The notes under the pieces: model-generated
The model's input: only the letters and a program-made list of their open reading frames with translations
The model's database searches: none
What the model was told of the DNA's origin: nothing
Part shown: in pieces, positions 1 through 64,000 of the stretch
Layout of the letters: each line of letters starts with the position of its first letter
Position numbering within the stretch: the first letter of the stretch is position 1
Assembly: GCA_035524755.1 (NCBI GenBank)
Contig: DATKOD010000003.1
Span: 2,206 to 66,205 of the forward strand
Length of the DNA: 64,000 nt
Direction of reading: 5' to 3'
Source of the DNA: Minisyncoccota bacterium
GTDB lineage: Bacteria; Patescibacteriota; Minisyncoccia; 2-02-FULL-40-12; GWA2-44-9
Program-made: the position numbers and the translations under genes

Positions 1-478
1 CGATGGGGAGCTTCTCCTTCTGGAGTTCCTCGACGGATTCGTAGCCGCGGCCCTTCTTGACCGTGAGTTCCATCTCCAGGGTCGTCTTCTTGTCGGTCAG
101 GGTGCAGATGTGCTGGGTCGGCGTGACGATGTCCACGTCGCTGGACGTGACGATGTCGGCCGCCGTGACCGCGCCCTCGCCCTTGGCCGACAGGGTCATG
201 ATGACCGGGTCGTTGGAGTACGAGCGGCAGCGGATCTTCTTGAGGTTCAGGATGATCTGGATGATGTCCTCCTGCACGCCGGCGATGGCGCCGTACTCGT
301 GGTCCACGCCCTTGATCTTGATGGACACGATGGCCGCCCCTTCCAGGGACGACAACAGGACGCGGCGCAGCGGGTTCGCCACGGTCGCGCCGAAACCCGG
401 CATCAGCGGACTGATGTCGAACACCGCGCGGTTCCCTTCCTTCTTCACTGCCTTGATGGGATCGGGGAGCTGGATCAT
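1..478 (-). CDS. rpoA: DNA-directed RNA polymerase subunit alpha, N-terminal ~159 codons (3' part beyond window start)
   Basis: Reverse-complement translation from ATG at ~478 reads MIQLPDPIKAVKKEGNRAVFDISPLMPGFGATVANPLRR..., a canonical RpoA N-terminus. There is no stop before position 1. It lies downstream of rpsD in the conserved S13-S11-S4-rpoA order. It is absent from the ORF track because it runs off the window edge. Confidence 0.85.
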   Translation of the reverse strand, partial: MIQLPDPIKAVKKEGNRAVFDISPLMPGFGATVANPLRRVLLSSLEGAAIVSIKIKGVDHEYGAIAGVQEDIIQIILNLKKIRCRSYSNDPVIMTLSAKGEGAVTAADIVTSSDVDIVTPTQHICTLTDKKTTLEMELTVKKGRGYESVEELQKEKLPI

Positions 479-567
479 TACGGGTGGAGCTTGTCGCGGT
501 GCGGACGCCAGATGAGGAGGTTACAGGTCGGTGGCTGGCGGCCGACAGCGCGATGAGCGCCGGTTAG

Positions 568-1209
568 TTAACGGGAATAGTATTCGATGATGGCCTGCAC
601 GTCGGCGGTCTGCACGCCCGACTCTTCCGGCACCGGTTCGCTTTTGACGGTGGCGGTCACTGCGGCGTGGTCAACGGACAGCCACGAAGGCGCGACGGTC
701 TTCGGGAACCAACGCGGCATCAGGGTCGAGAAATACGGCAGGGCTTTGGACTTCTCGCGGACACCGATGACGTCACCGATGCGGACGGTGATGGACGGGG
801 TTTTGGCGCGTGTGCCGTTCAGGGTGATGTGCCCGTGGTTGACCAGCTGGCGCGCCTGGTCGCGCGACTGCGCGACGCCCATGCGGAAGACGACGTTGTC
901 CAGGCGCGATTCCAGGGAGCGGATGACCGTGATGAACGGCGACGTCGCTTTGACCTCCAATGCGCGCTTCACCAGGGACTTCAGCGGCTTTTCGGTGAGG
1001 CGGTACATGGCGCGCACCTTCTGCTTGGAGCGCAGCTGCATGCCGAACTCGGACATCTTGCGGGGACGGCGGCTGGGGCCGTGCTGTCCCGGCGGGTACG
1101 GGCGGCGTACGATGGCCGCTTTGGGGCCGGCCGAACGCTCGCCCTTGAGGCCGAGTTTCTCGCCCAGGCGTCGTTCGATCTTCTCTTTTGGACCGGTGTA
1201 GCGTGACAT
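568..1209 (-). CDS. rpsD: 30S ribosomal protein S4
   Basis: 213 aa starting MSRYTGPKEKIERRLGEKL..., a typical S4 N-terminus and length. Confidence 0.95.
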   Translation of the reverse strand: MSRYTGPKEKIERRLGEKLGLKGERSAGPKAAIVRRPYPPGQHGPSRRPRKMSEFGMQLRSKQKVRAMYRLTEKPLKSLVKRALEVKATSPFITVIRSLESRLDNVVFRMGVAQSRDQARQLVNHGHITLNGTRAKTPSITVRIGDVIGVREKSKALPYFSTLMPRWFPKTVAPSWLSVDHAAVTATVKSEPVPEESGVQTADVQAIIEYYSR

Positions 1210-1211
1210 AG

Positions 1212-1640
1212 TTAGACGCGGCGGGGCTTCGGCGCGCGGACGCCGTTGTGCGGCACCGGTGTCGAATCCATGAGCGAAGTGATGTTCAGTCCCGTGCCGG
1301 CGGTGCCGCGGATGGCCGATTCACGCGCCGGACCGACGCCTTTGATGACGATGCGGGCGTTGGTGAGGCCGAAGCGCTTGGCCTTCTCGATGGCGTCCTT
1401 GGCGACGAGGTTCGCGGCGTACGGCGTGGTCTTCTTGGAGCCCTTGAACCCGAGCAGTCCCGCGCTGGAGAACGCGATGACGTTGCCCGTCAGGTCGGTG
1501 ACCGCGATGAGCGTATTGTTGTACGTGATCGTGATGTGCACGATCCCGTTGAGGACCTGCTTCTTGGCCGTCTTCTTGGGCGCCGCTGCGGCGGCTTCGG
1601 TCTGGTCCCCTTCCTTGGTGATGATGCGTTTCTTGCCCAT
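1212..1640 (-). CDS. rpsK: 30S ribosomal protein S11
   Basis: 142 aa. The core (NGIVHITITYNNT..ITD..GN....SAG..GFKGSKK.TPYAA) matches S11. A Lys/Ala-rich N-terminal extension is present. Confidence 0.95.
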   Translation of the reverse strand: MGKKRIITKEGDQTEAAAAAPKKTAKKQVLNGIVHITITYNNTLIAVTDLTGNVIAFSSAGLLGFKGSKKTTPYAANLVAKDAIEKAKRFGLTNARIVIKGVGPARESAIRGTAGTGLNITSLMDSTPVPHNGVRAPKPRRV

Positions 1641-1642
1641 GG

Positions 1643-2029
1643 TTATGTCTTGGCGTCGGACTTGATGCGGCCGGAGCCCATCGTCTTACGGACGTTGCCG
1701 CGGGTCGTGCGGCTGTTGGTGCGCGTGCGGCCGTGGACCGGCAGACGGCGCGCCAGGCGGAGCCCCTTCCAGGTGCCCAGTTCGCGGTTGTGCTTCTGGT
1801 TCGTAGCGACTTCCTTGCGCAGGTCCCCCTCGGTCTTGTAGTTCCGTTCGATGATCTTCTGGATCTTGCCCAGCTCTTCGGCGGTCAGGTCCTTGGCTTT
1901 CTTGTCGGGATCGATGCCGGCTGATTTCAAAATGATGGCCGCGTTCGACGGACCGATCCCGTAGAGGTACGGGAGGGAGAAGAGGATCTTCTTGTCGTCC
2001 GGGATTGTGACTCCGAAAATACGAGGCAT
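1643..2029 (-). CDS. rpsM: 30S ribosomal protein S13
   Basis: 128 aa starting MPRIFGVTIPDDKKILFSLPYLYGIG..., typical of S13. Confidence 0.95.
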   Translation of the reverse strand: MPRIFGVTIPDDKKILFSLPYLYGIGPSNAAIILKSAGIDPDKKAKDLTAEELGKIQKIIERNYKTEGDLRKEVATNQKHNRELGTWKGLRLARRLPVHGRTRTNSRTTRGNVRKTMGSGRIKSDAKT

Positions 2030-2039
2030 GAGCGTGGAA

Positions 2040-2153
2040 TTAGCCCTGACGCTGCTTATGTTTGGCGATGACGCACAGGCAATACAACCGCTTGCCGCGG
2101 CGTACGATCTTGCACTTCTTGCAAATGGGTTTTACGGATGCGCGGACTTTCAA
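2040..2153 (-). CDS. rpmJ: 50S ribosomal protein L36 (TTG start)
   Basis: Hand translation of the minus strand gives (M)[36 protein letters not shown], 37 aa, which is the L36 zinc-ribbon pattern. It is below the ORF-track size cutoff. The TTG start overlaps the infA stop. Confidence 0.8.
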
Positions 2154-2362
2154 TTGCGATATACGATGCGGCCGCGCGCACGGTCGGGAGAGACTTCGAT
2201 GGTGACCTTGTCTCCCACCAGGACCTTGATGTAGCGCAGGCGCATCTTCCCCGCCAAGTAGGCCAGCACTACGGTGCCGTCCTCGAGCTGGACGCGGAAG
2301 GTGGTGTCAGGGAGGGCCTCGATGACCGTCCCGACCGTCTTATCTTTCTTTTGGTCGTTCAA
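2150..2362 (-). CDS. infA: translation initiation factor IF-1
   Basis: 70 aa with an S1-like fold: [60 protein letters not shown]. Confidence 0.95.
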
Positions 2363-2410
2363 TAGGGATGCAACTACCGGAGGATATCCTAGCAGAGTGC
2401 GCGCTCCCTG

Positions 2411-4231
2411 TCAACGCTCCACGAAGTCGACCTGGATACGGGCGGTATCAGCGGGTAAATGGCTCACCCAGAAGGGCCGGAGCGTCAGGGTCGCCTGCTG
2501 GATGTCGTCGCGGCCCCCCACGTACTGCTGGAATGCCGCGGTATCCATGCCTTTGACCGCCGTCGCCAGTCCGGCGGCATCCACCGGGTCATAGCCGTTG
2601 CCGGTCACATCCGCGGTGAACGTGAGCTTCTGCAGGGTATCATCGTACGCGACATTGCTGAGTTTCACGGTCAGTTGGTCTGCCTGAACGTTCAGGCGGT
2701 CCTTGCGCAGGATGGTGTCGGCGATGAGCTTGTCCAGATCCGCCTGACGGAACGCGACGGTTTTGAGCGTCACCGTGGCCGTCACCGATACCGAGGCCGC
2801 CGCGTCATCAGGCTGAGCGTCCGACGTGAAGGTCGGTGTGCTTCCGGGTGCGTCGTCGGCGATGCGCATGCCGCCGGTCTGTGATTTCAGAGCATCGGCG
2901 ATGAGCGCTGCGACATCGGACGTCGCGGCGGTCTTCGCGGCGTCGTAATCCGCTTGGGTCACGACCGCTGACGGACCGTTGGCGCCACCGGACATCGGTG
3001 CCGTCGAGACGCCATAGATCTTGGCCGCACGGTCGGTGTCGCCCTTCTCCACGAATGCGGCGATGGTGAACTTCCCGGCGGCGATGTTGTAATCGGTACC
3101 CGGCTTATCGGCGATGACGCTCACCGTGACACTGCCCGGGACGGCGCTTCCCTTGACGACGGTGGAGCCGGGGACCGTGACCGTGGACAGCGTGCGGAAT
3201 ACCAGCCCGTTCGGTGCGGTGAACCGTGTCGTCGCGATGAGCGTCTGCGGCGTCGAAGAGTATCCGTTGTACACTGTGAGCGTTCCTTTCGCTTTGGACG
3301 CGACATCGCGCGAACCGGTCGCGGCGACGCTGTGCGTAGCGGATTTGGACATCTCCAGGAGCTGCCCCGGAAGGTTTCCGAACGTAGCGTCGACGGAAGC
3401 GATCGAACCGGACACCGAGACGGCGATGTGCTCATCCACGGGCTGGCTGGCAGGGGCGACCGCGATGACCGCGGAGCCTGCGGTCAGGTATACGACGATG
3501 CCCACGATGAGCACCGCGCCGATCAGGAGTGCGATGACGGTCTTTCGCGTCAACCACGCGATAGATGCTCCCGGGAATCGCAGCCGGCGGAGCGGGGATG
3601 ACCGCGGCCGTGGGACGATCGTCCCCTGCTGTGCCGCACGATCGCGCCATACCTTATCGATGTAATCGAAGCTGTCCTCGGTCGGCGATACGGCCGTGGC
3701 CGGTTTTTTGGTCCGGACCATTGCGAGGTCCGCATCCGCTTCCACCTCCTGATTGGTGACCGGTTCTTCTCCCTCGGTCCCTTCCACATGGAATCCCGGA
3801 ACGATATCGCTCTCGGCATCGGCATCATCCGGAGATGTCACCTGCTGCCGTTCATCGGAGGTCAGCGGCACGTCCTCCTCGAACGCATCCTCGCTCGGGT
3901 CCTGGATTTCCGGATCGGACGGCGGTGGATAGGTCGCCGCAGTGACGGCCTTCGGTTTGCGTACCCGCTTGGTCGTTGCGGATACCATGACATTGAACCC
4001 GTGAGCCCGTGCCCGGGCGGCGATGTCCGAGTTCGTGGTCAGGATCGAGATCGTCTTGCCGGCAGATGACGCTTCACCGGCAAAAGCGGCGAAATGGTCG
4101 TCTGAACGGAATATCTTCCCGTTCTTCGGCAGGACGAAAATCACTTCGCCGGCAGGTGCGGACCGGAAAACATCCAGAATATCAGCCAAGGAGTCGTCCT
4201 TCAGGATATTGATTATCTTGATGCCGGCCAT
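2411..4231 (-). CDS. hypothetical membrane-anchored protein (N-terminal ~90-aa cytoplasmic domain, acidic linker, one TM helix, large Ser/Thr/Val-rich extracytoplasmic domain)
   Basis: 606-aa ORF with a single hydrophobic helix (VIALLIGAVLIVGIVVYLTAG). No family recognised. It sits where secY/adk/map usually precede infA. Confidence 0.7.
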   Translation of the reverse strand: MAGIKIINILKDDSLADILDVFRSAPAGEVIFVLPKNGKIFRSDDHFAAFAGEASSAGKTISILTTNSDIAARARAHGFNVMVSATTKRVRKPKAVTAATYPPPSDPEIQDPSEDAFEEDVPLTSDERQQVTSPDDADAESDIVPGFHVEGTEGEEPVTNQEVEADADLAMVRTKKPATAVSPTEDSFDYIDKVWRDRAAQQGTIVPRPRSSPLRRLRFPGASIAWLTRKTVIALLIGAVLIVGIVVYLTAGSAVIAVAPASQPVDEHIAVSVSGSIASVDATFGNLPGQLLEMSKSATHSVAATGSRDVASKAKGTLTVYNGYSSTPQTLIATTRFTAPNGLVFRTLSTVTVPGSTVVKGSAVPGSVTVSVIADKPGTDYNIAAGKFTIAAFVEKGDTDRAAKIYGVSTAPMSGGANGPSAVVTQADYDAAKTAATSDVAALIADALKSQTGGMRIADDAPGSTPTFTSDAQPDDAAASVSVTATVTLKTVAFRQADLDKLIADTILRKDRLNVQADQLTVKLSNVAYDDTLQKLTFTADVTGNGYDPVDAAGLATAVKGMDTAAFQQYVGGRDDIQQATLTLRPFWVSHLPADTARIQVDFVER

Positions 4232-4304
4232 AGCAGTTCCTATTCACTATATATCATTGGTATCGCCATGTATACCCCTACGTCTGTGCACATAGGAAGG
4301 TTTA

Positions 4305-4333
4305 TTGACCTTATCGAAAAACTATGCTACGAT
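4305..4333 (+). promoter_or_regulatory. sigma70-like promoter (TTGACC-17-TACGAT)
   Basis: -35 and -10 hexamers with a 17-nt spacer, followed by GGAGG and the ATG at ~4350. Confidence 0.45.
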
Positions 4334-4349
4334 AGCCATGGAGGCTCAG

Positions 4350-4544
4350 ATGAAACAGCGACTGTTCTTCGTCGGCAAGATTTTCGGTATCATCGCCGTC
4401 GGGGCGACCAGCGTCGCGGCATGCGCGGTTCTGATCCGGAGCGTCGCCGATGCGCAGCAGGTGCGCAGGCGGCTCGCCGGGATCTCCGAGCAGGAGCTGG
4501 CCGACCGCCTCGAGCGTGCCCACCGAGAATTCGAAATCCGCTGA
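4350..4544 (+). CDS. small membrane protein (64 aa), hypothetical
   Basis: MKQRLFFVGKIFGIIAVGATSVAACAVLIRS... A GGAGG sits 5 nt upstream. Promoter and terminator flank it. The track ORF 4305..4544 shares this frame. Confidence 0.45.
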   Translation: MKQRLFFVGKIFGIIAVGATSVAACAVLIRSVADAQQVRRRLAGISEQELADRLERAHREFEIR

Positions 4545-4552
4545 CATCATCC

Positions 4553-4577
4553 GGGGAGGCATCCGCCTCCCCTTTTC
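4553..4577. terminator. intrinsic terminator hairpin (GGGGAGGC-atcc-GCCTCCCC-TTTT), bidirectional between the small ORF and the helicase gene
   Basis: Perfect 8-bp GC stem plus a T-run immediately after the stop at 4544. On the opposite strand it follows the helicase stop at 4576. Confidence 0.6.
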
Positions 4578-7539
4578 ATACCCGCATCAGCCGACGGAGG
4601 CTGCAGTAGCGACACGTACGGTCACCGCAATACCGGTCCCAAAACGCAAGAGAGCGGATCTCGTCCGCGGCATGCATGATGTCCCCTTCCAGGGCGAGCG
4701 CCGATGAAGACGGGATATTGAACACCTCGCGGTGATATTTTCCGCGTACGTCCGGCTCGACGAAGTCGATGACCCCTTCATGCATCCGGTACTTCCCGTT
4801 CTGCCATCGGTCCAGGAGCAACTTGTAGAACGTGAGCTGACGCAGATAGTTGCCATCCCCGTCCTTCACGGCGCCGCTGATCTGGTTGCGCGACTTCGGT
4901 GTGCCGGTCTTGTAATCCACGACGCGTACGAGTCCGGATGCATCCAGGAACTCCACTTTGTCGATCTTGCCGTTGACGAGCGTTCCGTCGGCGAGTTCGA
5001 TCGCAGGGATGCGCAGCTGGTTGATGATGTTCGGGTGCCACTCTTCATGGTACCGGTCGAAATATCCCGCCAATGCTTTCCTGCCGCGCGCTGATGCAAC
5101 ATCCAAGTCGGTCGTCTGCAATGCCTGATGGCGGATGAACCCCTCGAACAAGGCGATGAGATCGTCCCGTGAGCCGGGCGACCCATGTTGCACGAAACGG
5201 TCGAAGTACTCCTGCAGCGCACGATCGACGGCATTGCCGTACATCAGTGCGAAGACGGGTGCTTCCGGAATACGGACGAGGTTCGTATAGAAATACCGCC
5301 ATGGACAGGCACGGTAGTTATTGAGCGCCGTAACGGACAATCCCTGTCGCTCGAACAGTCCGACAAGGAATTCACGGTCAGCGCTCCTGGGGACCGGTGC
5401 AGGTGCGGGGCTGAAACGGATGGAACCGTCCTTCATCCAAGCATGCTCCAGGGGCGCCGTATCGATATGAGCGACCAACGAAGGTTCGATATCCGTCAAA
5501 TACCGAGCCGGCAGCTGTTCGGCGCCGTCGGCGTCACGCTTGCTGTAACTGATGATGACTTCGCGTCTCGCCCGCGTCAGCGCGACGTAGAACAGGTTCC
5601 GTTCCTCATCATCACCGCTCACTTCCATGCCCGGCAGCCGGATGAGCTGCCGCCGCTGTCGTGAACCCCAGTGGCCGTCGACCGCATCAATGATGTACAC
5701 GTAGTCGAATTCGAGGCCTTTGCTCTTATGAGCGGTCATGACCCGCACCCGTCCGGGCATCAGTTGACCGGCACCGGAGTTCAATACGATGCCCCGATCA
5801 CGCAAAAAACGCAGATGATCGGTGAATTGCGCCAGTGTGCAGTCGCGGTCACGGAGGACCCGGGACCTGAGCATGTCGTACAGGACGTGCAGGCGGGCGA
5901 GCGTCTCGGGAGCCTCCGGCGATGCGACGATGGCCGACAGGAGCCCGGATTCCGACACGATGGCTTCCAGTGCGGCACCGGCCGTCGGTTGAGATGCGGA
6001 TCTGGACCATGAGCCCAATAACCCGGCCACGGTGCGCAAGCGGTCAGCATCGTCGATACCGGCCTGATGGAGAAGCGCCGGCGAACGCATGACGTCGTAC
6101 GGGTTACGTCCCGAGCGGCAGAACTCGGTCAACTTGTAGACATCCAACGGGTCCACGCCGAGCACCGGCGCATGGAGCGCTTCCAGAAGCGGCTGAGGGA
6201 GGCCGAAATCACGCACCGCGTCGAGGATGCGGACGAGTTGATGCACGTATGGGTCGGCGGTCAGTTCCTGTTGCGTCGACAACGAGAACGGAAGACCGAG
6301 TTTCGACAAATATACCGAGAACGCCACCGCGTCGGCGTTGTCACGAGACAGGACGGCGATCCGTTCGGGTGCCGTACCTGCGGCGATGCGCCGGGCGATA
6401 TCGGATGCGACCGTCCAGTACTGGACGTCGGGAGTCTGGAGCGTCAACAGTGAGATGGGTCGGTCGTCCAATCCTGCGCGAGCCTGAAGAGCGACGGTAC
6501 CGCTCGGACGGATGTCTTCGGCGGCATCGACGATGAGCTGGCTCGATCGGTAGTTCTGTTCGAGTTCGATGAGCTTCACGTCCGGATAGAGCCGCTTGAA
6601 ATACAGGAAGTTCTCCAGCGATGCTCCCTGGAACCGGTAGATCGCCTGCTTCGCGTCGCCGACGACGAACAGGTTCGGACGTTCCCAGAACGAAGCGAGC
6701 AGTTCGATGACTTTGTTCTGCGCGTTGTTGGTGTCTTGATGCTCGTCCACCAACAGATACTGATACCGTTCCTGCAGGGTCAGACGCAGCTGTTCATCGG
6801 ACTCCAGTGCCCGCGCGACTTCCATGACCATGTCGCTGTAGTCATACAATCCTCGGGTGCGCAGCGCTTCCTGATACCGGGCGTAGAGGCGGACGAGCTC
6901 CCGCAGTTTCGCGTTCTGCTTCAACCGCTCCTGATACGCACCCTTCATCTTCCCCTTGTAGGTGCCCTTCTCATGGTAGAGATCGTCCGCTGCATTGATG
7001 CGTGAATCCTCGGCATCAGCCAAGGACGTCAACTGTCCAGGCGCCATGCCTTCACGCTTCAGGGTATTGATGGCACCGAGGACCGCTTTCAGATACAGGT
7101 CGGGCGCATTCACCGGCCGCAACAGCTCCAGACCGTCGGTGGTATCGATGAGGTGCTGCAACAGGACCGCCTGATCGGCATCGGTCAGTGATGCCGCGCC
7201 GGCCATCGCGCCGAACGATTCGGGATAGTCTTGGATGATGCGGTTACAGTACGAATGGAACGTCGTGATGGCGACGCGGTACGCATCAGGACCGATGATG
7301 TCGCGTAATCGTCCCTTCATCTCAGCGGCACCCGATTCAGTGAACGTGAGCGCCAGGATGGCATCAGGCGGCGTGTCGGTGCGCGCAAGGATATTGGCGA
7401 TACGGAGCGTCAGAATGCTGGTTTTGCCCGTCCCCGGTCCCGCCACGACCATGACCGGACCGTCGATGGCATCGACCGCCTCGCGTTGGCGGTCATTGAG
7501 CTGCCGGTAGAGTTCTTCGAATCGCGGTGTCGTGGGCAC
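4576..7539 (-). CDS. ATP-dependent DNA helicase (UvrD/PcrA/AddA family) fused to a C-terminal PD-(D/E)xK nuclease domain with a Cys cluster
   Basis: 987 aa. It has an N-terminal Walker A (VVAGPGTGKTS), UvrD-type motifs (LVDEHQDTN, QNYRS, VMTAHKSKGLEFDYVYI), a C-terminal nuclease-like region, and a terminal C-x4-C-x2-C (CGDRTCRYC) resembling the AddB/Cas4 Fe-S arrangement. Confidence 0.85.
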   Translation of the reverse strand: MPTTPRFEELYRQLNDRQREAVDAIDGPVMVVAGPGTGKTSILTLRIANILARTDTPPDAILALTFTESGAAEMKGRLRDIIGPDAYRVAITTFHSYCNRIIQDYPESFGAMAGAASLTDADQAVLLQHLIDTTDGLELLRPVNAPDLYLKAVLGAINTLKREGMAPGQLTSLADAEDSRINAADDLYHEKGTYKGKMKGAYQERLKQNAKLRELVRLYARYQEALRTRGLYDYSDMVMEVARALESDEQLRLTLQERYQYLLVDEHQDTNNAQNKVIELLASFWERPNLFVVGDAKQAIYRFQGASLENFLYFKRLYPDVKLIELEQNYRSSQLIVDAAEDIRPSGTVALQARAGLDDRPISLLTLQTPDVQYWTVASDIARRIAAGTAPERIAVLSRDNADAVAFSVYLSKLGLPFSLSTQQELTADPYVHQLVRILDAVRDFGLPQPLLEALHAPVLGVDPLDVYKLTEFCRSGRNPYDVMRSPALLHQAGIDDADRLRTVAGLLGSWSRSASQPTAGAALEAIVSESGLLSAIVASPEAPETLARLHVLYDMLRSRVLRDRDCTLAQFTDHLRFLRDRGIVLNSGAGQLMPGRVRVMTAHKSKGLEFDYVYIIDAVDGHWGSRQRRQLIRLPGMEVSGDDEERNLFYVALTRARREVIISYSKRDADGAEQLPARYLTDIEPSLVAHIDTAPLEHAWMKDGSIRFSPAPAPVPRSADREFLVGLFERQGLSVTALNNYRACPWRYFYTNLVRIPEAPVFALMYGNAVDRALQEYFDRFVQHGSPGSRDDLIALFEGFIRHQALQTTDLDVASARGRKALAGYFDRYHEEWHPNIINQLRIPAIELADGTLVNGKIDKVEFLDASGLVRVVDYKTGTPKSRNQISGAVKDGDGNYLRQLTFYKLLLDRWQNGKYRMHEGVIDFVEPDVRGKYHREVFNIPSSSALALEGDIMHAADEIRSLAFWDRYCGDRTCRYCSLRRLMRV

Positions 7540-7606
7540 CCTTTAGGTATAGCAAAGAAACGGCTCCTGCGTTACCATCGTGGCACGTTCTTTTCGGGGA
7601 GGTCCC

Positions 7607-8098
7607 ATGGAAGAAGTGCGAGTCAAGCTCGTGTTGTTCGCCGGTGAAGAGAATGACCGTATCGCGGTCTTCGACGAAGTCGGCGGATCGCGCCGTTGCA
7701 CGATCCGACTGCGGGAGCAGTTCTTCCAGACGCTCGCGGACATCTTCTTCAACCCGGGGGAACCGTACCTCGGACCGGAGTTCGCGGTACGGATGCTGCA
7801 GCGTGCGGGCGTCGCCGTCGACTCCATCGCGCTCTCCGTCGTCGACCGAGAGACGGGCACGGTGCGGTATGCGGTCTCGCTGCGACAGGGCAGCATGTCG
7901 TGGACGACCGATGCGTTCTCGCTCGATGCGTTCGGGTTCTCGATCGTCAGCGGCGTTCCCGTCAGCATGACCGAGGCCGACTTCGTGTTCCTCATGGAGT
8001 ACAGCTGCATGGTCGACGAGCATCCCGAACCCGAGGAGCTGCGCACCGCGGAGCACCTCGCCCGGGATCTCCCCAAGGACAAGCTCGGTCAGGCGTGA
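7607..8098 (+). CDS. bifunctional-nuclease (BFN/DUF151)-like protein
   Basis: About 163 aa from MEEVRVKLVLFAGEENDRIAVFDEVGG..., with a GGGAGG SD upstream. The pattern resembles the BFN domain; family assignment is by eye only. Confidence 0.5.
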   Translation: MEEVRVKLVLFAGEENDRIAVFDEVGGSRRCTIRLREQFFQTLADIFFNPGEPYLGPEFAVRMLQRAGVAVDSIALSVVDRETGTVRYAVSLRQGSMSWTTDAFSLDAFGFSIVSGVPVSMTEADFVFLMEYSCMVDEHPEPEELRTAEHLARDLPKDKLGQA

Positions 8099-9036
8099 AC
8101 AGCCATCAGAGCGCGGATTTCGTCCGCGCTCTTCTTTTCCATCAACTGCGCGCGCAGTTCTGCCGCGCCGGGCCAGCCGGATATGTACATCTTGAAGAAT
8201 TTCTTCATCAGGGCGAACGACTTGATGCCATCCCACTGCGCCAGCCATAGGTCAATGTGCTCTCGGAGCAGGGCGATGCGTTCTTCCGGCGTATGTTCCC
8301 GCACGTCCGGACTGAACATCCACGGGTCGTGGAATATTCCCCTGCCGACCATGAGACCGTCGACGCCGTGCTCGCGCGCCAGTGACTGTCCCTGGAGTCG
8401 GCTCATGATGTCACCGTTGCCGACGCACAAGACACCGACATCGTGCGCCATCGCCGCCGCGCGACCGATGAGGTCCCAATGCGCGGGAACGGCGCTCATT
8501 TCCTTCATCGTCCGACCGTGCACGACGAGCACGTCGGGCTTTGCCGCCAAAACCGCTGGAATCCACGTATCCATTTCGTCGGTCGCATACAATCCGAGAC
8601 GCGTCTTCACCACGACCGGTAGATCGCCGGCGCCATCCCGCAGTGCGGCGATGAGCTCGCGCGCACGGCCCGGATCCTTGGCCAACGCGATACCGGCGCC
8701 CTGTTTGACGACGGCGCGGTCGGGACATCCCATGTTGATGTCTACGCCGTCGAAGCCGAGGTCGCGCGCGGTCACGGCAGCGGCATGCATGTATTCGGGT
8801 TCTGTACCGAAGAATTGAGCGACGATAGGATGATCGGACGCGGTAAGCGTCAGATCCTGCAGCAGTCGCGCGCGGCCGACGGACGCCAAACCGTGCGCCG
8901 ACACGAATTCGGTGTAGAACACGTCGGGACGTCCGCAGCGGGTGACGATGGCACGGAACGGCGCATCGGTGACATCGGCCATCGGCGCCAGCACGAAGAA
9001 CGGCCGTGGCAATTCGTCCCAGAATCCGTGGACCAT
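8089..9036 (-). CDS. dus: tRNA-dihydrouridine synthase
   Basis: 315 aa with a TIM-barrel FMN enzyme pattern (LAPMADVTDAPFR...GVDINMGCP...VVVKTRLG...), typical of the Dus family. Confidence 0.9.
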   Translation of the reverse strand: MVHGFWDELPRPFFVLAPMADVTDAPFRAIVTRCGRPDVFYTEFVSAHGLASVGRARLLQDLTLTASDHPIVAQFFGTEPEYMHAAAVTARDLGFDGVDINMGCPDRAVVKQGAGIALAKDPGRARELIAALRDGAGDLPVVVKTRLGLYATDEMDTWIPAVLAAKPDVLVVHGRTMKEMSAVPAHWDLIGRAAAMAHDVGVLCVGNGDIMSRLQGQSLAREHGVDGLMVGRGIFHDPWMFSPDVREHTPEERIALLREHIDLWLAQWDGIKSFALMKKFFKMYISGWPGAAELRAQLMEKKSADEIRALMAVHA

Positions 9037-9038
9037 GG

Positions 9039-10649
9039 TCAGGAAATTACGGCGCGGATACGCCGGACGCCGGCGGAGACCGATTCTTCCTTGGTGATGG
9101 TGAAACGGCCGATCTCGCCCGTGTGCGTCACGTGCGGACCGCCGCAGAACTCCTTGGAGAACGCGTTGAGCATGTCCGGACCGACGTAGTATACGTTCAC
9201 CGGGTCAGGGTATTTCTCCTTGAAGAAGAACAGGGCGCCGGTCCCTTCGGCTTCCTGTTTCGGCAGCGTGACCATGTTCACCGCGAGGTCGCGCTTGATG
9301 GCATCGTTGACGATCTCCTCCACCGCGGCTTTCTCTTCATCGGTGAGTTTACGTGGGAACGTGAAATCGAACCGTGTGCGCTCCGGAGTGATGTCCGAGC
9401 CCGCCTGATGCACCTCGGTGCCGAGGACCTCGCGCAGCGCCGCATGCAATAAGTGCGTCGCCGTGTGCAGGCGCGTGACCTTCTGCAGTTCCTCCGGATT
9501 CCCGGCTTTCAACTCTCCGGTGTCCAACAAGAGCCCGTGCCCGCCGAACTTCTTCTCCGCACCCGCACGTGACTTCGCCTGATGTTCTTTGAACTTCTCA
9601 TCGAATGCCCCGCGCGTCAGTGACCCGGCCCTGGCACCCGCGATGTCCTTGATGACTTCGTACGGCAGCCCGTAGCTCTCATAGAGCCTGAATGCCACTG
9701 CGGCATCTACTTCGGCGACGCGGCCGAGTTCCTTGATTCCCGTCCCGAGCGTCTTCAGGAATTTCTGTTTTTCTTGTTCGTACACCGGGCCAAGGTCGAC
9801 ATCCGAGCGTCCCGCCATGTATTCGAGTGTGACGATCCGGCGGATGAGCCGCCTGAGCACGTACCCGCGGTCTTTATTCGACGGTTCGAGCCCTTCGGCG
9901 ATCAATGCGACGATCGCGCGGGAATGATCCGCAATGATACGTCCGGCCCGGTCGGTCGGGTGATTCGGGAACAGGTCAGTCTCATAGATATTCGCCTTGC
10001 CCTGCACGACCATGGCGAGACGTTCCAGACCCATGCCGGTATCTATGCCGGGCGTCTCCAGCAGCCGCAATTCTTTCTCCTTCGTCTGGAAGTACTGATT
10101 GAACACGATGTTCCAGATCTCGATGCCGTTCACATACACTTCGGTCGTCGGACCGCAGGGGCCTTCATCCCCTGTCGGACCCCAGAAGTTATCGGCACGC
10201 CCGGCTTTCCGGACTTCGATGGATGGGTCGAGCGCCTTCCAGATGCGTTCAGAGTCATCGTCGGCGGGAACAGTGTCTTCGCCGCCGAATACTGATACGT
10301 AGTCGATGGTCAAACCCATCTCCCTCGTGATGAAGTCGTACGCCAGCCTGATGGCCTCGTCCTTGAAATAACCGCCGAAGGAGAAATTACCGAGCATTTC
10401 GAAGAACGTCAGGTGGCTTTCGTCGCCGACTTCATCGATGTCGGACGTCCGGACGCACTTCTGGATGGAAGCGACGTTCTTCGCGGGCGCCATCGCAGGG
10501 TTCGTGTAGTACGGCTTGAACTGCTGCATCCCGGCCGTCGTGAACAACACCGACGGGTCGTCGGGCAACAGTGAAGACGAAGCGACCCATGTGTGGCCGT
10601 GGGATTCCATGAAATTCCTGAACTTCTCGCGTATCTCCTGGTGCGTCAT
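9039..10649 (-). CDS. alaS: alanine--tRNA ligase, compact form (~536 aa, start at internal ATG)
   Basis: Catalytic-domain motifs are present (FTTAGMQQFKP, FFEMLGNFSFGGYFK), as are the editing-site motifs HTATHLLH and CGGPH. The C-terminal C-Ala domain is absent. Start chosen at MTHQEIREKF (M16 of the track ORF). Confidence 0.85.
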   Translation of the reverse strand: MTHQEIREKFRNFMESHGHTWVASSSLLPDDPSVLFTTAGMQQFKPYYTNPAMAPAKNVASIQKCVRTSDIDEVGDESHLTFFEMLGNFSFGGYFKDEAIRLAYDFITREMGLTIDYVSVFGGEDTVPADDDSERIWKALDPSIEVRKAGRADNFWGPTGDEGPCGPTTEVYVNGIEIWNIVFNQYFQTKEKELRLLETPGIDTGMGLERLAMVVQGKANIYETDLFPNHPTDRAGRIIADHSRAIVALIAEGLEPSNKDRGYVLRRLIRRIVTLEYMAGRSDVDLGPVYEQEKQKFLKTLGTGIKELGRVAEVDAAVAFRLYESYGLPYEVIKDIAGARAGSLTRGAFDEKFKEHQAKSRAGAEKKFGGHGLLLDTGELKAGNPEELQKVTRLHTATHLLHAALREVLGTEVHQAGSDITPERTRFDFTFPRKLTDEEKAAVEEIVNDAIKRDLAVNMVTLPKQEAEGTGALFFFKEKYPDPVNVYYVGPDMLNAFSKEFCGGPHVTHTGEIGRFTITKEESVSAGVRRIRAVIS

Positions 10650-10685
10650 GGCCACAAAATAGCACATTTCCCATACGACTGAGAA

Positions 10686-10714
10686 TTGACGCAAAATTAT
10701 TCTCGTGTTATATT
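10686..10714 (+). promoter_or_regulatory. sigma70-like promoter (TTGACG-17-TATATT) for the DksA/TraR-like gene
   Basis: Hexamers with a 17-nt spacer, then GGAGG and GTG at 10731. Confidence 0.45.
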
Positions 10715-10730
10715 GTTATCGGAGGTGTCT

Positions 10731-11084
10731 GTGGCCCTGACGTATGCGGACGAGACGGATCTTCGTTCCCGCCTCAGAGCGATGCTGGACGCAGCCGAAC
10801 GGAAGCGCAGGGAACGCCTCGCGATCATCGTGGAATCCACGAGCGAGCGCCGCGACGTCGGCGACGTGTTCGAAGGGGTCCAGCGGGAAACCGACCTGAC
10901 GGTGAGCGCGGCGACTGCGGACGAAGCGAGCGTCACCATCCGCCGCGTCATGCAGGCGCTGGCACGCATGGGCGCCGGCACGTACGGCGTGTGCGTCGAC
11001 TGCGGCAATGACATCGCGGTAAGCCGGCTCTTCGCCTTGCCGTTCGCCAGCCGTTGTATCGCCTGCCAGGAAGCGTTGGAGTAG
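10731..11084 (+). CDS. DksA/TraR-family C4-type zinc-finger protein
   Basis: C-terminal CVDCGNDI...RCIACQ four-Cys finger after a coiled-coil-like region. GTG start after GGAGG; the track ORF starts earlier at 10686. Confidence 0.6.
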   Translation: MALTYADETDLRSRLRAMLDAAERKRRERLAIIVESTSERRDVGDVFEGVQRETDLTVSAATADEASVTIRRVMQALARMGAGTYGVCVDCGNDIAVSRLFALPFASRCIACQEALE

Positions 11085-11090
11085 CGGTCC

Positions 11091-11118
11091 GCCCCGTCAC
11101 ATCGACGGGGCTTTCTAT
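11091..11118. terminator. intrinsic terminator (GCCCCGTC-acat-GACGGGGC-TTTCTAT)
   Basis: 8-bp GC stem plus a T-rich tract 7 nt after the DksA-like stop. Confidence 0.55.
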
Positions 11119-11221
11119 ACGATATGCACCCAAAGCCAGTGGAGAGCGAATGCCCACACGCCGGCCGTCACCGCGAACGCGGAGACCCAAAAAGCGACGA
11201 ATTTCTTCTCGTCATCGGACA

Positions 11222-11815
11222 TCATTTCTGTTTGGCTACGGCCGTCACGAGTTCCCGGACAAGGCCGACGAGACCTTTGACATCGGCTGACTCACCGCCG
11301 ACCTGTACGAGCGACAAGAATGCGGTCAGCGCCCTGGACGGATCCGACTGCTGCGCATCCATCGCCGGAGCAAGTTTATTGACGAACAACTCTTCCTCCG
11401 TCGGATTTTCCGCATCGAACTCGAATGCGATGAAATACCGGATATTCCCCGTCGCATCCAGGATCGGCGCGATATAGATGTACTGCCAGTATTTCTTTCC
11501 GAGCTTGTTGCGGTTGACCAGTTTGTTGACGAATACGCGTTTCTCCGTCTTGATGGTGTGCCACATCCATTCATAGAACTCCTTAGGCATTTGACCGCCC
11601 CACAACGCCGCCGGGTTGCGGCCAAGGGCTTCCTCGCGCGAAAAACCCGTCCGTTCCAGGATGGCACGGTTCGTCCAGATGATGTTCGCGTCGGGGTCCG
11701 TGATGATGGCCGGATTCTTCAGGTCATCGAACCGTTGCGCCAACGCAAGGATGCGCGGCTGCGCTTCGAGGAAGAACTCGGGACCGGGCGTCGTGCGAGT
11801 CGTCATAGGTTCCAC
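11222..11815 (-). CDS. PAS-domain sensor protein (no output domain)
   Basis: 197 aa with a PAS-like core: IITDPDANIIWTNRAILERTGFSREEALGRNPAALWGG... Confidence 0.65.
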   Translation of the reverse strand: MEPMTTRTTPGPEFFLEAQPRILALAQRFDDLKNPAIITDPDANIIWTNRAILERTGFSREEALGRNPAALWGGQMPKEFYEWMWHTIKTEKRVFVNKLVNRNKLGKKYWQYIYIAPILDATGNIRYFIAFEFDAENPTEEELFVNKLAPAMDAQQSDPSRALTAFLSLVQVGGESADVKGLVGLVRELVTAVAKQK

Positions 11816-11831
11816 TCACTGTACCATATCG

Positions 11832-11906
11832 TGGGGGATCTAGAGGGTTTCGATCCCTCGACCGCGCCTCCACAGGGCGCTGTGATACCATTTCACCATA
11901 GATCCC
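11832..11906 (-). tRNA. tRNA-His (anticodon GTG) with encoded G-1 and 3' CCA
   Basis: Hand-folded cloverleaf: G-1 plus acceptor GGATCTA/TAGATCC, D-stem GTGA/TCAC, anticodon stem GCGCC/GGCGC with loop CTGTGGA, T-arm GAGGG-ATCGAAA-CCCTC, discriminator C, CCA. Confidence 0.8.
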
Positions 11907-11939
11907 ATCCGTGCACCGACAGGGCGCATTATACCGAAA

Positions 11940-13034
11940 TCAGACCTCATTGTCCACGCCGACCGCGTCGGCGACCGATGCGAATCCGTCCTTCCGGAGC
12001 AGCGCGGCGAGCCCCCTATTGATCTGACCGACCAGCTGGGGTCCGCGGAAGATCATGCCGGTGATGAGCTGCACCAACGACGCGCCGAGCCGGATCTTCC
12101 GGTATGCGTCCTCGGCGGTGAAGATGCCGCCGACGCCGATGATGGGGTAGTTCCCGTGCGTCCGCGCATACAGGTACCGCACCTGCTCGTCGGCCAGATG
12201 CTGGACGGCGCGGCCGGAAATGCCGCCGACATCGGGCACGATGGGGTCGTGGATACGATGGTTCGTCCTGTTCTTCGTCAGGTTACTGCAGACGAATCCC
12301 GTCACCCGATGACGGGAGCAGATGTCGATGAGCGCGTCCATCTGCTCGTGTTTCAGGTCGACCGCAAGCTTCAAGAACACGGGCTTGTCGGCATGCTCAT
12401 CGACACGGCCCAGGAGGCGGTCCAGGAGCAGCGGGTCGGTGAACGGTTCTCCGCCGAACGCGTTCGGACAACTGATGTTCACGGTAAGGTAATCCCCGAT
12501 GCCGCGGAACGCGTCGATGACATGCACATAGTCGGTGATGGCCGCCTCGGGTTCGGCGGTGGCGGGACTGTTCGTCTTCGCCGCACTAATGCCCACCGGG
12601 AAGCGCAGCGGCACGCCGCGCAGCCGTCCGGCGATGACGTCCGCACCGTCGTTCATCAACCCATAGTAGACGACCAGCGATTCGGATTTCTTCAGACGCC
12701 AGAGCCGCGGCCGTGGGTTTCCGGTGCAGGGCATCCCGGTCACGCTGCCCACTTCGGCGAATCCGAATCCGACGTCGGGAAGGACGTTCAGCAGCCGCGC
12801 GTTCTTGTCGAATCCCGCCGCAAGTCCGACCGGGTTCGGGAAGCGGATGCCGGCGACGGTCGTAACAAGCATCGGATCGTCATATGTGAGCACTGCGCGC
12901 GTCAATGCACGGAGCGGTGCGACCGCGCCCAACATCACGCCCAATCGGGTGACGCGGTCGTGTACGGCTTCAGGATCCATCCTGAAAAAGACCGGTTTTA
13001 CGATAATTCGGTACAGCGTTCCTATGATGTCCAT
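11940..13034 (-). CDS. pyrD: dihydroorotate dehydrogenase (quinone), class 2
   Basis: PyrD motifs are present: GLAAGFDKN, VGSVT, CPN, GGISG. Start set at MDIIGTLYR (M77 of the track ORF), immediately after the upstream gene's stop. Confidence 0.85.
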   Translation of the reverse strand: MDIIGTLYRIIVKPVFFRMDPEAVHDRVTRLGVMLGAVAPLRALTRAVLTYDDPMLVTTVAGIRFPNPVGLAAGFDKNARLLNVLPDVGFGFAEVGSVTGMPCTGNPRPRLWRLKKSESLVVYYGLMNDGADVIAGRLRGVPLRFPVGISAAKTNSPATAEPEAAITDYVHVIDAFRGIGDYLTVNISCPNAFGGEPFTDPLLLDRLLGRVDEHADKPVFLKLAVDLKHEQMDALIDICSRHRVTGFVCSNLTKNRTNHRIHDPIVPDVGGISGRAVQHLADEQVRYLYARTHGNYPIIGVGGIFTAEDAYRKIRLGASLVQLITGMIFRGPQLVGQINRGLAALLRKDGFASVADAVGVDNEV

Positions 13035-13864
13035 CGCGAGAAAATACCGGTGGAGAGCAGGCGGCCGCTCACCTGCTTCAGACAGAGTTGGCCCGCTTCG
13101 ATGACACCGGTGCGGTGCTGTATCGCATCTTCGAGCAGATTCCTGATGGCAAGCTCGGAAGTGTTCGTTGCATAGGCGTTGATGATGAGAAAGCGCGCGG
13201 TCGGCGACAGTAACGTGACACAGTCCGCGAGCAGACGGGGCATATGCTCGTTGAATTTCCACACCTTGCCGGTCGGTCCGTGGCCGAACGACGGCGGATC
13301 CATGAGGATGCCTTCATACTGCGCTCCCCGTTTCACTTCTTTCTTCACGAACGCGACCGCATCCTCCAACATCCACCGCACGGATTCAGGTTCCAAGCCG
13401 TTGAGTTCCTGGTTGTCTTTGGCCCAGCCGATGGCGGGACGGGACGCGTCCACATGCGTGACGAACGCGCCGCGCTTGGTCAGCCACATCGTCGCCGCGC
13501 CCGTGTAGGCGAAGAGGTTCAACACGCGCGGCCGCTCGAGTCCTGCCAGCCGGTCCCCCATCAGGGACCAATTCGCGGCCTGCTCAGGGAACACACCCGT
13601 GTGCTTGAAGTTCATCGGACGGACACGGAGCTTCAGGTCATGGAACTTCATGTCCCAATATTCGGGAAGTTCGCGGCGCATCGTCCACCGGTCATCCTCG
13701 AAGACGGCATCCGCCTTCTCCCATGCATCCGGTGTCGTTCTCTGCCAGATCGTCTGCGGGTCCGGCCGCGCGAGCGTGTAGGTGCCCCACCTTTCCAGCC
13801 GATAGCCGTCACCGGAGTCCAGCAGCGTGAAGTCGTCGAACCCTTCGTTTCCGATGAGATACAT
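13022..13864 (-). CDS. class I SAM-dependent methyltransferase, RlmI/YccW-like (no PUA domain)
   Basis: 280 aa with an MTase fold: NLFAYTGAATMW...HVDASRPAIGWA...ILMDPPSFGHG. Confidence 0.7.
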   Translation of the reverse strand: MYLIGNEGFDDFTLLDSGDGYRLERWGTYTLARPDPQTIWQRTTPDAWEKADAVFEDDRWTMRRELPEYWDMKFHDLKLRVRPMNFKHTGVFPEQAANWSLMGDRLAGLERPRVLNLFAYTGAATMWLTKRGAFVTHVDASRPAIGWAKDNQELNGLEPESVRWMLEDAVAFVKKEVKRGAQYEGILMDPPSFGHGPTGKVWKFNEHMPRLLADCVTLLSPTARFLIINAYATNTSELAIRNLLEDAIQHRTGVIEAGQLCLKQVSGRLLSTGIFSRWTS

Positions 13865-13868
13865 GGCG

Positions 13869-15824
13869 TTATTGTATACCCAATTCTACGAAGAATGCCC
13901 GCTGTGAAGGATCGCGACCGAGGAAATCGTGCACCAATGCTTTTTCGGGCTTGGATGCGCCTGGTGCGAGGACCGTATCCCGGTAGCGTCTGCCGATCGT
14001 CGAATCCAGGGGGTTCGAGAAGAATTTTGTGAACAGGTCCGCGGCATATACCTTGCTCCAGAGGTACCCGTAATATCCGGCATCATAATCCGCTAAATGG
14101 GACCACCCGGCGGCGAAGATCGAGTCATCGGGCAGATCGATGTGCTCATGGACGAGTCGCATATCACGGTACATTTGCGCGAGATGGGATGCCTCGACGG
14201 GCGTATCCGTCGGCCGATCGTGCATATCCAAATCATAGAGTGACCGAACCGCCTGTGCGAGGTAGTAGCTCGGCTGGCGGAACTTCCGTGTTGCGGACAA
14301 TTTCTCGAACAGGTCATGCGGCAACTGCTTGCCCGTCTGGAAATGTCCTGAGAGCCGGGCGAGCGATCGCTCATCCCACGCCCAATATTCGAATATCTGC
14401 GAGAGCGCCTCCACGAAATCCAACGGGACACCGAACCCGTTCTGCCGCCGCCACGGACCGCCGGACACGATCGCATGCATGCAGTGACCGAATTCGTGCA
14501 GGAGTGTCTCGACTTCATCATGGCTCAGGAGGCCAGGATTTGATCGGGTCGGATACGGGAAGTTACAGACCAACGCGACGACCGGCCGGCGGTCCAAGGT
14601 CACCGGAAATGCGGCTGCGTGTCCGTACTTCCCTGCGCGCGGATGGAGATCGAGGAAGAAGTGTCCGAGTTCGGCTCCACTGGCCGCATCGGTGACGCGG
14701 TATGCTGTGACATCAGGATGCCATACCGGAACGTCGGCGGGCGCGAATGTGAGGCCCAGGAGCTCTTGGTACATCGCCAGCATCCCCTCAATGACCCGTG
14801 CGAGAGGAAAATATTCCTTCAACGCCTCAGAATCGAGTCCGAAGAAATCCTTCTTCATCCGGTGGGTCCAGTACGCGATCTCATGATGTCCGACCGGTGC
14901 GGGTTTCTCCGCATTCGATGAATGGAATTTGTACGCGACCATCGCGGCCAGCTCGCGATGCGCGACCGGTTCGAGTGCGGTCATGATGTGTCCGAGGAAT
15001 TCCCGCACGGTACGGGCGTTGCCGGACATCCGCACTTCCTCGGCGAAGTCCGCATGGGTCCGGTAACCGAGCATGCCGGCGATGGTCTGACGCAACCGGA
15101 GCATGTTCACCAGACGCTCCAGATTCTCCTCGCCGCCCTTCCGGAGGTTCTTCGCTGCAAGTTCCTTACGCGCCTCGTCGTCTTCCGCGAGCTCCATGAA
15201 CGGGAACAGCTCCGGATACTGCAGTGAAACGATGTAGAGGCCTGCGGGAGTGCGCCGAAGGCCCTCGATGTACCGCTCGGGAAGGCCGCCGAGCCGTTCC
15301 CGCGGCAGTTCGATGTGATCGTCCCAATCGTTGATCGACTTCTCGAACTCGTTCTCCAGCCGCTTGAGCTCGCTGGTGCGCGCCTTGAGGTCGGCGAATG
15401 AAGCGTCATCCAGTCCGAATCCCATCCGACGCATATCGCGGAGCATGTCGTCGGCGAGTTTCAGATCGGGTCCCGACATTCGTTCATGTTCACCGGTTTT
15501 CAGCCACTCTTGCATCGCGTTCCACAGGTCACGGTCATATTCCATACCGACGAGTTCGGCATTAAGATGATCAACGGTGCTCTGCGCGATATCGCGGATA
15601 TGCCCGTCAGTGTGTACGTTCACGATGACGTCCAGGATCTGAAGGAGATCGGAAACGTCATCGGATGACCGCTCCAGCGCCGCGACGGTGTTCTCGAACG
15701 TCCGCTGGCCCGCAGCGACAGCCTTCACCGCCTCAAGTGCGATGCGTTTGGCGGAAAGAGCCGCTTCTGCAGCGGTTCTGATGTCCTTCTCTTCCCAGGT
15801 GACCCAAGAGAAATCCGATGCCAT
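13869..15824 (-). CDS. M3-family zinc metallopeptidase (oligopeptidase)
   Basis: 651 aa with the HEFGHCMH zinc motif and M3-like length. Confidence 0.85.
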   Translation of the reverse strand: MASDFSWVTWEEKDIRTAAEAALSAKRIALEAVKAVAAGQRTFENTVAALERSSDDVSDLLQILDVIVNVHTDGHIRDIAQSTVDHLNAELVGMEYDRDLWNAMQEWLKTGEHERMSGPDLKLADDMLRDMRRMGFGLDDASFADLKARTSELKRLENEFEKSINDWDDHIELPRERLGGLPERYIEGLRRTPAGLYIVSLQYPELFPFMELAEDDEARKELAAKNLRKGGEENLERLVNMLRLRQTIAGMLGYRTHADFAEEVRMSGNARTVREFLGHIMTALEPVAHRELAAMVAYKFHSSNAEKPAPVGHHEIAYWTHRMKKDFFGLDSEALKEYFPLARVIEGMLAMYQELLGLTFAPADVPVWHPDVTAYRVTDAASGAELGHFFLDLHPRAGKYGHAAAFPVTLDRRPVVALVCNFPYPTRSNPGLLSHDEVETLLHEFGHCMHAIVSGGPWRRQNGFGVPLDFVEALSQIFEYWAWDERSLARLSGHFQTGKQLPHDLFEKLSATRKFRQPSYYLAQAVRSLYDLDMHDRPTDTPVEASHLAQMYRDMRLVHEHIDLPDDSIFAAGWSHLADYDAGYYGYLWSKVYAADLFTKFFSNPLDSTIGRRYRDTVLAPGASKPEKALVHDFLGRDPSQRAFFVELGIQ

Positions 15825-15876
15825 CGCACTATGCTAACATTTTGCCCAGACGTTGAAAATATGCTAAAATATGGCC

Positions 15877-15948
15877 GCCCCTGTAGTTCAATGGATAGAA
15901 CTCCAGACTTCTAAGCTGGGTATCGAGGTCCGATTCCTCGCGGGGGCA
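15877..15948 (+). tRNA. tRNA-Arg (anticodon TCT)
   Basis: Hand fold: acceptor GCCCCTG/CGGGGGC (one G-U pair), D-stem GTTC/GAAC, anticodon loop CTTCTAA, T-arm CGAGG-TCCGATT-CCTCG, discriminator A. CCA is not encoded. Confidence 0.75.
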
Positions 15949-15965
15949 CCGATTGAGAATTCAGG

Positions 15966-16036
15966 CGGGCCGTCGTATACCGGTAGTACACGTGCTTTGG
16001 GTGCACGGTGACTGGGTTCGATTCCCAGCGGCCCGA
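15966..16036 (+). tRNA. tRNA-Pro (anticodon TGG)
   Basis: Hand fold: C1-G72 acceptor CGGGCCG/CGGCCCG, anticodon stem CGTGC/GCACG with loop TTTGGGT, T-arm CTGGG-TTCGATT-CCCAG, discriminator A. Confidence 0.75.
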
Positions 16037-16047
16037 CAGTCGAAAAC

Positions 16048-16118
16048 GCGGGATTGGTATAACGGTATTACGTCACCCTTCCAAGGTGAAGACAGGGGTT
16101 CAATTCCCCTATCCCGCT
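16048..16118 (+). tRNA. tRNA-Gly (anticodon TCC)
   Basis: Hand fold: acceptor GCGGGAT/ATCCCGC, anticodon stem TCACC/GGTGA with loop CTTCCAA, T-arm AGGGG-TTCAATT-CCCCT, discriminator T. Confidence 0.8.
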
Positions 16119-16180
16119 CCGACGACAGAAAACCCCGCAATATTGCGGGGTTTTCTGTTTGGCTCTAGAACCAATACGGA

Positions 16181-16465
16181 CTACTTGTTCATCACGGCTT
16201 CCTTCATCACCTTCGAGGGCGTGAAGCGAAGCTTCTTGGATGCCGGGATCTGGATCGTTTCTCCGGTGCGGGGGTTGCGGCCTTCCCGCGCTTTGCGGTC
16301 GGCGACCTTGAAAATCCCCATTCCGGTGATGTTGATCTTCTCGCCCTTCTTGAGCAAGCCGGTCATCATCTCCACGAAAGACTCCAGCCACATGGCGGCG
16401 TCCTTCTTCGATGCGCCGGTCTTATCGGCGAGCATCTGGATCAGCTGAGTTTTCTTTACGGTCAT
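16181..16465 (-). CDS. hup: HU-family DNA-binding protein
   Basis: 94 aa: MTVKKTQLIQMLADKTGASKKDAAMWLESFVEMMTGLLKKGEKINITGMGIFKVADRKAREGRNPRTGETIQIPASKKLRFTPSKVMKEAV. Confidence 0.9.
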   Translation of the reverse strand: MTVKKTQLIQMLADKTGASKKDAAMWLESFVEMMTGLLKKGEKINITGMGIFKVADRKAREGRNPRTGETIQIPASKKLRFTPSKVMKEAVMNK

Positions 16466-16585
16466 TGGTTCATCGCACCCCCTTTCCTATGATATCCGCA
16501 TGAATCCTAGGGTTCATGACGGGCTATGCGCAAGTATCCGCATAATCTGCGGGTTTTGCAATAGGGGTGTGGAAAACTCTAGGAA

Positions 16586-18103
16586 TTACCTAGCGTATTC
16601 GACAGCGCGGGTCTCGCGGATGACGTTGACCCTGATTTCTCCGGGATATTGCATCTCAACCTCGATCTTCTTGGCGATATCGCGCGCAAGCTGCAATGCG
16701 GCCAGGTCATCGATGCGATTGGGTGTCACAAAAACCCTTACTTCACGCCCCGCCTGGAGGGCGTATGACTTCTCGACGCCGTCGAACGAGTTCGCGACCC
16801 GTTCCAGGTCTTCCAGACGCTTCAGGTAGATCTCGACACTGTCTCGGCGGGCACCCGGCCGGGCGCCGGAGATTGCGTCTGCGGCCTGTACGATACGGGA
16901 TTCCAGCGAGGCGTACGGATACTCCTCGTGGTGGGCCTCCATCGCCTTGATGACCTTGTCGTCCATGCCGAATTTGGCCAATATCTTGCGGCCGATCTCC
17001 ACATGGGTCCCCTGGACCTCGTGGTCCACCGCCTTGCCGATGTCATGGAACAGGGCACCCTTCTTGGCGACCATGACGTCCGCACCCAGTTCGGCGGCGA
17101 GCATGCCGGCGACATGCGCCATTTCGACGGAGTGCACAAGCACGTTCTGGCCGAAGCTGGTGCGGAACGCGAGCCGGCCGAGCAGGTAGACCAACTTCGG
17201 GTCCACCATGCCGGCACCGCACTCGATGAGCGCCGCCTCCCCGGCCTGACGGATCTTGTCGTTGATCTCCAGGCGTGCCTTCTCTACCGTTTCCTCGATC
17301 TTGGTCGGGTGGATGCGGCCGTCGGCGATAAGCTTGTCCAGCGCGATTTTGGCGATTTGCCGACGCACAGGGTCGAATCCGGATACCACCATGGTGTTCG
17401 GCGTGTCGTCGATGATGATGTCCACACCGGTGAGCCGCTCCAGTGTTTTGATGTTGCGGCCCTCTTTACCGATGATCTTTCCCTTCAGTTCATCGGATGG
17501 CAGGGTGATGACCGTCGTCGTGGCATCGGCGATATGCGAACCCGCATAGCGCTGGATCGCCAGGGTGAGGATTTCGCGTGCTTTGTTCTCCAATTTTTCC
17601 CGGTTGTCGCCGTCCAGGCGCTGAAGTTGGTGGTACAAGTCCTCGGCATATTCTTCCTGCACCTTCTTCATCATGTGATCCTTGGCGACATCGCGGGACA
17701 GTCCGGAGACACGCTCCAGCTCTGTCAGTTCCTTCTTGCGAACCTCTTCGAGGTCGGTTTTCAGAACCGCGGCCTCTTCCATTTTCTTCCTCAGGGTATC
17801 TTTCTCGTGGACGAGCTCACGGCTCCGCTCCTCGAGATCGGACTCCTTCTTCGTCAGAAGGATTTCGATGCGGTCCTGCTGTTTCCGGCGATCGGCTTCT
17901 TCACGTTTTGCGTCATCGAGGACCTTCAGCGCCTTGTTATTCGCCTCCAAGAGGACCTCCTGGGCTTTAGCCTTCGAATCATTGAGCACTTCCTCCGCCC
18001 GTCGTTCTGCCTGGGCGACTTTACGGCCTGCGAGATACTTGCGAACGAAGAATCCGACGATGAATCCCAACACGACTGCCGGGATGGACAGTGTCAGCGA
18101 CAT
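16586..18103 (-). CDS. rny: ribonuclease Y
   Basis: 505 aa with an N-terminal TM, a coiled-coil, a KH domain (GKIIGKEGRNIK) and an HD domain (LFHDIGKAVDHE). Confidence 0.9.
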   Translation of the reverse strand: MSLTLSIPAVVLGFIVGFFVRKYLAGRKVAQAERRAEEVLNDSKAKAQEVLLEANNKALKVLDDAKREEADRRKQQDRIEILLTKKESDLEERSRELVHEKDTLRKKMEEAAVLKTDLEEVRKKELTELERVSGLSRDVAKDHMMKKVQEEYAEDLYHQLQRLDGDNREKLENKAREILTLAIQRYAGSHIADATTTVITLPSDELKGKIIGKEGRNIKTLERLTGVDIIIDDTPNTMVVSGFDPVRRQIAKIALDKLIADGRIHPTKIEETVEKARLEINDKIRQAGEAALIECGAGMVDPKLVYLLGRLAFRTSFGQNVLVHSVEMAHVAGMLAAELGADVMVAKKGALFHDIGKAVDHEVQGTHVEIGRKILAKFGMDDKVIKAMEAHHEEYPYASLESRIVQAADAISGARPGARRDSVEIYLKRLEDLERVANSFDGVEKSYALQAGREVRVFVTPNRIDDLAALQLARDIAKKIEVEMQYPGEIRVNVIRETRAVEYAR

Positions 18104-18154
18104 GAATAGTTGTAGGCATCAGGATGATGCACATGGTTACGGAAATATGGTGCA

Positions 18155-19183
18155 TCATACCACGATACCACCGCCGATGCAACGACTGCCGCGGTAGACG
18201 ACCGCGGACTGACCGGGCGTCAGCGCCCGCACCGGTTTAGTGAACCTGATGACGGATCCACGGACGGTCGCCGGCACCAGAGGTGCACGGTACCGCGCAC
18301 GGACGTGGACGCGGTCCGTCGCATTCGGCCGCGGACCGAACCAATGCGCGTCACGGATGACCGCTCGCGTCCCGTACAAATCGCGCTCTGTACCGACGAC
18401 GATGATGTTGCGCTTCACGTCCCGTGAGACGACGAAGTACGGACCCCCGCCGTCCCGTATATTGAGACCGTGCCGCTGGCCGATGGTGTAGTATGCCGCC
18501 CCGTCATGCGTGCCGAGGATGCGTCCGTCGCGGTGCAGGATGGTGCCCTGACGCGGAGGGATGCGGCTCGTCAGGAACGCCTTCACATCCATATCACCGA
18601 CGAAGCATACGCCCTGGGAATCGGGTTTCTCAGCGACGGAGAGGCCGGCATGCCGGGCCATGGCGCGCACCTGTGGCTTGGTGAGATCACCGATGGGGAA
18701 CAGTGTCCGCCTGAGGACATCCGTCGGAACCGCCCACAAGAAGTACGTCTGGTCCTTGTTCGTATCCTTCGCGATTGCGAGACCGCCGCCACGGATGCGT
18801 GCGTAGTGTCCGGTCGCGATGAGGTCGGCACCCTCCTTGAATGCACGCGCGGCGAACAGACCGAACTTGATATGCCGGTTGCATTCCACATCGGGATTGG
18901 GCGTCAGCCCCGCACGATACCCGGCCACCATCGGCCGTGCGACGAGCGTACCGTACTGACGCGAGAAATCCCACGTCTTCAGGGGGATGCCGATTCGTGC
19001 AGCGACACGGAGCGCATCTTCGCGGTCCCGTTGCCACAGGCATCCCATGCCGGGCGGCTGCCACGGCTTCATGAACACGCCGGTGACATCGTAGCCCCGT
19101 CCGACGAGGAGGTGCGCCGCGACCGCGGAGTCCACCCCTCCGCTCATCGCGACGAATACCTTCTTAGAGACTTGACGCTTCAT
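18155..19183 (-). CDS. mnmA: tRNA 2-thiouridine(34) synthase
   Basis: 342 aa with the PP-loop SGGVDSAV and matching MnmA architecture. Confidence 0.9.
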   Translation of the reverse strand: MKRQVSKKVFVAMSGGVDSAVAAHLLVGRGYDVTGVFMKPWQPPGMGCLWQRDREDALRVAARIGIPLKTWDFSRQYGTLVARPMVAGYRAGLTPNPDVECNRHIKFGLFAARAFKEGADLIATGHYARIRGGGLAIAKDTNKDQTYFLWAVPTDVLRRTLFPIGDLTKPQVRAMARHAGLSVAEKPDSQGVCFVGDMDVKAFLTSRIPPRQGTILHRDGRILGTHDGAAYYTIGQRHGLNIRDGGGPYFVVSRDVKRNIIVVGTERDLYGTRAVIRDAHWFGPRPNATDRVHVRARYRAPLVPATVRGSVIRFTKPVRALTPGQSAVVYRGSRCIGGGIVV

Positions 19184-19216
19184 AGGAAGAAGATACTATG
19201 CCATACACCGACTGAA

Positions 19217-19996
19217 ATGGCAAAACGCGTCCGCCTTGCGATATTCGACATCGACGGGACCATCTTCCGGTCTTCGCTCATCATCGAACTCTTCAATGAG
19301 TTGGTCCGCCGTGGGGTGTTCCCGGAACGCGCCCGGCGAGAAGTCGAGCGTGACTATGTCAACTGGCTCAACCGCAAGGGCCACTACAATGACTACATCA
19401 TGCGGGTCGTACGCGTGTTCTACCGCGAGATCGCGGGATGTTCGGTCCGACGCGTCGCTCCCGCTGTGCGGGCGGTCGTCGCATGGCAAAAAGACCGCGT
19501 GCACCGCTACCCGAGATTCCTCATCACCGACCTGAAACGCCGCGGGTACTTCATCCTGGTCATCTCGAACTCGCCGGAACCGATGGTCAGACAATTCGCG
19601 CGCGCGATGGGCTTCCACGATGCCATCGGCTACGCGCTCGAAACCGACCACGGCATCTATACCGGCAGGAGCATCCTCGGCGGACGGACGGTCCCGGGAG
19701 CATCGTGGATGGATAAGGTCACCGAATTGCGCCGCTACATCGAACTGAACGCGATGGATGTCGACCTGCACAATTCCGTCATGATCGGCGACTCCGAGGG
19801 AGACCTGCCGCTGTTGTCGTTCGTCGGACACCCCATCGCCTTCAATCCGTCATTGCCGTTGGCACGCATCGCCCGGCGGCGCGGTTGGCGGATCATCGTG
19901 GAGCGCAAAGATGCCATCTACGACATCAGGGACGCACGGTTCATTCCCGTCCCCGGCCGAAAGCCGCGTGTTCCCTACGGCAACAAGAGACGGTAG
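19217..19996 (+). CDS. HAD-superfamily hydrolase (HAD-IB, phosphoserine-phosphatase-like)
   Basis: Starts MAKRVRLAIFDIDGTIF (DxDGT motif I) and continues with later HAD motifs. It is the 3' 259 codons of the track ORF 18470..19996, whose 5' part overlaps mnmA antisense. Confidence 0.8.
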   Translation: MAKRVRLAIFDIDGTIFRSSLIIELFNELVRRGVFPERARREVERDYVNWLNRKGHYNDYIMRVVRVFYREIAGCSVRRVAPAVRAVVAWQKDRVHRYPRFLITDLKRRGYFILVISNSPEPMVRQFARAMGFHDAIGYALETDHGIYTGRSILGGRTVPGASWMDKVTELRRYIELNAMDVDLHNSVMIGDSEGDLPLLSFVGHPIAFNPSLPLARIARRRGWRIIVERKDAIYDIRDARFIPVPGRKPRVPYGNKRR

Positions 19997-20004
19997 AATA
20001 CGGC

Positions 20005-20610
20005 ATGGCGCATCTGAGCGTATTCTTCAATCCGACCGCGCTCATCCAAACGGTTGGGTACGTCGGCATCGCGGCCGTCATCTTCACCGAATCCGGCCTC
20101 CTCATCGGTATCGTGCTTCCGGGAGATTCCGTCCTGTTCACGGCGGGTTTTCTGGCGTCGCAAGGATTGCTCAGCATCATCCCGCTCCTCATCATCTCGT
20201 TCACGATGGCCGCGCTGGGCGACAACGTCGGATACTGGCTCGGCAAGCGATTCGGCCCTTCGGTCTTCAAGCGGAAGGATTCGATTTTCCTGAATCCCGG
20301 GAACATCACACGGGCCGAAGCGTTCTATGAAGAGCACGGCACGAAAACCATCGTCCTCGCGCGGTTCATCCCGGTCATCCGTACATTGGCACCGCTCCTT
20401 GCGGGCGTCGGTTCCATGCATTGGCGCACGTTCATGACCTATAACCTGCTCGGGGCGTTCATCTGGGGCATCGGCGTCACGTTCACCGGCTACTGGCTCG
20501 GTGCGGTGATACCCGGCATCGACCGGTATATCATTCCCATCGTCCTGCTGATCATCTTCTCATCGGTCATTCCGCCGGCGTACAACTACTACCGTCAGCA
20601 CCGCCGATGA
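20005..20610 (+). CDS. DedA-family membrane protein
   Basis: Multi-TM protein with the DedA pattern: GLLIGIVLPGDSVLFTAGFLA...ARFIPVIRTLAPLLAGVGSM. Start at MAHLSVFF (internal to the track ORF 19885..20610). Confidence 0.85.
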   Translation: MAHLSVFFNPTALIQTVGYVGIAAVIFTESGLLIGIVLPGDSVLFTAGFLASQGLLSIIPLLIISFTMAALGDNVGYWLGKRFGPSVFKRKDSIFLNPGNITRAEAFYEEHGTKTIVLARFIPVIRTLAPLLAGVGSMHWRTFMTYNLLGAFIWGIGVTFTGYWLGAVIPGIDRYIIPIVLLIIFSSVIPPAYNYYRQHRR

Positions 20611-20828
20611 AGCGTGTCACTGTGCGTGTCCATCCCGGCGCACGGCATGCGTCCGTCGAACGGACCTCGCCTGACGAGTTCGCGATCGCCGTGCGTGAAC
20701 CGGCGGAACGCGGCCGCGCGACGGACGCGGCGCGTCGTGCACTCGCAGAGCATCTCGGCATCGCGCCGTCGCGCCTTTCGCTCATCATGGGGCACGCGTC
20801 GCGCGTGAAAGTTTTTTTGGTCCGATGA
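20607..20828 (+). CDS. DUF167 (YggU-like) protein
   Basis: 73 aa, MKRVTVRVHPGARHASVER..., a small conserved DUF167-type pattern. Confidence 0.65.
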   Translation: MKRVTVRVHPGARHASVERTSPDEFAIAVREPAERGRATDAARRALAEHLGIAPSRLSLIMGHASRVKVFLVR

Positions 20829-20854
20829 TTTCGTGAGTTATCCACTGTTTTTTC

Positions 20855-20883
20855 TTGGTATCGACCTCCGCGGTCTCTATAAT
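20855..20883 (+). promoter_or_regulatory. near-consensus sigma70 promoter (TTGGTA-17-TATAAT) driving the micro-ORF transcription unit
   Basis: Perfect -10 with a 17-nt spacer in the otherwise gene-free 20829-21176 interval. Confidence 0.5.
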
Positions 20884-20990
20884 GGATGTAGTTAGTTATT
20901 TCCACGGTATCTGTGACGGCAGTGAATGGTCCGGCCGCAAGGCCCACCCATTGGTCGGCCGTCATTGAAACAACCATAAGGAGGGATGCG

Positions 20991-21044
20991 ATGCACGCTG
21001 TATGCGCCGCGGCGCCTGCAAGGTGGATCGCTACCAACCCGTAA
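20991..21044 (+). CDS. 17-codon leader micro-ORF (MHAVCAAAPARWIATNP)
   Basis: A perfect AGGAGG lies 6 nt upstream. The stop TAA overlaps the next ATG (TAATG). Confidence 0.3.
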   Translation: MHAVCAAAPARWIATNP

Positions 21045-21097
21045 TGGCAAAGAAGAGAAAGGCCAAGAAGGCCGCCGCAAAGAAGAAGAAGAGGTAA
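21044..21097 (+). CDS. 17-codon lysine-rich micro-ORF (MAKKRKAKKAAAKKKKR), translationally coupled
   Basis: The ATG overlaps the upstream stop. An intrinsic terminator follows 16 nt later. Confidence 0.3.
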   Translation: MAKKRKAKKAAAKKKKR

Positions 21098-21112
21098 TCT
21101 CGTCTTCACTCG

Positions 21113-21140
21113 CAAACACCCCGTACGGGGTGTTTGCCTT
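21113..21140 (+). terminator. intrinsic terminator (CAAACACCCCG-ta-CGGGGTGTTTG + CCTTTCAT)
   Basis: Perfect 11-bp palindrome directly after the micro-ORF stop. Confidence 0.55.
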
Positions 21141-21152
21141 TCATGTGAAAAG

Positions 21153-21176
21153 AATCCCGCCTCCGGTGAGGCGGGA
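21153..21176 (-). terminator. intrinsic terminator for the convergent minus-strand gene (ATCCCGCCTC-cggt-GAGGCGGGAT, then CTTTTCAC on the minus strand)
   Basis: 10-bp stem overlapping the last codons of the 21177..22541 gene. Confidence 0.5.
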
Positions 21177-22541
21177 TCATGGTCTGACCGCGACAGGCGC
21201 CGATGCCGTGTACTCGTCGCGCAGGTATCGGAACTTATCCTGGACGTAGCCTTTCGTCTCGCTCAGGAGACACTGCCGGTACGTTGGCTTGCGACAGTCC
21301 GTACCACGGGCATCAACCCAGTCGGGCGAGTTCTTCTTGAGCGCGATGCGATAGACCGCGGTCACCCGCTTGGTGCCGGTATTGTATCCGGCGAACTGGA
21401 GCTCATCGATATGGGGATCGCTCATGATGGCCGTCCCGAACGCCTTCACGTAGTCGGCAAGCTGGAGATCCAGGAGCAGGATCGCCGCTTTCATGCTGTT
21501 GAGCGCCTGCCGCCGGCCGGTATTGGTGTCGGTCACGAGGCCTGCGGCCGGATATGCCTTCCGAACCATCGTATATGAACTCGCGATGAACTGCTGCGGA
21601 CCGCATGCGCCCGCCGGACTGCACGTGAACGATGCGAACATGTCGCCGTTGGCGCCGATGGTGGCGTAGACGCGGTTGGTCGTCCATTGCGGGTCCAAGA
21701 TGAACTCGGTCAGGTCCATGTGCTCGATGGGCATGATCTTGTCGATGGGGAACGCCTTCGGATATTTCGCGATGACGTCAGCGATGAGCATGCCGGGCAA
21801 CGCCCGCGAGACGACACCCCGCGCGCGTAGATCATCCGTCGCCTTCGCGATGGTATCCGCCACGTACCGTTGTCCTTCTGCGATCACGTCAGCCACCGCG
21901 ATCGGTTCGCTGTACGGTACGTTGATGAATTCGGTGACCCGCGGCTGTCCCTTCTTCGGTGCATCATTGACGATGGGATATTTCACCCCGACGACGATTG
22001 AATCGGACGGCGAAGCGATGGCGAACTGCGTGTTCCAGTTGTTCCACTCGATGCCGTTGGCACGGCGCACGACGCTCATCGCCCACCCCGCCGGCGCCTG
22101 GAGCACCGCGACCGGTTCATTCTTGATGGTCCACTTCGTGCCGGTGCGTGTCGCGACCGGGACGTTCATCTGCGCCATCCCGTACGTTTTCTTGACGGTG
22201 ATGACCGATGTCGTGCACGTCGTGGTGTTGAGCACCCGCACGGCGATGTCCTTGATGTAGTCCTTGTAGACCTTCAGGACGCCCAGACGCACTTCCACGT
22301 ATGAGTGGAGTTTCTGGTCGTACGACAACGATGCAGACGCCAACTGGACATCAGAAGGGGTCCCGGCGATGACTGAGGCGATGTCGCATGCGGGTTTCGG
22401 CGGCAGCACCGGAGACACATCCTCCGGCGCATAGAACCCGACCCGTACCGATGTCGGATCGGGTGCTTGTGCGTGCACCGATAGGACCCCGAAACCGACC
22501 GCGGCAATGACCGACGTTGTGGTGATCAGCAGTCTACGCAT
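21177..22541 (-). CDS. secreted hypothetical protein (signal peptide, several Cys pairs)
   Basis: Start at MRRLLITTTSVIAAVGFGVLSVHAQA (M18 of the track ORF); this signal peptide is cleavable. About 454 aa with no recognised domain. Confidence 0.7.
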   Translation of the reverse strand: MRRLLITTTSVIAAVGFGVLSVHAQAPDPTSVRVGFYAPEDVSPVLPPKPACDIASVIAGTPSDVQLASASLSYDQKLHSYVEVRLGVLKVYKDYIKDIAVRVLNTTTCTTSVITVKKTYGMAQMNVPVATRTGTKWTIKNEPVAVLQAPAGWAMSVVRRANGIEWNNWNTQFAIASPSDSIVVGVKYPIVNDAPKKGQPRVTEFINVPYSEPIAVADVIAEGQRYVADTIAKATDDLRARGVVSRALPGMLIADVIAKYPKAFPIDKIMPIEHMDLTEFILDPQWTTNRVYATIGANGDMFASFTCSPAGACGPQQFIASSYTMVRKAYPAAGLVTDTNTGRRQALNSMKAAILLLDLQLADYVKAFGTAIMSDPHIDELQFAGYNTGTKRVTAVYRIALKKNSPDWVDARGTDCRKPTYRQCLLSETKGYVQDKFRYLRDEYTASAPVAVRP

Positions 22542-22604
22542 ATGCTCCTTTTGTACTGAGGGTTGGGAACGAACCCGGGAACGATACCACACTGTCGGCC
22601 GTCC

Positions 22605-23903
22605 TCACAGGTCGCTCTTGATGTTCGCCGCAAGCAGCTGGACGGAATTCGCATAGTTGACGCAGCTGGCGTTCGTGCTCGCAGCATTGCCGCAATAATA
22701 TTTCTTCGATGCCGCGATCTCTCCCGCACGGGTCTGGCTGCTGGCGCCGTCATTCGAAAGCTTCGCTGCGGCCGCGACGAACGCGTCTTCGATGTTCCAG
22801 GGATCGGGCAGCGCATGGCCGGATATCGCGGCGATCTGATCTCGATACCCCATCCACGTTGACGGCAAGAACTGCGCCGCACCCATGGCGCCTCCCCATT
22901 TGGAACCGCATGAGATCGGGGTCTGGAAAGGATCGCGGTTCAATTGCGCGGTGATACTGAGGAAATACGGGAGGTCTCTCGTGGGATTGATGCCGTAGGT
23001 ATAGATCTGGCCGTTCGTGATCCTCCGCGTCTCCCCGCTGGTCGAATCCACGATGTAGCACTTCCCGACGTTTGCCCCGAGCGCACTCTCTTGCTCGAGC
23101 TCCGCGATGAGGAACTCCGGCCGGATACCGGCTCCGATGGCGGCAAGCTGCCCATATTTGATCGCATCCTCTGCCGAGACGCCGTTCTGTTGCAGGTAGT
23201 AGATCTGTTCCTGCAGGCGTTGCAGATTCGTCTTGGTGGTCGCTACCAACTGTTGGTATTTGCTCTCTTGGCCCTGCGTCACCTTCAATAACTGGTTTTT
23301 GTCGGTTTTCGTCGTCGCAAGTTGACGCTGTTGCGCTTCTTGGAGCGCTTGAGCCTGCTCCAGACTCGTCTGTTGGTCCTGGAGCTGGGACTGTTGCTGG
23401 TCCAGTTGATCGCGCAAATCGCTGATGGACTGGATGGCCGTGCTCAGCGAGTCCTGCGTGCGCTGGATATCATGCACGCGGTCGAAGAAGTCCGACAGTG
23501 TGCCGCTCTGGAGCAGGATCATCGAGAGCGGTTGCAGATCGTTCTGCGCCGTTTCACGGAGCGCTGAGGCAAGCGCCTGCTGGTGCACCGAAATCTGCTG
23601 TTCCGCATTCTCGATGGCGGTCTGAGTCTGACCGATTTCAAGTCCGGTCTCATCGATGGACGCCTGGAGAGATTGGATCTGCGTGCTCAATACGCTGATC
23701 TGTGCGTTGAGCTTCGAGATTTCCGTCTGCAACGATTGCTTCTGTGTGCTCGCCTGGGTCAACTGCTCTTGCGCAGCGTCCAGCTGCGCCTGCAACTGCG
23801 TCTGCTTCTGTTGCAGGGCGGCAATCTCGTCCTGAACGGCCGCATGCGCCGTCAACGGAACGACGAGCGCACAAAGAGCGACGATTGCGACCAACCGCCT
23901 CAC
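22605..23903 (-). CDS. coiled-coil protein with C-terminal lytic murein transglycosylase (MltB/Slt35-like) domain
   Basis: A long Q/L-rich coiled coil follows the signal-like segment RRLVAIVALCALVVPLTAHA. The C-terminal region has GAMGAAQFLPSTW, the family-3 LT signature. A GTG start at ~23903 forms a GTGA overlap with the upstream stop; the track ORF extends to 23966. Confidence 0.8.
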   Translation of the reverse strand: MRRLVAIVALCALVVPLTAHAAVQDEIAALQQKQTQLQAQLDAAQEQLTQASTQKQSLQTEISKLNAQISVLSTQIQSLQASIDETGLEIGQTQTAIENAEQQISVHQQALASALRETAQNDLQPLSMILLQSGTLSDFFDRVHDIQRTQDSLSTAIQSISDLRDQLDQQQSQLQDQQTSLEQAQALQEAQQRQLATTKTDKNQLLKVTQGQESKYQQLVATTKTNLQRLQEQIYYLQQNGVSAEDAIKYGQLAAIGAGIRPEFLIAELEQESALGANVGKCYIVDSTSGETRRITNGQIYTYGINPTRDLPYFLSITAQLNRDPFQTPISCGSKWGGAMGAAQFLPSTWMGYRDQIAAISGHALPDPWNIEDAFVAAAAKLSNDGASSQTRAGEIAASKKYYCGNAASTNASCVNYANSVQLLAANIKSDL

Positions 23904-24346
23904 TGGACGATGATCGTACCGGTCTGCGACGCGTTCGATTCGTCCGCGTGGTTCAGGTAGTGGCACGTCTGTGAATCATTGAACGCCAATGAGTATGTCT
24001 CGCCGCGGTACAAGGAGCGGGTGGCGTCAAGTCCCGGGCAGCCGCCGGTGCCGCTGACGGTCATGGGCCAGAAGGCGATATCGGTGTCGTTGCGGAACGT
24101 GATGGCGTCACCGACCCGGATGGTGATGGTGGCCGGGGTCACGCCGGAAGCGGTCAGATGGACGATGTACCGCTGAGGTGTCGGGGTCGGCGTGGGGTAG
24201 TATCCGATGGGTGTGGGCGTCGGGGTCGGCGTCGTGGAATCGCTGGTCGAATCCGACCTCGTCGCCAGATACGTGATACCGACCGCCAGAAGCGCCACTA
24301 CGATGACCGAGATGATGAGTGTTCGTGAGGAGTACATAATCCCCAT
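23900..24346 (-). CDS. membrane-anchored hypothetical protein (TM, PT-rich linker, ~90-aa beta-rich domain, possibly cupredoxin/Ig-like)
   Basis: 148 aa with N-terminal TM LIISVIVVALLAVGITYL and a TPTPTPTP linker. The fold assignment is speculative. Confidence 0.6.
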   Translation of the reverse strand: MGIMYSSRTLIISVIVVALLAVGITYLATRSDSTSDSTTPTPTPTPIGYYPTPTPTPQRYIVHLTASGVTPATITIRVGDAITFRNDTDIAFWPMTVSGTGGCPGLDATRSLYRGETYSLAFNDSQTCHYLNHADESNASQTGTIIVQ

Positions 24347-24355
24347 GCTAACAGA

Positions 24356-24384
24356 TTGGCTGGCGGCTTCCAGAGGTATACAAT
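24356..24384 (+). promoter_or_regulatory. sigma70-like promoter (TTGGCT-17-TACAAT) placed to give a leaderless or near-leaderless mRNA for the pilin-like gene
   Basis: The -10 ends about 7 nt before the ATG at 24391. There is no SD. Confidence 0.4.
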
Positions 24385-24390
24385 GGGGCT

Positions 24391-24891
24391 ATGCACACAC
24401 GTCGGGTGCTCACTATTGGTGCCGTTCTCCTTATGGCAGTGCTTCCGGTCGTCGCGATTGCCGCTGATCAGCCGCTCCAATCAGGTTCTGATTCCCTCGG
24501 CGCAGCAGTAGCCTCGCTCTACCGATACGGCCTGAGCATCGTGGGTCTCGCAGTATTCGTTATGTTTTTGTATGCAGGACTCCTTAAGATGTTTTCGGAG
24601 ACTTTTATCAGCAAATGGGTACCGTCAGGTTGGGAAAAGAACTCTACCGTTGTCATTCAAGATGCGGTCATCGGGCTCATCCTCTTGTTCGCCTCATATC
24701 TCATCCTCAACACGATCAATCCTGATCTGGTGACGCCGCAGAAAGCGTCCCCGACGTCAACGACGACCTCGACCAGTTCTTCGGCGGGAACGGTGGGTCT
24801 TCCCACGAGCAGCAGCGTGCCGACGCCCGTACCGACATTCCAGGGCGGCGGAGGTTCATTCGGCGGCGGCGGTGCCTCAGGAACTTTTTGA
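24391..24891 (+). CDS. VirB2/TrbC-type (T4SS) pilin-like protein
   Basis: 166 aa with signal peptide MHTRRVLTIGAVLLMAVLPVVAIA. The mature part has two hydrophobic helices (LSIVGLAVFVMFLYAGLL; AVIGLILLFASYLILNTI) separated by a short loop, then an S/T-rich tail ending GGGGSFGGGGASGTF. The family call is by architecture only. Confidence 0.55.
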   Translation: MHTRRVLTIGAVLLMAVLPVVAIAADQPLQSGSDSLGAAVASLYRYGLSIVGLAVFVMFLYAGLLKMFSETFISKWVPSGWEKNSTVVIQDAVIGLILLFASYLILNTINPDLVTPQKASPTSTTTSTSSSAGTVGLPTSSSVPTPVPTFQGGGGSFGGGGASGTF

Positions 24892-24892
24892 T

Positions 24893-25090
24893 ATGGCATA
24901 CGTACTCGTCCTCCTTGCAGCACTCGGGATATTCGTTTACAGCACGCCTGCCCGCCAGGCGGTCAAGAATTCATTGGCAGCTATCGCGCAAAGCGCCGAA
25001 GTCAGACAGGCGGAAACCTACCTACGCGACAAAGTCACGGGATTCATCCGGACCGAGCTCCACCACGCGGTCGATGATGCGGTGAAATAG
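24893..25090 (+). CDS. small membrane protein (65 aa), hypothetical
   Basis: MAYVLVLLAALGIFVYSTPARQ... Its ATG sits 1 nt after the pilin-like stop (TGATATG). Confidence 0.4.
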   Translation: MAYVLVLLAALGIFVYSTPARQAVKNSLAAIAQSAEVRQAETYLRDKVTGFIRTELHHAVDDAVK

Positions 25091-25101
25091 TCCCCCATTG
25101 C

Positions 25102-25130
25102 TTGACTTTATGCACGTAATGTGCTATACT
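25102..25130 (+). promoter_or_regulatory. near-consensus sigma70 promoter (TTGACT-17-TATACT)
   Basis: Followed by GGAGG and the ATG at ~25148. Confidence 0.5.
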
Positions 25131-25147
25131 TCACCTTGGAGGCTGAT

Positions 25148-25288
25148 ATGAAGAAGCACACGCGCCTGGTGCTGTTCCTGATCGCACTGACGCTCGTGGT
25201 CACGGGCTCCCTGGGCTCGACCAAGCAGAACGCGTTCGTTCCCGGGGGCGGCCACTTCCGCGGACACGGCGCCAGCTCCAGCTGGTGA
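25148..25288 (+). CDS. small secreted Gly/His-rich peptide (46 aa)
   Basis: MKKHTRLVLFLIALTLVVTGSLGSTKQNAFVPGGGHFRGHGASSSW, with a signal peptide, a GGAGG SD, a strong promoter and a terminator. It is below the ORF-track cutoff. Confidence 0.5.
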   Translation: MKKHTRLVLFLIALTLVVTGSLGSTKQNAFVPGGGHFRGHGASSSW

Positions 25289-25299
25289 TGACACCCGAA

Positions 25300-25327
25300 G
25301 GGAGATCCATGACGGACCTCCCTTTTT
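25300..25327. terminator. intrinsic terminator (GGGAGATCC-atgac-GGACCTCCC-TTTTT), bidirectional (also follows the dsbA-like stop at 25336)
   Basis: 9-bp stem with one mismatch plus a T5 tract. Confidence 0.5.
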
Positions 25328-25335
25328 CATTGCGG

Positions 25336-26097
25336 TCATTTCGCCAGTGCCGCGTCGATGACCTGCTGGAATGCGGCGAACGGCTGTGCACCGACCAGGG
25401 AGACGCCGTTGATGAAGAAACTCGGCGTTCCATCGACTCCCAATGCGGTACCGTCGGCTTGGTCCTTATCGACTTCGCTCGCGTATTTCTGTGAGTCCAG
25501 ACACTGATTGAATTTCGTCATATCCAGACCGATGTTCGAGACCCACGTCTTGATGTCGCTGACACTGAACGATACCGTCCCGCCGCTGGGGTCTTTGGCA
25601 TCCTGCCCCGCGAAGATCGCATCGTGGAACTGCCAGAACTTCCCCTGCTCCGCCGCACAGGCACCTGCCAGCGCGGCAGGGCGTGCAGAGGGATGCAGGC
25701 TGGTCAGCGGGAAATCACGGAAGACGAGGCGGACCTTGCCGGTATCGATATAGGTCTTCTTCAGCAGCGCGAAGGTGTCGTTGTAGAACGATCGGCAGTA
25801 CGGACACTGGAAATCACTGAACTCCACGATGGTCACCTTGGCGTCCGCATTCCCCAGGACCGGATCTTCACCGTCCTCAAGCTTGCTGGTATCGATCGGT
25901 GCGGCGGTTCCGTCCGCCTGCTGGGCAGGAGCAACGGACGGGCCGTGGAACAGCGATGCGGTACCGCCCGAACCGACGAACAGGACACTGGCTGCGATCA
26001 ACAGACCTGCGACGATGATGGCGCCCGGAACGGACATGAACGGTTGCTTCGGCTCCACCGGCTTCGGCTGCTCGCTGACCATCGGTTGTTCATCCAT
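25336..26097 (-). CDS. DsbA-family thiol:disulfide oxidoreductase (membrane-anchored)
   Basis: 253 aa with an N-terminal TM, the thioredoxin motif FSDFQCPYC, and a DsbA-like remainder. Confidence 0.85.
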   Translation of the reverse strand: MDEQPMVSEQPKPVEPKQPFMSVPGAIIVAGLLIAASVLFVGSGGTASLFHGPSVAPAQQADGTAAPIDTSKLEDGEDPVLGNADAKVTIVEFSDFQCPYCRSFYNDTFALLKKTYIDTGKVRLVFRDFPLTSLHPSARPAALAGACAAEQGKFWQFHDAIFAGQDAKDPSGGTVSFSVSDIKTWVSNIGLDMTKFNQCLDSQKYASEVDKDQADGTALGVDGTPSFFINGVSLVGAQPFAAFQQVIDAALAK

Positions 26098-26107
26098 GAA
26101 TGGAAAA

Positions 26108-26494
26108 TTAGGGTGTTACTGACGGCTTCGCTCCCAACGACAATGGGGCGACTTCCACGAGGATGTTCGCCACCGGGTCGTAGAGGATCCCGATCTGCGC
26201 CGTATTGTAGATGAGGACCTTGTCGCCGACTTTCGCATTCTTGAAGAATGGCTGGCCGGCGAGCTTTGACATGTCGGTGACCGTCGCGACCACGGGTGTC
26301 TCGCCGGTCGGCAGTGCGTACAACTTCCCGACGGCGGCCACCAGCCGTGAAACTTCATCGAGCGCCGCCTGTTGTGCATCAACCGGTTTCCGGCCCGACA
26401 CATACACGTACGATGCGGTGCCGACCGCAACGACGATCAGGACACCGGCACCGATGACGACGGGAAGTTTCATGGATGGCTTCCAGGATATCAT
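26108..26494 (-). CDS. membrane-anchored hypothetical protein (128 aa)
   Basis: Starts at MISWKPSMKLPVVIGAGVLIVVAVG; the ATG overlaps the VKOR stop (TGATG). The track ORF 26108..26806 extends 5' antisense into VKOR. Confidence 0.5.
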   Translation of the reverse strand: MISWKPSMKLPVVIGAGVLIVVAVGTASYVYVSGRKPVDAQQAALDEVSRLVAAVGKLYALPTGETPVVATVTDMSKLAGQPFFKNAKVGDKVLIYNTAQIGILYDPVANILVEVAPLSLGAKPSVTP

Positions 26495-26913
26495 CAGTCG
26501 CGTTTCATGACTACGATACCGAGTATCAACAGCGTGGTCGATGTGAGCGCCGAAAGCATGCAGTACTGGCAAAACGCGTGGAGGATGAATGCTTGGACGG
26601 CGACGAAATACAGCGTACCCAGGAAGCCCGCCACCGATAGCCATGCCGCACGGTGCAGGAACCGCCGGTCCCATGAATCGAAGTACATGACCAACAGAAC
26701 GATCATCGCACCGTAGAACAACAAGCCGGTGGCCGAAACCGGTACTGGACCGATGGATGAGAATCCGCTGGCAAGCACCGCCTCGCATCCCTTCAGGATG
26801 GTACACGGAGGAAGTATTCCGCGCACATGCTCGGCGGTCAGGTACGCGGAATCCGCGAACCCGATGAGGGCCGTGATGAACATCCCGATGACGATCGCTT
26901 TACTGATGCGCAT
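26494..26913 (-). CDS. vitamin K epoxide reductase (VKOR) family protein, a DsbB-equivalent
   Basis: 139 aa with 4 TM and the active-site CTILKGC (CxxC) loop, plus conserved Cys pairs. VKOR fills the DsbB role in several bacterial lineages (established knowledge). Confidence 0.8.
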   Translation of the reverse strand: MRISKAIVIGMFITALIGFADSAYLTAEHVRGILPPCTILKGCEAVLASGFSSIGPVPVSATGLLFYGAMIVLLVMYFDSWDRRFLHRAAWLSVAGFLGTLYFVAVQAFILHAFCQYCMLSALTSTTLLILGIVVMKRD

Positions 26914-27652
26914 TGAGCGGTTGCAAAACCTTCGCCTTGAAATCGTCGAAACTGGACGGTTGTGCCATCTGCGAACCGTTCACGAAGAACGTCGGCGTTC
27001 CGTTCACACCAGAAGACACCGCGCTGTCATAATCCGCATTGACCGCGGCGATGACCGGTGCGGAATCGATATCAGCGGTGAATTTCGTCACGTCCAAGCC
27101 GAGGCTTCCCGCGTATGAAATGAATTGCGCACGCGCCGCCGAAGCCGACAGATTCTCCCAGGTGGTTTGGGTATCGAACAGCTTGTCATGCATCTGCCAA
27201 AACTTCCCCTGTAACGACGCGGCCTGCGCCGCCTGGGCCGATTCCTGCGCGTTGGGATGGATATCCCGCAACGGGAAGTAGCGGTACACGAGACGGACCT
27301 TGCCCGCGACCTGCGGATCGGCAAGCAGTTGGTTCACGACCGGGTAATACGCGGCGCATGCCGGGCATTCGAAATCGCTGTACTCCAGAAGCGTGACCGA
27401 TGCACTGGCAGGACCGATACTGATATCGGACGCCGATACCGGCACCGAAAGCGTGCCGTTCGTGGTGGTCGTGGGAACGCTGCCCGCTGCGCGATACATC
27501 AACCAGCCGATGCCGACGAGCACCACCGCAACGATCGCCCACATGATGGAGCTTCGCACGATACGGCGACGCCGGTCTTGCTGCGACTGCATCTGACGCT
27601 CCTCGCGCCGCGCTTGCCGGCGCTCTTCTTTGCTCGATATCCGTCCGTCCAT
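26900..27652 (-). CDS. DsbA-family thiol:disulfide oxidoreductase, second paralog
   Basis: 250 aa with a TM anchor and the motif YSDFECPAC. Confidence 0.85.
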   Translation of the reverse strand: MDGRISSKEERRQARREERQMQSQQDRRRRIVRSSIMWAIVAVVLVGIGWLMYRAAGSVPTTTTNGTLSVPVSASDISIGPASASVTLLEYSDFECPACAAYYPVVNQLLADPQVAGKVRLVYRYFPLRDIHPNAQESAQAAQAASLQGKFWQMHDKLFDTQTTWENLSASAARAQFISYAGSLGLDVTKFTADIDSAPVIAAVNADYDSAVSSGVNGTPTFFVNGSQMAQPSSFDDFKAKVLQPLNAHQ

Positions 27653-27708
27653 CCGGGTATCGTAGCAAACTGGCGCCGCGGCGGAAAGAGCCCTATACTG
27701 GAAGCACC

Positions 27709-28719
27709 ATGAAGATCATCTTCTTTGAAACGATGCCCGGTGAGGAGGAGTACTTCCGCGGGTCGGCGGCGTTGCCGCCCGGTAGTGAGCTGGAATTCCT
27801 CATCGAGCCGCTGAATGCGGACACTGCCGCACAAGCAGCAGGTGCGGACGTGGTATGCGTATTCGTGAAATCGGCGGTCGACCGCGGCGTCATCGATACC
27901 GTTCCGGGATTGCGGCTCATCGTGACGCGTTCCACCGGGTATGACCATGTCGACTGGCAGTACGCAAAGTCAAAGGGAATCCCGACCGCGAACGTACCGT
28001 CGTACGGCGCACATACGGTCGCGGAGTTCGCGTTCGGTCTCATGCTGATGCTTTCGCGTAAACTCTACCAGGCGAGCCATCAACTGCGCGAAGGGATGGA
28101 TTTCACCCAACGCTCACTGCAGGGCTTCGATCTGAACGGCAAGACGCTCGGTGTCCTGGGGACCGGCCGCATCGGCAAGAACGTCATCGGTATCGCTCAC
28201 GGATTCGGCATGGAGGTACTGGCGTTCGACGCATACCCCGACCAGGCATTCGCACAGACCGCGAAGTTTTCCTATGTCCCCTTGGAACAGTTGCTCGCCA
28301 AGAGCGACATCGTCACCATCCACGTCCCTTACACGCCCGAGACCCATCACCTGATGAACGCCGGACGGTTCAGGCAGCTCAAGAAAGGCGCATTCCTCAT
28401 CAACACGGCACGTGGGGACATCATCGATACGCCCGCTCTCATCACGGCGCTCAAGGACGGTACCGTCGCCGGCGCGGGCCTCGACGTCCTGGAAGGCGAA
28501 CGGGAGCTGGTGTCCGAGATGGAACTCCTGTCCGGCGACAGCACGCATCCCGCGGACTTCCGACAGCTCGCCACCGATGCGCTCCTCATCGACCTGCCCA
28601 ACGTCATCGTCACGCCGCATGTCGCGTTCAACACGCGTGAAGCGATGCACGAGATCATGCGCGTCGTCAGCGAGACCATCGGTGGATGGGCATCGGGAAA
28701 AGAACAGAAATTCCTCTGA
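27709..28719 (+). CDS. D-isomer-specific 2-hydroxyacid dehydrogenase (D-lactate dehydrogenase-like)
   Basis: 336 aa with the NAD-binding motif GVLGTGRIGK and catalytic R/E/H positions. Confidence 0.85.
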   Translation: MKIIFFETMPGEEEYFRGSAALPPGSELEFLIEPLNADTAAQAAGADVVCVFVKSAVDRGVIDTVPGLRLIVTRSTGYDHVDWQYAKSKGIPTANVPSYGAHTVAEFAFGLMLMLSRKLYQASHQLREGMDFTQRSLQGFDLNGKTLGVLGTGRIGKNVIGIAHGFGMEVLAFDAYPDQAFAQTAKFSYVPLEQLLAKSDIVTIHVPYTPETHHLMNAGRFRQLKKGAFLINTARGDIIDTPALITALKDGTVAGAGLDVLEGERELVSEMELLSGDSTHPADFRQLATDALLIDLPNVIVTPHVAFNTREAMHEIMRVVSETIGGWASGKEQKFL

Positions 28720-28721
28720 TC

Positions 28722-29945
28722 GTGACCGCACGCCAGGATGCACGTGAAATCATCGATGCCGGGATCGGCGCCGTCCTTACGGACGCCGTGGTACGGCGCT
28801 TGGTACGCCTCGAGGGGAACACGTTGCGCATCGCCGGAAGTTCGTTCGACCTGGCGTCGTACCGTCACGTACATGTCATCGGGTTCGGTAAGGCATCGTG
28901 CGAAGCGTCCGCGGCGTTGGAATCGGTTCTCGGCAGACGCGTCACGAAAGGCATCGCCATCGGCACCGAAGCACGGACGTGCGAGATGATCGACCTGTGC
29001 GAAGCGACGCATCCCCTGCCGTCAGCGCAGAATCTCCGGCTCACCGAGCGGTTGGTCAAACAGTGCGAGTCCGTGACCAAGGACGACTTGGTACTGGTGG
29101 TCGTATCCGGCGGCGGGTCCGCGATGCTGTGCTGGCCGGCCAGCGAATGCGAACAAGGGATCCGGCTCTACGAGGCGTCCAACCGCGCGGGACTTTCCAT
29201 CCATGAACTCAACACGGTGCGCAAGCACATCTCGTCGCTCAAGGGCGGCGGGTTGGCGAAGCTGCTCTACCCCGCGACCGTCGTCGGGCTCATTTTCTCC
29301 GACGTGCCGGGCGGACACGACGACCTCGTCGCATCCGGTCCGACATATCCTGACGCGACGACCGTTGCCGATGCGCGCGCGGTCATCTCGAAATATGACC
29401 TCGGCGACTATGAGCTCATGGAGACTCCCAAGGATGCCCGCTACTTCGGGAACGTCACCAATATCGTGCTGGTATCCAACCGCGACGCCCTTGCGGCCAT
29501 GGCGGTCAAAGCCGGAGAGTTGGGCTATGACGCGACGGTCATCGGTGCGGATTTCTACGATGCACCCGAGAAGCTCGTATCACGGATGCAGAACGCCGCG
29601 GCGCCGAAGCACGCCGTCATCGCCGGAGGTGAATCTTCCTATCCCGTCCCGGCGGAACACGGCACCGGCGGGCGGAATCAGCATGTCGCGCTGACGGCGG
29701 CGCTCGTGCTCCGCGCCGGGCAGACGTTCGCGGCGGCGGCGTCCGACGGACGCGATAATGGCTCGCACGGCGGTGCCATCGTCGATGCGACAACCGTGGC
29801 CCGCGCGCGCGATGCCGGATTCGATGCTGACACGGCGCTCCGCACCTGCGATGAAACAGTCCTCCTTGAACGCACCGGCGACCTCATCGAGATGCCGCCG
29901 ACCGGCGCGAACGTATCGGATCTGTATTTGCTGCTGTCAGAGTAA
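28722..29945 (+). CDS. glycerate kinase (MOFRL/GckA family)
   Basis: Has the GGESS...GGRNQH motif. GTG start just after the upstream stop; the track ORF starts at 28686. Confidence 0.75.
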   Translation: MTARQDAREIIDAGIGAVLTDAVVRRLVRLEGNTLRIAGSSFDLASYRHVHVIGFGKASCEASAALESVLGRRVTKGIAIGTEARTCEMIDLCEATHPLPSAQNLRLTERLVKQCESVTKDDLVLVVVSGGGSAMLCWPASECEQGIRLYEASNRAGLSIHELNTVRKHISSLKGGGLAKLLYPATVVGLIFSDVPGGHDDLVASGPTYPDATTVADARAVISKYDLGDYELMETPKDARYFGNVTNIVLVSNRDALAAMAVKAGELGYDATVIGADFYDAPEKLVSRMQNAAAPKHAVIAGGESSYPVPAEHGTGGRNQHVALTAALVLRAGQTFAAAASDGRDNGSHGGAIVDATTVARARDAGFDADTALRTCDETVLLERTGDLIEMPPTGANVSDLYLLLSE

Positions 29946-29997
29946 GAAAACGGCCCCGGGGCGGTGAAGCCCCGAGGCCGGGAAGGAACGGAAGGAA

Positions 29998-32232
29998 CTA
30001 GCGGGCGCTGCAGGCGCAGCTGACGGTCAGCGACGCGTCATGCAACCAGGCCGCTTGGACGCCGCATGCCGTGCTGGTGGCGCTGTCGGTGAAGTCGTAC
30101 TCGTAGGTGGTCACGCCCGGGATGGAGCTCTGGTAGGTGGCATCGTCGCTGCCGTAGTAGTTGCTCCACTTGTAGTTGTTGTTGGAGTTGCCGTGGCGAT
30201 GCGGCGTGTCGCATTCGTGGTTGGGGCCGTCCTGCCAGGTTCCGCCGTCGGCCGTGCAGGCGTCTCGCGCATGGCTCGAGCTGTCGTGCATGTAGTACAC
30301 GTACTGCGTCGGTCCCGTCTGCGGGAGCTTGTAGAACGCGTAGAGCGTCTGGCTGTTGAAGCCCGTGAACGTGGCGCTCGCGCCGGGGCCCAGGTTGAAC
30401 GTGCCGTTCGGGATGATGCTGTCCGCGGGGTCGTCCTTGTTCGTGGCCACCACGATGGCGTACGTGACCTGGTCGCTCCGGTTGTTCTTCAGGGTCCAGG
30501 TGTTGACCTTCGGGCAGTCCTGCGGCGGGATCGCGATGCTGTAGGTGTGGTCGTAGCTCTTCGTGCACTGCAGCTCCGACGGGCCATAGCTGACCACCTC
30601 GGTGTAGACGTCCGAGAAGGTGAAGGTCGAGCCGTAGGCCGGGCGGTTCACCACCTTGGGCAACGGATCGGACCACGTGCCGCCCGACGGGCGAACCGTA
30701 CCGCTGGTCACCTTCTCGGTGGTCGCGGTCTTGTCGGTGAGGTCGAGGTCACCACGGAAGTCCGGCGGGGTCGGCGTGTAGTCGGCACAGGTCTTGGTGC
30801 GCGGCGGGATGACCACGGGCGTCGTCACCGGACAGGTCAGCGAACCGCGAACGACCGTCAGAGTCGCGGTGAGGGTCTGCTGGCTGTCGGTCTGAGCGTA
30901 GCCGTGCGTCACGTTGAACGGATTGTTCTCGTTGTCGGACGCTCCGTCGCCGTATGCCAGCGACCCGGTGCCGGGGTTCACCCAGCTGCCATGGAGGCCG
31001 ACGTTGTACGTGCTCGCGATGCTGGCACGCACCGACTTGGCGTGCACCGAGTCCGCCCCCACCGTGTAGGTGCTCAGCTGCGGGTTCACGTCTCCGCATG
31101 TCGGGTCCTTCGCGGGCACCGTCTTGGTGAAGGGCTTGGAGACCGTGCACTTGAGGTTGTCCGGGCCGTAGCTCTTCGTGTAGGTGTCGCTGAAGGAGGC
31201 GTCCGGCTGTCCGAAGTTCGGACGATTGACCGTCGCCGGAAGCGCGGTGGACCACGTGCCGCCCGTCGGAGCGACCGTGCCGGCGTCGAACGTGTAGCTC
31301 GACGGTCCGGGGGTCACGCCCAGGTCACCCGTGATGGTCGGCGGGGTGTAGTCCTTGCAGGTGGGGTTCGTGCCGACCGTGACGGTGATGGACGGGTCGC
31401 ACTCCACACCGCCGCCGGTGAGCTTCAGCTTGATGGTGAACTTCTGCTGCGGCTCGGCGGGGTACGTGTGGCTCACGGGGACACCGTTGGTCGCCGATGA
31501 GGTCGTGTTGTCGCCCCAGTCGAGGACGCCATTGATCTTGGTGTCGCCGACCTTGTGGTTGAACTTCGGCGTGACCGTGATCGTGGTGCCGTCCTGCGTG
31601 TACGTGAGCGATCCGTTGATGGTCTCGCAGGTCACGCAGGGCTCGGGGTAGTTGAACACCACCCCGAACGGCCACCTCACCTCGTCGGTCGCATTCTTGA
31701 AGAGGCCGTCGTGCTGGTCCATGCCGCAGGAGTTGACGCTCACGTCCCACTGCGTCGTGAGCTTGACGCCCACGGTGGACGCCTTGAACGTCAGGTGGTC
31801 GTTCTGGTCGGCCCCGTTGCCGGAGCCGGCCGAACCGCAGCTGTTCTCGGGGGCGTGGAACGCGCCTGAGCGCAGCCATCCGTCCGAGGCGCTGATGATG
31901 CCCCAGGTGACGGTGTACTTCTTCGACGCGGTCACGACCTGGCAGCGGTTGTCGAGCAGATCGAGGTTCGTATCGAGCACGCAGAACGTCAGGGTCTTGT
32001 CGCGAGAGCTGACCGTCTCCTTGCCCTCGCAGATGCCGGAGCCGGTGACCGTCTGGCCCGTGCCGGATGCCGGAGGCGCCGGGACGGACGCGTTGGAACC
32101 GCTCGTGGCGGGGGCCTCGGAGACGACACTCGGGGAGGTGGACGTGTCGCCGCCCTTGTTGCAGGCGACGGGAACGAGGCAGACCGCCGTCACGACGGCG
32201 GCGATGCCCAGGAACGTCATCAATCGACGCAT
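29998..32232 (-). CDS. large Cys-rich lipoprotein with two internal ~100-aa repeats, hypothetical
   Basis: 744 aa. Signal peptide plus lipobox (LVPVAC). Two paralogous modules (TCKDYTPPTITGDLG... and TCADYTPTPPDFRGDLD...). More than 30 Cys. The segment has extreme GC with open frames on all strands. Confidence 0.75.
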   Translation of the reverse strand: MRRLMTFLGIAAVVTAVCLVPVACNKGGDTSTSPSVVSEAPATSGSNASVPAPPASGTGQTVTGSGICEGKETVSSRDKTLTFCVLDTNLDLLDNRCQVVTASKKYTVTWGIISASDGWLRSGAFHAPENSCGSAGSGNGADQNDHLTFKASTVGVKLTTQWDVSVNSCGMDQHDGLFKNATDEVRWPFGVVFNYPEPCVTCETINGSLTYTQDGTTITVTPKFNHKVGDTKINGVLDWGDNTTSSATNGVPVSHTYPAEPQQKFTIKLKLTGGGVECDPSITVTVGTNPTCKDYTPPTITGDLGVTPGPSSYTFDAGTVAPTGGTWSTALPATVNRPNFGQPDASFSDTYTKSYGPDNLKCTVSKPFTKTVPAKDPTCGDVNPQLSTYTVGADSVHAKSVRASIASTYNVGLHGSWVNPGTGSLAYGDGASDNENNPFNVTHGYAQTDSQQTLTATLTVVRGSLTCPVTTPVVIPPRTKTCADYTPTPPDFRGDLDLTDKTATTEKVTSGTVRPSGGTWSDPLPKVVNRPAYGSTFTFSDVYTEVVSYGPSELQCTKSYDHTYSIAIPPQDCPKVNTWTLKNNRSDQVTYAIVVATNKDDPADSIIPNGTFNLGPGASATFTGFNSQTLYAFYKLPQTGPTQYVYYMHDSSSHARDACTADGGTWQDGPNHECDTPHRHGNSNNNYKWSNYYGSDDATYQSSIPGVTTYEYDFTDSATSTACGVQAAWLHDASLTVSCACSAR

Positions 32233-32307
32233 GCGTCCTCCAAACGGCGAACAAACGTCATTCGCCTTGATTTACCTATGTTTTACGGATTGTCAAAAAA
32301 CACCTCG

Positions 32308-32361
32308 GGCCAACGATTGGCCGGCGAATATAATACAGGTGTTGACACAAAAAGTCAACAC
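32308..32361. promoter_or_regulatory. two perfect inverted repeats in the divergent promoter region (GGCCAACGATTGGCC; GTGTTGAC-n7-GTCAACAC overlapping a TTGACA -35), candidate operator sites
   Basis: Palindromes lie between the lipoprotein start (32232, minus) and the AI-2E transporter start (32379, plus). TATACT follows 19 nt after TTGACA. Confidence 0.4.
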
Positions 32362-32378
32362 TGTGGTATACTTCCCGT

Positions 32379-33458
32379 ATGGGAGGAACCGGTCTCGGCT
32401 ATTGGTCGTTCTTCGCCGTTCTGGCGATTGCCGCGTTCGTCGTCGGCTCAATGCTGGTGCCGTTCTTGAGCATCCTCGCGTTCGGCGCGGTGCTCGCGTT
32501 CATATTCTCCCCGGTATACCGTCTGGTCCGTGCCGGCATCCGCAGTCCGTCACTTTCGGCGTTCGTCGTGACGCTCCTCATGCTCGTCGTGGTGTTGGTT
32601 CCGCTATCGTTCGCCGGATACCAGGCTATCCGCGAAGGCGCCACGGTCTACGGGTTGCTCCGCTCCGGCACCGTTCCTGCGGTGTTCGTCTCGGTCGCAT
32701 CCTATGGTCAGCGTGTCTTGAACCAGTTCTCGGTCGGTGCGAAATTGGACCCCGCCTCACTGGTCACGGCCGCACAGAGTGCGCTGGCATGGATCGTCGC
32801 ACGTACCGGTCAGATATTCTTGAGCGTCAGTGAACTGGTGCTGTCGTTCGTCCTGCTGCTGTTCATCTTCTTCTATTTCGTCCGCGACGGTCATGCGATC
32901 CTGGAGGGATTCATAGGATTGTCACCGCTCTCGGCTCGCGAAGGCCGCTCGGTGTTGCAGCGCATCGGCACGTCGGTCTGGGCAGCGGTCATCGGTTCCG
33001 TGCTCATGGCGTTGGTCCAGGGATTGACCGCATGGCTCGGCTTCTGGATCCTCCGCGTTCCGGACGCCGCACTGCTCGGAGGGTTCACCATGCTGGCATC
33101 GTTCATCCCGTCCTTCGGCACCGCGCTGATCCAGATCCCGGTCATCATCTACCTCTACACCACCGGAGCGCACGGTGCGGCGTTGGCGTTGACGATATGG
33201 TCAGTGGTCGTGGTCGGCCTGTTGGACAACTTCCTTCGCGCGTTGCTTCTGTCAGGAACGCGCATGCATCCGTTGCTCGCACTCGTGTCCGTGCTCGGCG
33301 GCATCACGTTCTTCGGACCCCTGGGCATCGTGCTTGGGCCGGCAACCGTCGCCGTGTTCACGGCGCTCCTGGAAGTCTCCCCCGTCGTCATCAGCCGCGC
33401 GTACGGCAAGAAGCCTACGCGGACTTCTTCTCCGGGCCCAACGGGAGCAGCACGCTGA
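32379..33458 (+). CDS. AI-2E family transporter (PerM/YdiK-like)
   Basis: 359 aa, multi-TM, with the family pattern. Confidence 0.85.
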   Translation: MGGTGLGYWSFFAVLAIAAFVVGSMLVPFLSILAFGAVLAFIFSPVYRLVRAGIRSPSLSAFVVTLLMLVVVLVPLSFAGYQAIREGATVYGLLRSGTVPAVFVSVASYGQRVLNQFSVGAKLDPASLVTAAQSALAWIVARTGQIFLSVSELVLSFVLLLFIFFYFVRDGHAILEGFIGLSPLSAREGRSVLQRIGTSVWAAVIGSVLMALVQGLTAWLGFWILRVPDAALLGGFTMLASFIPSFGTALIQIPVIIYLYTTGAHGAALALTIWSVVVVGLLDNFLRALLLSGTRMHPLLALVSVLGGITFFGPLGIVLGPATVAVFTALLEVSPVVISRAYGKKPTRTSSPGPTGAAR

Positions 33459-34587
33459 ACGTGCTTCCCTTGCCCTCGACTGAAATAAACGTGATCGTGC
33501 CACCCGCCTGCGTCACGATGGTCTTGACGATGTAGAGTCCCAAGCCGGTGCCCTCCGGCTCCATGGTCTGTGCATTGTCTCCACGGAACAATTTCTGGAA
33601 TACCCGGGGTTGTTCATTTCCGGAAATACCGATGCCCGTGTCGGTGACCGTGAGACCCAAATGGCCGTCGATACTCCCTACATGTACCGACACCGTCCCG
33701 CCGCTGGGAGTATATTTCACGGCATTGGAAAGGAGATTCTGCACGATGAGCGCGAAGAGCCGCGCATCGATGTTCACCGTGCTGATCGCCGGGTCGTACG
33801 TATCCTGGACGGTCAGTTGCCGGGAACGGATCTGTTCATCGAATTCGTCGAGCACGCTTTTCACGAGCGGCACGATCGGCACTTCTTCGGGGCGGTTCGG
33901 GAACACGCCCATCTCCAGACGCGAGACGTTCAGGAACGCATCGATGAGCTCCGTCATGCGCTTGTTGGTCTTGCGGATCTCGCCGATATACTCGCGCTGT
34001 TTCACCGACAGCGGATGTTCGGTATCCGTGAGCAGTAATTCCGTGTACCAATTCAGGGCGTTCAAGGGCGCCCGGAGCTGGTGCGAAGCCAATGTGACGA
34101 ATTCCGTCTTTGCACGGTCCAGCTGGCGCTCCATCGTCACATCGCGGAACACCTGCACGACTCCGCGGAGAAAACCATCCATCACGGGGGACACTCGGAT
34201 GGATGCGGCGAACACCGTCCCGTCAGGACGCTGGTATAGGTGCGTGTCATCGACGATGGTCTCACCCTTCAGGGCACGGAGGAAATCCCGGTTTTCGCGC
34301 GGTACCGGTGTCCCGGCCTCATCCACCATGTGCGCCACCTCGTGCATGTCCCTGCCGATGGCATCATCAGCGGAAATTCCGAGCAGACGCTGCGCCGCCA
34401 CATTGATGCGCGTGACCCGGCCGGACGTATCCAGGGCGATGACTCCGTCCGCGATTCCGGAAAGCAGTGCTTCGTCGTAGGCTTCCGCAGCTTCAAGTTG
34501 TTCCTTTGCGGCGGTCAGATCCTCGAGCACATTCAACAATGCGGCCCGCGATTCATCCGCCGTGTTCGTGATCGGTTCATCAGCCAT
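33415..34587 (-). CDS. PAS-domain sensor histidine kinase (cytoplasmic)
   Basis: 390 aa with a PAS region, H-box (LASHQLRAPLNAL) and HATPase motifs (NLLSNAVKYT, DTGIGI, GTGLGLYIV). Confidence 0.85.
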   Translation of the reverse strand: MADEPITNTADESRAALLNVLEDLTAAKEQLEAAEAYDEALLSGIADGVIALDTSGRVTRINVAAQRLLGISADDAIGRDMHEVAHMVDEAGTPVPRENRDFLRALKGETIVDDTHLYQRPDGTVFAASIRVSPVMDGFLRGVVQVFRDVTMERQLDRAKTEFVTLASHQLRAPLNALNWYTELLLTDTEHPLSVKQREYIGEIRKTNKRMTELIDAFLNVSRLEMGVFPNRPEEVPIVPLVKSVLDEFDEQIRSRQLTVQDTYDPAISTVNIDARLFALIVQNLLSNAVKYTPSGGTVSVHVGSIDGHLGLTVTDTGIGISGNEQPRVFQKLFRGDNAQTMEPEGTGLGLYIVKTIVTQAGGTITFISVEGKGSTFSVLLPLGPEKKSA

Positions 34588-34621
34588 AGTTCAAGTATAC
34601 AACATGCGGTACAATGGTGGC

Positions 34622-35494
34622 ATGGGTCCCGTGCAATCGGAGAAATGGTTCAGAGCGATCGCGGAGGCCACGTTGGACATCGTGTTCATCGTGGAGGCCG
34701 ACGGGAGCGTCGCGTACGTGAATCCGGTCGCCGCCGCCTGGATCGGAAAATCCCCCGAACAGATCATCGGCTCCCGGCAGGGCGATCTGTTCATGCCCTC
34801 GACCGTCACCCGGCAGATGGCGGCAATCAGGCAGGTATTCGAAACCGGCCAGTCGAGTTCGACGCAGGACATCTCGGAAGTCGGCGGGCTCCGTCGTTTC
34901 CTGGACACGCGATTGATCCCCCTCCGTGATGAGAACGGCACCGTGAACGCCGTATTGGGATTCGCGCGCGACGTGACGCAGGAGCGCGCCATCAGCGAGA
35001 ACCTCCGGAAATCGGAAGAACGTTTCCGGGCGCTCATCGAGCATTCTGACGAGGTCATCGTCATCAATGACGCCACGAACAAGCGTCTCTTCGTTTCCCC
35101 GTCGGTGGAACGCATTCTGGGCTATTCTGTCCAAGAATACCTGGCGCAGACGGTGACCGATATCATCCACCCCGATGACGTAGCGGCACTACAGGAGGTG
35201 AATACGCGTTCCGATGCCAATCCCCGCACTCCGTTCAGGATCACGTTCCGTATCCGGCATAAGAACGGCGAGTGGCGGTGGATAGACGCGACCCTGACGA
35301 ACCTGTTCGAATTGCCCGCCATCAGGGGACGGGTCATCAACCTGCACGACATCACCGATCTGCGGCGCGCACAGGAAGCTGAGGCGCGCGCCGCGGAGCT
35401 GGAACGCATCGCGAACATCATGACCGGTCGCGAACTCAAAATGGCCGAGCTGAAAGAAGAGATCGAGCGTCTGAAAACTGAAAAGGGCGCCTGA
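34622..35494 (+). CDS. tandem PAS-domain protein (no output domain)
   Basis: Two PAS repeats followed by a C-terminal coiled coil. Start at MGPVQSEKWF, with GGTGG 4 nt upstream; the track ORF starts at 34562. Confidence 0.7.
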   Translation: MGPVQSEKWFRAIAEATLDIVFIVEADGSVAYVNPVAAAWIGKSPEQIIGSRQGDLFMPSTVTRQMAAIRQVFETGQSSSTQDISEVGGLRRFLDTRLIPLRDENGTVNAVLGFARDVTQERAISENLRKSEERFRALIEHSDEVIVINDATNKRLFVSPSVERILGYSVQEYLAQTVTDIIHPDDVAALQEVNTRSDANPRTPFRITFRIRHKNGEWRWIDATLTNLFELPAIRGRVINLHDITDLRRAQEAEARAAELERIANIMTGRELKMAELKEEIERLKTEKGA

Positions 35495-35506
35495 GGCGCC
35501 CTTTTC
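35485..35506. terminator. intrinsic terminator (GGGCGCC-tga-GGCGCCC-TTTTCAG) overlapping the PAS gene stop; bidirectional
   Basis: Perfect 7-bp GC stem plus a T-run. Confidence 0.55.
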
Positions 35507-35513
35507 AGTCAGA

Positions 35514-35627
35514 TTACATCTGCGGCTGTCCCGGCTGCATCGGCATACCGCCGCTCTTCTTGCCGCGCTTCGCGAGCCACCACACGATCAGAATCACGAC
35601 CACCGCACCGATGATGTACCACCACAT
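35514..35627 (-). CDS. candidate small membrane protein (37 aa)
   Basis: MWWYIIGAVVVILIVWWLAKRGKKSGGMPMQPGQPQM, 40 nt downstream of the MFS gene on the same strand. Below the ORF-track cutoff. Confidence 0.3.
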   Translation of the reverse strand: MWWYIIGAVVVILIVWWLAKRGKKSGGMPMQPGQPQM

Positions 35628-35666
35628 AGGGGTATGAAGTTAGAGACAATACGATGAACGTTTCAA

Positions 35667-36833
35667 TTATCTCTCGCTGAAACGTCTCGTCAAGAGCAAG
35701 AGTACGACCGCAGTACCGGCAAGCCCTGCTCCCACGAAGAACGGCGTCTGCGGTCCGTAGCGGTCCCACAGGTACCCGGCCAGAATGCTCGCCGGTAGCG
35801 TTGTCAGCCCGACCGTCATTCCATAAATGCCGAACGCGCGTCCTCGGTGGCCGAATTCGACCATATCGGCAAGGAACGCACGCGCGACACCTTCGCTGGT
35901 CGCGTAATAAATACCGTACAGGACGTATAACGGCCACACGACCGCGGCACCGCCTGCGAGTCCGAACCCCACATACGTCAGTGCGTACGCGGCCCATCCC
36001 ATTGCAAGCGTAGGGATCCGCCCGATGCGGTCGGACAATGAACCGAACGGGACCGCAAGGAGCGCGTATATCAGATTGAAGAGGGCGATGACGATTGGAA
36101 TCTCGATGAGCGTGACACCGAGGTTGCGCGCGCGAAGGATGAGGAACGCGTCCGATGAGTTCCCGAGCGTGAACACGACGACGACGGCCATGAACAGGAA
36201 GAACGACGTTGGCAGCGGTTTCGTGGACCCCGGCACGGACTGCGCCCGGGCGGCCGCACGCGGGATTTCATGCACCCGCCGTGTCAGGATGGTGAGCGTC
36301 GCCAACAGCGGCACCGCGGAGACGATGATGATGATGTGATACACCGACGCGCTGGCACGGAAGAGATAGAGCAGCAGTGCCAACACGAGGGGCCCCGCGA
36401 CCGACCCGAGCGTATCCAACATGCGCGATATTCCGAAGCTGCGTCCACGGGTCACCTCCGGCGATGTTCCTGCGATGAGCACGTCCTTGGGAGGATCCTT
36501 AACGCCCTTGCCGATGCCGTCCATGAGCCGGAGACCGAACACCGGTGCGACGCCGCTGACCAAGGCCAAGAGCGGTCGGCTCACCATCGATAGGAAGTAG
36601 CCGATGAAGATGAGCGGTTTCTGCCGCTTGAAACGGTCAGAAAGGTATCCCGCAACGACGCGGAACACGTTCCAACTCGCGGTCACGATGCCTTCAGCGA
36701 TACCGACCAGGGTCTTGTCGAACCCCAGAATAGTCGTCAGGTAGATGGGCAGGACCGGCGCGAACATGTCCTGGCTGATGCCTCCGAAGAAGCTCAGCAG
36801 GCCGATGTACCATATGTCGCGGTCCTTCTTCAC
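35667..36833 (-). CDS. MFS transporter
   Basis: 388 aa with 12 predicted TM and an MFS pattern. Confidence 0.85.
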   Translation of the reverse strand: MKKDRDIWYIGLLSFFGGISQDMFAPVLPIYLTTILGFDKTLVGIAEGIVTASWNVFRVVAGYLSDRFKRQKPLIFIGYFLSMVSRPLLALVSGVAPVFGLRLMDGIGKGVKDPPKDVLIAGTSPEVTRGRSFGISRMLDTLGSVAGPLVLALLLYLFRASASVYHIIIIVSAVPLLATLTILTRRVHEIPRAAARAQSVPGSTKPLPTSFFLFMAVVVVFTLGNSSDAFLILRARNLGVTLIEIPIVIALFNLIYALLAVPFGSLSDRIGRIPTLAMGWAAYALTYVGFGLAGGAAVVWPLYVLYGIYYATSEGVARAFLADMVEFGHRGRAFGIYGMTVGLTTLPASILAGYLWDRYGPQTPFFVGAGLAGTAVVLLLLTRRFSER

Positions 36834-36855
36834 CGCTTCAGTATATCAAAGACGG

Positions 36856-37818
36856 CTACTTTGTTGCCTTGATGCCGTTGAGAATGGCGCGGACGCGATC
36901 CAGGGAGTCCGAGTCGTGTATCGAGATAGGAAGTACGTTCGGGTTCAGACGCTTCAATGACTCGAGCTTCACGGCGATTTCCTCGGGTGGGATCGTGTCC
37001 GATTTGGTCAGGAACAGATATTCATCCTTATCCGCCAGCGTTCCACTGTGCATTGCGAGTTCTTTCCGAATGGTGGCATAGTCACGCACGACATCGTCGG
37101 ATTCTGCGGAGATGAGGTGAAAGATGATCTTCGTCCGCTCGATGTGCCGCAGGAATTTCGTGCCCAACCCCTTGCCCGACGAGGCTCCTTCGATGAGCCC
37201 CGGAATATCGGCGATGACGAGTTCGTAATAGACGCCCAGATGCGGCTCCAGGGTCGTGAACGGATAGTTCGCGACGCGGCTCTGTGCACGGGTCAATTCA
37301 TTGATGAGGCTGGACTTTCCGGCGTTCGGCAGTCCGACAAGGCCGACATCGGCGATGAGTTTGAGTTCCAGCCTGATCCGGAACGATTCACCGGCAGTCC
37401 CCGGCGTGAACTCCTTCGGACTCGTGTTCGTCGAGGAGCGGAATTTGAAATTCCCGGTCCCGCCTTTACCGCCCCGTGCCACTAATACGCGCTGGCCGCT
37501 GGTGATGATCTCTGCGGTCGTACCGGTATCGAGATTGTGGATGACCGTGCCGACCGGCACCTTCGTGACAAGGTCGTCGCCGCCACGGCCATCGTTGAGC
37601 TGGCCCTTCCCACGCTCACCGTCGCCGGCCACCAGTTTCTTCGTGTTACGGAACTGCGAGAGCGCGTTCAAATCCGTCGTGCCTTCGAGGTAGACGTTTC
37701 CGCCCTGGCCGCCATCCCCTCCGGTCGGACCGAGGGCCATCATGTTCTTCTGGAAGGACGCGATCCCGTCGCCGCCACGGCCGGCCTTCACGCGTATCGT
37801 GACGTCATCGATGAGCAT
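36856..37818 (-). CDS. obg: GTPase Obg
   Basis: 320 aa with an Obg fold (Gly-rich N-terminal, IRVKAGRGGDGIASF) and GTPase motifs G1 (GLPNAGKSS), G3 (DIPG) and G4 (TKSD). Confidence 0.9.
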   Translation of the reverse strand: MLIDDVTIRVKAGRGGDGIASFQKNMMALGPTGGDGGQGGNVYLEGTTDLNALSQFRNTKKLVAGDGERGKGQLNDGRGGDDLVTKVPVGTVIHNLDTGTTAEIITSGQRVLVARGGKGGTGNFKFRSSTNTSPKEFTPGTAGESFRIRLELKLIADVGLVGLPNAGKSSLINELTRAQSRVANYPFTTLEPHLGVYYELVIADIPGLIEGASSGKGLGTKFLRHIERTKIIFHLISAESDDVVRDYATIRKELAMHSGTLADKDEYLFLTKSDTIPPEEIAVKLESLKRLNPNVLPISIHDSDSLDRVRAILNGIKATK

Positions 37819-38098
37819 GGCCGGCTATTATGGCTGATTTCTGCGTCCGAGTCAACCGCTTCAATGCCGCTTCGCGCCTGAGCGCCGCACTCCGGCTCGC
37901 CGCGCGCTCGGTGTACACGATGTCGCGCGCACCATGCGTCCGCGTATAAGCACCTCCGGTGCCCGATTTATGTTGAGTGAGTCGTCTGGCGATATCCGTC
38001 GTGATGCCCGTATAGAGCGTGCCGTCATCGCACCGGAGTATGTAGACGAAGAATCGTCTAGTTCGCCGTGAGATAGAAGAAATCCTTGTTGTAGCCAT
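37805..38098 (-). CDS. GIY-YIG nuclease-family small protein
   Basis: FFVYILRCDDGTLYTGITTDIARRLTQHKSG is a GIY-YIG core. The only ATG in frame (M46 of the track ORF) gives ~97 aa and overlaps the upstream gene's 3' end by ~40 nt. Confidence 0.55.
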   Translation of the reverse strand: MATTRISSISRRTRRFFVYILRCDDGTLYTGITTDIARRLTQHKSGTGGAYTRTHGARDIVYTERAASRSAALRREAALKRLTRTQKSAIIAGHAHR

Positions 38099-39194
38099 GG
38101 AGGTAGCTCTGGGAGCCGTCGCGGATGCCCTGCATGATGGGCGCGGACGAATAGCCGGCGCTTGAGTAGTGATCGAAGACGTTGAACCGCACCCAGTTGG
38201 GGTTGATGTCCAACTGCATCGCGTCCACCGCACCGGCGGCCTTCAATGCGGTGGCGAGCGTCGAAGGCACAAGCGCATTGCCGACCGCGAACAGCAGGTT
38301 GCCCTTCGCCGTGATACCGATGCCCGAGCGCCAGGTGTAGATGTCCGAGGTGATGGTACGGCCCCAGAGCGCACGGTTCACGTCGTCCTTGCTCTCCACG
38401 ACACCGTGTTCCACGAGCATCGGACAGTTCTGCCGCACGAAGATGACATCGTTGCCCAGGGATTGGCCAGTGTAGTCCACGATTTCGATACGTCCGTCCG
38501 CGTGACCCACGAGGGTCGCTAAATCGTTCTTCAACGGCAGATACGTGGTATCACCGACGATCATGCCGTACTGGCCGTCACGGTATTGGAATCCGCCGTC
38601 GAACGCGGCGACGAGCCTTCCTGCGCGCTGGATGTCCGGCGGAATGATTCCGGGGCCCGGCTTGCCGACCTGACCGCCGGGTTCCTTGGTACCGGCAACG
38701 CTCCAGAGACGCAATTTTGACATGTCCATCTGGACAAGGGTGACGAACGCGTACGAGCGCGCCGGGTCCGGCCGTATGAACGTGTCAGCGACGACGACCT
38801 TGCCCGGGAACAGGTCGAGCGGGATGTCGTTCCATTCGCCTTCGCCCATGATCGGCATGAGCGCCGCCGTCTGCACTACCGACAGGTCCAGGTTCGACGA
38901 ATTCGCGGCCGATGCGGGTATCGGCGTACCCGACGGATGCAGGAACGGGTCCTGTGGGGTGGATACTTTGTACTTGAGCCGATTGATGGTGTCGGTCGTA
39001 TTGAAAAACAACTTCTCCAGTGCGATGACCCGTGCATCGCCGATCAATGGCCGTAGTATCTCATCGGTAAAGGTCGCCGCCGCGGAGGTGTTGAGCTCGA
39101 TGAACAGTACCCCGCCGATGATGACCAGTACGAGCACGGTCAGGATCGTGAAAATGGTCCGTCGGCTTCGCAGATGTTGCATCAGGCTTTTCAT
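38058..39194 (-). CDS. phosphodiester glycosidase (NAGPA-like, DUF2233) family protein, membrane-anchored
   Basis: 378 aa with an N-terminal TM. Family assignment is by eye. Confidence 0.55.
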   Translation of the reverse strand: MKSLMQHLRSRRTIFTILTVLVLVIIGGVLFIELNTSAAATFTDEILRPLIGDARVIALEKLFFNTTDTINRLKYKVSTPQDPFLHPSGTPIPASAANSSNLDLSVVQTAALMPIMGEGEWNDIPLDLFPGKVVVADTFIRPDPARSYAFVTLVQMDMSKLRLWSVAGTKEPGGQVGKPGPGIIPPDIQRAGRLVAAFDGGFQYRDGQYGMIVGDTTYLPLKNDLATLVGHADGRIEIVDYTGQSLGNDVIFVRQNCPMLVEHGVVESKDDVNRALWGRTITSDIYTWRSGIGITAKGNLLFAVGNALVPSTLATALKAAGAVDAMQLDINPNWVRFNVFDHYSSAGYSSAPIMQGIRDGSQSYLHGYNKDFFYLTAN

Positions 39195-39262
39195 TATTGC
39201 GGTACTTTATCATACGACCGCCCCGCTTTCTACCCGTGTCGCGATGTGCTATTCTGTCCCCC

Positions 39263-39814
39263 GTGTTGCCTCCAGGACATGTCGCCGGCGGATACCTGCT
39301 CACGCAGGCGCTTTTGAGCGGTTTCCGGCCGCCGTTCACACACTCCCAACAGCAGACACTGCTCTGGCTGGGGACGTTCTTCGCATTCGCGCCGGATTTG
39401 GACTATTTCGTCCTCTTCGCGAAGACGCACAGCATGACACCGCACGATTTGGGTCCGCATCGGGCCTTCTGGTCCCATCGTCCCTTCGTGTGGCTCGTCC
39501 TCGCGGCATTGGTCGTGCTGATCGCTCCATCGCCGTTCATGCTATGGGTCGCGCTCCTCGTGTGGCTCGGCTCCTGGTCGCATTTCGTGCTTGATACCAT
39601 CCAGGAGCCCGGCATCATGTGGCTCTGGCCGTTTTCACGGAAGCTCTTCACGCTCAGGAAAAGACCCACCGCCGAATGGAATCAGCCGGAAGGGCACTTC
39701 CTCCGCTATTGGGCGCGATTGGTCGCGTGGTATGCGCGCGCGGAAGCGCTCAGTTTCTGGTCAGAGTTCGCGCTCGTGTGCGCGGCACTTGTCGTGCTTT
39801 TGCGGCACCTCTGA
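39263..39814 (+). CDS. membrane-bound metal-dependent hydrolase (YdjM/DUF457-like)
   Basis: His-rich TM protein. GTG start at VLPPGHVAGGYLL...; the track ORF starts at 39197. Confidence 0.5.
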   Translation: MLPPGHVAGGYLLTQALLSGFRPPFTHSQQQTLLWLGTFFAFAPDLDYFVLFAKTHSMTPHDLGPHRAFWSHRPFVWLVLAALVVLIAPSPFMLWVALLVWLGSWSHFVLDTIQEPGIMWLWPFSRKLFTLRKRPTAEWNQPEGHFLRYWARLVAWYARAEALSFWSEFALVCAALVVLLRHL

Positions 39815-39836
39815 TTTCACGTACCTTTTCACCGGA

Positions 39837-40973
39837 TCAGGTTTTGCCTGTATTCGCGTGCTGATGTACCGTTTCGATTGCTGAACTCTGAAAAATCCGG
39901 TCTTTCAGCATCGCAACGGCGATTGCGGTCGTGATGGGAACGGCGATGACCAGACCGATGCTTCCGATCAATATCCGCACGATTTCCGTTGCGAACACCT
40001 CCTGATTCATCGACTGCCAGATGTCGGCGTGCTCGGTATAGAAGACGAGGAGCAGCGGCAGCGAGACACCGACATATGCGATGGCGAGCGTGTTCACCAG
40101 GGCGCCGATGTGTTCCCGTCCGATCCGGAGCGCCCGCTGGAACAGCCGCCGCGGATGCATGTCGTGAGACGCGCGACGGAGCTCTTCCACTGCAATGGCC
40201 TGGCCGATGGCGATGTCGTACAACACGCCAAGAAGACCGATGAGCATGCCTCCCAACAGCAGACCAACCAGATCGATCTGTCCGCTGGTGTCGGAGGTCA
40301 GATAGAGGGAATCCTCGCTCGCATTGCCCGAAAGATGGGCGGCGTGCACGACGTACAGCGCAAGAAATCCGACCACGACGACGGTCGCGATCATCCCGAT
40401 GACCGCAGCGGTGGTCGTTCGGTTGAAGCCGTGCGTGATATACGAGCCGACGATGATGATGAGCGCGGAAACACCGATGCTCAGCCCGATGGGAGACTGT
40501 CCATGCAACAGTCCGGGCAGCAACACGAACAGGATGAGGGCCAGACCACCGACCAGGCTGGTGAGTCCGCGGATGCCCTGCCAGCCACCGAAGACGAGCA
40601 CGAGCAGGACGAAGAGTGCCGCCAGCCAGCCAAGCGTCGGCAACCGGTATGCACCCGCGAAGCCGATGCCGTTGATGACCGGATTGCCTTGCTCGTCTTT
40701 CGAGAGCGCGAGATTCACCCGGTCGCCGACCTTCAGAGGCGTTATGTCATTTTCCACCTGCACTATCTGGTCCTTGAACGACCCTTCCAGGATTTTGACA
40801 GCGAGCTGTTGAACGGTTTCCTGCACGTCCGTTCCTTCGACATCTTGGACCTTCTGACTGACGATATTGGTTATCTGTCCAAGCGTGATGACAACGCCCT
40901 CATCCGCCTTGAGAGTGGCGGGGATAGCGATCAATAGTCCGCTCACCAGTACTACCCAGAGTATCTTCTTCAT
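39837..40973 (-). CDS. YibE/F-family membrane protein
   Basis: Start at MKKILWVVLVSGLL (M28 of the track ORF). The 5' extension in the track overlaps tRNA-Gln and is rejected. Confidence 0.8.
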   Translation of the reverse strand: MKKILWVVLVSGLLIAIPATLKADEGVVITLGQITNIVSQKVQDVEGTDVQETVQQLAVKILEGSFKDQIVQVENDITPLKVGDRVNLALSKDEQGNPVINGIGFAGAYRLPTLGWLAALFVLLVLVFGGWQGIRGLTSLVGGLALILFVLLPGLLHGQSPIGLSIGVSALIIIVGSYITHGFNRTTTAAVIGMIATVVVVGFLALYVVHAAHLSGNASEDSLYLTSDTSGQIDLVGLLLGGMLIGLLGVLYDIAIGQAIAVEELRRASHDMHPRRLFQRALRIGREHIGALVNTLAIAYVGVSLPLLLVFYTEHADIWQSMNQEVFATEIVRILIGSIGLVIAVPITTAIAVAMLKDRIFQSSAIETVHQHANTGKT

Positions 40974-40982
40974 ATTGTCTTG

Positions 40983-41053
40983 CTGGGGGGATTGGATTCG
41001 AACCAATATTCGCGGCTCCAAAGGCCGATGTCCTACCATTAGACGACCCCCCA
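40983..41053 (-). tRNA. tRNA-Gln (anticodon TTG)
   Basis: Hand fold: U1-A72 acceptor TGGGGGG/CCCCCCA, D-stem GTCT/GGAC, anticodon loop CTTTGGA, T-arm ATTGG-TTCGAAT-CCAAT, discriminator G. These match bacterial tRNA-Gln identity elements. Confidence 0.8.
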
Positions 41054-41063
41054 AGATGCCCCA

Positions 41064-42089
41064 CTATACCAGTTCTATGATGGCCAACTCCAGCGGCAAT
41101 GTCGGAATCGTGCTTGAACGGAGCTGACCGCGCGCGTTGGTGAATGCCGTGATAGCACGCACCAGCCACGCACCGTCTAACCCGGCGGCCAGCGCCTTGA
41201 CCGCCGCTTCGCGCACGTCGGCGAGCCCGGCCGACGCCAGGATGCCCGGGTCTATCTTCGTGAGCATCACCTGCCGCAGGAACTCCACTAGGCCACGGGC
41301 GACATGGTCCATGTCGGCGCCATTCTGTGCGACATCGGCAAGTTCACGTAGTGCCGTGACGCGATCATGCGCGGCCACCAGACGGACCAGGCGGTCGTAC
41401 CAACCCTGCGGCACCAGCCCGAGAACTGACTGTACCGTAGCCGTCGTGATACGCGCACCGTCGGCATGGCTCACCAGCTTGGTGAGCATGACCTCGGCGT
41501 CACGCACCGCGCCGTCTGCGGCCGCTGCCATGGTCGCCAATGCGTCCGGCTCGACGTCGAGTTTCTCCTTCTTCACGATGTAGGCGAGCTTCGTCGTGAT
41601 CTGCGCCTGGGTCAGCTTGCGGAAATCGAACCGCTGGACGCGCGACAGCACCGTCGGAATGATTTTATGCGGTTCCGTGGTCGCGAGGATGAACAGCGCA
41701 TGGGCCGGCGGCTCCTCCAGAAGCTTCAGGAGCGCGTTGAACGCGTCTTTGGACAACATGTGCACCTCGTCCACGATGAAGACTTTGTAGGGCATCAGCG
41801 CGGGCGATGATGCGGCCGTCTCTTTGAGCTGCCTGACGTCGTCGATGCCGCGGTTGGACGCCGCATCGATCTCCACGAGGTCCATGCCCGGATCCCCGTC
41901 GGGCTTCAGGCCCATCGCGGCTTTCGCGAAGATGCGGGCTACGGTGGTCTTCCCGGTGCCCCGCGGTCCCGCGAACAGGTATGCATGTCCGATGCGGCCG
42001 CTGGAAAGCGCGCCCTGCAGCGTGCGGACGACGTGCTCCTGACCGACCACCTCGGACCAGGTGGCGGGGCGGTACGTACGGTACAACAT
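41064..42089 (-). CDS. dnaX: DNA polymerase III subunit gamma/tau, short form (341 aa)
   Basis: Walker A (AGPRGTGKTT), DEVH box and clamp-loader motifs. It lacks the tau C-terminal domains. Confidence 0.85.
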   Translation of the reverse strand: MLYRTYRPATWSEVVGQEHVVRTLQGALSSGRIGHAYLFAGPRGTGKTTVARIFAKAAMGLKPDGDPGMDLVEIDAASNRGIDDVRQLKETAASSPALMPYKVFIVDEVHMLSKDAFNALLKLLEEPPAHALFILATTEPHKIIPTVLSRVQRFDFRKLTQAQITTKLAYIVKKEKLDVEPDALATMAAAADGAVRDAEVMLTKLVSHADGARITTATVQSVLGLVPQGWYDRLVRLVAAHDRVTALRELADVAQNGADMDHVARGLVEFLRQVMLTKIDPGILASAGLADVREAAVKALAAGLDGAWLVRAITAFTNARGQLRSSTIPTLPLELAIIELV

Positions 42090-42104
42090 AGCCCTGACGG
42101 TATA

Positions 42105-42716
42105 CTACTTTTTCCGGAAAACGAACACCCGGAATCCCGTGAACGAGAAGATGAGCGCGACCGCGGAACCGACGACTGCACCGACGCCGGCCCATGCGGC
42201 CGTCGTGAATCCGGCCGGGCGGAGCGCGATGGTGATTGATGCTGCCGCGACGTTCACCAACACTGACGCGAGCGCGACCACGAGGAACCGCCCGATCTCA
42301 CCTGAGCCGCCCCGCGCTGAATCTTGGAATGCCCAGATCTTGTTCCAGAAATAGCTGTGAACGGTCGCAACACTGAATGAAAGGGTCTTGAACAGCGCGT
42401 ACGCGATGCCCGTGCTCAGACCGGTCAGCGCGATGAGCAGATACAGCACCCCGAAGTCCACGAGGGCATTGGCGAATCCGATGGCGGCGAACCGGCCGAA
42501 CTGCACGAACGGCTTGAACCACACCCCGAGGATATATCCCAGCTGCACGCCCAGGATCCAAAGGATGGGCACGAGCCAGATGAGTACCGAGGTGTTGATG
42601 CCCAACGGCAGCGACTTCCCCAAATACCGCAGGATGGCATCTGCGATGATCCCGGTGGTCAGACCGGTGATGAGTCCGTAGACGACATCTCTTCCTGATA
42701 CGATACGCATTGACAT
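42105..42716 (-). CDS. GtrA-family membrane protein
   Basis: 203 aa with 4-6 TM and a GtrA-like pattern. Confidence 0.6.
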   Translation of the reverse strand: MSMRIVSGRDVVYGLITGLTTGIIADAILRYLGKSLPLGINTSVLIWLVPILWILGVQLGYILGVWFKPFVQFGRFAAIGFANALVDFGVLYLLIALTGLSTGIAYALFKTLSFSVATVHSYFWNKIWAFQDSARGGSGEIGRFLVVALASVLVNVAAASITIALRPAGFTTAAWAGVGAVVGSAVALIFSFTGFRVFVFRKK

Positions 42717-42719
42717 ACG

Positions 42720-45149
42720 TTAGGTGGTACGTTCGAAGCGCTGCCGGATTTCTGATTCCACTTCTTCCCGCGGACGACCGAATTTCGCATGGCTGGATTC
42801 GATGATGGCATCGCGAACGGCCGGATCGCCTTTCGCCAGTCCGATCTCCGCGAGACCGCGCATGCTCGTAGGCCGCGCAACCTGACTGTTCACCAGCATG
42901 GATACATACGCATGGAAATTATCGATGTTGGAAACATCGTACGGAGAGAACACCGGTTCGAACTTCGTCTTCAGGAGCGGCATCTCGGCATCCTCCGGAC
43001 TGACACGGTACACCACCATGGTGCCGACGTTGCCGAAGACCGAATCGCGGATGGCGTCGTCAAGCTGCTTGATGAACTGATGCGCCATGATGAGACATAG
43101 GCGATACTTCCGGGCTTCCGCGAGGATGACCGAAATGGAATCCGTCGTGAAGTTCTGGAATTCATCCATATACAGATAGTGATCGGGCAGGTCAGCGCGT
43201 TTCGTATCGCGCGCCAATGCCGCACGGCGTAGTTTGCCGGTGATGACCATGCCCAACAGGTTCGCGTTCATATCACCGATCTTCCCTTTCGACAGGTTAC
43301 AGATAAGTATCTTCCGGTTCTCGATGACATCCCTGAAATCGATGACGCTCGTCTGTTGGTTCACGATGGGCCGCAGAAAATCATTGGACGTGAACGTATC
43401 GATCTTGCTGGTGACATATCCGGCGAAATTCGCCAGCGACTGGTCGCCGGTCATCTTCGTGGCTTCCAATTCCCAGAACTGCTTCACGACCGTGTTGGAC
43501 TCGTGCGCCAATAGGTCATTGCGGAATGCCTCGTCGACGAACACCCGTGACATGTCGGCCAGCGTCGGTACCCGCCGCTCGTAGTTATCGAGCAACAGGT
43601 ATGTCGCATTCTTGAAATACCGCTCGAACATCGGTCCGCCGGTCTCCTTGAGGTCGTACAGCTTCGACATGATCTCGAATAATTCGTCGATGATGAGCGT
43701 TTTATCCTGCGGATTGGACGGGTCGAACTCGAGCATGTTCAATCCCAGCGGGAACGACGTATCGCCGGGGTTGAAATAGATGACGTCGTCGATCCGTTCC
43801 TTCGGGACGTTCGCTAACACCCACTCCGCGAACGAGCCGTGCGGATCCAGTACCGTAATGCCGTCCCCCGACTCCAAATCCTGGGGTATCATCGACTGCA
43901 TCGTGACCGTTTTTCCGGTTCCGGTCTGTCCGATGATGTACATATGACGCCGACGGTCTTCGCGCGCGATGCGAAGCAGCGTCGACTGGCCCCGGTATTC
44001 GTTCATGCCGAACGCGATGCCATGCTCGGGAAGACCCGGTGGCGGCTCGGCCGTCTTGAAATTCACGAACTTGACCTTCGGCATGACCGCCATGCCGGTG
44101 GGAAAGTGGTACACGCTGGTAAGTTCCTCCGCCGACAGCGTGACCGTCTGAGCGTCATCGAACAGGCGAAAGGCGAATTCGAATTCCAACCGCTCCAACG
44201 CCTTGCCGGACAGTTTCTTCACGTTGAATCCGTTCCGGTCAGCCGTCGTATATTGCGAGAACGCGCCGGCGACATCGTTCATGATGGCATCCGCACGTTC
44301 CGGTGAGGACGATGAGGCGAGGATGCGAATGTTGCAGTCGAACAGCGGGCGTGATGCCTTGGACTGCAACGCGGTGATGAGTTTCTGTTCGAATTCGGTG
44401 GCGACCTTCGGCGGTTCTTTGAGCGCGGCGTCCGAGTCTCTCTTTTCATCCTTCTTCGGCGGATGCTGGGCGAGTTTGAGCGCTTTATGGAAATCATTGC
44501 CCGCCTGCATCTGACGTGCGGTATCGGACGCGAGTTTCCGGATCCCGGCATGCGACGACGGCCGGACCGCGATCTGGATGGCGACACCTTCGCCCTCCTT
44601 CTCGATCCTGCCCATCGCGCTCACCAGCGGACCGAGCGGATCGCTGGGCAGCTCGGTATAGGTCAGTACCGGCAGGATGGGATCCTCACGCTGGGTCAGG
44701 TAGGCGCCCGCCGAGCCGCCCTGCGGATTGAAAATGTTGTAATCCGGGCTCCGTTGAACGGTGGCGGTCGGAAACACGCCGACCATCTGCTTCTCGAACT
44801 GATCAGCGAACTTCGACGGCACCGCGGCGTAGAAATGGATCTGCTCGCCGATATGGTGCACCGCCATTTCCAGCACCAGGTACGGATCGCCGAACAGGAA
44901 CTTGTTCCACCCTTTGATCTTCAGGTTTGCCACCGACGCATACAACTGCTCCATGACCGCGATGAGTTTGCGTTCGTCCTTCTCCCCTCCCTCGGCGGCG
45001 AACCGCGGCAGAAGGAACAGCAGCAGCTGCATGTCCAGAGAACGCGACAACGACGTACGCGAACGGAGACCGTTGACGACGATCAACGCGGCGACGGCCA
45101 GAATGACCGCGACCAACGCCAAGAGTACAAGCGTGATGACGGGCGACAT
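42720..45149 (-). CDS. membrane-anchored AAA-like ATPase of the VirB4/TraC/HerA (DUF87) superfamily
   Basis: 809 aa with an N-terminal TM. Walker A (IIGQTGTGKT) at ~residue 405, Walker B (LYMDEFQNF), and a HerA/VirB4-like AEARKYRLCLIMAHQFIKQL motif. It has a ~380-aa non-ATPase N-terminal region. Confidence 0.7.
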   Translation of the reverse strand: MSPVITLVLLALVAVILAVAALIVVNGLRSRTSLSRSLDMQLLLFLLPRFAAEGGEKDERKLIAVMEQLYASVANLKIKGWNKFLFGDPYLVLEMAVHHIGEQIHFYAAVPSKFADQFEKQMVGVFPTATVQRSPDYNIFNPQGGSAGAYLTQREDPILPVLTYTELPSDPLGPLVSAMGRIEKEGEGVAIQIAVRPSSHAGIRKLASDTARQMQAGNDFHKALKLAQHPPKKDEKRDSDAALKEPPKVATEFEQKLITALQSKASRPLFDCNIRILASSSSPERADAIMNDVAGAFSQYTTADRNGFNVKKLSGKALERLEFEFAFRLFDDAQTVTLSAEELTSVYHFPTGMAVMPKVKFVNFKTAEPPPGLPEHGIAFGMNEYRGQSTLLRIAREDRRRHMYIIGQTGTGKTVTMQSMIPQDLESGDGITVLDPHGSFAEWVLANVPKERIDDVIYFNPGDTSFPLGLNMLEFDPSNPQDKTLIIDELFEIMSKLYDLKETGGPMFERYFKNATYLLLDNYERRVPTLADMSRVFVDEAFRNDLLAHESNTVVKQFWELEATKMTGDQSLANFAGYVTSKIDTFTSNDFLRPIVNQQTSVIDFRDVIENRKILICNLSKGKIGDMNANLLGMVITGKLRRAALARDTKRADLPDHYLYMDEFQNFTTDSISVILAEARKYRLCLIMAHQFIKQLDDAIRDSVFGNVGTMVVYRVSPEDAEMPLLKTKFEPVFSPYDVSNIDNFHAYVSMLVNSQVARPTSMRGLAEIGLAKGDPAVRDAIIESSHAKFGRPREEVESEIRQRFERTT

Positions 45150-45550
45150 CAGGGAGCGGGCTCAACCTTCCGGCGTTCCAGCAGTTGCGAGTGGAATTCA
45201 TCGGCGAGCACGTCGTGCAGTGCATCGATGAGCGCGGGATTGCCGGAAGCGACAGCCTGGTCGATGGCGGCCTGCAGGCTCTGCGTGAACACCACGTTCA
45301 CCAGTTGCTGCACCGGGCCGGCCAACGCCGGGTCCTGCCAGCTCGGCGTGCCTGCCACGGGTTGCGATGCCGCTGGCGCCGGTTGGTAGTTCGGCACTGA
45401 CTGTTGGATGCGTTCGCCGACCGCCTCATGCACTTCTGCCCGTTCATACGGCGTCGATGCGTCAGCGCCCAGCTCCGCGCGTTTCTCCTGGAGCCTGCGT
45501 TCCAGGTCTGCGATCTCCGTCTCGATCGGACCGGTGGTGTTCTCAGCCAT
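45149..45550 (-). CDS. hypothetical protein (~133 aa)
   Basis: Its stop overlaps the ATPase start (ATGA). No recognised domain. Confidence 0.45.
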   Translation of the reverse strand: MAENTTGPIETEIADLERRLQEKRAELGADASTPYERAEVHEAVGERIQQSVPNYQPAPAASQPVAGTPSWQDPALAGPVQQLVNVVFTQSLQAAIDQAVASGNPALIDALHDVLADEFHSQLLERRKVEPAP

Positions 45551-45581
45551 GCACATCCATTGTAGCACACCCCGTGCTACA

Positions 45582-47144
45582 ATGAAGCCAATGAAGCGTA
45601 ACGAATTGCTGGTCTTGCTGTTGATCCTTGCGATCGCAAGTTGGTTCCGGCTCGCCGGTCTTCACGACACGCCGCCCGGGCTCTACCCGGACGAAGCCAT
45701 GGTCGGCAACGAGGCTATCAATGCGTGGAACACGAAGACGTTCTCCGTCTTCTACCCGTACAACAACGGAGAAGAAGGCCTGTACGCCGATATCGCATCG
45801 ATCCCAATCCACTTTCTCGGCAATACGGCCTTTTCGCTCCGGCTCGTGTCAGCCATCGCAGGCATCCTGACGGTCCTTGGCGTCTATCTTCTGGCGCGGC
45901 GGATGTTCGACTCGTGGGAGCTCGCCGCGATGGCCGCATTTTTCTTGGCGACCGGTTTTTGGCATGTGAATTTCTCACGTATCGGGTTCCGCGCCATTCT
46001 GGCACCGATGTTCGCCGTATGGGGATTCTATGAACTCTATAAGGGCCTGGAGACCAACCGGATATGGCATTGGGTGTTGGCGGGTGTCTCGTTCGGTTTG
46101 GGCATGTACACCTACATCGCGTTCCGCGTGATGCCGTTGGCCATCCTCTTGGTGTTGGGGGCATACTGGCTTGCCCTCAGTGCGGCGTTCTCGCACGGAA
46201 AGTTCGCCTTCGTCCGACATCAGCTTGCCGGCGGTGTGGCGGCGATGATCGGTGTCGGGATCCTGGTCTGTCTGCCGATCGCCGCATATTTCGTCGGTCA
46301 TCCGGCTGACTTCGTCGGACGCACATCGCAGATTTCCGTATTCAGCACGTCCAATCCCGTGATGACCGTCGCCGTCAATACGGTGAAGACGCTCGGCATG
46401 TTCTTCCTGGCTGGTGATTCCAACTGGCGTCATAACATCTCTGGCGCGCCTATCCTGTTCTGGCCGGTCGCCGCGCTCTTCGCCGCGGGTCTCGTGCACA
46501 CGCTTTGGCGGTTCTATGATTCGTGGCGTAAGCGGGGACATCCTGGCGTGGTACAGACACTTCTCCTGTCGTGGTTCCTCATCGGCCTTATCCCTGAAAT
46601 CTTCTCCAATGAGGGGATCCCCCATGCGTTGCGTTCCATCATTGACGCTCCCGTGGTCGCCATCATTTCTGCCGTCGGGCTGCACTGGCTGACCGTGTGG
46701 CTACGGAAATGGTATGCCATGCGTGACACGCACAAGATTTGTCTGCCCGGCCCCCGCGGCCACCGCTGGTGTGTCGGTGAGGGTTCGTTGGTCGTCGGCA
46801 TCTCCGTCATCTCGCTGTTGTTCGCAATCGGTGTCGCCGAAGCGAACCGCTATTTCGTGACGTGGGCGCAGGATCCGAACGTGCCGGGTGCATTCAACGA
46901 GAACTACGCGGACATCGCACGCCACATCAACAGTCTGCCCCCCGCAACACTGAAATACGTCATCGTCAATGCCGGTGGAGTGCTCGTCAATGGCATCCCG
47001 ATGCCCGCACAGACCGTCATGTACCTGACGGATACGTGGACTCCCGCGGATCAGGCGGCACATCACGTGGTCTATCTCCTGCCCGAACAGGTCGCGTCCA
47101 CACGCATCCCCCGTGGCGCTGCCGTGTTTTCCATCGATCCATAG
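45582..47144 (+). CDS. GT39-family glycosyltransferase (PMT/ArnT-like, polyprenyl-phosphate-sugar dependent)
   Basis: Start at MKPMKRNELLVLLLILAIASWFRLAG. Multi-TM, with the DE-like motif YPDEAM in the first loop. Confidence 0.8.
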   Translation: MKPMKRNELLVLLLILAIASWFRLAGLHDTPPGLYPDEAMVGNEAINAWNTKTFSVFYPYNNGEEGLYADIASIPIHFLGNTAFSLRLVSAIAGILTVLGVYLLARRMFDSWELAAMAAFFLATGFWHVNFSRIGFRAILAPMFAVWGFYELYKGLETNRIWHWVLAGVSFGLGMYTYIAFRVMPLAILLVLGAYWLALSAAFSHGKFAFVRHQLAGGVAAMIGVGILVCLPIAAYFVGHPADFVGRTSQISVFSTSNPVMTVAVNTVKTLGMFFLAGDSNWRHNISGAPILFWPVAALFAAGLVHTLWRFYDSWRKRGHPGVVQTLLLSWFLIGLIPEIFSNEGIPHALRSIIDAPVVAIISAVGLHWLTVWLRKWYAMRDTHKICLPGPRGHRWCVGEGSLVVGISVISLLFAIGVAEANRYFVTWAQDPNVPGAFNENYADIARHINSLPPATLKYVIVNAGGVLVNGIPMPAQTVMYLTDTWTPADQAAHHVVYLLPEQVASTRIPRGAAVFSIDP

Positions 47145-47147
47145 CCC

Positions 47148-48932
47148 ATGCGAAAATTCCTGACGCCTGCCGCAGCTGCGCTCTGTATCGTCATCGTCGC
47201 CACCGTACTGGCGATCCTGTCATCACGGGATGATGCACCCATCGTCGACGAGGTCCCGCACATCGGCGCCGGATATTCGTACGTGAGTCAGTTGGACTAC
47301 CGGCTCAATCCTGAACACCCGCCGTTGGTCAAGGACATCGCCGGATTTTCGGTCTCATTGTTGCACGTACCCGCATCAGTGTTCATGACGACGATGTGGA
47401 TGAACGATGTGAACGGGCAGTGGGAATTCGGCCGCAATCTCATTTTCCATTCCGGTTTGAATGCCGACGCCGTCAAGACGTTCGCGCGCACACCGGAAAT
47501 GATCTTCTTCCTGGTCGCATGCTGGATCGTGTGGCGGTGGATGTCGGAACGTTACAGCAAGGGTACGGCACTCCTGGCGGTCACGTTGTTGGCGTTCTCG
47601 CCGACCGTGTTGGCACATGCGCGCCTGGTGACCACCGATATGGCTGCGGCGACCGGTGCGGTCCTGGCGACGTATTTCTTCGTGCGGTTCCTCCGTCGTC
47701 CCGGCGCCTGGCCGTTCGTCTGGTCCACATTGACATTAGGCATCGCGCTGGTATGTAAATTCAACGATGCGCTTTTGGGACCGTTTTTCCTGCTTGTCGC
47801 GTTCCTCTGGGGACTGGACGGTCACATCGGTTCCTCACGCGCGTGGAAGAACGCAGCGCGTATGGTCGGGTATGCTGTCGCGATCGGCGCCGCATCGTTC
47901 ATTCTCTTCGTCTGGCCGCTGTACATCGTCCAGACGCTCCATGAGCCGATCGCGAAACAGCACGCCGATACCATCGCCATCCTCGGCGCGCATCCGACCG
48001 GCATCCTGCAGAAAGCCGTCGTCTGGGCGTCCGATAAACCCATCATCCGTGCCGCGGGCCACTGGGGTCTAGGACTATCGATGGTCGCTCAGCGCGAATC
48101 GGGCGGCAACACCATCTATTGGATGGGTCGAGTGGTCACCAGCGGCGGAGTCTGGTACTTCCCCATCATCTATCTCCTCAAAGAGCCGATCGCCTGGTGG
48201 ATTTTGATGGCATTTGCCGTCACTGCGTTTGCCTTCCATAGACGCCGCCACGCCGGCGAACCGAAGAACGGCACCTGGTGGGCACGGAATGCCGACGAAT
48301 GGGTGTGGGTTCTGTGGCTCATCATCTATTGGGCGGTATCCATGCAGAGCACGCTGAACATCGGCATCCGGCATCTATTGCCGGTCTATCCGTTCACCAT
48401 CATGCTGGTCGCCGGGCGCATCGGTGTCATGAATGACTGGCTGCGCCGTCACAACCCGGACATGGTCAAGCTGTTCACCGTCACTATCGGGCTGTTGGTC
48501 GGCTGGTATGTCTTCGAATCCGTGAGTGTGTATCCGTTCTACCTGACGTATTTCAACCAGATCGCCGGCGGACCGTCGGGTGGCTACCGGTATGTGACGG
48601 ATTCGAACCTGGACTGGGGGCAAGACATCAAACGCCTTGGTATCTACGTGGACGATAACCGTATCCGCGCAGTATCGCTGGACTATTTCGGATGGTCGGA
48701 CCCCTCCTACTATCTGGGATCTAAGTATGTTTGGACGACCGGTTCGGATTGGAAAGATGCGAAGGATTTCATCCGGCGGAACCGCTCCGACGGTTGGATC
48801 GCCGTGTCCGCGACATTCTTCCAGGAATCCGTCTTCCGTGCCGACGGCCAGGGCGCGTACCGATGGCTTTTGGATTACACGCCCGTCACCGTCATCGGCC
48901 ATTCCATCTTCGTCTGGCATATCACGAAGTAA
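47148..48932 (+). CDS. GT39-family glycosyltransferase, second paralog
   Basis: 594 aa, multi-TM, with an early DE motif (VDEVPH). Adjacent to the first paralog. Confidence 0.8.
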   Translation: MRKFLTPAAAALCIVIVATVLAILSSRDDAPIVDEVPHIGAGYSYVSQLDYRLNPEHPPLVKDIAGFSVSLLHVPASVFMTTMWMNDVNGQWEFGRNLIFHSGLNADAVKTFARTPEMIFFLVACWIVWRWMSERYSKGTALLAVTLLAFSPTVLAHARLVTTDMAAATGAVLATYFFVRFLRRPGAWPFVWSTLTLGIALVCKFNDALLGPFFLLVAFLWGLDGHIGSSRAWKNAARMVGYAVAIGAASFILFVWPLYIVQTLHEPIAKQHADTIAILGAHPTGILQKAVVWASDKPIIRAAGHWGLGLSMVAQRESGGNTIYWMGRVVTSGGVWYFPIIYLLKEPIAWWILMAFAVTAFAFHRRRHAGEPKNGTWWARNADEWVWVLWLIIYWAVSMQSTLNIGIRHLLPVYPFTIMLVAGRIGVMNDWLRRHNPDMVKLFTVTIGLLVGWYVFESVSVYPFYLTYFNQIAGGPSGGYRYVTDSNLDWGQDIKRLGIYVDDNRIRAVSLDYFGWSDPSYYLGSKYVWTTGSDWKDAKDFIRRNRSDGWIAVSATFFQESVFRADGQGAYRWLLDYTPVTVIGHSIFVWHITK

Positions 48933-48942
48933 CCACGCAAAA

Positions 48943-48967
48943 GCGCCCCGCGAGGGGCGCTTTTGTT
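48943..48967. terminator. intrinsic terminator (GCGCCCC-gcga-GGGGCGC-TTTTGTT)
   Basis: Perfect stem plus a T-run about 10 nt after the GT39 stop. Confidence 0.6.
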
Positions 48968-49186
48968 CTGAGTTCCGGGAAAAGCCAACCATCACTGCAA
49001 ACTGTCTCGAGAGGGTCAATCTGCTGAGCTGCGAACGGCCGATAAGTGTTATTTTATGCCTGCAAACTGCGGATGAACTTGGCTTTTCCCGAACCTCGGA
49101 GGTGATGAGGTCCGGTGTTGGAATGAACATAGGGACGAACCCTATGGTGTAAGTATATCAAATTGCCTCTAAAAAGTCAATACCCC

Positions 49187-49948
49187 CTACTTGTAGTACA
49201 CCCTGCCGGGGGTGCGGAGATCGATATATGCCGGCTTGAACGAAGGATCATGGGCGTGGTCTCCCAAGAATACCGCGAGCGTTGAAAGCTGATCAGGAAC
49301 GTCACCGAGCGCGTCCATATAGACGTCGAAGCTCGCGGTCGTCGTTACCCGTAGACCGCCCGGTTCGGCGTCGGGCAACGTCACGATACGCGCTTCCATG
49401 CCGTCAGCCGCTAGGCCGTCGATCGCCGCCATCAGTCCGGACATGAACTCAGGACTCACCGAATCATCACTACGCTGATCGTTCACCTCCACCAAAAGCG
49501 CCCCGACCGACGGAATGGTTTCGCCCCAGCGGATACCGTCACGATCCCATAATTGACACGCATCGCCACGGCACCAGATACCGATCGGCGTGCGCTCCAC
49601 CGCTGAGACGGTGATCCCGCGAGGATATCGCTTCACGACGCTCACATCGCGAAGCGACGGAAATGCATGCGTCACCGCCGCTGTGAGTGCCGCGATATGC
49701 ACCAGAAGAATGTTGCGGCCAATCTGGTCCGCCAACATCACACGGACCGCGTCAGACTCCGACCCCGCATTGACCGAAATATCACGGACTTTCAATAACG
49801 ACGACCACATGAGCACCCAAGCGAGCGCCCCTATAGGCACCACAAACACGAAGAATCGAAGGAGAATGCGCCACCGTGAATGACGTTGCCGCGGATGACC
49901 GACGACATCATTGAACCGCCCGCTCCGGATACGCGAGGCTCCGTTCAC
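49187..49948 (-). CDS. FtsQ/DivIB-like POTRA-domain cell-division protein
   Basis: 253 aa with an N-terminal TM then a POTRA-like region. Assignment is tentative. Confidence 0.5.
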   Translation of the reverse strand: MNGASRIRSGRFNDVVGHPRQRHSRWRILLRFFVFVVPIGALAWVLMWSSLLKVRDISVNAGSESDAVRVMLADQIGRNILLVHIAALTAAVTHAFPSLRDVSVVKRYPRGITVSAVERTPIGIWCRGDACQLWDRDGIRWGETIPSVGALLVEVNDQRSDDSVSPEFMSGLMAAIDGLAADGMEARIVTLPDAEPGGLRVTTTASFDVYMDALGDVPDQLSTLAVFLGDHAHDPSFKPAYIDLRTPGRVYYK

Positions 49949-51264
49949 TCGATGACGTCCCGCCCGCCACAGTACGAGCGGAGCGCCTCGGGCACGCGGA
50001 CGCTGCCGTCCTCATTCTGGAACTGTTCGAGTATCGCGATGATGGGCCGCTGGCTGAACGCGGTCCCGTTGAGCATATGGACCAGTTCGGGCTTGCCTTC
50101 GCCCGTCCGGAACCGGGTCTTGAGGGCGCGCGATTGATAGTCCGTGGTGTTGCTCGATGAATGCGTCTCACGATATTCGTTCTGACCGGGCATCCATGTC
50201 TCAATGTCGTACGTGGAGGCGGACGCCTGGCCCATGTCACCGGTCGACAGGCGCACGACCCGGTAGTGCAGCCCCAATCCCTGCATCAGCGCTTCCTCGA
50301 CGGCGAGGATGAGACGATGCTCGTCGCGCGACGCGCCCGGCTCGCAGACCGTGAACATTTCGAGTTTATCGAACTGATGCACCCGCAGGATGCCGCGCGT
50401 GTCTTTGCCGGCGGCGCCGGACTCGCGACGGAAACAGGTGGAGAACGAGATGTAGCGCAATGGCAGGTCCGCCGCATCGTAGATGTGGTCGTAATGCATC
50501 GGCCCGATGGATTGTTCCGACGTGCCCACCAGGTACAAGTCATCCTTGGGCAGGTAGTACATCTCGTCGTTGCCGGGTTCGATGCCCGCGCGCTCGGCGA
50601 ATCCCATCGCACGCATCATCTCGGGCCGGATGAGCACCGGCGGGATGACCGGCATGAACGTCTTGGCCGTCAATGGGAGCCCATGCTGATGGATGAGCCC
50701 GTCGATGAACGATTCGTCCGTCACCTTGCTGACCGCGTACTGCACTAGCGCGAATTCAAGGAGTGCGGCACCGCCCTTCAGATAACCGAACCGGGTCCCC
50801 GATACGGTCGCGGCGGATTCGGTGTCGATGATGCCCAGCGCCGTCGCGATATCCATGTAGTGCTTCGGAGTGAACGGGAACTCGGGCTTGGTCCCCCACT
50901 CGTGGTCGACGACGTTCGCGGTCGCATCGGCACCCACCGGCACATCGTCCAGCGGGATGTTGGGCAGAGTCTTGATGACGCCTTCGAACAAGCGCTCGCG
51001 AAGCGTCTCCTCGGACTTCTCCAGCTCGGCCACCCTCTCCTTGAGCTCCTTCAGTGACGCGAGCAACGCGGCATCGGGCTTTCCCTCGATCTTCCCGGCG
51101 GCGTTCTGCTCTGCGCGCGCCTGTTCGAGCTGAGTGAGCGCGGTGCGGTACTCTTGGTCGCACGCAAGGATGAAATCGATGTCGCCGTCCACCGAGAGGC
51201 CGCGGGCCTTCATTGCCTTCTTCACCCGATCGGGTTCGGTCCTGATGAGATTGATGTCGAGCAT
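49945..51264 (-). CDS. serS: serine--tRNA ligase
   Basis: 439 aa with an N-terminal coiled-coil arm and class II motifs. Confidence 0.9.
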   Translation of the reverse strand: MLDINLIRTEPDRVKKAMKARGLSVDGDIDFILACDQEYRTALTQLEQARAEQNAAGKIEGKPDAALLASLKELKERVAELEKSEETLRERLFEGVIKTLPNIPLDDVPVGADATANVVDHEWGTKPEFPFTPKHYMDIATALGIIDTESAATVSGTRFGYLKGGAALLEFALVQYAVSKVTDESFIDGLIHQHGLPLTAKTFMPVIPPVLIRPEMMRAMGFAERAGIEPGNDEMYYLPKDDLYLVGTSEQSIGPMHYDHIYDAADLPLRYISFSTCFRRESGAAGKDTRGILRVHQFDKLEMFTVCEPGASRDEHRLILAVEEALMQGLGLHYRVVRLSTGDMGQASASTYDIETWMPGQNEYRETHSSSNTTDYQSRALKTRFRTGEGKPELVHMLNGTAFSQRPIIAILEQFQNEDGSVRVPEALRSYCGGRDVIE

Positions 51265-51265
51265 G

Positions 51266-52729
51266 TCAGGTGCGCGGTTTCATGAGCGGGAACAGCAGGA
51301 TGTCGCGCAGCGAATGTGAGTCGGTGAACAGCGCGCAGAGACGGTCCATGCCGATGCCGAGGCCGGCCGCGGGCGGCATGCCGTACTCCATCGTTTCGAT
51401 GTAGTCGGCATCGACGCGATGCGCTTCCTCGTCGCCCTTCTCCCGTTGTTTGGATTGCTCATTGAACCGTTCAGCCTGATCCAGCGGGTCATTGAGCTCG
51501 GCGAACGCGTTGATCAGTTCGAAACCGCCTATGATGAGCTGGAACCGCGCGACGGTCTGCGAACCGGGCGACACGCGTTTGGACAGCGGCGAAAGCTCCA
51601 GTGGATGTCCGACGACGAACACCGGTTCCATCATCTTCGCACGGAGCGTCTTCTTGTATATCTCGTCAGCGAGGTTCGCTTTCGTCATCGCCTTGTCGAC
51701 GACGATGTTCAGCTCCTTGGCTTTGGCGGCGAACTCCTTGACGCTCGCAGCATCGTAGTCCAATCCCGATGACTTCTCTACTAATTCTCCGAAGGTCATC
51801 CGCTTGAACGGTTTCGACAGTGTGATGTTCGTACCCTGGTAGGTGAACGACGGCTTCCCGAACACCTCGGTCGCCATCCAGATGAGAAAGTCTTCAGTGA
51901 ACGCCATGAGCCACTCATGGTCCTGGTAGGCCGCGTATGCCTCGAGCATCGTGAACTCCGGGTTGTGCTCCCGGTCCATGCCCTCGTTGCGGAAATTCTT
52001 CCCAAGCTCAAAAACCCGCTCCATGCCGCCGACCAAGAGACGCTTCAGGTACAGTTCCGGGGCGACGCGCAAAAAGAGTTCCAGGTCCAACGTGTTCAGA
52101 TGCGTCGCGAACGGGTGTGCCGTGGCACCGCCGGGGATCAGCTGCAAAATCGGTGTTTCCACCTCCAGATATCCGTGCTCACTGAAGAACCGACGGGCAA
52201 GGTCCAGGATCCTGAATCGCGTCACGAACGCCTTTTTCACCTCGGCATTGAATAACAGGTCCAGTGGCCGGGATCGGTAACGTTCCTCGACATCCACCAG
52301 TCCGTGCCATTTCTCCGGCAGCGGCCGGATGGCCTTGGCAAGCATGCGCCACCCGGTGACCTCGACGGTCTTTTCGCCGCGCTTGGTCGTGAACAGGGCG
52401 CCGTCGAGTTCGATGAAATCACCGATGTCAGCGGCATCGACGAACAACCGGTACTGGTCGTTCTTCAGCGCGTCTTCCTTTAGGAGCGCCTGGATGACGC
52501 CGGAACCGTCGTCGATGTCCAAAAACGTGATGCCGCCGTGCGTACGCATCGCCATGACGCGGCCGGCGATGACCACCGGCGCGTGGGATTGTGCGAGCGC
52601 ATCGAACTGCTCCAACGCCTCGGTGACGCGGTGCGTCCGCCGACTGGTCGTCGGATACGGGTCGATCCCGGCATCGCGGAGCCGTTTGAGCTTCTCGATG
52701 CGGACATTGCGAAAATCATCCAGCGGCAT
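51266..52729 (-). CDS. lysS: lysine--tRNA ligase (class II)
   Basis: 487 aa with an OB-fold N-terminus and the motif GGMERVFELGKNFRNEG. Confidence 0.9.
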   Translation of the reverse strand: MPLDDFRNVRIEKLKRLRDAGIDPYPTTSRRTHRVTEALEQFDALAQSHAPVVIAGRVMAMRTHGGITFLDIDDGSGVIQALLKEDALKNDQYRLFVDAADIGDFIELDGALFTTKRGEKTVEVTGWRMLAKAIRPLPEKWHGLVDVEERYRSRPLDLLFNAEVKKAFVTRFRILDLARRFFSEHGYLEVETPILQLIPGGATAHPFATHLNTLDLELFLRVAPELYLKRLLVGGMERVFELGKNFRNEGMDREHNPEFTMLEAYAAYQDHEWLMAFTEDFLIWMATEVFGKPSFTYQGTNITLSKPFKRMTFGELVEKSSGLDYDAASVKEFAAKAKELNIVVDKAMTKANLADEIYKKTLRAKMMEPVFVVGHPLELSPLSKRVSPGSQTVARFQLIIGGFELINAFAELNDPLDQAERFNEQSKQREKGDEEAHRVDADYIETMEYGMPPAAGLGIGMDRLCALFTDSHSLRDILLFPLMKPRT

Positions 52730-52752
52730 ATCCCGCTCAGTATACCGCTTTT

Positions 52753-53214
52753 CTACTTGACTTCCAGTATCTTATAATCCACCGGGCCTTTGGGCGTCGC
52801 GACGGAGACCTTGTCGCCCTTTTTGCGTCCCAAAAAGGCAGCACCGAGCGGAGATTCGTTGGAGATGCGGCCGTTGGACGGGTCAGCCTCAGCGGCGCCG
52901 ACGATGACGAAATCGCGGCTGTCGCCGTTCGCGGCGACCCGGATGACCGAACCGACGGTCACGGTGCCGCCCCGGGCGCTGGAACTCTCGATGACGATCG
53001 CATTGTCGAGCATCGACTTGAGCTCTTCGATGCGACCCTCGTTCATCGACTGCGCTTCCTTGGCATCCATGTACTCCTGGTTTTCCGACAGGTCACCCTG
53101 GTCCTTGGCTTCTTTGATGCGCGCGGCGATATCCCCGCGCGTGGTGTTCGTGCGAAGTTCGTACTCCTCCCGAAGCTTTTCCAGTCCTTCTTTGCTGAGG
53201 TATTGGCTCGTCAT
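52753..53214 (-). CDS. greA: transcription elongation factor GreA
   Basis: 153 aa in a GreA pattern. Confidence 0.9.
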   Translation of the reverse strand: MTSQYLSKEGLEKLREEYELRTNTTRGDIAARIKEAKDQGDLSENQEYMDAKEAQSMNEGRIEELKSMLDNAIVIESSSARGGTVTVGSVIRVAANGDSRDFVIVGAAEADPSNGRISNESPLGAAFLGRKKGDKVSVATPKGPVDYKILEVK

Positions 53215-55139
53215 ATATGACTATTGGCGGGTAGTGTAGCACGGGTGAAATACCACTGCAAGAAGGTATTGGTCGCTCGGAGCGCATAGCCCTGGTTGGA
53301 GGCGGACCCCTCAATGAGCACGGTAATGGCGATCTGCGGGTTGTCTGACGGCGCGAAGGCGGTGACCAGAGAGTTGATGCGGGCACCCTTGATGACTTCG
53401 GCGGTACCCGTCTTTGCGGAGACCGGGACCGGGACATCCTTGAACAGTGACGCGGTGCCGCTGGTGACGGTCCCCCGCATCGCATCCTGCATCGTGCTGA
53501 TGACCGAGGCAGAGAACGGCAGGGTTCCCAGTGATATGGCGGGGTAGACGGTGATCGGCTGCCGGGCATCATCGACCGTCCGCGCGGCAACGTGCGGCTT
53601 CCAAATGGTGCCGCCGTTCGCGATGGCCGATACGTACGTGTTGATCCATAACGGCGTCACGGAAAGGTCTCCCTGACCGATGGAGATATTATACGTGTCG
53701 CCCTGGTACCATGCCTCTTGCTTGGTCTGCCACTTCCAGTCCGGCGTCGGCACGAAGCCCGGTTCTTCGCCGGGCAGATCGATACCCAGGCGTTGGTCTG
53801 CGAACCCGGCTTTGAGCGCCGCCGCGATCCGGTCGACTCCCAATCCCGTGAATGATCCGTGTCCCCCGCCGACCGTCATGAAATAGACGTTGCACGAGTT
53901 CGCGATGGCACGGAACAGGTCGAACGGTCCCGTGTCGGCGCGCCAATTATCGTACACGTACGGGTGCGCGGGATCCTGCGGGTTGGGAACCGAGAGACTG
54001 ATGCAATCATTGACGACCGTTTGGTGCGGGGTTATCAGTCCGTCTTGCAGTGCGGTCATGCCGATGTAGGGCTTGATCGTCGACCCGGGGTTGTACAATC
54101 CGGAGATGGCACGGTCAAAGAGCGGACGCGACCTGTCATTGAACAATGCGTCAACCTGTGTCTGTGACAACGTCCCCGAGAACGCGTTATCGTCGTATGT
54201 CGGGAAGCTCACCATCCCCAGCACGGCGCCCGAGCGCACATCCTGTACGATCGCAGCCCCCTGCGTCAGACCTGTCTCATGGAGGATTGACGACAGTGAT
54301 GCGAACAGCTGCTTCTGGATGTCAGCATCGACGGTCAGCACGAGATTCTGCCCCGCCGTCGCCGGTTGCTGATCGGGTGTGTCCCCCGACATGAATGAGA
54401 CCTGGCCATGGGTCCCGCGGAGAACGGTTTCATATGATGCTTCGACACCCAGACGTCCGATGGTATCGGATGGTACGTAATACTGATCGGCAGCCATGTC
54501 GTTCTTGTTCACCTTGCCGACGTACCCGAGGATCTGCGAGAATTGCTCACTGTCCGTATAGTCACGCTTCGTCGACGTGATGATGGAAAATCCCGGAGGC
54601 AGATTGTTGGTCAGTGCCAGCACCTCGTCGCGGGGAAGGTCGGTCGCAACGAAGAACACCGCACTGGAACGAAGCTGATCATTGATCTGGAGCGTGAGCT
54701 CCTCCGGATCACGGCCCAGCGCATGAGCAAGCGGCACGATATCCGGCAAAGTACCGTCAGGGGCGCGGCGGAGCTGCCGACCGACCACGAGCAGGTCGAA
54801 GCTTGGCACGTTCGTTACGAGCGGGGTCCCGTTCCGGTCCATGATGATGCCGCGCGGCGGCGGGACTGATATGTCCACCGTACGGTTCCGCCAAGCGATG
54901 CCCGCGAACGTATCGTGTTGCAGGACCGCCAGCCAGACGGCGGCACCGACAAGAATCAGACTGCCAAGCGACAGGAGGATGGTCCCGAACCGCCAGATGG
55001 AGTCATCCACCGGTAACTCAAGGTCGGCGAAATGGCTGGCAGCATCGACCAGCGTCTCTTCCGGCGCGACCCATTCATCTCCCCGTTCAGGGTCTACACC
55101 GTAGGTAGGTTTTCTGTTCCACGCCATGAATGCATGCAT
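53211..55139 (-). CDS. mrdA: penicillin-binding protein 2 (peptidoglycan D,D-transpeptidase)
   Basis: SxxK (STIKP), SxN and KTG motifs with a TM anchor. Start chosen at M15 of the track ORF; every candidate start overlaps mreD. Confidence 0.8.
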   Translation of the reverse strand: MHAFMAWNRKPTYGVDPERGDEWVAPEETLVDAASHFADLELPVDDSIWRFGTILLSLGSLILVGAAVWLAVLQHDTFAGIAWRNRTVDISVPPPRGIIMDRNGTPLVTNVPSFDLLVVGRQLRRAPDGTLPDIVPLAHALGRDPEELTLQINDQLRSSAVFFVATDLPRDEVLALTNNLPPGFSIITSTKRDYTDSEQFSQILGYVGKVNKNDMAADQYYVPSDTIGRLGVEASYETVLRGTHGQVSFMSGDTPDQQPATAGQNLVLTVDADIQKQLFASLSSILHETGLTQGAAIVQDVRSGAVLGMVSFPTYDDNAFSGTLSQTQVDALFNDRSRPLFDRAISGLYNPGSTIKPYIGMTALQDGLITPHQTVVNDCISLSVPNPQDPAHPYVYDNWRADTGPFDLFRAIANSCNVYFMTVGGGHGSFTGLGVDRIAAALKAGFADQRLGIDLPGEEPGFVPTPDWKWQTKQEAWYQGDTYNISIGQGDLSVTPLWINTYVSAIANGGTIWKPHVAARTVDDARQPITVYPAISLGTLPFSASVISTMQDAMRGTVTSGTASLFKDVPVPVSAKTGTAEVIKGARINSLVTAFAPSDNPQIAITVLIEGSASNQGYALRATNTFLQWYFTRATLPANSHI

Positions 55140-55570
55140 ACGGCCAATGTCGCTGCGCACACCGACGGTACGAGCCACCACGAAACGGCGGGCAGCGCGA
55201 GCGACAATCGTGTCAGGAACATCCCGCGCCCATACAGCCCCGACATGAGCGCAACGGATATGCCGATCATCATAAACGACATCACAGAGGCTGCAATCGC
55301 CGACCGGACGAGCCCCTGCGAGATACTGACGAACCGGTCAGCGAACAGCATCAGTCCTGCAACGAGCGCGAACGAGAATGACAGGACACCGAACATCCGG
55401 CCGGTTACCAGTTCCAGAACGACCAGCGTGACGGTGATACCGATGCCGGTCGCCGTGTCACGCGGACGCTCGATGAAGAGCGCGCATGCGATCGCAGGAA
55501 CACAGAATGCCGGCAACAACGGGACGACGAGCGAGAGGATGCCGATGAGCGCGACGAGGAACCGGTTCAT
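55094..55570 (-). CDS. mreD: rod shape-determining protein MreD
   Basis: 158-aa polytopic membrane protein located between mreC and PBP2. Confidence 0.7.
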   Translation of the reverse strand: MNRFLVALIGILSLVVPLLPAFCVPAIACALFIERPRDTATGIGITVTLVVLELVTGRMFGVLSFSFALVAGLMLFADRFVSISQGLVRSAIAASVMSFMMIGISVALMSGLYGRGMFLTRLSLALPAVSWWLVPSVCAATLAVCMHSWRGTENLPTV

Positions 55571-56349
55571 GGTCGCAGGACGATGACGCTCCCGATGGAT
55601 TGCACATCAACTGCGGCCGACAGCCGTACGAGAGCGAACAAGGAAGCCGCCGGCAGTTCGACCGACCGGATCGTCCCGATCACGAGGCCGGCCGGCATAC
55701 CATCACTGCCGCTCGTAACGGCCGTCTGCCCTTCCTGCAACGCCTCGCCCTTGCGGACGAGATCCAGGATCAACCCCTCTTGTCCGTCGAACCGGACCAG
55801 CCCCGTCACGGACGAACCCATGACACCTGCAGCGATTTGAAGCGACGGATCGCCCACCCCGGTGACCGTTGCACGGCGCGGTGTGACATCACGCACGACA
55901 CCGACCAGTGCGCCATCGACGGATGTCGCCACATCACCGTCCGCGACCCCATCCGCGGTCCCACGGTCGATGGTGAGCTCCCGTACGCCTCCGTCCTGCG
56001 GCCAGGCGATGATACCCGCCTCGATCATCTGCCCTGCCCCACGTTCGGTCAGACCGGCGGCTGCGCGTGCCAATGCGAGTTCCCGGGTGAGCGCTTCGGT
56101 ATCGGCCTGCTGGTGCTCCAGCTCCGTGACACGGACCTGCAACGAGAGATTCTCGCGTGCGAGATCGATCCGTGTCGCGAAAATACCGATGAAGGCGTGG
56201 GCTTTGGCGGCGATACCGCTCACCGGCGCAAAGATGCGGCCGCCGTCACCGATCCACCCGGTGAGCCTTCCGGAGAACAACAGAGCGTTCCCCGCGACGA
56301 TGATCGCCAGAATGACAACGACCGCGATGAGGCGCCTGGATCTGCGCAT
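55567..56349 (-). CDS. mreC: rod shape-determining protein MreC
   Basis: 260 aa with an N-terminal TM and a coiled coil, followed by a beta-rich domain. Confidence 0.8.
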   Translation of the reverse strand: MRRSRRLIAVVVILAIIVAGNALLFSGRLTGWIGDGGRIFAPVSGIAAKAHAFIGIFATRIDLARENLSLQVRVTELEHQQADTEALTRELALARAAAGLTERGAGQMIEAGIIAWPQDGGVRELTIDRGTADGVADGDVATSVDGALVGVVRDVTPRRATVTGVGDPSLQIAAGVMGSSVTGLVRFDGQEGLILDLVRKGEALQEGQTAVTSGSDGMPAGLVIGTIRSVELPAASLFALVRLSAAVDVQSIGSVIVLRP

Positions 56350-56354
56350 AGGTA

Positions 56355-57404
56355 TCAGCGGTATTCATCGTCCGTACGGGCATGCAGGATAGGCTTCAGG
56401 CGTTCGAGGTCTTCCAGCACCAAGCCGCATCCACGCACGACCGCGGTCAGCGGATCGTCGACCGCCTGCACGAGCAACCGCGTCTCCTTGGCGATGAGCG
56501 TCGCCATGCCGCGGATGAGTGCCCCTCCGCCGGCCAGCGCGAGCGGCCGGTTGATCAGGTCGGCGGTCAGTTCCGGCGGCGTCTCTTCGATGGTCGCTTT
56601 CACCGCACGGACGATGCTACGGACGGAGCGGCTCATCGCCGACCGGATCTCTTCGGACGACACGGTCAGTTCACGGGGCAATCCGGAGACGATATCACGT
56701 CCCCGGACCGGAAGTTCGATCTCCTCGTCCAACGGCCATGCCGAACCGAGCGAGATCTTGACGTGTTCTCCCGTCGCTTCCCCGATGAGCAGGTTCTTCT
56801 CGTCCCGCAGGTAGCGGACGATGTCCTCGGTCAGTTTGTCGCCGGCGATGCGCAGCGACCGCGATGCGATGACGCCTCCCATCGAAATGACCGCGACCTC
56901 CGTGGTTCCGCCGCCGATGTCCACGATGACGTTCGGAACGGCATCCTGGATGGGCAGTCGTGCACCGACGGCGGCCGCCATCGGCTCCTCGATCAGATAT
57001 ACCTCGCGCGCACCGGCATTGTACGTCGCGTCCTGCACCGCACGTCGTTCGACTTCGGTGACGCCCGAAGGTATGCCGATGACGACGCGGGGCCGCGGCA
57101 TGATGGAAAACGTCCCGGCATGGACCGAATCGATGAAATATTTGAGCATCTGCTCGGTCACTTCGAAATCGGAGACGACGCCGTTGGACAACGGCCGCGT
57201 GACGTCGATGTATCCGGGCGTGCGCCCGATCATCCGGCGCGCGTCGGAACCGATGGCGAGGATGCGTCCGGTCTTTTTGTTGACCGCGACGATGGATGGT
57301 TCATTGATGACGATGCCGCGTCCGCGGACATATACCAGGGTATTGGCGGTACCCAGGTCGATGCCGATGTCTTTTGACCAGAAACCGAAGATGCGGTTGA
57401 GCAT
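56355..57404 (-). CDS. mreB: rod shape-determining protein MreB
   Basis: Actin-fold motifs are present: IGIDLGTANTLVYV, DIGGGTTEVAV. Confidence 0.9.
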   Translation of the reverse strand: MLNRIFGFWSKDIGIDLGTANTLVYVRGRGIVINEPSIVAVNKKTGRILAIGSDARRMIGRTPGYIDVTRPLSNGVVSDFEVTEQMLKYFIDSVHAGTFSIMPRPRVVIGIPSGVTEVERRAVQDATYNAGAREVYLIEEPMAAAVGARLPIQDAVPNVIVDIGGGTTEVAVISMGGVIASRSLRIAGDKLTEDIVRYLRDEKNLLIGEATGEHVKISLGSAWPLDEEIELPVRGRDIVSGLPRELTVSSEEIRSAMSRSVRSIVRAVKATIEETPPELTADLINRPLALAGGGALIRGMATLIAKETRLLVQAVDDPLTAVVRGCGLVLEDLERLKPILHARTDDEYR

Positions 57405-57444
57405 GACACCCAACCCTAGCAGAACACCCTGCGAGAATCAAAAG

Positions 57445-58686
57445 CTATGACAGCTCTTCCACGATTGCCGCCTCTTGGACGATGCGAGGTTTGTCTTCAG
57501 TGCGACCCTTGAGCTCCACACCGCCGGCGGCGAGCGACTTCGTACTCACCACCAAACGGACAGGGCAACCGATGAGATCGGCGTCCGCGAACTTCTCTCC
57601 CGCTGACTTATCGGAACGGTCATCGTACAGCACTTCGATGCCGGCTGCCGTCAATGCATCGTAGAGTCTGTCCGCCTCTTCTGATGCCCCTTCCAGGGCG
57701 ACCAGATGACATTTGAACGGTGCGATCGTCTCCGGCCAGACCATCCCCTTGTCGTCGGACAAGACCTCCACCACCGCTCCCATCAGCCTGCTCAACCCGA
57801 TGCCATAACTGCCCATAACGACCGGCTTCATCTCGTCACCGTCGCTCTGGTACTGAAGATCGAAGGGCTGTGAGAATTTCGTGCCGAGCGAGAAGATGTT
57901 CCCGACCTCGATCGCCTTTTTCTCCACGAGAGCCTCCTTGCTGAGCTTCAGATCCGCGATGACCTCATCGCGGTAGACCTCCTTATTGATCCCGATGCCC
58001 GCCTTCTCATCCACGTAGATGGTGTCTTCGCCCGACGGCGTGATCGTCTGGAATTCGTGCGAGAACTTGGAAAAACTTCCCCCCGAGGCGAACGTCATGA
58101 ATGTCAGATGCCCGATACCGACCCGGTCGAAGACGTTCCGGTACGCGGTCTTCATCGCCTCATAGAACACGGCGTGTTCTTCTTCCGTCCGCGAGAAGGA
58201 GTAGAGCGCCTTCCAGTAGAATTCCCGTCCCCGGAGCATGCCTGATTTGCTCCGCGCTTCGTTGCGGAAGATGTTCTTGAAGTCGTACGGATAGATCGGC
58301 AGATCTTTGTACGAGCTGACGTACTGCTTCAGGATGTTCGAATATGCCTCTTCGTTCGTGAACGACAGACCGATCTCCCCGCCGGTCTTGAGCTTGGTCT
58401 TGAACCACGTATCAACGACTTTATCGTCCCAACGGCCGGACTTCTCCCACACGTCTTTGCTCTGCAGGACGGATGTGCGCATTTCCATGCCGCCGACCCG
58501 GTTCATCTCGTCTCGGATGATGGCTTCAATCTTATTCAGGACACGCAATCCGAGCGGCAAAAACGAATACACGCCCGCCATCTCCTTGAATACGAACCCG
58601 CCGCGTATCAGAAGTTCGGCATTCCGTGAAGGCTCGTCGGCGGGCGCCTCTTTCCTTGTCTTCGTGAACAGGCGTGTGAATCGCAT
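57445..58686 (-). CDS. proS: proline--tRNA ligase, minimal form lacking the INS editing domain (413 aa)
   Basis: N-terminus AELLIRGGFVFKEMAGVYSFLPLGLRVLNKIEAIIRDEM is ProRS-like. Class II motif 2 (FRNEARSKSGMLRGREF). C-terminal class IIa anticodon-binding domain. Confidence 0.85.
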   Translation of the reverse strand: MRFTRLFTKTRKEAPADEPSRNAELLIRGGFVFKEMAGVYSFLPLGLRVLNKIEAIIRDEMNRVGGMEMRTSVLQSKDVWEKSGRWDDKVVDTWFKTKLKTGGEIGLSFTNEEAYSNILKQYVSSYKDLPIYPYDFKNIFRNEARSKSGMLRGREFYWKALYSFSRTEEEHAVFYEAMKTAYRNVFDRVGIGHLTFMTFASGGSFSKFSHEFQTITPSGEDTIYVDEKAGIGINKEVYRDEVIADLKLSKEALVEKKAIEVGNIFSLGTKFSQPFDLQYQSDGDEMKPVVMGSYGIGLSRLMGAVVEVLSDDKGMVWPETIAPFKCHLVALEGASEEADRLYDALTAAGIEVLYDDRSDKSAGEKFADADLIGCPVRLVVSTKSLAAGGVELKGRTEDKPRIVQEAAIVEELS

Positions 58687-58687
58687 A

Positions 58688-59770
58688 TCAGAAGAACTTT
58701 ACGATATCTTTGATGGTTACTGCAACCATGAGCAGGATGAGAATGACGAACCCGATGGCATTGATCGCTTCTTCGATGCGCCCGGACAGCGCCCGGCCGC
58801 GAAGTTTCTCCGCGGCGACGAGGACCAGCCGTCCGCCGTCCAGTGCCGGGAACGGGAGTATATTGAGCACCGCGAGATTGACACTGATCATCGCCACGAA
58901 CTGCATCAGATAATTGAACCCGATGCGCGCAGCTTGCCCGGTCAGCGTCGCGATGCCGACAGGGCCTGATACATCCGCACCCGTATGACCGCTGACGATG
59001 AGCGACTTCAGGATGGTCCAGTAGCCGACAAGGATGCCCCAGAACAAGATGGCGGCGGCGATGATACCGCGCCAGATCGATTCGTACCATGAGTAACGCA
59101 CGATGCCGGTCAGTGCCAACGAAATCCCGATGGGCCCCTCCGTCGGTCCCTGCGGTTGCCGCAGGTGAAGCGGCAGTTCCTCCGGACTTCCTCCGCGCAC
59201 GATATCGATGGTCGTTTCGCTCCCGGCGTGGTCATACGCATAATGCTGCACGTCTTCGGGACTGTCCGTACCGACGAACGTGGCGCCGTCACGGAACCCG
59301 GTGATGACGTCCAGGGGCTGAAGACCCGCAACGGAAGCCGGGCTGTCCGGTGCGACTTCCAGGATCTGCACTTCCTTCTGCGCCGCACGGGCCTCGGTTG
59401 CCGCATCGAAGATACCGACACGCAACCCGAGGAAATTCCCCAGCATCAACAACAGTACCGCGAACAGGAAGTTCATGAGGACCCCCGACACGACCACCGC
59501 GACCTTGGCGAAGAACGATCCGGCGCCGAAACTTCCCGGAGCGGTGCGGTGTTCGCCGTTCTCACCGAAGATACGCACGAAGCCGCCGAACGGGATGAGG
59601 TTGATGGAATAGAGCGTGCCGCCGCGCTTCCATCCGGTCAACCGCGGCGGAAATCCGAGACCGAATTCCTCCACTTTCATCCCTGCCCGCTTTGCGGCGA
59701 AAAAGTGCCCCGCCTCATGCACGAGTACGAGGATCGAGATGACGACGATGAAAATGATGACGGTCAGCAT
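58688..59770 (-). CDS. rseP: RIP metalloprotease RseP (site-2 protease, M50)
   Basis: Has HEAGHFFAAK (HExxH), a PDZ-like region and a C-terminal LDGG motif. Confidence 0.85.
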   Translation of the reverse strand: MLTVIIFIVVISILVLVHEAGHFFAAKRAGMKVEEFGLGFPPRLTGWKRGGTLYSINLIPFGGFVRIFGENGEHRTAPGSFGAGSFFAKVAVVVSGVLMNFLFAVLLLMLGNFLGLRVGIFDAATEARAAQKEVQILEVAPDSPASVAGLQPLDVITGFRDGATFVGTDSPEDVQHYAYDHAGSETTIDIVRGGSPEELPLHLRQPQGPTEGPIGISLALTGIVRYSWYESIWRGIIAAAILFWGILVGYWTILKSLIVSGHTGADVSGPVGIATLTGQAARIGFNYLMQFVAMISVNLAVLNILPFPALDGGRLVLVAAEKLRGRALSGRIEEAINAIGFVILILLMVAVTIKDIVKFF

Positions 59771-59773
59771 GCG

Positions 59774-60337
59774 CTAGGCGCTCATCAACTCGGCTTCCTT
59801 GCGCTTCTGGAGCTCGTCGAGCTTGCCGTTGTACTCATCCATGACCTTCTGGAGCGCGTCCTTTGCCTGACGGACTTCGTCTTCCCGTGCTTCCCCTTCC
59901 TTGACGGCATGCTGCACCTTCTTGAGGATCTCCTCACGCGAATGCCGCATGCGGATACGCGCCTCTTCGATCTTGGTTCCCAGCAGCTTGGTGAACTCCC
60001 TGCGGCGTTCCTCGGTCAATGATGGTACCGTCAGGCGTACGGACGTACCATCGACGACCGGTGCCAGTCCCAGCGATGAATCACGGATGGCTTTCTCGAT
60101 GGCGGCGAGCGCCTGCTTGTCCCACGGTTGGATGAGGATTTCGCGCGGGGTCGGCGTGGACACGGCGGCGACCTCCTTGATCTTCAACGATGTGCCGAGA
60201 TAATCGACGACCAGGTCGATGACCATGTCCGGGCTGGCGCGGCCGGTTCGGATCCCCGCGGCCTCGCTTTTCGCCCACTCCAGCGTCGCATCGAATTCCT
60301 TGCGCCGTTCCTTGATGAGTTCCTGGTACATCGGCAT
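59774..60337 (-). CDS. frr: ribosome recycling factor
   Basis: Start at MPMYQELIKERRKEFDATLEWAKSEAAGIRTGRASP; 187 aa in an RRF pattern. The track ORF is extended 5'. Confidence 0.85.
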   Translation of the reverse strand: MPMYQELIKERRKEFDATLEWAKSEAAGIRTGRASPDMVIDLVVDYLGTSLKIKEVAAVSTPTPREILIQPWDKQALAAIEKAIRDSSLGLAPVVDGTSVRLTVPSLTEERRREFTKLLGTKIEEARIRMRHSREEILKKVQHAVKEGEAREDEVRQAKDALQKVMDEYNGKLDELQKRKEAELMSA

Positions 60338-60344
60338 CAGTTTA

Positions 60345-61190
60345 TCATATATCCAGCAGGAAGGCTTCCAGTGCCAGACGACGGTTGAACTGCGGCTCAC
60401 GGAGGATACTGATGAGTTGTGCCAGTCCGCGCGCCACCGGCGCCAATGCGGGACGCTGTGCCAGGTGTGCATGGACCCATGTCAACCACCATTGGGCGAT
60501 GTCCGGCGCGTCCTCGTCGTCAGCGACCTTCTTGGCATACAGGAGACGCTCGGTGACACCGCCCTTCAGTGTCGCTTCCAGCGACGCGATGTGCCGGGCG
60601 ACCTTCGGAAGCTTACCCGCTTCAACGAGATTGACGGCGTATCCCGGACGGCCGGCGGCCACGACCGCCAACAGTTCGCGGTCATCCGCATCGAGCTTCA
60701 GACGGGCAAGGATCGGTTTCATACGGTCCGCCTCCAACGGCATGAAGTCCATCCGCTCACACCGGGAGCTGATGGTCGGCATGACCGCACCGGGGCGATC
60801 GGTGATGAGCAGGAATTTCGCGTATGTCGGCGGTTCTTCCAGTACCTTCAGAAGCGTATTCGCGGCCTCAGCGCCCAAACGGTCCGCATCGTCGATGACG
60901 ACCGTCTTGTACGTTCCGGCAGGACGGAAGACGACCCAGTGCTTCATGTCACGGACAGCCTCGATGGGAATGTCGTGCACGACGCCGTCCTTGTCGCGGT
61001 CCGGTGTCAGGACCATCGCGTCCGGTTCATACCCGGTCGCGATGAGGGCACGGACGACATCATCGGCGAACATCCGTTTGCCCACGCCCCCGGGTCCGGT
61101 CAACAGATATGCATGCGCCAACCGGCCCGTCGCGATGAGCCGTTCGATGAGCTCTTTCTGCCGTTCATGTCCGACGCATGACCAATCCAT
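60345..61190 (-). CDS. holB: DNA polymerase III subunit delta'
   Basis: 281 aa in a clamp-loader AAA+ pattern: AHAYLLTGPGGVGK, TISSRC. Confidence 0.8.
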   Translation of the reverse strand: MDWSCVGHERQKELIERLIATGRLAHAYLLTGPGGVGKRMFADDVVRALIATGYEPDAMVLTPDRDKDGVVHDIPIEAVRDMKHWVVFRPAGTYKTVVIDDADRLGAEAANTLLKVLEEPPTYAKFLLITDRPGAVMPTISSRCERMDFMPLEADRMKPILARLKLDADDRELLAVVAAGRPGYAVNLVEAGKLPKVARHIASLEATLKGGVTERLLYAKKVADDEDAPDIAQWWLTWVHAHLAQRPALAPVARGLAQLISILREPQFNRRLALEAFLLDI

Positions 61191-61206
61191 TCGCGAAAAC
61201 TATCAC

Positions 61207-64000
61207 TTACGGCGTCGGGAGAACAGATGCGTCAGGGGTCGGGGTGTCGCTCGGTGAAACAGCCGGGGTATCCGTCGACGTCGGTGTCGGCATCGGCGTC
61301 TCGGTGTCGGTGGGCGCCGGCGCCGGACTTTCGGTCACAATCGGCGAATCAGTCGGAGTGGGGCTTGGCGTTGGTGTCGATGAAGGAGTCGGCAGAGGCG
61401 TAGCAGTATCGACGCGCGACCGTTGCAACAGATCATTGAGCTGGTCACGGTCAATGCACACGTCTTTCACGCAGAGCTGATCGGTCTGCACGGAGCCGAA
61501 CACGCCACGCACGGTTTGGATGAGTCCGTTGTCGATCGTGATGTTCCAGAGCGACGCGAAGAGCTGTTTGATGCCGTTCATCATGGTCCCCCAGAACGAA
61601 TCGGGAGCCGGCTGGTCGTGCGCCGCGGCAAGCTGTGATTGAATGGATGTCAGGTCGAGGTACTGCTCCTGGACCGGCGCCCAGTACGACGTGTTCACGA
61701 AGGTGAGAACGGTGGCCGACGTCGATCGTTCCAGCGAGATGCCGATCGACATGCCGGGTCCGGTCTGTTTCATCGCATAGCCGGGCTTGGTCGCAGAGAC
61801 CGTGAGGTGGTCACCGGGAGAAACCGAGCCGTTCTCATCGGAAAACTTCACGGGGACACGGCCGGCCATGGCGATGGGAACGGTACCCAGGATATGCTGG
61901 ACTGCCGCTCCGGTCCGGACTTCGGAGCCGGTGATGAGCACGGCGGGATTGGTGGACACGACGCCCAGAGGTGTCCCGGACGTCATTGCACGGACGACGA
62001 ACGAAGTCTCGGCAGGATCAGGCATGACGACATCGCCGGCAGAAAGAGAGCCGTCCGATGTCGGGTATGACTCAGCATAGTCGATACAACCGGATGACGG
62101 CGTATTGACCCCGGTGCACGTAGAGAGGGCACCATGAGAAAGGATGTTGCCGCGTAATGACAAGGTGCCGCCCATGGACCAGGAGGCGACCACGACACCG
62201 CTGGTGTTCGTGACGAGCATGATGCCATGAGCGTTATTGGCGGATGAGGACGCGGGAACGGTTATGCTGAAAATACTGCCGCCGGCCAACGAGGTGGCGG
62301 AGATGCTGGCGATACTGGTCGTGGTCAGAGTGTTCGCGGCGATTTCGAGTTTTGCATCCACGTTCGCCGTTCCGATGCCGACATAACCGGAAGAAGCGAT
62401 ACGCATGACTTCGGTGAGCGAGGTCGTCGGTGCGGTTTTGAATATGATGTTGCCGCCGCCTGCCGATGAACCGCCGGAAACGCCTCCATTGATGATGATG
62501 CTCCCGCCGGAACCCACTCCACTCGAACCGGCGCCGCCCGTACCGCCTTGGATCGTGAATGCCCCGCCCGCGCCGCCGAACTTGTTGGTACCCAAGGATG
62601 AACCGCCGCCCGTGCCGGCCGTCAGCGTGAATGCCCCGCCCGCGCCGCCGGTGACGGTCGTGCTGTTGCCCGAGGTAGAGCCACCGGTGCCTGCCGTGAT
62701 GTTGACCGCACCGCCGGTACCACCCTGGATGGCCGATATACCGCTTTCGTTCGCCAGACCACCGGGACCGGCATTGAGTGTGAACGTGCCGCCATTGCCG
62801 CTGATCGCGGTAGTCCCCGCAACTGTGGTCGTACCGCCCGTACCGAGCGTGATGGTCATCGCTCCACCGTTCCCGGCGGTCACGGTCGCCGAATTTGACG
62901 CGACATTGCCACCGTTGCCTGTCGTCAGTAGAAGGGAGCCGCCCACGCGGCCAATCTTTGAACTCGTGCCGCCATTGCCCGCAGTCAATGTGAGCGTGCC
63001 ACCGACACCGCCGGTGCCGGTGCCGGAACCGTTCGTGCCCAGGATGCTGACGCCGCCGCCGTCCGATGCCGAAGCAGCCGCTGAGCTGCCGCCCGTCAGC
63101 GTGAGCAGGCCACCGTCGCCATTATCGAAATTACCGATTCCCGTGCCGATACCGGCATTGCCTGCAGCGACCGTGAATGCGCCGCCTGCGCCGCCGATAT
63201 TGGTTCCGCCCAGAGATGCACCGCCACCCGCACCTGCGCGGATCGTGATGGCGCCGCCGTTGCCTCCCGTGTTCGTGCCGGACGTGGCGGCAGCAGACGC
63301 GCCGCCGGTGCCCGCTGTCCAGGCGAACAAACTTCCGTTGCCGCTCGTGTTATTCCCCGTACCCGCAATGGCGGCATTGCCGCCCGTGCCGCCACTGATC
63401 GTGAAGTCACCACCTTTACCGCCGTTCGCGACTGCGGTCGCATTGGCACCTGGAATTCCGCCATTACCCATCGTGAACGTGATGACGCCGCCGATGCCGC
63501 CGGTCTTGGTCGTCCCAGGGCCGTTGGAACCGGTGCCGCCCAGACCGGTGGTCACGGTCAATGCACCGCCTGATGCCGATGCGATGGAGTTACCGGCGGT
63601 GAGCACGATGTTGCCGCCAGCGCGATTGAGCAGGTTCGTACCGCTATTCGCAGTTCCAGCAGTGATGGAGACCTGGCCGCCGATGCCGCCGGTGCCGGTG
63701 CTGGAGCCGTTCCGCGCGGTTATAGCAACTGCACCGCCGGCGGAACCAGATGCGGCAGCCGAGGCGCCACCTTGGAGTGTCAAGAGTCCCCCGTTCCCCC
63801 CGATGCCGTTTGCACCGATTCCGGTTCCGACGCCGCCGGTGCCTGCAGAAATCACGAAATCACCGCCTGCGCCACCGGTATTCACGCCCGTGGCGTTCGC
63901 TGCCGAGCCGCCGGTACCGGCCACCCAGTTGTAAGCGGAGCCGACACCACCGGTGTTCGAGGCGGCACCGACGCCGTTCGCCACGCCGCCGGTGCCGCCC
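61207..64000 (-). CDS. giant glycine-rich repeat surface/fibre protein, partial (N-terminus beyond window end)
   Basis: More than 925 aa in the window, and the frame stays open to position 64000. It has hundreds of GGxGGx repeats (TGGAGGAFT, GNGGAITI and similar). After the repeats comes a ~300-aa non-repetitive beta-rich domain starting ...MRIASSGYVGIGTANVDAKLEI, then a Pro/Thr-rich C-terminal tail. Confidence 0.75.
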   Translation of the reverse strand, partial: GGTGGVANGVGAASNTGGVGSAYNWVAGTGGSAANATGVNTGGAGGDFVISAGTGGVGTGIGANGIGGNGGLLTLQGGASAAASGSAGGAVAITARNGSSTGTGGIGGQVSITAGTANSGTNLLNRAGGNIVLTAGNSIASASGGALTVTTGLGGTGSNGPGTTKTGGIGGVITFTMGNGGIPGANATAVANGGKGGDFTISGGTGGNAAIAGTGNNTSGNGSLFAWTAGTGGASAAATSGTNTGGNGGAITIRAGAGGGASLGGTNIGGAGGAFTVAAGNAGIGTGIGNFDNGDGGLLTLTGGSSAAASASDGGGVSILGTNGSGTGTGGVGGTLTLTAGNGGTSSKIGRVGGSLLLTTGNGGNVASNSATVTAGNGGAMTITLGTGGTTTVAGTTAISGNGGTFTLNAGPGGLANESGISAIQGGTGGAVNITAGTGGSTSGNSTTVTGGAGGAFTLTAGTGGGSSLGTNKFGGAGGAFTIQGGTGGAGSSGVGSGGSIIINGGVSGGSSAGGGNIIFKTAPTTSLTEVMRIASSGYVGIGTANVDAKLEIAANTLTTTSIASISATSLAGGSIFSITVPASSSANNAHGIMLVTNTSGVVVASWSMGGTLSLRGNILSHGALSTCTGVNTPSSGCIDYAESYPTSDGSLSAGDVVMPDPAETSFVVRAMTSGTPLGVVSTNPAVLITGSEVRTGAAVQHILGTVPIAMAGRVPVKFSDENGSVSPGDHLTVSATKPGYAMKQTGPGMSIGISLERSTSATVLTFVNTSYWAPVQEQYLDLTSIQSQLAAAHDQPAPDSFWGTMMNGIKQLFASLWNITIDNGLIQTVRGVFGSVQTDQLCVKDVCIDRDQLNDLLQRSRVDTATPLPTPSSTPTPSPTPTDSPIVTESPAPAPTDTETPMPTPTSTDTPAVSPSDTPTPDASVLPTP

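Follow-up and report, generated by a model that had tools for sequence, protein, structure and literature searches.

A Conserved Lys/Ala-Rich Micro-Gene Behind a Structured RNA Leader in Patescibacteria, Probably Encoding a Nucleic-Acid-Binding Micro-Protein

In this study, we examined a small intergenic transcription unit in a 64,000-nt stretch of DNA from a Minisyncoccota bacterium (hereafter the window). Comparison with related genomes makes it probable that this unit is an autonomous, monocistronic micro-gene widespread in Patescibacteria, and that its product is a polycationic nucleic-acid-binding micro-protein, regulated through an upstream box and gated by an RNA leader. As far as we found, the micro-gene family is undescribed, and it matched no protein or RNA family library searched. 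The unit lies between two convergent genes in a gap of ~348 nt, in agreement with the ~350 nt given in a first-pass annotation of the window. The gap extends from the stop codon of a DUF167 gene at 20828 (the left flank being a DedA(VTT)-DUF167 operon) to the stop codon of a convergent gene for a 471-aa protein at 21177. Long minus-strand open reading frames also run over the region (20567-21115 and 20892-21119), and these are absent from the ENA and JGI gene calls. The parts of the unit are as follows.

20836 to 20845, + strand: AGTTATCCAC box (TTATCCAC followed by T or A, which is the consensus of a DnaA box), 9 nt before the -35 element
20855 to 20883, + strand: sigma-70-type promoter TTGGTA-17-TATAAT (-35 at 20855-20860, -10 at 20878-20883)
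20913 to 20965, + strand: hairpin P1, in which GTGACGGC (20913-20920) pairs with GCCGTCAT (20958-20965)
20953 to 20957, + strand: GGUCG, a loop left unpaired on the 3' side of P1 and followed immediately by the closing strand
20974 to 21047, + strand: long hairpin P2, whose base CCAU:AUGG pairs the ORF2 start codon
20991 to 21044, + strand: ORF1 MHAVCAAAPARWIATNP, an open frame inside P2, not conserved as a gene
21044 to 21097, + strand: ORF2 MAKKRKAKKAAAKKKKR, a Lys/Ala-rich micro-protein gene of 17 codons (65 distinct orthologous ORFs analysed)
21085 to 21107, + strand: small hairpin P3, whose loop contains the stop codon and whose stem, in the MFE fold, joins the last Lys/Arg codons to the pyrimidine tract TCTCGTCTTC
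21112 to 21137, + strand: intrinsic terminator with an 11-bp perfect stem and a 4-nt GTAC loop, followed by a weak T run

Every element that the first-pass annotation had described was found in place, namely the promoter (10/12 matches, which ties for the best within 12 kb), the leader with its GC hairpin (GGCCGCAAGGCC at 20933-20944), the AGGAGG at 20979-20984, ORF1 and ORF2 with their TAATG overlap at 21042-21046, and the 11-bp perfect-palindrome terminator. The leader, described there as structured and ~100 nt long, is structured and measures ~154 nt up to ORF2. The description did not include the AGTTATCCAC box and the GGUCG loop, which are the two most conserved signals, nor the stop-codon hairpin P3. 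It had also been argued that signals so clean are unlikely by chance. The frequency part of this argument fails, since promoter-like and terminator-like matches in the region are not commoner than in shuffled sequences, and this result would favour the view that consensus-like signals came together in the gap by chance and have no function. The conclusion itself holds through conservation: the ordered architecture is kept in at least 66 further distinct units, from genomes of 28-62% GC. Together with the covariation and the coding signature described below, this refutes a chance assembly, to which we give practically no weight.

The related units were collected in two ways. First, scanning metagenome contigs with the neighbouring DedA protein yielded 80 loci. 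The three closest relatives among them (L002-L004, 62-78% DedA identity) carry a homologous unit at the equivalent place downstream of the neighbour gene, with the sequence of L002 ending before ORF2, and a screen of the 80 loci for Lys-rich mini-ORFs added one further unit from the AT-rich genome of L024, where it occupies another genomic place. In all of the first five units, the 10-mer AGTTATCCAC stands 190-210 nt upstream of the Lys-rich ORF, and among the 80 loci it occurs in exactly 5, all of which bear a unit. Second, a retrieval pattern combined the box with a short T-rich tail, a gap of 168-198 nt and only the first four codons, and it returned at least 119 loci. Among the matches listed, about 68 come from Patescibacteria MAGs, and there the reading frame runs on to give a complete Lys-rich peptide, for example MAAKKKAKKVAKKAKKTTKKRA. 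The deposited labels of the MAG matches are Paceibacterota, Minisyncoccia, Yanofsky-, Yonath- and Nomurabacteria, Moraniibacteriota, Parcubacteria and 'Saccharibacteria'. Non-CPR matches to the pattern continue as ordinary proteins or represent rpmH next to dnaA, and viral contigs scanned with it gave only chance or phage DnaA-box matches. Scanning genome contigs with the 471-aa protein of the neighbouring gene yielded no relatives. Altogether, at least 67 distinct units were collected, the window's own included (66 others), and 65 were used for the composition and leader statistics. Because the retrieval pattern demanded the box, box-less units of other lineages would escape it, and the box-independent set consists of five units; no box-less Lys-rich ORF was found in the ~1.5 Mb of sequence screened.

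The case for a protein product is carried by ORF2. Across the 65 units, the peptides are 12-42 aa long and consist of K (53%), A (26%), R (6%) and V and T (5% each), Asp and Glu being absent; two longer peptides were recorded separately (56 aa in L177 and 89 aa in L133). The termini are conserved, the N terminus being MAA or MAK and the C terminus KRA or KKR. GC3 of the ORF follows the GC content of the locus (Spearman rho 0.76, p 2e-13, slope 1.75), with GC1 and GC2 remaining flat, and the differences between close pairs are distributed over codon positions 1, 2 and 3 as 14, 22 and 50. For example, a single synonymous change separates the ORF of L120 (Ca. Paceibacterota SMAG_U15170) from that of the window, and the 17-aa peptide is identical. 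From this codon-position pattern, and from a frame that stays open across divergent genomes, we conclude that ORF2 is a conserved protein-coding gene. As the peptide is of low complexity, its homology is recognised by context and composition and not by alignable sequence.

Searches for a known family returned nothing that would name the product. When seven representative peptides were compared by hmmscan with NCBIfam and Pfam (E <= 10), no ribosomal or other family came up, the window's 31-aa in-frame ORF had no match in Pfam, PDB sequence searches with the peptides matched no chain, and a protein database search with a 42-aa orthologue gave no match. The proposal that the peptide belongs with bS22- or Thx-like proteins thus finds no backing in the NCBIfam and Pfam scans. 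The broader proposal made with it, a tiny basic peptide associated with nucleic acids or the ribosome, is still the most plausible kind of product. In the literature on small or Lys-rich proteins of Patescibacteria, ribosome structures, DnaA boxes and RNA motifs, we found no earlier description of the unit, and no Patescibacteria ribosome structure reporting such a peptide. A 2025 EMBO J paper on arrest peptides (PMC12992588) has no bearing on the unit.

The Lys-rich ORF had been proposed as one of two coupled ORFs, and this part of the proposal did not survive the comparison. ORF1 lies in a different frame in L004, with 8 codons, and in L172, L191 and L203 no ATG is suitably spaced from the SD-like sequence, which leaves these three without an ORF1 start. 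The TAATG overlap is absent even from L120, the closest among the matches listed; in L120 as in L003 the junction stop is missing and ORF1 continues in the +1 frame. Termination-reinitiation coupling between ORF1 and ORF2 was rejected on these grounds. Judged by these alignments, ORF1 is not a gene, and the stretch is conserved as an RNA helix with compensatory changes, which makes the TAATG coupling lineage-specific and probably incidental. With ORF1 failing and ORF2 coding, the 'two coupled ORFs' become one gene behind an RNA hairpin. The case is instructive, as a 'perfect' ORF with a strong SD proves here to be an RNA helix rather than a gene.

The RNA upstream of ORF2 shows its own signs of selection. 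The predicted transcript folds markedly better than shuffled sequences (z = -4.98, with 0/200 shuffles as good). P1 is present in the MFE fold, with an inner stem AATGG/CCATT and a GGCC-GCAA-GGCC cap. Its P1a pairs carry compensatory changes within the window's clade, and its closing stem is wholly different between clades (GCAATAA/TTATTGC, GTGATGCGA/TTGCATCAT or GCATCG/CGATGC). GGUCG is the most conserved 5-mer of the leader, being found in 62/65 units, mostly from AT-rich genomes, and it is also kept in alignment A2. A T-loop or k-turn at this place finds no support, the signature nucleotides being absent. A pairing of GGUCG with a CGACC-like sequence near the start codon, as in a pseudoknot, was seen by eye in some units only and inconsistently.

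In P2, the SD-like AAGGAGGG (20978-20985) pairs with a C-rich tract (21033-21039), the inner helix joins GCGAU (20988-20992) to AUCGC (21027-21031), and the apex is the palindrome GCGCCGCGGCGC (21004-21015). In 11 aligned sequences, 89% of the cells are paired, compared with 31-41% when the partners are slid, nine pairs change on both sides, and 0/500 shuffles reach the observed score. The outer helices, which hold the SD-like and AUG pairs, are conserved and invariant, so covariation cannot confirm these outer pairs. In the window's clade, P2 is ~74 nt long with a nearly invariant GCGCCGCGGCGC apex; many AT-rich genomes have a short GCAA-tetraloop hairpin instead, and P2 is absent in L101 and L165. 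The window's clade has a single SD-like sequence (AAGGAGGR), which stands 59-61 nt from the ORF2 AUG in 11/15 relatives. In contrast, an SD-like sequence is missing from most AT-rich relatives, whose start region is rather open, so that a translational lock may be peculiar to the window's clade.

The Rfam check that had been suggested for the region identified no known family that explains it. At the gathering score the whole window gave tRNAs only, the region 20780-21200 gave terminator-like noise only at E <= 10, and 18 related loci gave no family at the units at the gathering score (Rfam 15, including raiA, 6S, SRP, tmRNA and riboswitches). The GGUCG leader can be considered a candidate new cis-regulatory RNA motif.

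These observations also bear on a different reading, in which the RNA itself is the functional product, as a regulatory, structural or dual-function RNA. P1 with GGUCG and P2 would then be the acting parts and translation would be secondary, serving for example to tune the stability of the RNA or as a sensor of translation status. Such a reading draws on the fact that the most conserved element of the transcript, GGUCG, is located in the leader, on the covariation in P1 and P2, on the unit having its own promoter and terminator for an RNA of ~250 nt, and on a leader (~150 nt) three times the length of the ORF. The usual place of the unit upstream of hpf or secA, described below, also mirrors that of the raiA RNA motif. 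However, the coding signature of ORF2 (GC3, third positions, conserved termini, a frame that is always open, and no acidic residues) speaks against an RNA product, and no Rfam family matches. In addition, the distal part of P1 and all of P2 vary much in length and sequence, to the point that two units have no P2, and such variability is more in keeping with a regulatory 5' UTR than with an RNA that acts as a catalyst or binds a ligand. We therefore regard an RNA product as unlikely, and we prefer the reading of a protein-coding micro-gene with a regulatory leader.

The transcription signals of this micro-gene are equally regular. The -10 element is TATAAT or GATAAT at the equivalent place in 56/65 units, and in the window transcription is expected to start near 20890, as inferred from the promoter. 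The AGTTATCCAC box is invariant across units and precedes the promoter in helical phase. The spacing between box and -10 element is trimodal (39-43, 50-53 and 60-62 bp), and the steps of about one helical turn are as expected for a bound regulator obliged to face the polymerase. The 8-mer TTATCCAC occurs once in the 64-kb window, at the box, and in ~980 kb of CPR DNA there are 64 copies at units and 22 elsewhere, with ~29 expected by composition. The DnaA-box consensus TTATNCACA is found near the promoter, in the window as TTATCCACT (8/9) and in most units as TTATCCACA. The same AGTTATCCAC 10-mer also marks the rpmH-dnaA regions of ordinary bacteria, and rpmH next to dnaA is a place where DnaA boxes are expected. 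Taking the consensus match alone (8-9/9 to TTATCCACA), the regulator at the box is most likely DnaA. DnaA-box-like sequences near a CPR origin appear in one paper (PMC4736985). The unit as a replication origin was rejected, because no dnaA lies near any CPR unit, each unit has one box and there is no clear skew turn.

At the 3' end, P3 and the terminator complete the unit. Over the units, the mean longest helix of P3 is 5.6, compared with 5.07 +/- 0.12 when partners are swapped and 4.53 +/- 0.13 in shuffled sequences. By a strict rule, a terminator is found in 44/66 units, usually 6-35 nt past the ORF2 stop, and also where secA follows just downstream. With a promoter of its own and these terminators, the autonomous micro-transcription unit proposed in the first-pass annotation is supported. 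As for genomic context, the upstream neighbours are Ddl-like, MurB or DedA proteins. At least 23 units are followed by SecA on the same strand, at 36-220 nt by raw ORF calls and in most cases at 54-218 nt to the aligned N terminus, and five are followed, again on the same strand, by HPF (Ribosomal_S30AE). One clade has the gene order 16S rRNA, ddl, unit, secA.

This arrangement raises the question of a cis-acting leader, that is, an attenuator or uORF for hpf or secA in which Lys-tRNA or translation capacity sets the read-through and the window's copy is an orphaned remnant. Besides the same-strand position just upstream of SecA and HPF genes, a tiny ORF dominated by one residue and followed closely by a terminator is the classical attenuator anatomy, and the stop codon lies in a small hairpin adjoining the terminator. 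In these respects the unit is similar to hisL, pheL, thrL and SecM-secA. However, a terminator stands between the unit and secA, and secA has its own extended -10 element (TRTGnTAnnAT) 6-9 nt before its ATG in ~16/18 cases examined. So near to the ATG, this element makes secA probably leaderless and independently transcribed, with no dependence on read-through. P3 alone adjoins the terminator, and no antiterminator pairing with a terminator arm was seen in a non-exhaustive search. SecM-like features are likewise absent: the peptides are made up exclusively of K, A, R, V and T and contain neither a hydrophobic segment nor a signal sequence or arrest motif. Moreover, many units are without such a downstream gene. 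In at least 14 units, the whole window clade included, the next gene is convergent (in the window clade a homologue of the 471-aa protein), and neither secA nor hpf lies within the window. Yet box, P1, P2, ORF and terminator are all kept there under purifying selection. The retention of all parts without a cis target argues for a trans-acting product, and we consider a cis leader for hpf or secA quite doubtful.

Returning to the micro-gene, its expression can be pictured as follows. The promoter behind the DnaA-box-like site would drive a ~250-nt transcript made of the structured leader, the 17-codon ORF, the stop-codon hairpin and the intrinsic terminator. A protein bound at the box, most likely DnaA, would set the level of transcription, and the leader would gate translation or stability through recognition of the GGUCG loop by some factor. 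For the window's clade, the base of P2 is predicted to lock up both the ORF2 start codon and the sole SD-like sequence. Initiation would then require P2 to open, by means of either a factor acting on the leader or ribosomes loaded at the SD-like sequence, which would translate ORF1 where it is present. The peptide would most likely be a small nucleic-acid-binding counter-ion on rRNA and ribosomes or on DNA, and not an enzyme or a membrane peptide. A counter-ion role is suggested by the absence of acidic and bulky hydrophobic residues, the variable length and the AKK-type repeats, and the last two features speak for a non-specific binding of polyanions like that of histone H1 tails. A weak hint towards the ribosome comes from the proximity of hpf, secA and 16S rRNA. 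A more far-reaching version, which we put forward tentatively, is that the ~20-residue peptide is a hitherto unrecognised, phylum-wide stoichiometric part of the ribosome or nucleoid of these ultra-small cells, tied through the box to the replication initiator DnaA and fed back through the GGUCG leader, to which the peptide or a partner would bind.

Compared with known systems, the unit resembles several without belonging to any. In terms of product, bTHX of Thermus, bS22 and bL37 of Actinobacteria, and eL41 of eukaryotes and archaea are tiny, very basic ribosomal proteins. They share with ORF2 a size of ~17-35 aa, an extreme positive charge and stand-alone micro-genes that annotation usually misses, and their role as RNA-binding fillers is the one inferred for the Lys/Ala peptide. 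Those ribosomal proteins have fixed lengths, are alignable and Arg-rich, and carry aromatic or hydrophobic anchors. In contrast, the ORF2 peptides are Lys/Ala low-complexity sequences of 12-89 aa with no family match, and their link to the ribosome is putative. Another comparison is offered by H1-like Lys/Ala/Pro-repeat proteins and tails, such as Chlamydia Hc1/Hc2, Pseudomonas AlgP and the C-terminal tail of mycobacterial HupB/MDP1. Here, the likeness consists of AKK/KKxA-type repeats, a lack of acidic residues and an evolving repeat number, and the peptides of L133 and L177 resemble short H1-like proteins. However, the known examples are at least ~100 aa long or are tails on folded domains, whereas ORF2 would be the tail alone, usually of ~20 aa, and again matches no family.

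In terms of regulation and position, the comparisons are with RNA motifs and promoters. The raiA RNA motif of Firmicutes and Actinobacteria is similar as a structured RNA of ~200 nt with its own promoter and terminator before hpf-secA, but the unit has no Rfam match (E <= 10 for the window, gathering score for the 18 loci) and its RNA carries a conserved ORF. The DnaA-box promoters of dnaA, nrdAB and sda likewise have the 9-mer TTATCCAC(A/T) a short way before a sigma-70-type promoter and in helical phase with it; the unit differs from them in having a single box and a target gene of another kind, and DnaA binding to it is putative. The unit can thus be likened to ribosomal micro-proteins or H1 tails in its product, to attenuators in its anatomy and to raiA in its position, and by its sequence features it would belong to none of these groups.

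Patescibacteria make up a large share of bacterial diversity. Their genomes are minimal and their ribosomes reduced, and annotation lacks very few of their conserved genes. The gene described here, which is too short (13-42 codons) and of too low complexity, is beyond the reach of gene callers and family databases, and its promoter site, RNA leader, ORF and terminator are nevertheless kept across genomes of 28%-62% GC. If the peptide is a true component of the ribosome or nucleoid, it would add one more part to the parts list of a minimal cell. Likewise, the DnaA-box-like site, if true, would be a rare case, open to direct testing, in which the initiation of replication is linked to gene expression in bacteria that are difficult to grow.

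In the window, the micro-gene (the unit) and its surroundings contain several features in addition to its promoter and terminator, and these are given below by position.

20793-20815: CACGCGTCGCGCGTG, a hairpin resembling a terminator and accompanied by a T run, within the final codons of the DUF167 gene
21004-21015: GCGCCGCGGCGC, a 12-nt perfect palindrome at the apex of leader hairpin P2
21152-21176, minus strand: a second G+C-rich hairpin, ATCCCGCC...GGCGGGAT, then a T-rich run
21177-22592, minus strand: gene of a 471-aa protein, convergent to the unit

The palindrome GCGCCGCGGCGC is almost unchanged even in far more AT-rich relatives (loci L172, L203 and L206), a conservation that exceeds what pairing requires, and it could thus be a protein site or a site of RNA-RNA kissing or dimerisation. 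Downstream, the minus-strand hairpin lies directly 3' of the stop of the 471-aa protein gene, and with its T-rich run the gap is predicted to hold two back-to-back terminators. The 471-aa protein is the conserved neighbour downstream of the unit across the whole window clade and shares 52% identity with its L120 homologue; no Pfam domain was found in it, and its N terminus, judged by eye only, resembles a signal peptide. On the other side, the DUF167 stop codon (20826-20828) is just 8 nt upstream of the DnaA-box-like box.

A possible second site, GTTT-TGTGAAAAA, was seen directly 3' of the box in several AT-rich units (L102, L106, L107, L126 and L199). This TGTGAAAAA site matches TGTGGATAA at 7/9 positions, is absent from the window, and is possibly a weaker, inverted DnaA-box-like half site. 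Elsewhere, the viral contig IMGVR_UViG_3300014206_000551 (IMG/VR; L089:45-110) carries three close direct copies of GAGTTATCCACTG, an extended box identical to that at the window's unit; a phage origin may use these copies as DnaA boxes or as iterons.

Two units with box and GGTCG, both in MAGs labelled 'Saccharibacteria', encode proteins much longer than the products of other units.

L133:2637-2906: unit encoding an 89-aa protein
L177:7647-7817: unit encoding a 56-aa protein

Both proteins contain Lys/Arg/Pro repeats of the KRKPAKK type, in which they resemble histone H1 tails. The contig L110 (JAGXTH010000060.1, labelled Simkania sp.) has a unit with SecA downstream and a leader that hardly differs from the one in L106 (Ca. 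Paceibacterota). Its place in a Chlamydiota MAG is probably a binning error, the contig itself coming from Patescibacteria.

In L101, L102, L106, L109, L134, L151 and L158, the unit is preceded on its own strand, at a distance of a few kb, by a 16S rRNA gene, which in L134 is followed by a tRNA gene. Because no 23S rRNA was found within these 8-kb loci, their rRNA genes appear unlinked. In L158 and L109, the gene order is 16S, a Ddl-like ATP-grasp gene, the unit and secA. In the gap between unit and secA, an extended -10 element (TRTGnTAnnAT) is located 6-9 nt 5' of the secA ATG in Patescibacteria loci L024, L096, L106-L109, L145, L152, L158, L164, L165, L168, L178, L179, L193, L195 and L199, and an SD is absent before secA in the same loci. 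This arrangement suggests that secA mRNA is leaderless in these Patescibacteria.

Follow-up and report, generated by a model that had tools for sequence, protein, structure and literature searches.

The 64-kb stretch of DNA analyzed here (the window) belongs to the chromosome of an uncultured, tiny bacterium of Candidatus Paceibacterota, within the CPR, and carries a minus-strand operon of three genes, which we term A, B, and C (Table 1). All three open reading frames have conserved homologues and are therefore genes rather than chance ORFs. An earlier note made from the sequence alone described three tightly spaced minus-strand genes with a GTGA overlap at 23900–23903, and apart from small corrections our coordinates agree: the GTG start codon of B (23903–23901) and the TGA stop codon of A (23902–23900) form exactly this overlap. 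B and C are separated by 63 nt, with an AAGGAG ribosome site 5 nt 5' of the C ATG. The NCBI product for B is the identical 432-residue protein (P0049), and the NCBI version of A has 145 residues, with its start at 24337. An intrinsic terminator begins at the last base of the C stop codon; the free energy of its centroid fold (−19.7 kcal/mol, z = −4.86) was equaled by 0 of 200 shuffled sequences. The products of all three genes are predicted from their sequences to be exported, and the proposal that they constitute a single secreted or envelope operon is supported. The window additionally contains mreB, mreC, and the genes for PBP2 and FtsQ.

Table 1 Genes, protein domains, and sequence elements at the operon and its divergent neighbor
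Feature	Position	Strand	Details
72-aa single-helix membrane protein gene	24872..25090	+	overlaps 3' end of pilin-like gene
Pilin-like gene	24391..24891	+	166 aa
Divergent intergenic region	24347..24390		44 nt, gene A to pilin-like gene
Gene A	24346..23900	-	148 aa; from ORF and sequence
Gene B	23903..22605	-	432 aa, GTG start
B signal peptide	residues 1-21	-	ends AHA-A; cleavable, no membrane anchor
B hairpin	helices 18-122 and 136-240	-	from AF2 model
B LT domain	residues 244-431	-	family-3 MltB/Slt35 (SLT_2)
B catalytic Glu272 codon	23090-23088	-	from alignment with Slt35
Gene C	22541..21177	-	454 aa; same as NCBI VMU12_00530
C signal peptide	residues 1-25	-	
C beta-strand domain	residues ~50-210	-	no recognizable relative
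C SLT/GH23-like domain	residues ~215-447	-	divergent family-1
C Glu273 codon (IEHxD motif)	21725-21723	-	invariant
Intrinsic terminator	21147..21177	-	10-bp G+C-rich stem, 4-nt loop, then UUCUUUU

B joins a helical hairpin to a family-3 lytic transglycosylase domain

B consists of a helical hairpin followed by a family-3 lytic transglycosylase (LT) domain with an intact catalytic Glu. Its score for Pfam SLT_2 (PF13406) is 28.8 bits, above the gathering score of 24.3, and its homologues score 29.6–39.3 bits. Profile alignment with hhalign paired ELEQ-E272-S of B with GV-E162-T of MltB, Glu162 being the catalytic residue of Slt35, and Glu272 is invariant in 35 of 35 B homologues. The lysozyme-like fold of the domain is closest to family-3 structures and matches SltB1 and SltB3. 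These results bear out, down to the catalytic Glu, the earlier description of B as a coiled coil joined to an MltB-type LT, and the LT motif quoted there, GAMGAAQFLPSTW, is present. The Q/L-rich helical region described there is present as well, with a length of about 220 residues in place of ~250.

An AF2 model of B predicts two helices of ~105 residues, linked by a short helix (residues 126–132). Invariant residues inside this hairpin suggest that it is more than a spacer. B is unusually conserved, with a mean column identity of 56%, 50–60% identity across genera, and four near-invariant Cys. The cysteines set B apart from E. coli MltB/Slt35 and P. aeruginosa SltB1/SltB3, as do its origin in a single-membrane (monoderm-like) CPR bacterium and its fusion to a long helical hairpin, in the place that in this family is taken by the alpha domain of Slt35 or by a lipid anchor.

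PcsB of S. pneumoniae, CwlO of B. subtilis, RipC and RipA of Mycobacterium and Corynebacterium, and EnvC of E. coli and V. cholerae are coiled-coil hydrolases or hydrolase activators under the control of FtsEX or SteAB. PcsB, CwlO, RipC, and EnvC are built from a signal peptide, then a long hairpin of helices and, at the C-terminus, the domain of a wall hydrolase, and a 2024 review of such coiled-coil hydrolases lists no LT-bearing member (PMC11627006). B shares with these proteins export and, in the AF2 model, a long antiparallel coiled-coil hairpin that precedes the wall-active domain; several of its homologues are named "CwlO-like" by JGI. Unlike their CHAP, NlpC/P60, or LytM domains, the catalytic domain of B is a glycan-cutting LT of the SLT_2 family, which places it outside the described set. 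A further difference is that neither ftsE/ftsX nor another candidate regulator was found in the window or within 6 kb of B across 87 loci. At the sequence level the likeness of the hairpins is weak and appears barely above that of generic coiled coils: the match to PcsB, at 23 bits, has a strong compositional bias, scores nearly as high as those of PcsB and EnvC were reached by tropomyosin, Smc, and CheA, and no Pfam coiled-coil family was significant.

Proteins A and C

The proteins flanking B had been described as lacking any recognizable family, a view that we revise for both. A has a cupredoxin fold that lacks the copper ligands and is anchored in the membrane. A signal-anchor helix forms its N-terminus and is joined, through a linker rich in Pro and Thr, to a cupredoxin-like beta-sandwich at the C-terminus, in which two Cys are conserved. 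Homologues of A found with phmmer carry PF13473/PF00127, the fold family that it has in common with amicyanin and plastocyanin, and the profile of the A family matches both of these proteins with E values from 1e-13, for amicyanin, to 1e-17; A alone gives a weak direct match (TIGR02657, E 0.007). Unlike amicyanin and plastocyanin, A has Phe/Trp, Asn, Asn, and Ser/Gln in the columns of the type-1 copper ligands (His, Cys, His, and Met), is anchored to the membrane through its Pro/Thr linker, and is translationally coupled to an LT. The motifs HPxH and H(D/N)H, which are kept in A orthologues at the same locus, are gone from the window copy.

C combines a beta domain with a divergent family-1 SLT-like domain. 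The latter has the LT fold of family 1 (GH23), which places C by Slt70, MltE, MltC, MltD, and the phage lysins phi6 P5 and phiKZ gp144 (PF01464). The window copy had no match in a search with Pfam SLT (PF01464), and 11 of 25 C homologues match at E ≤ 0.1; among 10 listed homologue scores, P0018 alone exceeds the gathering score (25.0 versus 21.3 bits). Motifs II–IV (S..GA.GLMQ, AYNAG, and E..YV) are present (hhalign against Slt70 and against four E. coli LTs; probability 97%, E 8e-11), with S308, A312, G314, Q317, Y386, N387, E428, and Y432 invariant or nearly so. At E ≤ 1e-10 the C family comprises 638 clusters.

The alignment does not show motif I, the Glu of an ES pair ~18 residues before the Gln of GLMQ, at its canonical position in C. 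In a gap-free profile alignment the canonical Glu column is occupied by G299 and across the family by G, Q, R, K, or L; this puts catalysis by C in doubt. C could thus be a catalytically dead, LT-like pseudo-enzyme that binds glycan and regulates or targets B, in the manner of the degenerate LytM proteins EnvC, NlpD, and DipM. Consistent with such a role, the residue after the canonical Glu position is acidic in just 18 of 27 sequences, the Pfam SLT matches of C homologues begin after the ES motif, C is strictly coupled to B, and the substrate-cleft residues (Ser308, Gln317, Tyr386, Asn387, Glu428, and Tyr432) are kept. We nonetheless consider a dead enzyme improbable, given a Glu elsewhere in the domain. 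Glu273 is invariant in 46 of 46 and in 27 of 27 sequences, and in 46 diverse family members His274 and Asp276 are, like it, invariant or almost so. Glu273 sits 44 residues before Q317, with a helical insertion of 26 residues (276–301) between it and the remainder of the catalytic motif; it falls on the canonical Glu only when these residues are taken out, and the alignment score then improves slightly. Like the catalytic Glu of family-1 LTs, Glu273 ends a helix. Moreover, in the most distant C member examined (L006), C occurs without B nearby.

Conservation and neighborhood of the operon

Among Paceibacteria, B is a core gene and highly conserved, C is its fixed downstream partner in one subclade, and A and a pilin-like gene are facultative neighbors. 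At least 508 species-level Patescibacteria genomes encode B. The gene usually lies beside that for ribosomal protein bL25; it is directly downstream of it in 53 distant loci, with prfB and the EF-Ts gene nearby. Among closer relatives the co-localization anticipated in the earlier note was largely found: C lies directly 3' of B in 26 of 28 evaluable loci, 16 of 25 have a divergent PF18895-family gene beside B, and A is present in 12. The adjacency with PF18895 includes loci with a differing wider neighborhood (L003, L008, L009, and L013), and in four close loci murJ replaces the pilin-like gene as the divergent neighbor.

In the window, the operon and the pilin-like gene diverge across 44 nt, as had been noted, and the latter appears to belong to the PF18895 (T4SS_pilin/VirB2-like) family. 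The spacer contains a plus-strand promoter-like match, by consensus only (TTGGCT, 17-nt spacer, TACAAT), which ends 6 nt 5' of the ATG at 24391. The 166-residue product has a signal peptide, a PF18895-like two-helix membrane domain ending NTINPDLV, and a Ser/Thr/Pro/Gly-rich tail. In a Pfam search the window protein had no match at E ≤ 1; it shares 34% identity (E 3e-10) with the PF18895 region of its positional orthologue in L008 and 49% with the orthologue in L005. PF18895 scores of the positional orthologues were 37.1 bits in L008 and 25.7 bits in L013, relative to a gathering score of 26.6. Many loci have the PF18895 domain within a surface protein of 260–930 residues. The 72-residue membrane protein encoded 3' of the pilin-like gene is conserved at this position (phmmer E values of 3e-10 in L005, 1e-6 in L018, and 1e-5 in L001). 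A pilin-like neighbor in two thirds of close relatives is an observation that a pure housekeeping model leaves unexplained.

The earlier note proposed that an enzyme of the architecture of B cuts the wall locally for a trans-envelope machine. In a fuller form of this idea, B and C would open the wall so that the PF18895 product, or proteins anchored by that domain, could insert or polymerize; the LTs would then play the part of VirB1, which most Patescibacteria seem not to have. VirB2-like pilins have been reported in 1,948 Patescibacteria assemblies, and most genomes with VirB2 lack VirB1, a role that other glycosidases might fill (PMC12102498). Like VirB1, TraG/PrgK/TcpG of monoderm T4SS, FlgJ, and EtgA, B and C are secreted LTs, encoded in many relatives beside a VirB2-like gene, and the recurrence of the PF18895 gene in varied neighborhoods favors a connection, as does a VirD4/TrwB-like ATPase in the same window.

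We nevertheless judge this role unlikely. The ATPase, the only T4SS-like one in the window, lies 18 kb from the operon and among glycosyltransferase genes. Unlike the genes of VirB1 and its counterparts, the operon is not part of a cluster for a T4SS or a flagellum: genes of either machine were found neither within 6 kb of B at any of 87 loci nor flanking the operon in the window and 15 annotated loci, no T4SS genes adjoin the pilin-like gene in the window, and virB4, virB6, and virB8 are next to the operon in no locus. In 58 more distant species B sits among translation genes, with no pilin-like gene, A, or C near it (within 6 kb for a PF18895-like gene), and the murJ neighbors of the four close loci point the same way. 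The PF18895 domain of the large surface proteins resembles a membrane anchor rather than a polymerizing pilin, and the adjacency itself lies within a block of generally conserved gene order. Nor does the architecture of B mark it as a machine enzyme, as the note had held, the same build being that of PcsB, CwlO, RipC, and EnvC. B is a family-3 enzyme with a regulatory-type hairpin and, in many genomes, no pilin-like neighbor, whereas the known LTs of such machines are small enzymes of family 1 that lack a hairpin of this kind (reviewed in PMC12102498).

A candidate autolysin module

The best explanation of these data, and one that we consider moderately probable, is that the operon is a co-transcribed module for cleaving peptidoglycan glycan strands and most likely works on the cell's own wall as the cell grows and its daughters separate. 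A housekeeping role of B is suggested by its presence in so many species at 50–60% identity, by its bL25 and translation gene context and murJ neighbors, and by the mreB, mreC, PBP2, and ftsQ genes of the window. We infer that B acts like PcsB, CwlO, and RipC. The hairpin would keep the LT domain inactive or out of position; a membrane partner would then bind the conserved hairpin tip (Asp122, Leu126, Ser137, Phe139, and Phe140) and free the domain at sites of wall synthesis. Candidate partners are FtsEX and an SteAB-like pair; protein A, whose translation is coupled to that of B, is perhaps another in this lineage. FtsEX has been reported from other classes of Patescibacteria (PMC11809585 and PMC12592800). 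C would contribute a second activity, probably functional, in cleaving or binding glycan, and cleavage by these enzymes would yield 1,6-anhydro-MurNAc ends.

The same exported enzymes might instead be directed at a host, with an epibiont using secreted LTs to attack host peptidoglycan for access or for the release of nutrients. Export of all three products would suit this use, as would the cleavable signal peptide of B and its lack of a membrane anchor. We find it quite unlikely: B is unusually conserved and in every locus examined is one gene amid housekeeping genes (bL25, prfB, mnmA, and murJ), the opposite of the pattern of variable, fast-evolving effectors, and its regulatory-type hairpin suggests an activity controlled at the producer's own membrane. 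A prophage remnant, in the form of a tape-measure-like or endolysin module, is effectively refuted by distribution and genomic context, since despite a weak, coiled-coil-type PHROG match of B to tail tape-measure proteins (E 4e-4) and the resemblance of the C fold to the two phage lysins, A and C have no PHROG match, B and C both carry Sec signal peptides, and no phage genes lie near a chromosomal position that hundreds of species have in common.

The genomes of Paceibacteria are very small and encode few wall hydrolases. In the autolysin reading, B, as a core, conserved coiled-coil LT, is a concrete candidate for their division autolysin. The operon findings contain no new principle; B would extend the "coiled-coil lever" principle of FtsEX-type systems from peptidases and amidase activators to the cleavage of glycan strands. 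With its rearranged catalytic motif, the C family, a large branch of the lysozyme-like superfamily that lacks annotation, is useful for annotation and for LT enzymology.

More tentatively, and with the balance in our view against it, B may define a class of mechanically regulated autolysins, in which a coiled-coil lever of the PcsB/CwlO/EnvC type drives an LT rather than a peptidase, and would be the principal wall-splitter of Paceibacteria. In one subclade it would form an obligate pair with an undescribed SLT subfamily (IEHxD, its Glu displaced by the 26-residue insertion; >600 clusters), and this pair would also take the part of the "missing VirB1" of Patescibacteria by opening the wall for the neighboring pilins or surface proteins anchored by PF18895. 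The frequent, non-obligatory pairing of B with PF18895 genes bears on how VirB1 is replaced in Patescibacteria, a question raised previously (PMC12102498).

Layout of the operon and its surroundings

The window, at ~60% G+C, is chromosomal and comes from a metagenome-assembled genome of Candidatus Paceibacterota (CPR/Patescibacteria). Its housekeeping genes encode RNase Y, MnmA, several aminoacyl-tRNA synthetases, MreB, MreC, PBP2, FtsQ, GreA, and RRF, and it holds five tRNA genes; those for tRNA-Arg(TCT), tRNA-Pro(TGG), and tRNA-Gly(TCC) are tightly clustered. An earlier note had described three minus-strand genes joined in part by a GTGA overlap, a description borne out by their coordinates, the overlap itself, and conserved homologues of all three ORFs. 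We refer to these genes and their products as A, B, and C; the product of C is identical to NCBI VMU12_00530. All three are exported proteins of one operon, and the divergent pilin-like gene starts 44 nt away from A, as had been claimed. The terminator behind C was confirmed by folding (centroid -19.7 kcal/mol; no shuffle as stable), having not been called by a terminator scan. Two back-to-back hairpins (21112..21177) lie between C and a convergent DUF167-type gene.

Features of the operon and of other loci in the window
Feature	Coordinates	Strand	Remarks
A	24346..23900	-	148 aa
B	23903..22605	-	432 aa; GTG start (23903-23901) overlaps TGA stop of A (23902-23900)
C	22541..21177	-	454 aa; 63 nt past B; ribosome-binding site AAGGAG in front
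C terminator	21147-21177	-	10-bp G+C hairpin + UUCUUUU, from C stop codon on
Plus-strand hairpin	21112-21137	+	GCAAACACCCC-GTAC-GGGGTGTTTGC
DUF167-type gene	20607..20828	+	convergent with C
tRNA cluster	15877..16120	+	just 5' of RNase Y gene
Promoter-like match	24356..24384	+	TTGGCT, 17-nt spacer, TACAAT; consensus match only; ends 6 nt before pilin-like ATG
Pilin-like gene	24391..24891	+	166 aa
Single-helix membrane protein	24872..25090	+	72 aa; overlaps end of pilin-like gene; conserved at same position in L005, L018, L001
DsbA-like gene	25336..26097	-	
VKOR-like ORF	26494..26913	-	
Second DsbA-like gene	26900..27652	-	
GtrA-family gene	42105..42716		
T4SS ATPase, VirD4/VirB4-type	42720..45149	-	809 aa; TrwB_AAD_bind, T4SS-DNA_transf, TraG-D_C matches
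Two PMT_2 glycosyltransferase genes	45408..48932		
Large ORF	29998..32232	-	744 aa; no significant Pfam family
Large ORF	61207..63984	-	925 aa; no significant Pfam family
Large ORF	2411..4231	-	606 aa; no significant Pfam family; weak GlxA beta-barrel match alone

Domains of the three exported proteins

B begins with a classical signal peptide (VRRLVAIVALCALVVPLTAHA/A) and reaches Pfam SLT_2 (28.8 vs 24.3 bits) through a domain that occupies residues 244-431 of the AlphaFold model (pLDDT 79). Profile-profile alignment places its Glu272 (ELEQ-E-S) on Glu162 of E. coli MltB, the catalytic residue of Slt35, and Glu272 is invariant in 35 homologues of 47-84% identity. The lytic transglycosylase (LT) assignment in the earlier note hinged on a catalytic Glu; because Glu272 is aligned and invariant, the assignment stands. 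B is a bona fide, intact family-3 (MltB/Slt35) LT, carried behind a long helical hairpin.

In the AlphaFold model this hairpin consists of two ~105-residue helices (18-122 and 136-240) with a short helix between them. The top PDB sequence-profile match of the B family is PcsB of S. pneumoniae, co-linear along the entire hairpin (10-270 vs 10-280, E 2.4e-4), followed by EnvC, and several B homologues bear the JGI label "peptidoglycan hydrolase CwlO-like". The similarity to PcsB and EnvC is weak and poorly separated from generic coiled coils (tropomyosin, Smc, CheA). No Pfam coiled-coil family was significant for the hairpin, searches of Pfam and NCBIfam for a named coiled-coil family gave sub-threshold generic matches only (Smc, tropomyosin, DUF3450), and the precomputed PF24161 label of B homologues was not reproduced. 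The architectural resemblance of B to the PcsB/EnvC type is clear; homology of the hairpin to their coiled coils is only suggested. Residues at the tip (Asp122, Leu126, Ser137, Phe139, and Phe140) are invariant or close to it, and the second helix bears a conserved motif, T-x-G-x-E-S-K-Y-Q; both features argue that the hairpin is more than a mere spacer.

C had been taken for a large protein of no recognizable family, a view overturned for its C-terminal half, which is an LT domain by fold, by Pfam matches of its homologues, and by profile alignments. C alone has no sequence match in Pfam, NCBIfam, or PDB, and its profile retrieved nothing from the PDB beyond 23-residue matches to phiKZ gp144; the identity of the domain came from a fold search, with a confident AlphaFold model (pLDDT 86.7). 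PF01464 (SLT) is touched by 11 of 25 C homologues, and in profile alignments C pairs with Slt70 and, at probability 97% and E 8e-11, with four E. coli LTs of family 1 (SLT/GH23). Corresponding segments of C and family 1 are SPAGACGPQQF/S..GA.GLMQ, AGYNTGTKRV/AAYNAGPGRV, and SETKGYV/SETRGYV, and the cleft residues Ser308, Gln317, Tyr386, Asn387, Glu428, and Tyr432 vary little or not at all.

Motif I of C is divergent. Aligned without gaps, Slt70 places its catalytic Glu opposite Gly299 of C, where the family has G, Q, R, K, or L; an acidic residue comes next in no more than 18 of 27 C-family sequences, and the Pfam matches of C homologues start past the ES motif. The family has an I-E-H-x-D motif (Glu273 in 46/46, His and Asp each in 42/46), with Glu273 at the C-terminal end of a helix in the model. 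When residues 276-301, a helix-turn-helix, are taken as an insertion, the alignment matches Glu273 exactly to the canonical Glu at a slightly better score (about 78, against 73.3). C was not filed as an ordinary SLT because it combines the family-1 fold and motifs II-IV with a motif I off canonical spacing; it is probably an active SLT domain in which motif I has been rearranged. That C is instead a catalytically dead pseudo-enzyme seems unlikely, and would be compatible with the mechanism proposed below.

A comprises an N-terminal hydrophobic anchor, a Pro/Thr linker, and a beta domain whose homologues carry Cupredoxin_1 and Copper-bind Pfam domains; its family profile matches amicyanin and plastocyanin at 1e-13 to 1e-17. 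A is a cupredoxin fold that, by alignment, has no type-1 copper site, all four ligands being replaced. Orthologues at the same locus elsewhere keep the pattern WPAS..HPxH..CP...C.(F/Y)H(D/N)H, lost in the window copy and one other. With four His and a Cys pair, unlike a type-1 copper site, this pattern might form another metal site. Orthologues bearing it lie upstream of B in six of the numbered loci of B relatives (L014, L024, L029, L030, L031, and L062).

Beside the pilin-like gene lie two DsbA-like genes and a VKOR-like ORF, the latter assigned by position (in L001 and L005 the syntenic genes match Pfam VKOR); synteny of the block extends to L001, L004, L005, and L008. Because A, B (C282, C332, C404, and C414), and C all have conserved Cys pairs, the three are likely substrates. 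Two Cys are conserved throughout A orthologues.

Distribution and neighborhoods of B

A scan with one genome per species found B relatives in at least 508 genomes, all Paceibacteria/Parcubacteria-type Patescibacteria, with Yanofsky-, Taylor-, Nomura-, Campbell-, Harrison-, Jorgensen-, and Nealsonbacteria among the carriers. Profiles of A, B, C, and the pilin-like domain were scanned against six-frame ORFs of all loci: in 29 distinct ones B is close (more than ~37% identity), in 58 it is distant (31-37%). B and C are coupled, C being the next gene after B, in the same orientation, in 26 of 28 evaluable close loci. Twelve of the close loci have a cupredoxin gene directly before B. The co-occurrence with the pilin-like gene that the earlier note proposed to examine is frequent among close loci, with a family member divergent upstream in 16 of 25 evaluable cases, and is absent from the 58 distant loci, where neither A, C, nor the pilin-like gene occurs within 6 kb of B. 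In four close loci without a pilin-like gene the divergent neighbor is murJ (lipid II flippase).

Among the distant loci (L032-L091), 53 have B directly downstream of, and on one strand with, the gene for ribosomal protein bL25, surrounded by genes for prfB (release factor), fructose-bisphosphate aldolase, L31, EF-Ts, and S2. Clustering of neighbors across 87 loci returned bL25, prfB, fructose-bisphosphate aldolase, a pfkB-type kinase, L31, mnmA, EF-Ts, and murJ, with no ABC pair. B is a conserved core gene of translation- and wall-related neighborhoods. For a wall hydrolase, such a conserved link to translation genes (B + bL25) is unusual.

A proposed role in own-wall growth, and its alternatives

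On balance, and by a slim preference, we read the operon as an LT module for growth and division of the cell's own wall, restrained by the hairpin and released by a partner. B would act on the producer's own peptidoglycan, and its hairpin would hold the catalytic domain in check until a membrane partner acts on it, as in PcsB, CwlO, RipC, and EnvC, where hairpin restraint is relieved via such a partner (PMC11627006). C would contribute a second glycan-directed activity. Candidate partners would be FtsEX, reported for other Patescibacteria classes (PMC11809585, PMC12592800), or a SteAB-like pair; FtsEX was not found in the window, and neither an ftsEX pair nor a T4SS gene recurs near B in any locus scanned. 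A, being membrane-anchored and encoded by a gene translationally coupled to B, is a candidate partner in this lineage. B is likened here to FtsEX-type coiled-coil hydrolases, but its catalytic domain is an LT, whereas the described set has a peptidase domain, one defining feature that B lacks. The individual parts are not unknown, since databases already name B ("lytic murein transglycosylase" or "CwlO-like"); literature searches turned up no description of their combination, of the B-C pairing, or of the IEHxD subfamily.

The idea of the earlier note, an operon cutting the wall for a trans-envelope machine, here a VirB1-like role for a PF18895 structure, is doubtful. It is kept alive by a study that treats PF18895 proteins as VirB2-like pilins belonging to a patescibacterial T4SS of monoderm type and that reports VirB1 to be absent from most genomes with VirB2, adding that other glycosidases may substitute (PMC12102498). 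The pilin-like protein has no Pfam match of its own. Its positional orthologue in L008 is above the Pfam threshold, and aligned with the PF18895 region of that orthologue the window protein shows 34% identity (E 3e-10); identity to the L005 orthologue is 49%. In many loci the domain is embedded in 260-930-aa proteins, which suggests that it anchors variable surface proteins in the membrane rather than serving as a dedicated pilin. When about 45 ORFs of the window were scanned with Pfam, no T4SS cluster emerged near the operon, only a lone VirD4/TrwB-like ATPase 18 kb off, and no further T4SS components were recognized in the window.

Attack by B and C on a host wall, as proposed for patescibacterial LTs (PMC11665869), is less probable still. 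A prophage remnant is highly improbable: PHROG scans gave B only weak, coiled-coil matches and A and C none.

In L003, L007, L009, L013, and L025 the PF18895 domain lies inside 500-930-aa proteins with large extracellular regions, divergent from B, and the L003 protein has beta-propeller-like repeats. With a promoter-like match so close to its ATG, the pilin-like mRNA would be leaderless or nearly so. The T4SS ATPase gene is isolated, flanked by a GtrA-family gene on one side and by two PMT_2 glycosyltransferase genes on the other. The three large ORFs of 744, 925, and 606 aa may encode large surface proteins of the sort that CPR genomes typically carry.

Follow-up and report, generated by a model that had tools for sequence, protein, structure and literature searches.

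VirB2-like pilins are already described from Patescibacteria, where they are known from a six-gene essential array in Ca. Southlakia epibionticum ML1 and from a 'Sec secreted array' in TM7x (PMC12102498, PMC12857230). VirB2-like pilins and VirB4 occur in 1,948 assemblies, with the pilin near virB4 in 1,135, and unlinked pilin genes are common in T4SS-bearing genomes (PMC12102498). The T4SS is essential in the one species tested, and making pili is ascribed to it only as a potential (PMC11665869, PMC12857230).

The window, that is the whole 64-kb stretch of DNA analysed here, carries on its plus strand a pilin-like ORF of 166 aa (24391..24891, stop TGA 24889-24891). Its signal peptide and topology are predictions from hydropathy and rules. 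Hydrophobic segments cover residues 6-24, ~46-66 and ~86-109, corresponding to a predicted signal peptide (aa 1-24, nt 24391-24462), helix 1 and helix 2. The rule-based reading of the N-terminus gives MHTRR, a 19-residue hydrophobic core, a proline at -6 and a standard AXA site, AIA|AD; the signal peptide, which had been called long, is at 24 aa of ordinary length. The 20-25-residue loop between the second and third hydrophobic segments (aa 67-85) contains K67, K75 and K82. A conserved block, YLILNTINPDLV (aa 103-114, nt 24697-24732), closes helix 2. Within this block I105-L106-N107 and I109 are invariant, while Y103, N110, P111, L113 and V114 are at least 90% conserved. The remaining tail (aa 115-166) is disordered and S/T/P/G-rich, ending in GGGGSFGGGGASGTF, and residues 110-166 contain T11, S11, G11 and P7 per 57. 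The ORF call and hydropathy thus bear out the two hydrophobic helices and Ser/Thr/Gly tail of the original prediction. In the AF2 model helices span 34-67 and 85-109; block-mean pLDDT reaches 85, and the overall mean is 60. With two hydrophobic helices in a hairpin after an export signal and a conserved block closing helix 2, the protein has the layout of the PF18895 type.

The ORF is a real gene under purifying selection, present in single copy on a Paceibacteria-type chromosome. Its dN/dS against orthologues is 0.10-0.17, and the three small ORFs of the locus (166, 65 and 46 aa) together span 0.10-0.35 with saturated synonymous sites (pS 0.6-0.74). A search over all six frames of the 64-kb window returned this single match and no paralogues, which rules out a pilin array in the window.

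Membership of the VirB2/TrbC-type pilin family, as claimed in the original prediction, is borne out by transitive and profile evidence only. The Pfam HMMs that were to decide it, PF18895 (T4SS_pilin; gathering score 26.6 bits) and PF04956 (TrbC/VirB2; 27.9 bits), do not match the 166-aa protein even at E<=10, and nothing relevant came up when the 166-, 65- and 46-aa proteins were scanned directly against Pfam and NCBIfam. Orthologues score 16.5-27.1 bits against PF18895, P0028 alone exceeding the cut-off. The best TrbC score among them, that of P0026, is 24.9 bits over profile positions 8-98 of 98. Among 30 family members, 27 match PF18895 and 11 match TrbC, the latter below threshold. In phmmer searches the 166-aa protein matches PF18895-annotated proteins at E 1e-14 to 1e-6. 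An independent profile, built from 17 Pfam-flagged PF18895 proteins only, finds the 166-aa ORF at 110 bits (E 3e-33) as its sole match among 1159 window ORFs, and the conserved block aligns with the LntinPdLv consensus of this profile. The A1 profile finds P0056 (89 bits to PF18895), P0057, P0086, P0098, P0126 and others at E 1e-27 to 1e-52. The family is large, with 25,176 relatives, each a cluster representative, in the representative library. Foldseek with the AF2 model found no PDB match at E<=0.001, the best being unrelated helical proteins at E>2; the fold search is uninformative, since a two-helix hairpin is too simple. A PDB sequence-profile search likewise returned 0 matches. Judged by sequence, the 166-aa protein belongs, as a divergent member, to the VirB2-like T4SS_pilin superfamily of Patescibacteria (PF18895, related to TrbC/VirB2); the family is a known one, since VirB2-like pilins of Patescibacteria are already published (PMC12102498).

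Compared with those published pilins, the protein shares sequence homology, a predicted signal peptide followed by a two-helix hairpin, and the phylum, and many of its relatives lie just downstream of virB4. It differs in falling below the Pfam threshold, in being encoded by a single gene rather than an array and in its longer inter-helix loop; its closest subclade carries a Gly-rich C-terminal tail. The clade as a whole differs in never being VirB4-linked, in its SLT/cupredoxin-like/Dsb locus and in its 65-aa partner. The propilin layout of VirB2 of Agrobacterium, TrbC of RP4 and TraA of F is also the one predicted for the window protein, with a leader, two hydrophobic helices, a basic loop and both ends outside; the full-length TrbC matches of its orthologues, weak as they are (24.9 bits versus a 27.9-bit cut-off), and the adjacency to a lytic transglycosylase, which recalls virB1-virB2, extend the likeness. 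The leaders of VirB2 and TraA measure ~47-51 aa, whereas that of the window protein has 24 aa. The protein further departs from these pilins in its lack of a direct HMM match and in its 52-aa disordered tail. Moreover, in contrast to these diderm systems, the window belongs to a monoderm-type host and has no VirB3, B4, B5 or B6 near the gene.

In 37 of 79 species-level relatives the pilin-like gene is found 1-3.5 kb downstream of a gene for a VirB4 ATPase, which links the family to T4SSs, in agreement with PMC12102498. Six of these VirB4 ORFs were checked by Pfam and match P-loop_TraG and AAA_10, with CagE_TrbE_VirB in three. The core motifs of the 166-aa protein are the same as in the VirB4-linked members. 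The window's pilin clade itself never adjoins VirB4. A distance tree sets it apart from all 35 VirB4-linked sequences, and no VirB4 or VirB6 occurs within ~10 kb of the ten SLT-linked species loci or of the orthologous loci L001-L012. As originally noted, neither gene is adjacent in the window either: the VirB4 profile found nothing across the 64 kb (best E 0.19, a coupling-protein homologue), where this homologue is also the only match to T4SS Pfam families, with no VirB4 and no VirB6.

The homologue in question is the 809-aa ATPase on the minus strand at 42720..45149, which had been put forward as a T4SS-like candidate. It does carry coupling-protein Pfam domains (TrwB_AAD_bind 43.3 bits, cut-off 20.5; T4SS-DNA_transf 26.5 bits, cut-off 20.1); TraG-D_C, at 19.7 bits, stays under its 22-bit cut-off, and the NCBIfam equivalogs are all far under theirs. 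However, it is of VirD4/TraG type rather than VirB4, is unlinked to any T4SS and sits among housekeeping neighbours (GtrA, DNA pol III gamma/tau and two PMT-type glycosyltransferases at 45408-48932), and it was not retained as a T4SS marker. VirD4-type coupling proteins are almost universal and rarely T4SS-linked in Patescibacteria (PMC12102498), and the ATPase therefore says little about a T4SS here.

Instead of virB4, the clade has a locus of its own, in which two SLT-like genes and a cupredoxin-like gene diverge from the pilin gene and its 65-aa partner, followed by DsbA-VKOR-DsbA. The first gene of the divergent operon (minus strand, 23900..24337) encodes a ~145-aa protein that has a membrane anchor, a Thr/Pro linker and a domain of cupredoxin-like type, called from a weak amicyanin match (E 0.007); it adjoins the pilin gene in 7 of the 79 species loci and in L001-L008. 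Its stop is overlapped by 4 nt by the start of the gene for a 432-aa protein (minus strand, 22605..23903) that combines an N-terminal anchor and a long coiled coil with a lytic transglycosylase domain of SLT_2/MltB type (Pfam SLT_2 29.1 bits, cut-off 24.3). This gene, which is also a gene call in L004, is kept beside the pilin clade. What recalls the VirB1-type and monoderm T4SS wall hydrolases (TraG of pIP501, PrgK, TcpG) is the lytic transglycosylase domain beside a pilin-like gene; what differs is that this domain is an SLT_2/MltB one behind a long N-terminal coiled coil and that Pfam finds no CHAP or amidase domain in the protein. Such a build is just as typical of PcsB/EnvC-type hydrolases that act in division. 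Further along the operon, a 454-aa exported protein (minus strand, 21177..22541), kept in 10 of 79 loci, has no match in a Pfam scan; its orthologues in L006, L009 and L010 give weak or faint SLT (PF01464) matches, and it is therefore probably a second wall-lytic enzyme. On the other side, the conserved downstream flank encodes DsbA, a 121-aa protein, VKOR and DsbA (minus strand, 25336..27592). The Dsb genes were identified by Pfam Thioredoxin_4/DSBA and the VKOR from the L004 gene table, and they are kept in all orthologous loci. The locus is part of a stable chromosomal core and no prophage.

One nucleotide (T) separates the pilin stop from the ATG at 24893 of a 65-aa protein (plus strand, 24893..25090), exactly as the original prediction had read this tiny TM protein, and translational coupling to the pilin gene is likely given this spacing. 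The 65-aa protein begins with a TM helix from residue 1, followed by TPAR; its C-terminal part is charged and helical and ends in ELHxAVDxxVK. An identical protein bears the NCBI locus tag VMU12_00550 (Candidatus Paceibacterota). Twenty-five homologues, none with a Pfam domain, were found on contigs with pilin homologues, and the gene is always directly 3' of the pilin gene (dN/dS 0.14-0.32). This single-pass protein is a clade-specific partner tightly coupled to the pilin gene. An identity as VirB3/PrgI finds no support, there being no Pfam or NCBIfam match. The only recurrent weak match in the 23-member family is CcmD (10 of 23, best E 0.0023), which probably results from transmembrane composition.

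Upstream of the pilin gene, a promoter scan finds the sigma-70-type sequence TTGGCT-17-TACAAT (plus strand, 24356..24384, 9/12 matches), separated from the ATG at 24391 by the six bases GGGGCT. Taken alone this promoter is not significant, since the scan gives 2 sites in 1.7 kb versus 0.7 +/- 0.9 in shuffles. No usable SD lies 3-12 nt upstream of the ATG; a GAGG lies 14 nt upstream, and a GGGG 2 nt upstream was rejected as too close and as not kept in L001 or L007. With 6 nt between the -10 box and the ATG, a leaderless pilin mRNA is predicted, and comparison supports this putative start. The ~45-bp intergenic region is almost identical in L001 and L007 despite saturated synonymous sites (pS ~0.7), the more distant orthologues L012 and L011 have TATACT exactly 6 nt 5' of the ATG, and a -10 box stands 6 nt from the ATG in five of six orthologous loci. 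The earlier reading of a leaderless-type promoter without SD is supported, with the spacing kept in L001, L007, L012 and L011. In fact, 17 of 47 genes have TANNNT 6-9 nt ahead of the start codon, versus a 2% background (p 1.5e-16), so that the predicted leaderless layout is the genome's normal mode and not special to the pilin gene. Genes led by an SD coexist with leaderless ones. A -10 box 6-9 nt 5' of the start codon without SD is the feature in common with the leaderless genes known from Actinobacteria, Deinococcus and archaea; here it is predicted to be a genome-wide feature of a Paceibacteria-type genome. Our literature search found no paper joining leaderless translation with Patescibacteria. 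The divergent operon has a candidate -10 box of its own, TAGCAT (minus strand, 24345..24350), read from the sequence 7 nt before the ATG at 24337. This ATG is Met4 of a 148-aa ORF whose Met1 ATG is not conserved in L001, where the orthologue has 146 aa. The plus- and minus-strand boxes would thus form back-to-back leaderless promoters, with predicted starts ~54 bp apart, in a ~44-bp intergenic region common to the pilin gene and the cupredoxin-like/lytic-transglycosylase-like operon.

We consider the best explanation, with a probability of about 0.45, to be that the 166-aa protein is a VirB2-type pilin in a filament or conduit whose T4SS core is encoded elsewhere. Transcription would begin at or within one base of the pilin AUG and yield a leaderless mRNA; the N-terminus would be exported by Sec and cleaved by leader peptidase after Ala24. 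The mature pilin of ~142 aa would then reside in the cytoplasmic membrane, its two ends on the outside and its Lys-bearing loop on the inside, as in VirB2/TraA propilins, and on the cytoplasmic face it may be bound by the 65-aa partner (N-out, C-in). Pilin pooled in the membrane could next be assembled into a VirB2-type surface filament or wall-spanning conduit, with the co-regulated lytic transglycosylases taking the VirB1 role of opening peptidoglycan and the ATPase core (VirB4/VirB6) supplied from elsewhere in the genome. The VirB1-like pairing is suggested by the SLT_2/SLT-like genes conserved beside the clade, by the near-invariant intergenic region at pS 0.7 and by P0057, a natural fusion of PF18895 modules with an SLT domain. 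Filament or pilus formation is, on the protein's features, a possible role only. Several findings speak against the pilin reading: the PF18895/PF04956 models miss the protein, and its orthologue clade lies mostly below the gathering score; VirB4 and VirB6 are absent from the 64 kb and from the SLT-linked loci, and the clade stands apart from the VirB4-linked sequences; no fold or PDB match was obtained; and the closest orthologues show an in-frame deletion of the signal-peptide core, the hydrophobic core being absent in five of the eight closest homologues. That coiled-coil hydrolases are typical of cell division too, as in the PcsB/EnvC type, also counts against it. Furthermore, the PF18895-type two-helix module is often fused to large enzymes or adhesin-type domains or repeated 2-4 times, which is not known of classical pilins. 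In PMC12857230 the Patescibacterial T4SS is described as no more than potentially able to form pili; in favour of the pilin reading, the same paper has VirB2-like pilin arrays as essential in Ca. Southlakia epibionticum.

Many of the same observations fit an envelope protein independent of any T4SS, to which we give appreciable weight, if clearly less than an even chance. Here the two-helix module would be a membrane anchor or an oligomerising hairpin, with no pilus and no VirB4; together with the 65-aa partner it would organise or regulate the wall-lytic enzymes and show its S/T/P/G tail in the wall zone. A conserved locus with a clade-specific partner and VirB4 in 0 of 10 SLT-linked species loci, a clade separate from the VirB4-linked sequences, a single copy without an array in 64 kb, the near-invariant bidirectional promoter region and the tolerated loss of the signal peptide all agree with such a protein, as do the at least six distant loci in which DsbA genes abut long pilin-like ORFs and the use of the module as an N- or C-terminal anchor in SLT, GH5, TIG, discoidin and Ig-like proteins. 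However, the entire region is syntenic in relatives (tRNA_Me_trans, HAD, VTT and others), and the pilin-SLT adjacency may therefore reflect vertical inheritance and not function. The family as a whole is tied to VirB4 (37/79 loci), the core motifs match those of VirB4-linked members, and pilin genes apart from virB4 are no rarity where a T4SS is present (PMC12102498). That the clade is a functionally separate VirB2-like offshoot, a T4SS-independent envelope module of Paceibacteria/Yanofskybacteria, we regard as somewhat unlikely. Such a module would combine the hairpin, the 65-aa partner, two lytic transglycosylases, the cupredoxin-like protein and Dsb under one compact bidirectional leaderless promoter and, with no VirB4 involved, would form or sustain a structure that lies at the surface or spans the wall. 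On this wider view the PF18895 module may serve Patescibacteria in general for membrane anchoring and display, and not as a pilin.

Being small and two-helical and encoded next to two wall-lytic enzymes under a common control region, the membrane protein could also be read as a holin-like regulator gating the export or activity of the adjacent lytic transglycosylases, but this is very improbable. The protein is homologous to the pilin-like family and to no holin family; it has a predicted cleavable signal peptide and an uncharged S/T/G tail, whereas holins typically have a charged C-terminus; both lytic-transglycosylase-like proteins carry N-terminal export/anchor segments of their own; and the locus is chromosomal core, not prophage. 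Equally slight is the chance of an annotation artefact, in which the ORF is no gene or starts at Met15, as in the 152-aa ENA call (P0001), and consequently has neither signal peptide nor leaderless start. The gene caller's choice of Met15 and the short N-termini of the closest orthologues, without a hydrophobic core, favour this reading; the low dN/dS at saturated synonymous sites contradicts it. Moreover, the ATG-CAC (Met-His) and the promoter just upstream are kept in L001 and L007 with no in-frame start further upstream, complete signal peptides starting at the same Met-His occur in P0004 and in relatives further removed, and Met15 has neither an SD nor a promoter of its own.

By itself the window gene adds little, a conserved two-helix membrane protein in a sub-branch, beside cell-wall-cutting enzymes. 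What is new is the split of the family into VirB4-linked genes (37/79 species loci) and a clade apart from them, which has its own partner protein and is fixed in a locus for wall remodelling and disulfide bonds. Should this orphan clade need VirB4, pilins are supplied from sites spread over the chromosome; should it not, the 'pilin' fold does another job in the envelope as well. The clade is missed by Pfam-based surveys, and the NCBI name is 'hypothetical protein'. We note that leaderless genes in these genomes can be mis-started by gene callers, the 152-aa ENA call being an example.

Downstream of the 65-aa partner, a strong promoter, TTGACT-17-(TG)TATACT (plus strand, 25102..25130; 10/12 matches, TG extension), kept in L001 and L007, precedes a gene for a 46-aa exported peptide (plus strand, 25148..25288), which is led by an SD, GGAGG (25138-25142). 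The peptide (dN/dS 0.35) is limited to the closest clade, namely the window, L001-L004 and L007, and at its C-terminus it has FVPGGGHFRGHGASSSW, similar to the tail of the pilin. The Gly-rich C-terminal sequence GGGGASG[ST][FW] may be like the tails of TPM-domain proteins; the one TPM-like neighbour examined, in L005, is without such a tail. The plus-strand unit likely ends at a terminator, a hairpin with a T-run (plus strand, 25298..25327) facing the convergent DsbA gene. The 48-nt stretch 25289-25336 has a minimum free energy of -15.9 kcal/mol (z -2.15), and a perfect hairpin occupies the same place in L007.

The pilin-like ORF (166 aa, 24391-24891, forward strand, TGA stop at 24889-24891) is separated by a single T from the ATG at 24893 of the ORF encoding its 65-aa membrane-protein partner (24893-25090, forward strand), and the whole feature, from the -35 hexamer through the stop of this second ORF, spans 24356-25090. 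This arrangement is as originally predicted. Hydropathy analysis reveals three hydrophobic segments in the pilin-like protein (residues 6-24, ~46-66 and ~86-109). The first is preceded by MHTRR and ends in AIA|AD, a standard AXA signal-peptidase site with proline at -6; the predicted signal peptide agrees with the original proposal, except that it is of ordinary (24 aa) rather than long extent. Between the last two segments runs a 20-25-residue loop with K67, K75 and K82, and the tail (residues 110-166; 11 Thr, 11 Ser, 11 Gly and 7 Pro) ends in GGGGSFGGGGASGTF. No cysteine is present. An AlphaFold2 model with the family alignment as input places helices at residues 3-24, 34-67 and 85-109 and leaves the tail disordered (mean pLDDT 60; core blocks up to 85). 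The original observation is confirmed, and its interpretation is supported with the corrections described here and below.

The promoter scan recovers TTGGCT-17-TACAAT at 24356-24384 (forward strand), 6 nt from the ATG where ~7 nt had been estimated, with no Shine-Dalgarno (SD) sequence at a usable distance. The orthologues in loci L011 and L012, otherwise without intergenic similarity to the window, carry TATACT exactly 6 nt before the ATG, and a TANNNT box ends 6-9 nt upstream of the first start codon in 17 of 47 window genes, against a background of 2% (p 1.5e-16). The predicted leaderless start is therefore well supported comparatively, and would be the organism's routine mode rather than a peculiarity of this gene; leaderless-type promoters seem to be the genome's standard arrangement. 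Other leaderless-type examples lie at 7539, 13864, 32379, 34587 and 36833, the box often being TATACT or TACAAT. A clear SD is seen in few window genes, and SD-led genes coexist with leaderless-type ones (e.g., a 46-aa gene with GGAGG).

The ~44-bp intergenic region at 24347-24390 is a control region common to the pilin-like gene and the divergent wall-lytic operon. It differs at only 2 positions from locus L001 and 5 from L007, and is thus much more constrained than synonymous sites and more conserved than two hexamers require. Together with a small inverted repeat inside it (CTGG-N6-CCAG), this excess suggests that a regulator site may overlap back-to-back promoters. For the minus-strand operon the likely start is Met4 (24337), which has TAGCAT 7 nt ahead of it, and we infer from the sequence two divergent units with leaderless promoters and predicted starts ~54 bp apart.

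No pilin family in Pfam or NCBIfam matches the window's protein, even at E ≤ 10, including the TrbC/VirB2 and T4SS_pilin HMMs to which the original prediction had pointed. The pilin-family attribution nevertheless holds by other routes. Among the 30 relatives that a phmmer search of 5.8 billion proteins returned, those with E values of 1e-14 to 1e-6 are annotated with PF18895 (T4SS_pilin) and a single one with PF04956 (TrbC/VirB2). Scanned singly, 27 of 30 family members match PF18895 and 11 of 30 match TrbC, although most orthologues score below the PF18895 gathering score of 26.6 bits. The family profile collects 25,176 cluster representatives at E ≤ 1e-3, and seven of ten long matches scanned pass the PF18895 gathering score (up to 89 bits), an eighth falling just under it at 26.5 bits. 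A profile built from 17 Pfam-flagged proteins only retrieves the pilin-like ORF at 110 bits (E 3e-33) as the sole match among 1159 window ORFs. The protein thus belongs to a known superfamily as a divergent member below the Pfam threshold; these sequence comparisons make it a new member of the Patescibacterial VirB2-like pilins, and that Pfam misses its clade is one useful addition. Searches of solved structures by sequence and by fold gave no match, which is unsurprising for a helical hairpin. VirB2-like pilins are already described from 1,948 Patescibacteria assemblies, lying near virB4 in 1,135 and forming arrays of 2-11 genes (PMC12102498), and a pilin array is essential in Ca. Southlakia epibionticum (PMC12857230). 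We note that the two-helix module is also found at one end or the other (N- or C-terminal) of proteins of 400-1270 aa that bear SLT, GH5 cellulase, TIG, F5/8 type C (discoidin) or Big_13 (Ig-like) domains, and in 2-4 repeats within one protein (P0056, P0057, P0089, P0113, P0126). Such fusion and repetition are unusual for a true pilin.

The family occurs in two genomic contexts. A one-genome-per-species scan yielded 261 relatives; we retained 79 loci, almost all bearing record titles of Patescibacteria-type MAGs, and scanned their six-frame ORFs with profiles of the window's proteins. The full module is found in 7 of the 79, the only ones with the partner, and an SLT pair lies beside the pilin-like gene in 10. 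Many other relatives are preceded at 1-3.5 kb, in the same orientation, by an ORF of ~590 aa; the six scanned with Pfam are VirB4 ATPases (P-loop_TraG 81-103 bits; AAA_10 in 6/6, CagE_TrbE_VirB in 3/6). A VirB4 profile built from these six matches 37 of the 79 loci, none of the ten SLT-linked ones and nothing in the window. A neighbour-joining tree built from 86 core columns, crude and without support values, places the window and the nine SLT-linked sequences within a 14-member clade that includes none of the 35 VirB4-linked sequences. The family is thus genuinely T4SS-associated, while the window gene, on this sequence-based grouping, belongs to a separate, T4SS-unlinked clade. This split between VirB4-linked and envelope loci and the conserved partner are further useful additions.

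The window itself is ordinary chromosome (aminoacyl-tRNA synthetases, RNase Y, MreBC, PBP2, Obg, DNA pol III and others) and lacks a local T4SS. The pilin-like gene is single-copy in these 64 kb, and the lack of an adjoining VirB4, as originally noted, extends to the entire window. The candidate ATPase at 42720-45149 (809 aa) is indeed T4SS-like, matching VirD4/TrwB-type coupling proteins, but only 148 of 5,713 such homologues in 2,918 Patescibacteria genomes lie near virB4 (PMC12102498), so it provides no evidence for a local system. In every orthologous contig examined (L001-L012), the divergent set comprises a ~450-aa exported protein (weak SLT matches in orthologues), a 432-aa coiled-coil protein with an SLT_2 lytic transglycosylase domain and, adjoining the pilin-like gene, a ~145-aa membrane-anchored cupredoxin-like protein; on the other side the order is pilin-like gene, partner, DsbA, (121 aa), VKOR and DsbA. 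The partner is coupled to the pilin-like gene: its family (25 members, without Pfam domain) shares its contigs with the pilin homologues, always lying 0-9 nt downstream of them or overlapping, and Pfam and family-member scans found no VirB3/PrgI similarity. Apart from the window's DsbA-VKOR-DsbA flank, DsbA/pilin-like pairing is recurrent: at least six distant Patescibacteria loci have a long pilin-like ORF with a DsbA-like gene immediately upstream of it in the same orientation (L034:8706-11605, L039:2494-4860, L069:8811-11329, L077:8873-11104, L083:8975-11101, L091:8793-11125).

The pilin-like ORF begins with a conserved ATG-CAC (Met-His) and has no upstream in-frame start codon. The ENA call for the identical gene (P0001; L004:10001-10459, contig k141_369533) starts at Met15, giving 152 aa and dropping the signal peptide; it is probably wrong, and gene callers seem to be misled by leaderless starts in this lineage. 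The titles of several of these MAG records read 'uncultured Candidatus Saccharibacteria', whereas the closest relatives carry the labels Paceibacterota or Yanofskybacteria. In five of the eight closest homologues the signal-peptide core is deleted in frame (MH.LLA.AAD...), while P0004 and more distant relatives keep it in full. Alignment of window 24391-24462 with L001:10001-10036 and L007:4992-5020 places the loss at ~14 codons, the hydrophobic core being gone. The closest orthologues lacking the core still keep the Met-His start and promoter, which implies that export of the N-terminal tail is not strictly signal-peptide-dependent, or that the topology differs.

Our preferred reading, to which we give a tentative probability of roughly 0.45, is that the gene would yield a leaderless transcript whose product would be exported by Sec, cleaved after Ala24 and stored in the membrane as a hairpin whose two ends lie outside and whose Lys-bearing loop lies inside, the same topology as VirB2 and TraA. 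It would then assemble into a structure of the VirB2 type, either on the surface or spanning the wall, with the neighbouring lytic transglycosylases in the role of VirB1 and the ATPase core encoded elsewhere in the genome. A link between pilin and hydrolase is supported by P0057, a natural fusion of PF18895 modules with an SLT domain. The main rival, plausible though on the doubtful side, is a T4SS-independent anchor or scaffold. The separation of clade and locus from VirB4-linked members, the dedicated partner, the frequent use of the module to anchor GH5, TIG, discoidin or Ig-like domains or in 2-4 tandem repeats, the direct juxtaposition of DsbA genes and long pilin-like ORFs at distant loci and the fact that loss of the signal peptide is tolerated all argue for it. 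However, synteny in these genomes extends over the entire region, and adjacency may consequently be inherited rather than functional. A holin-like control protein is very improbable. We regard an annotation artefact as equally remote: against L001 and L007 orthologues, the pilin-like, 65-aa and 46-aa ORFs show dN/dS of 0.10-0.35 with saturated synonymous sites (pS 0.44-0.74), and all three are therefore genes.

The 46-aa mini-gene (25102-25327) is self-contained, comprising a strong promoter (TTGACT-17-(TG)TATACT), the SD GGAGG, the ORF and a hairpin terminator. Its peptide has a signal-like N-terminus followed by ...FVPGGGHFRGHGASSSW, and its C-terminus resembles the pilin-like tail (F.GGGGSFGGGGASGTF). 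The gene is kept in L001-L004 and L007 (dN/dS 0.35) and absent from more distant orthologous loci. Two tandem PMT-family (dolichyl-phosphate-mannose-type) glycosyltransferase genes at 45408-48932 adjoin the coupling-protein-like ATPase and a GtrA-like gene; the Ser/Thr-rich linkers of both the pilin-like and the cupredoxin-like protein are possible targets for O-glycosylation by this pair. Three large minus-strand ORFs of 744 aa (29998-32232), 925 aa (61207-63984) and 606 aa (2411-4231) have no match in Pfam/NCBIfam scans except a weak GlxA barrel on the last. They probably encode surface proteins, the 744-aa product being Ser/Thr/Gly-rich with a signal-like, Cys-containing N-terminus.
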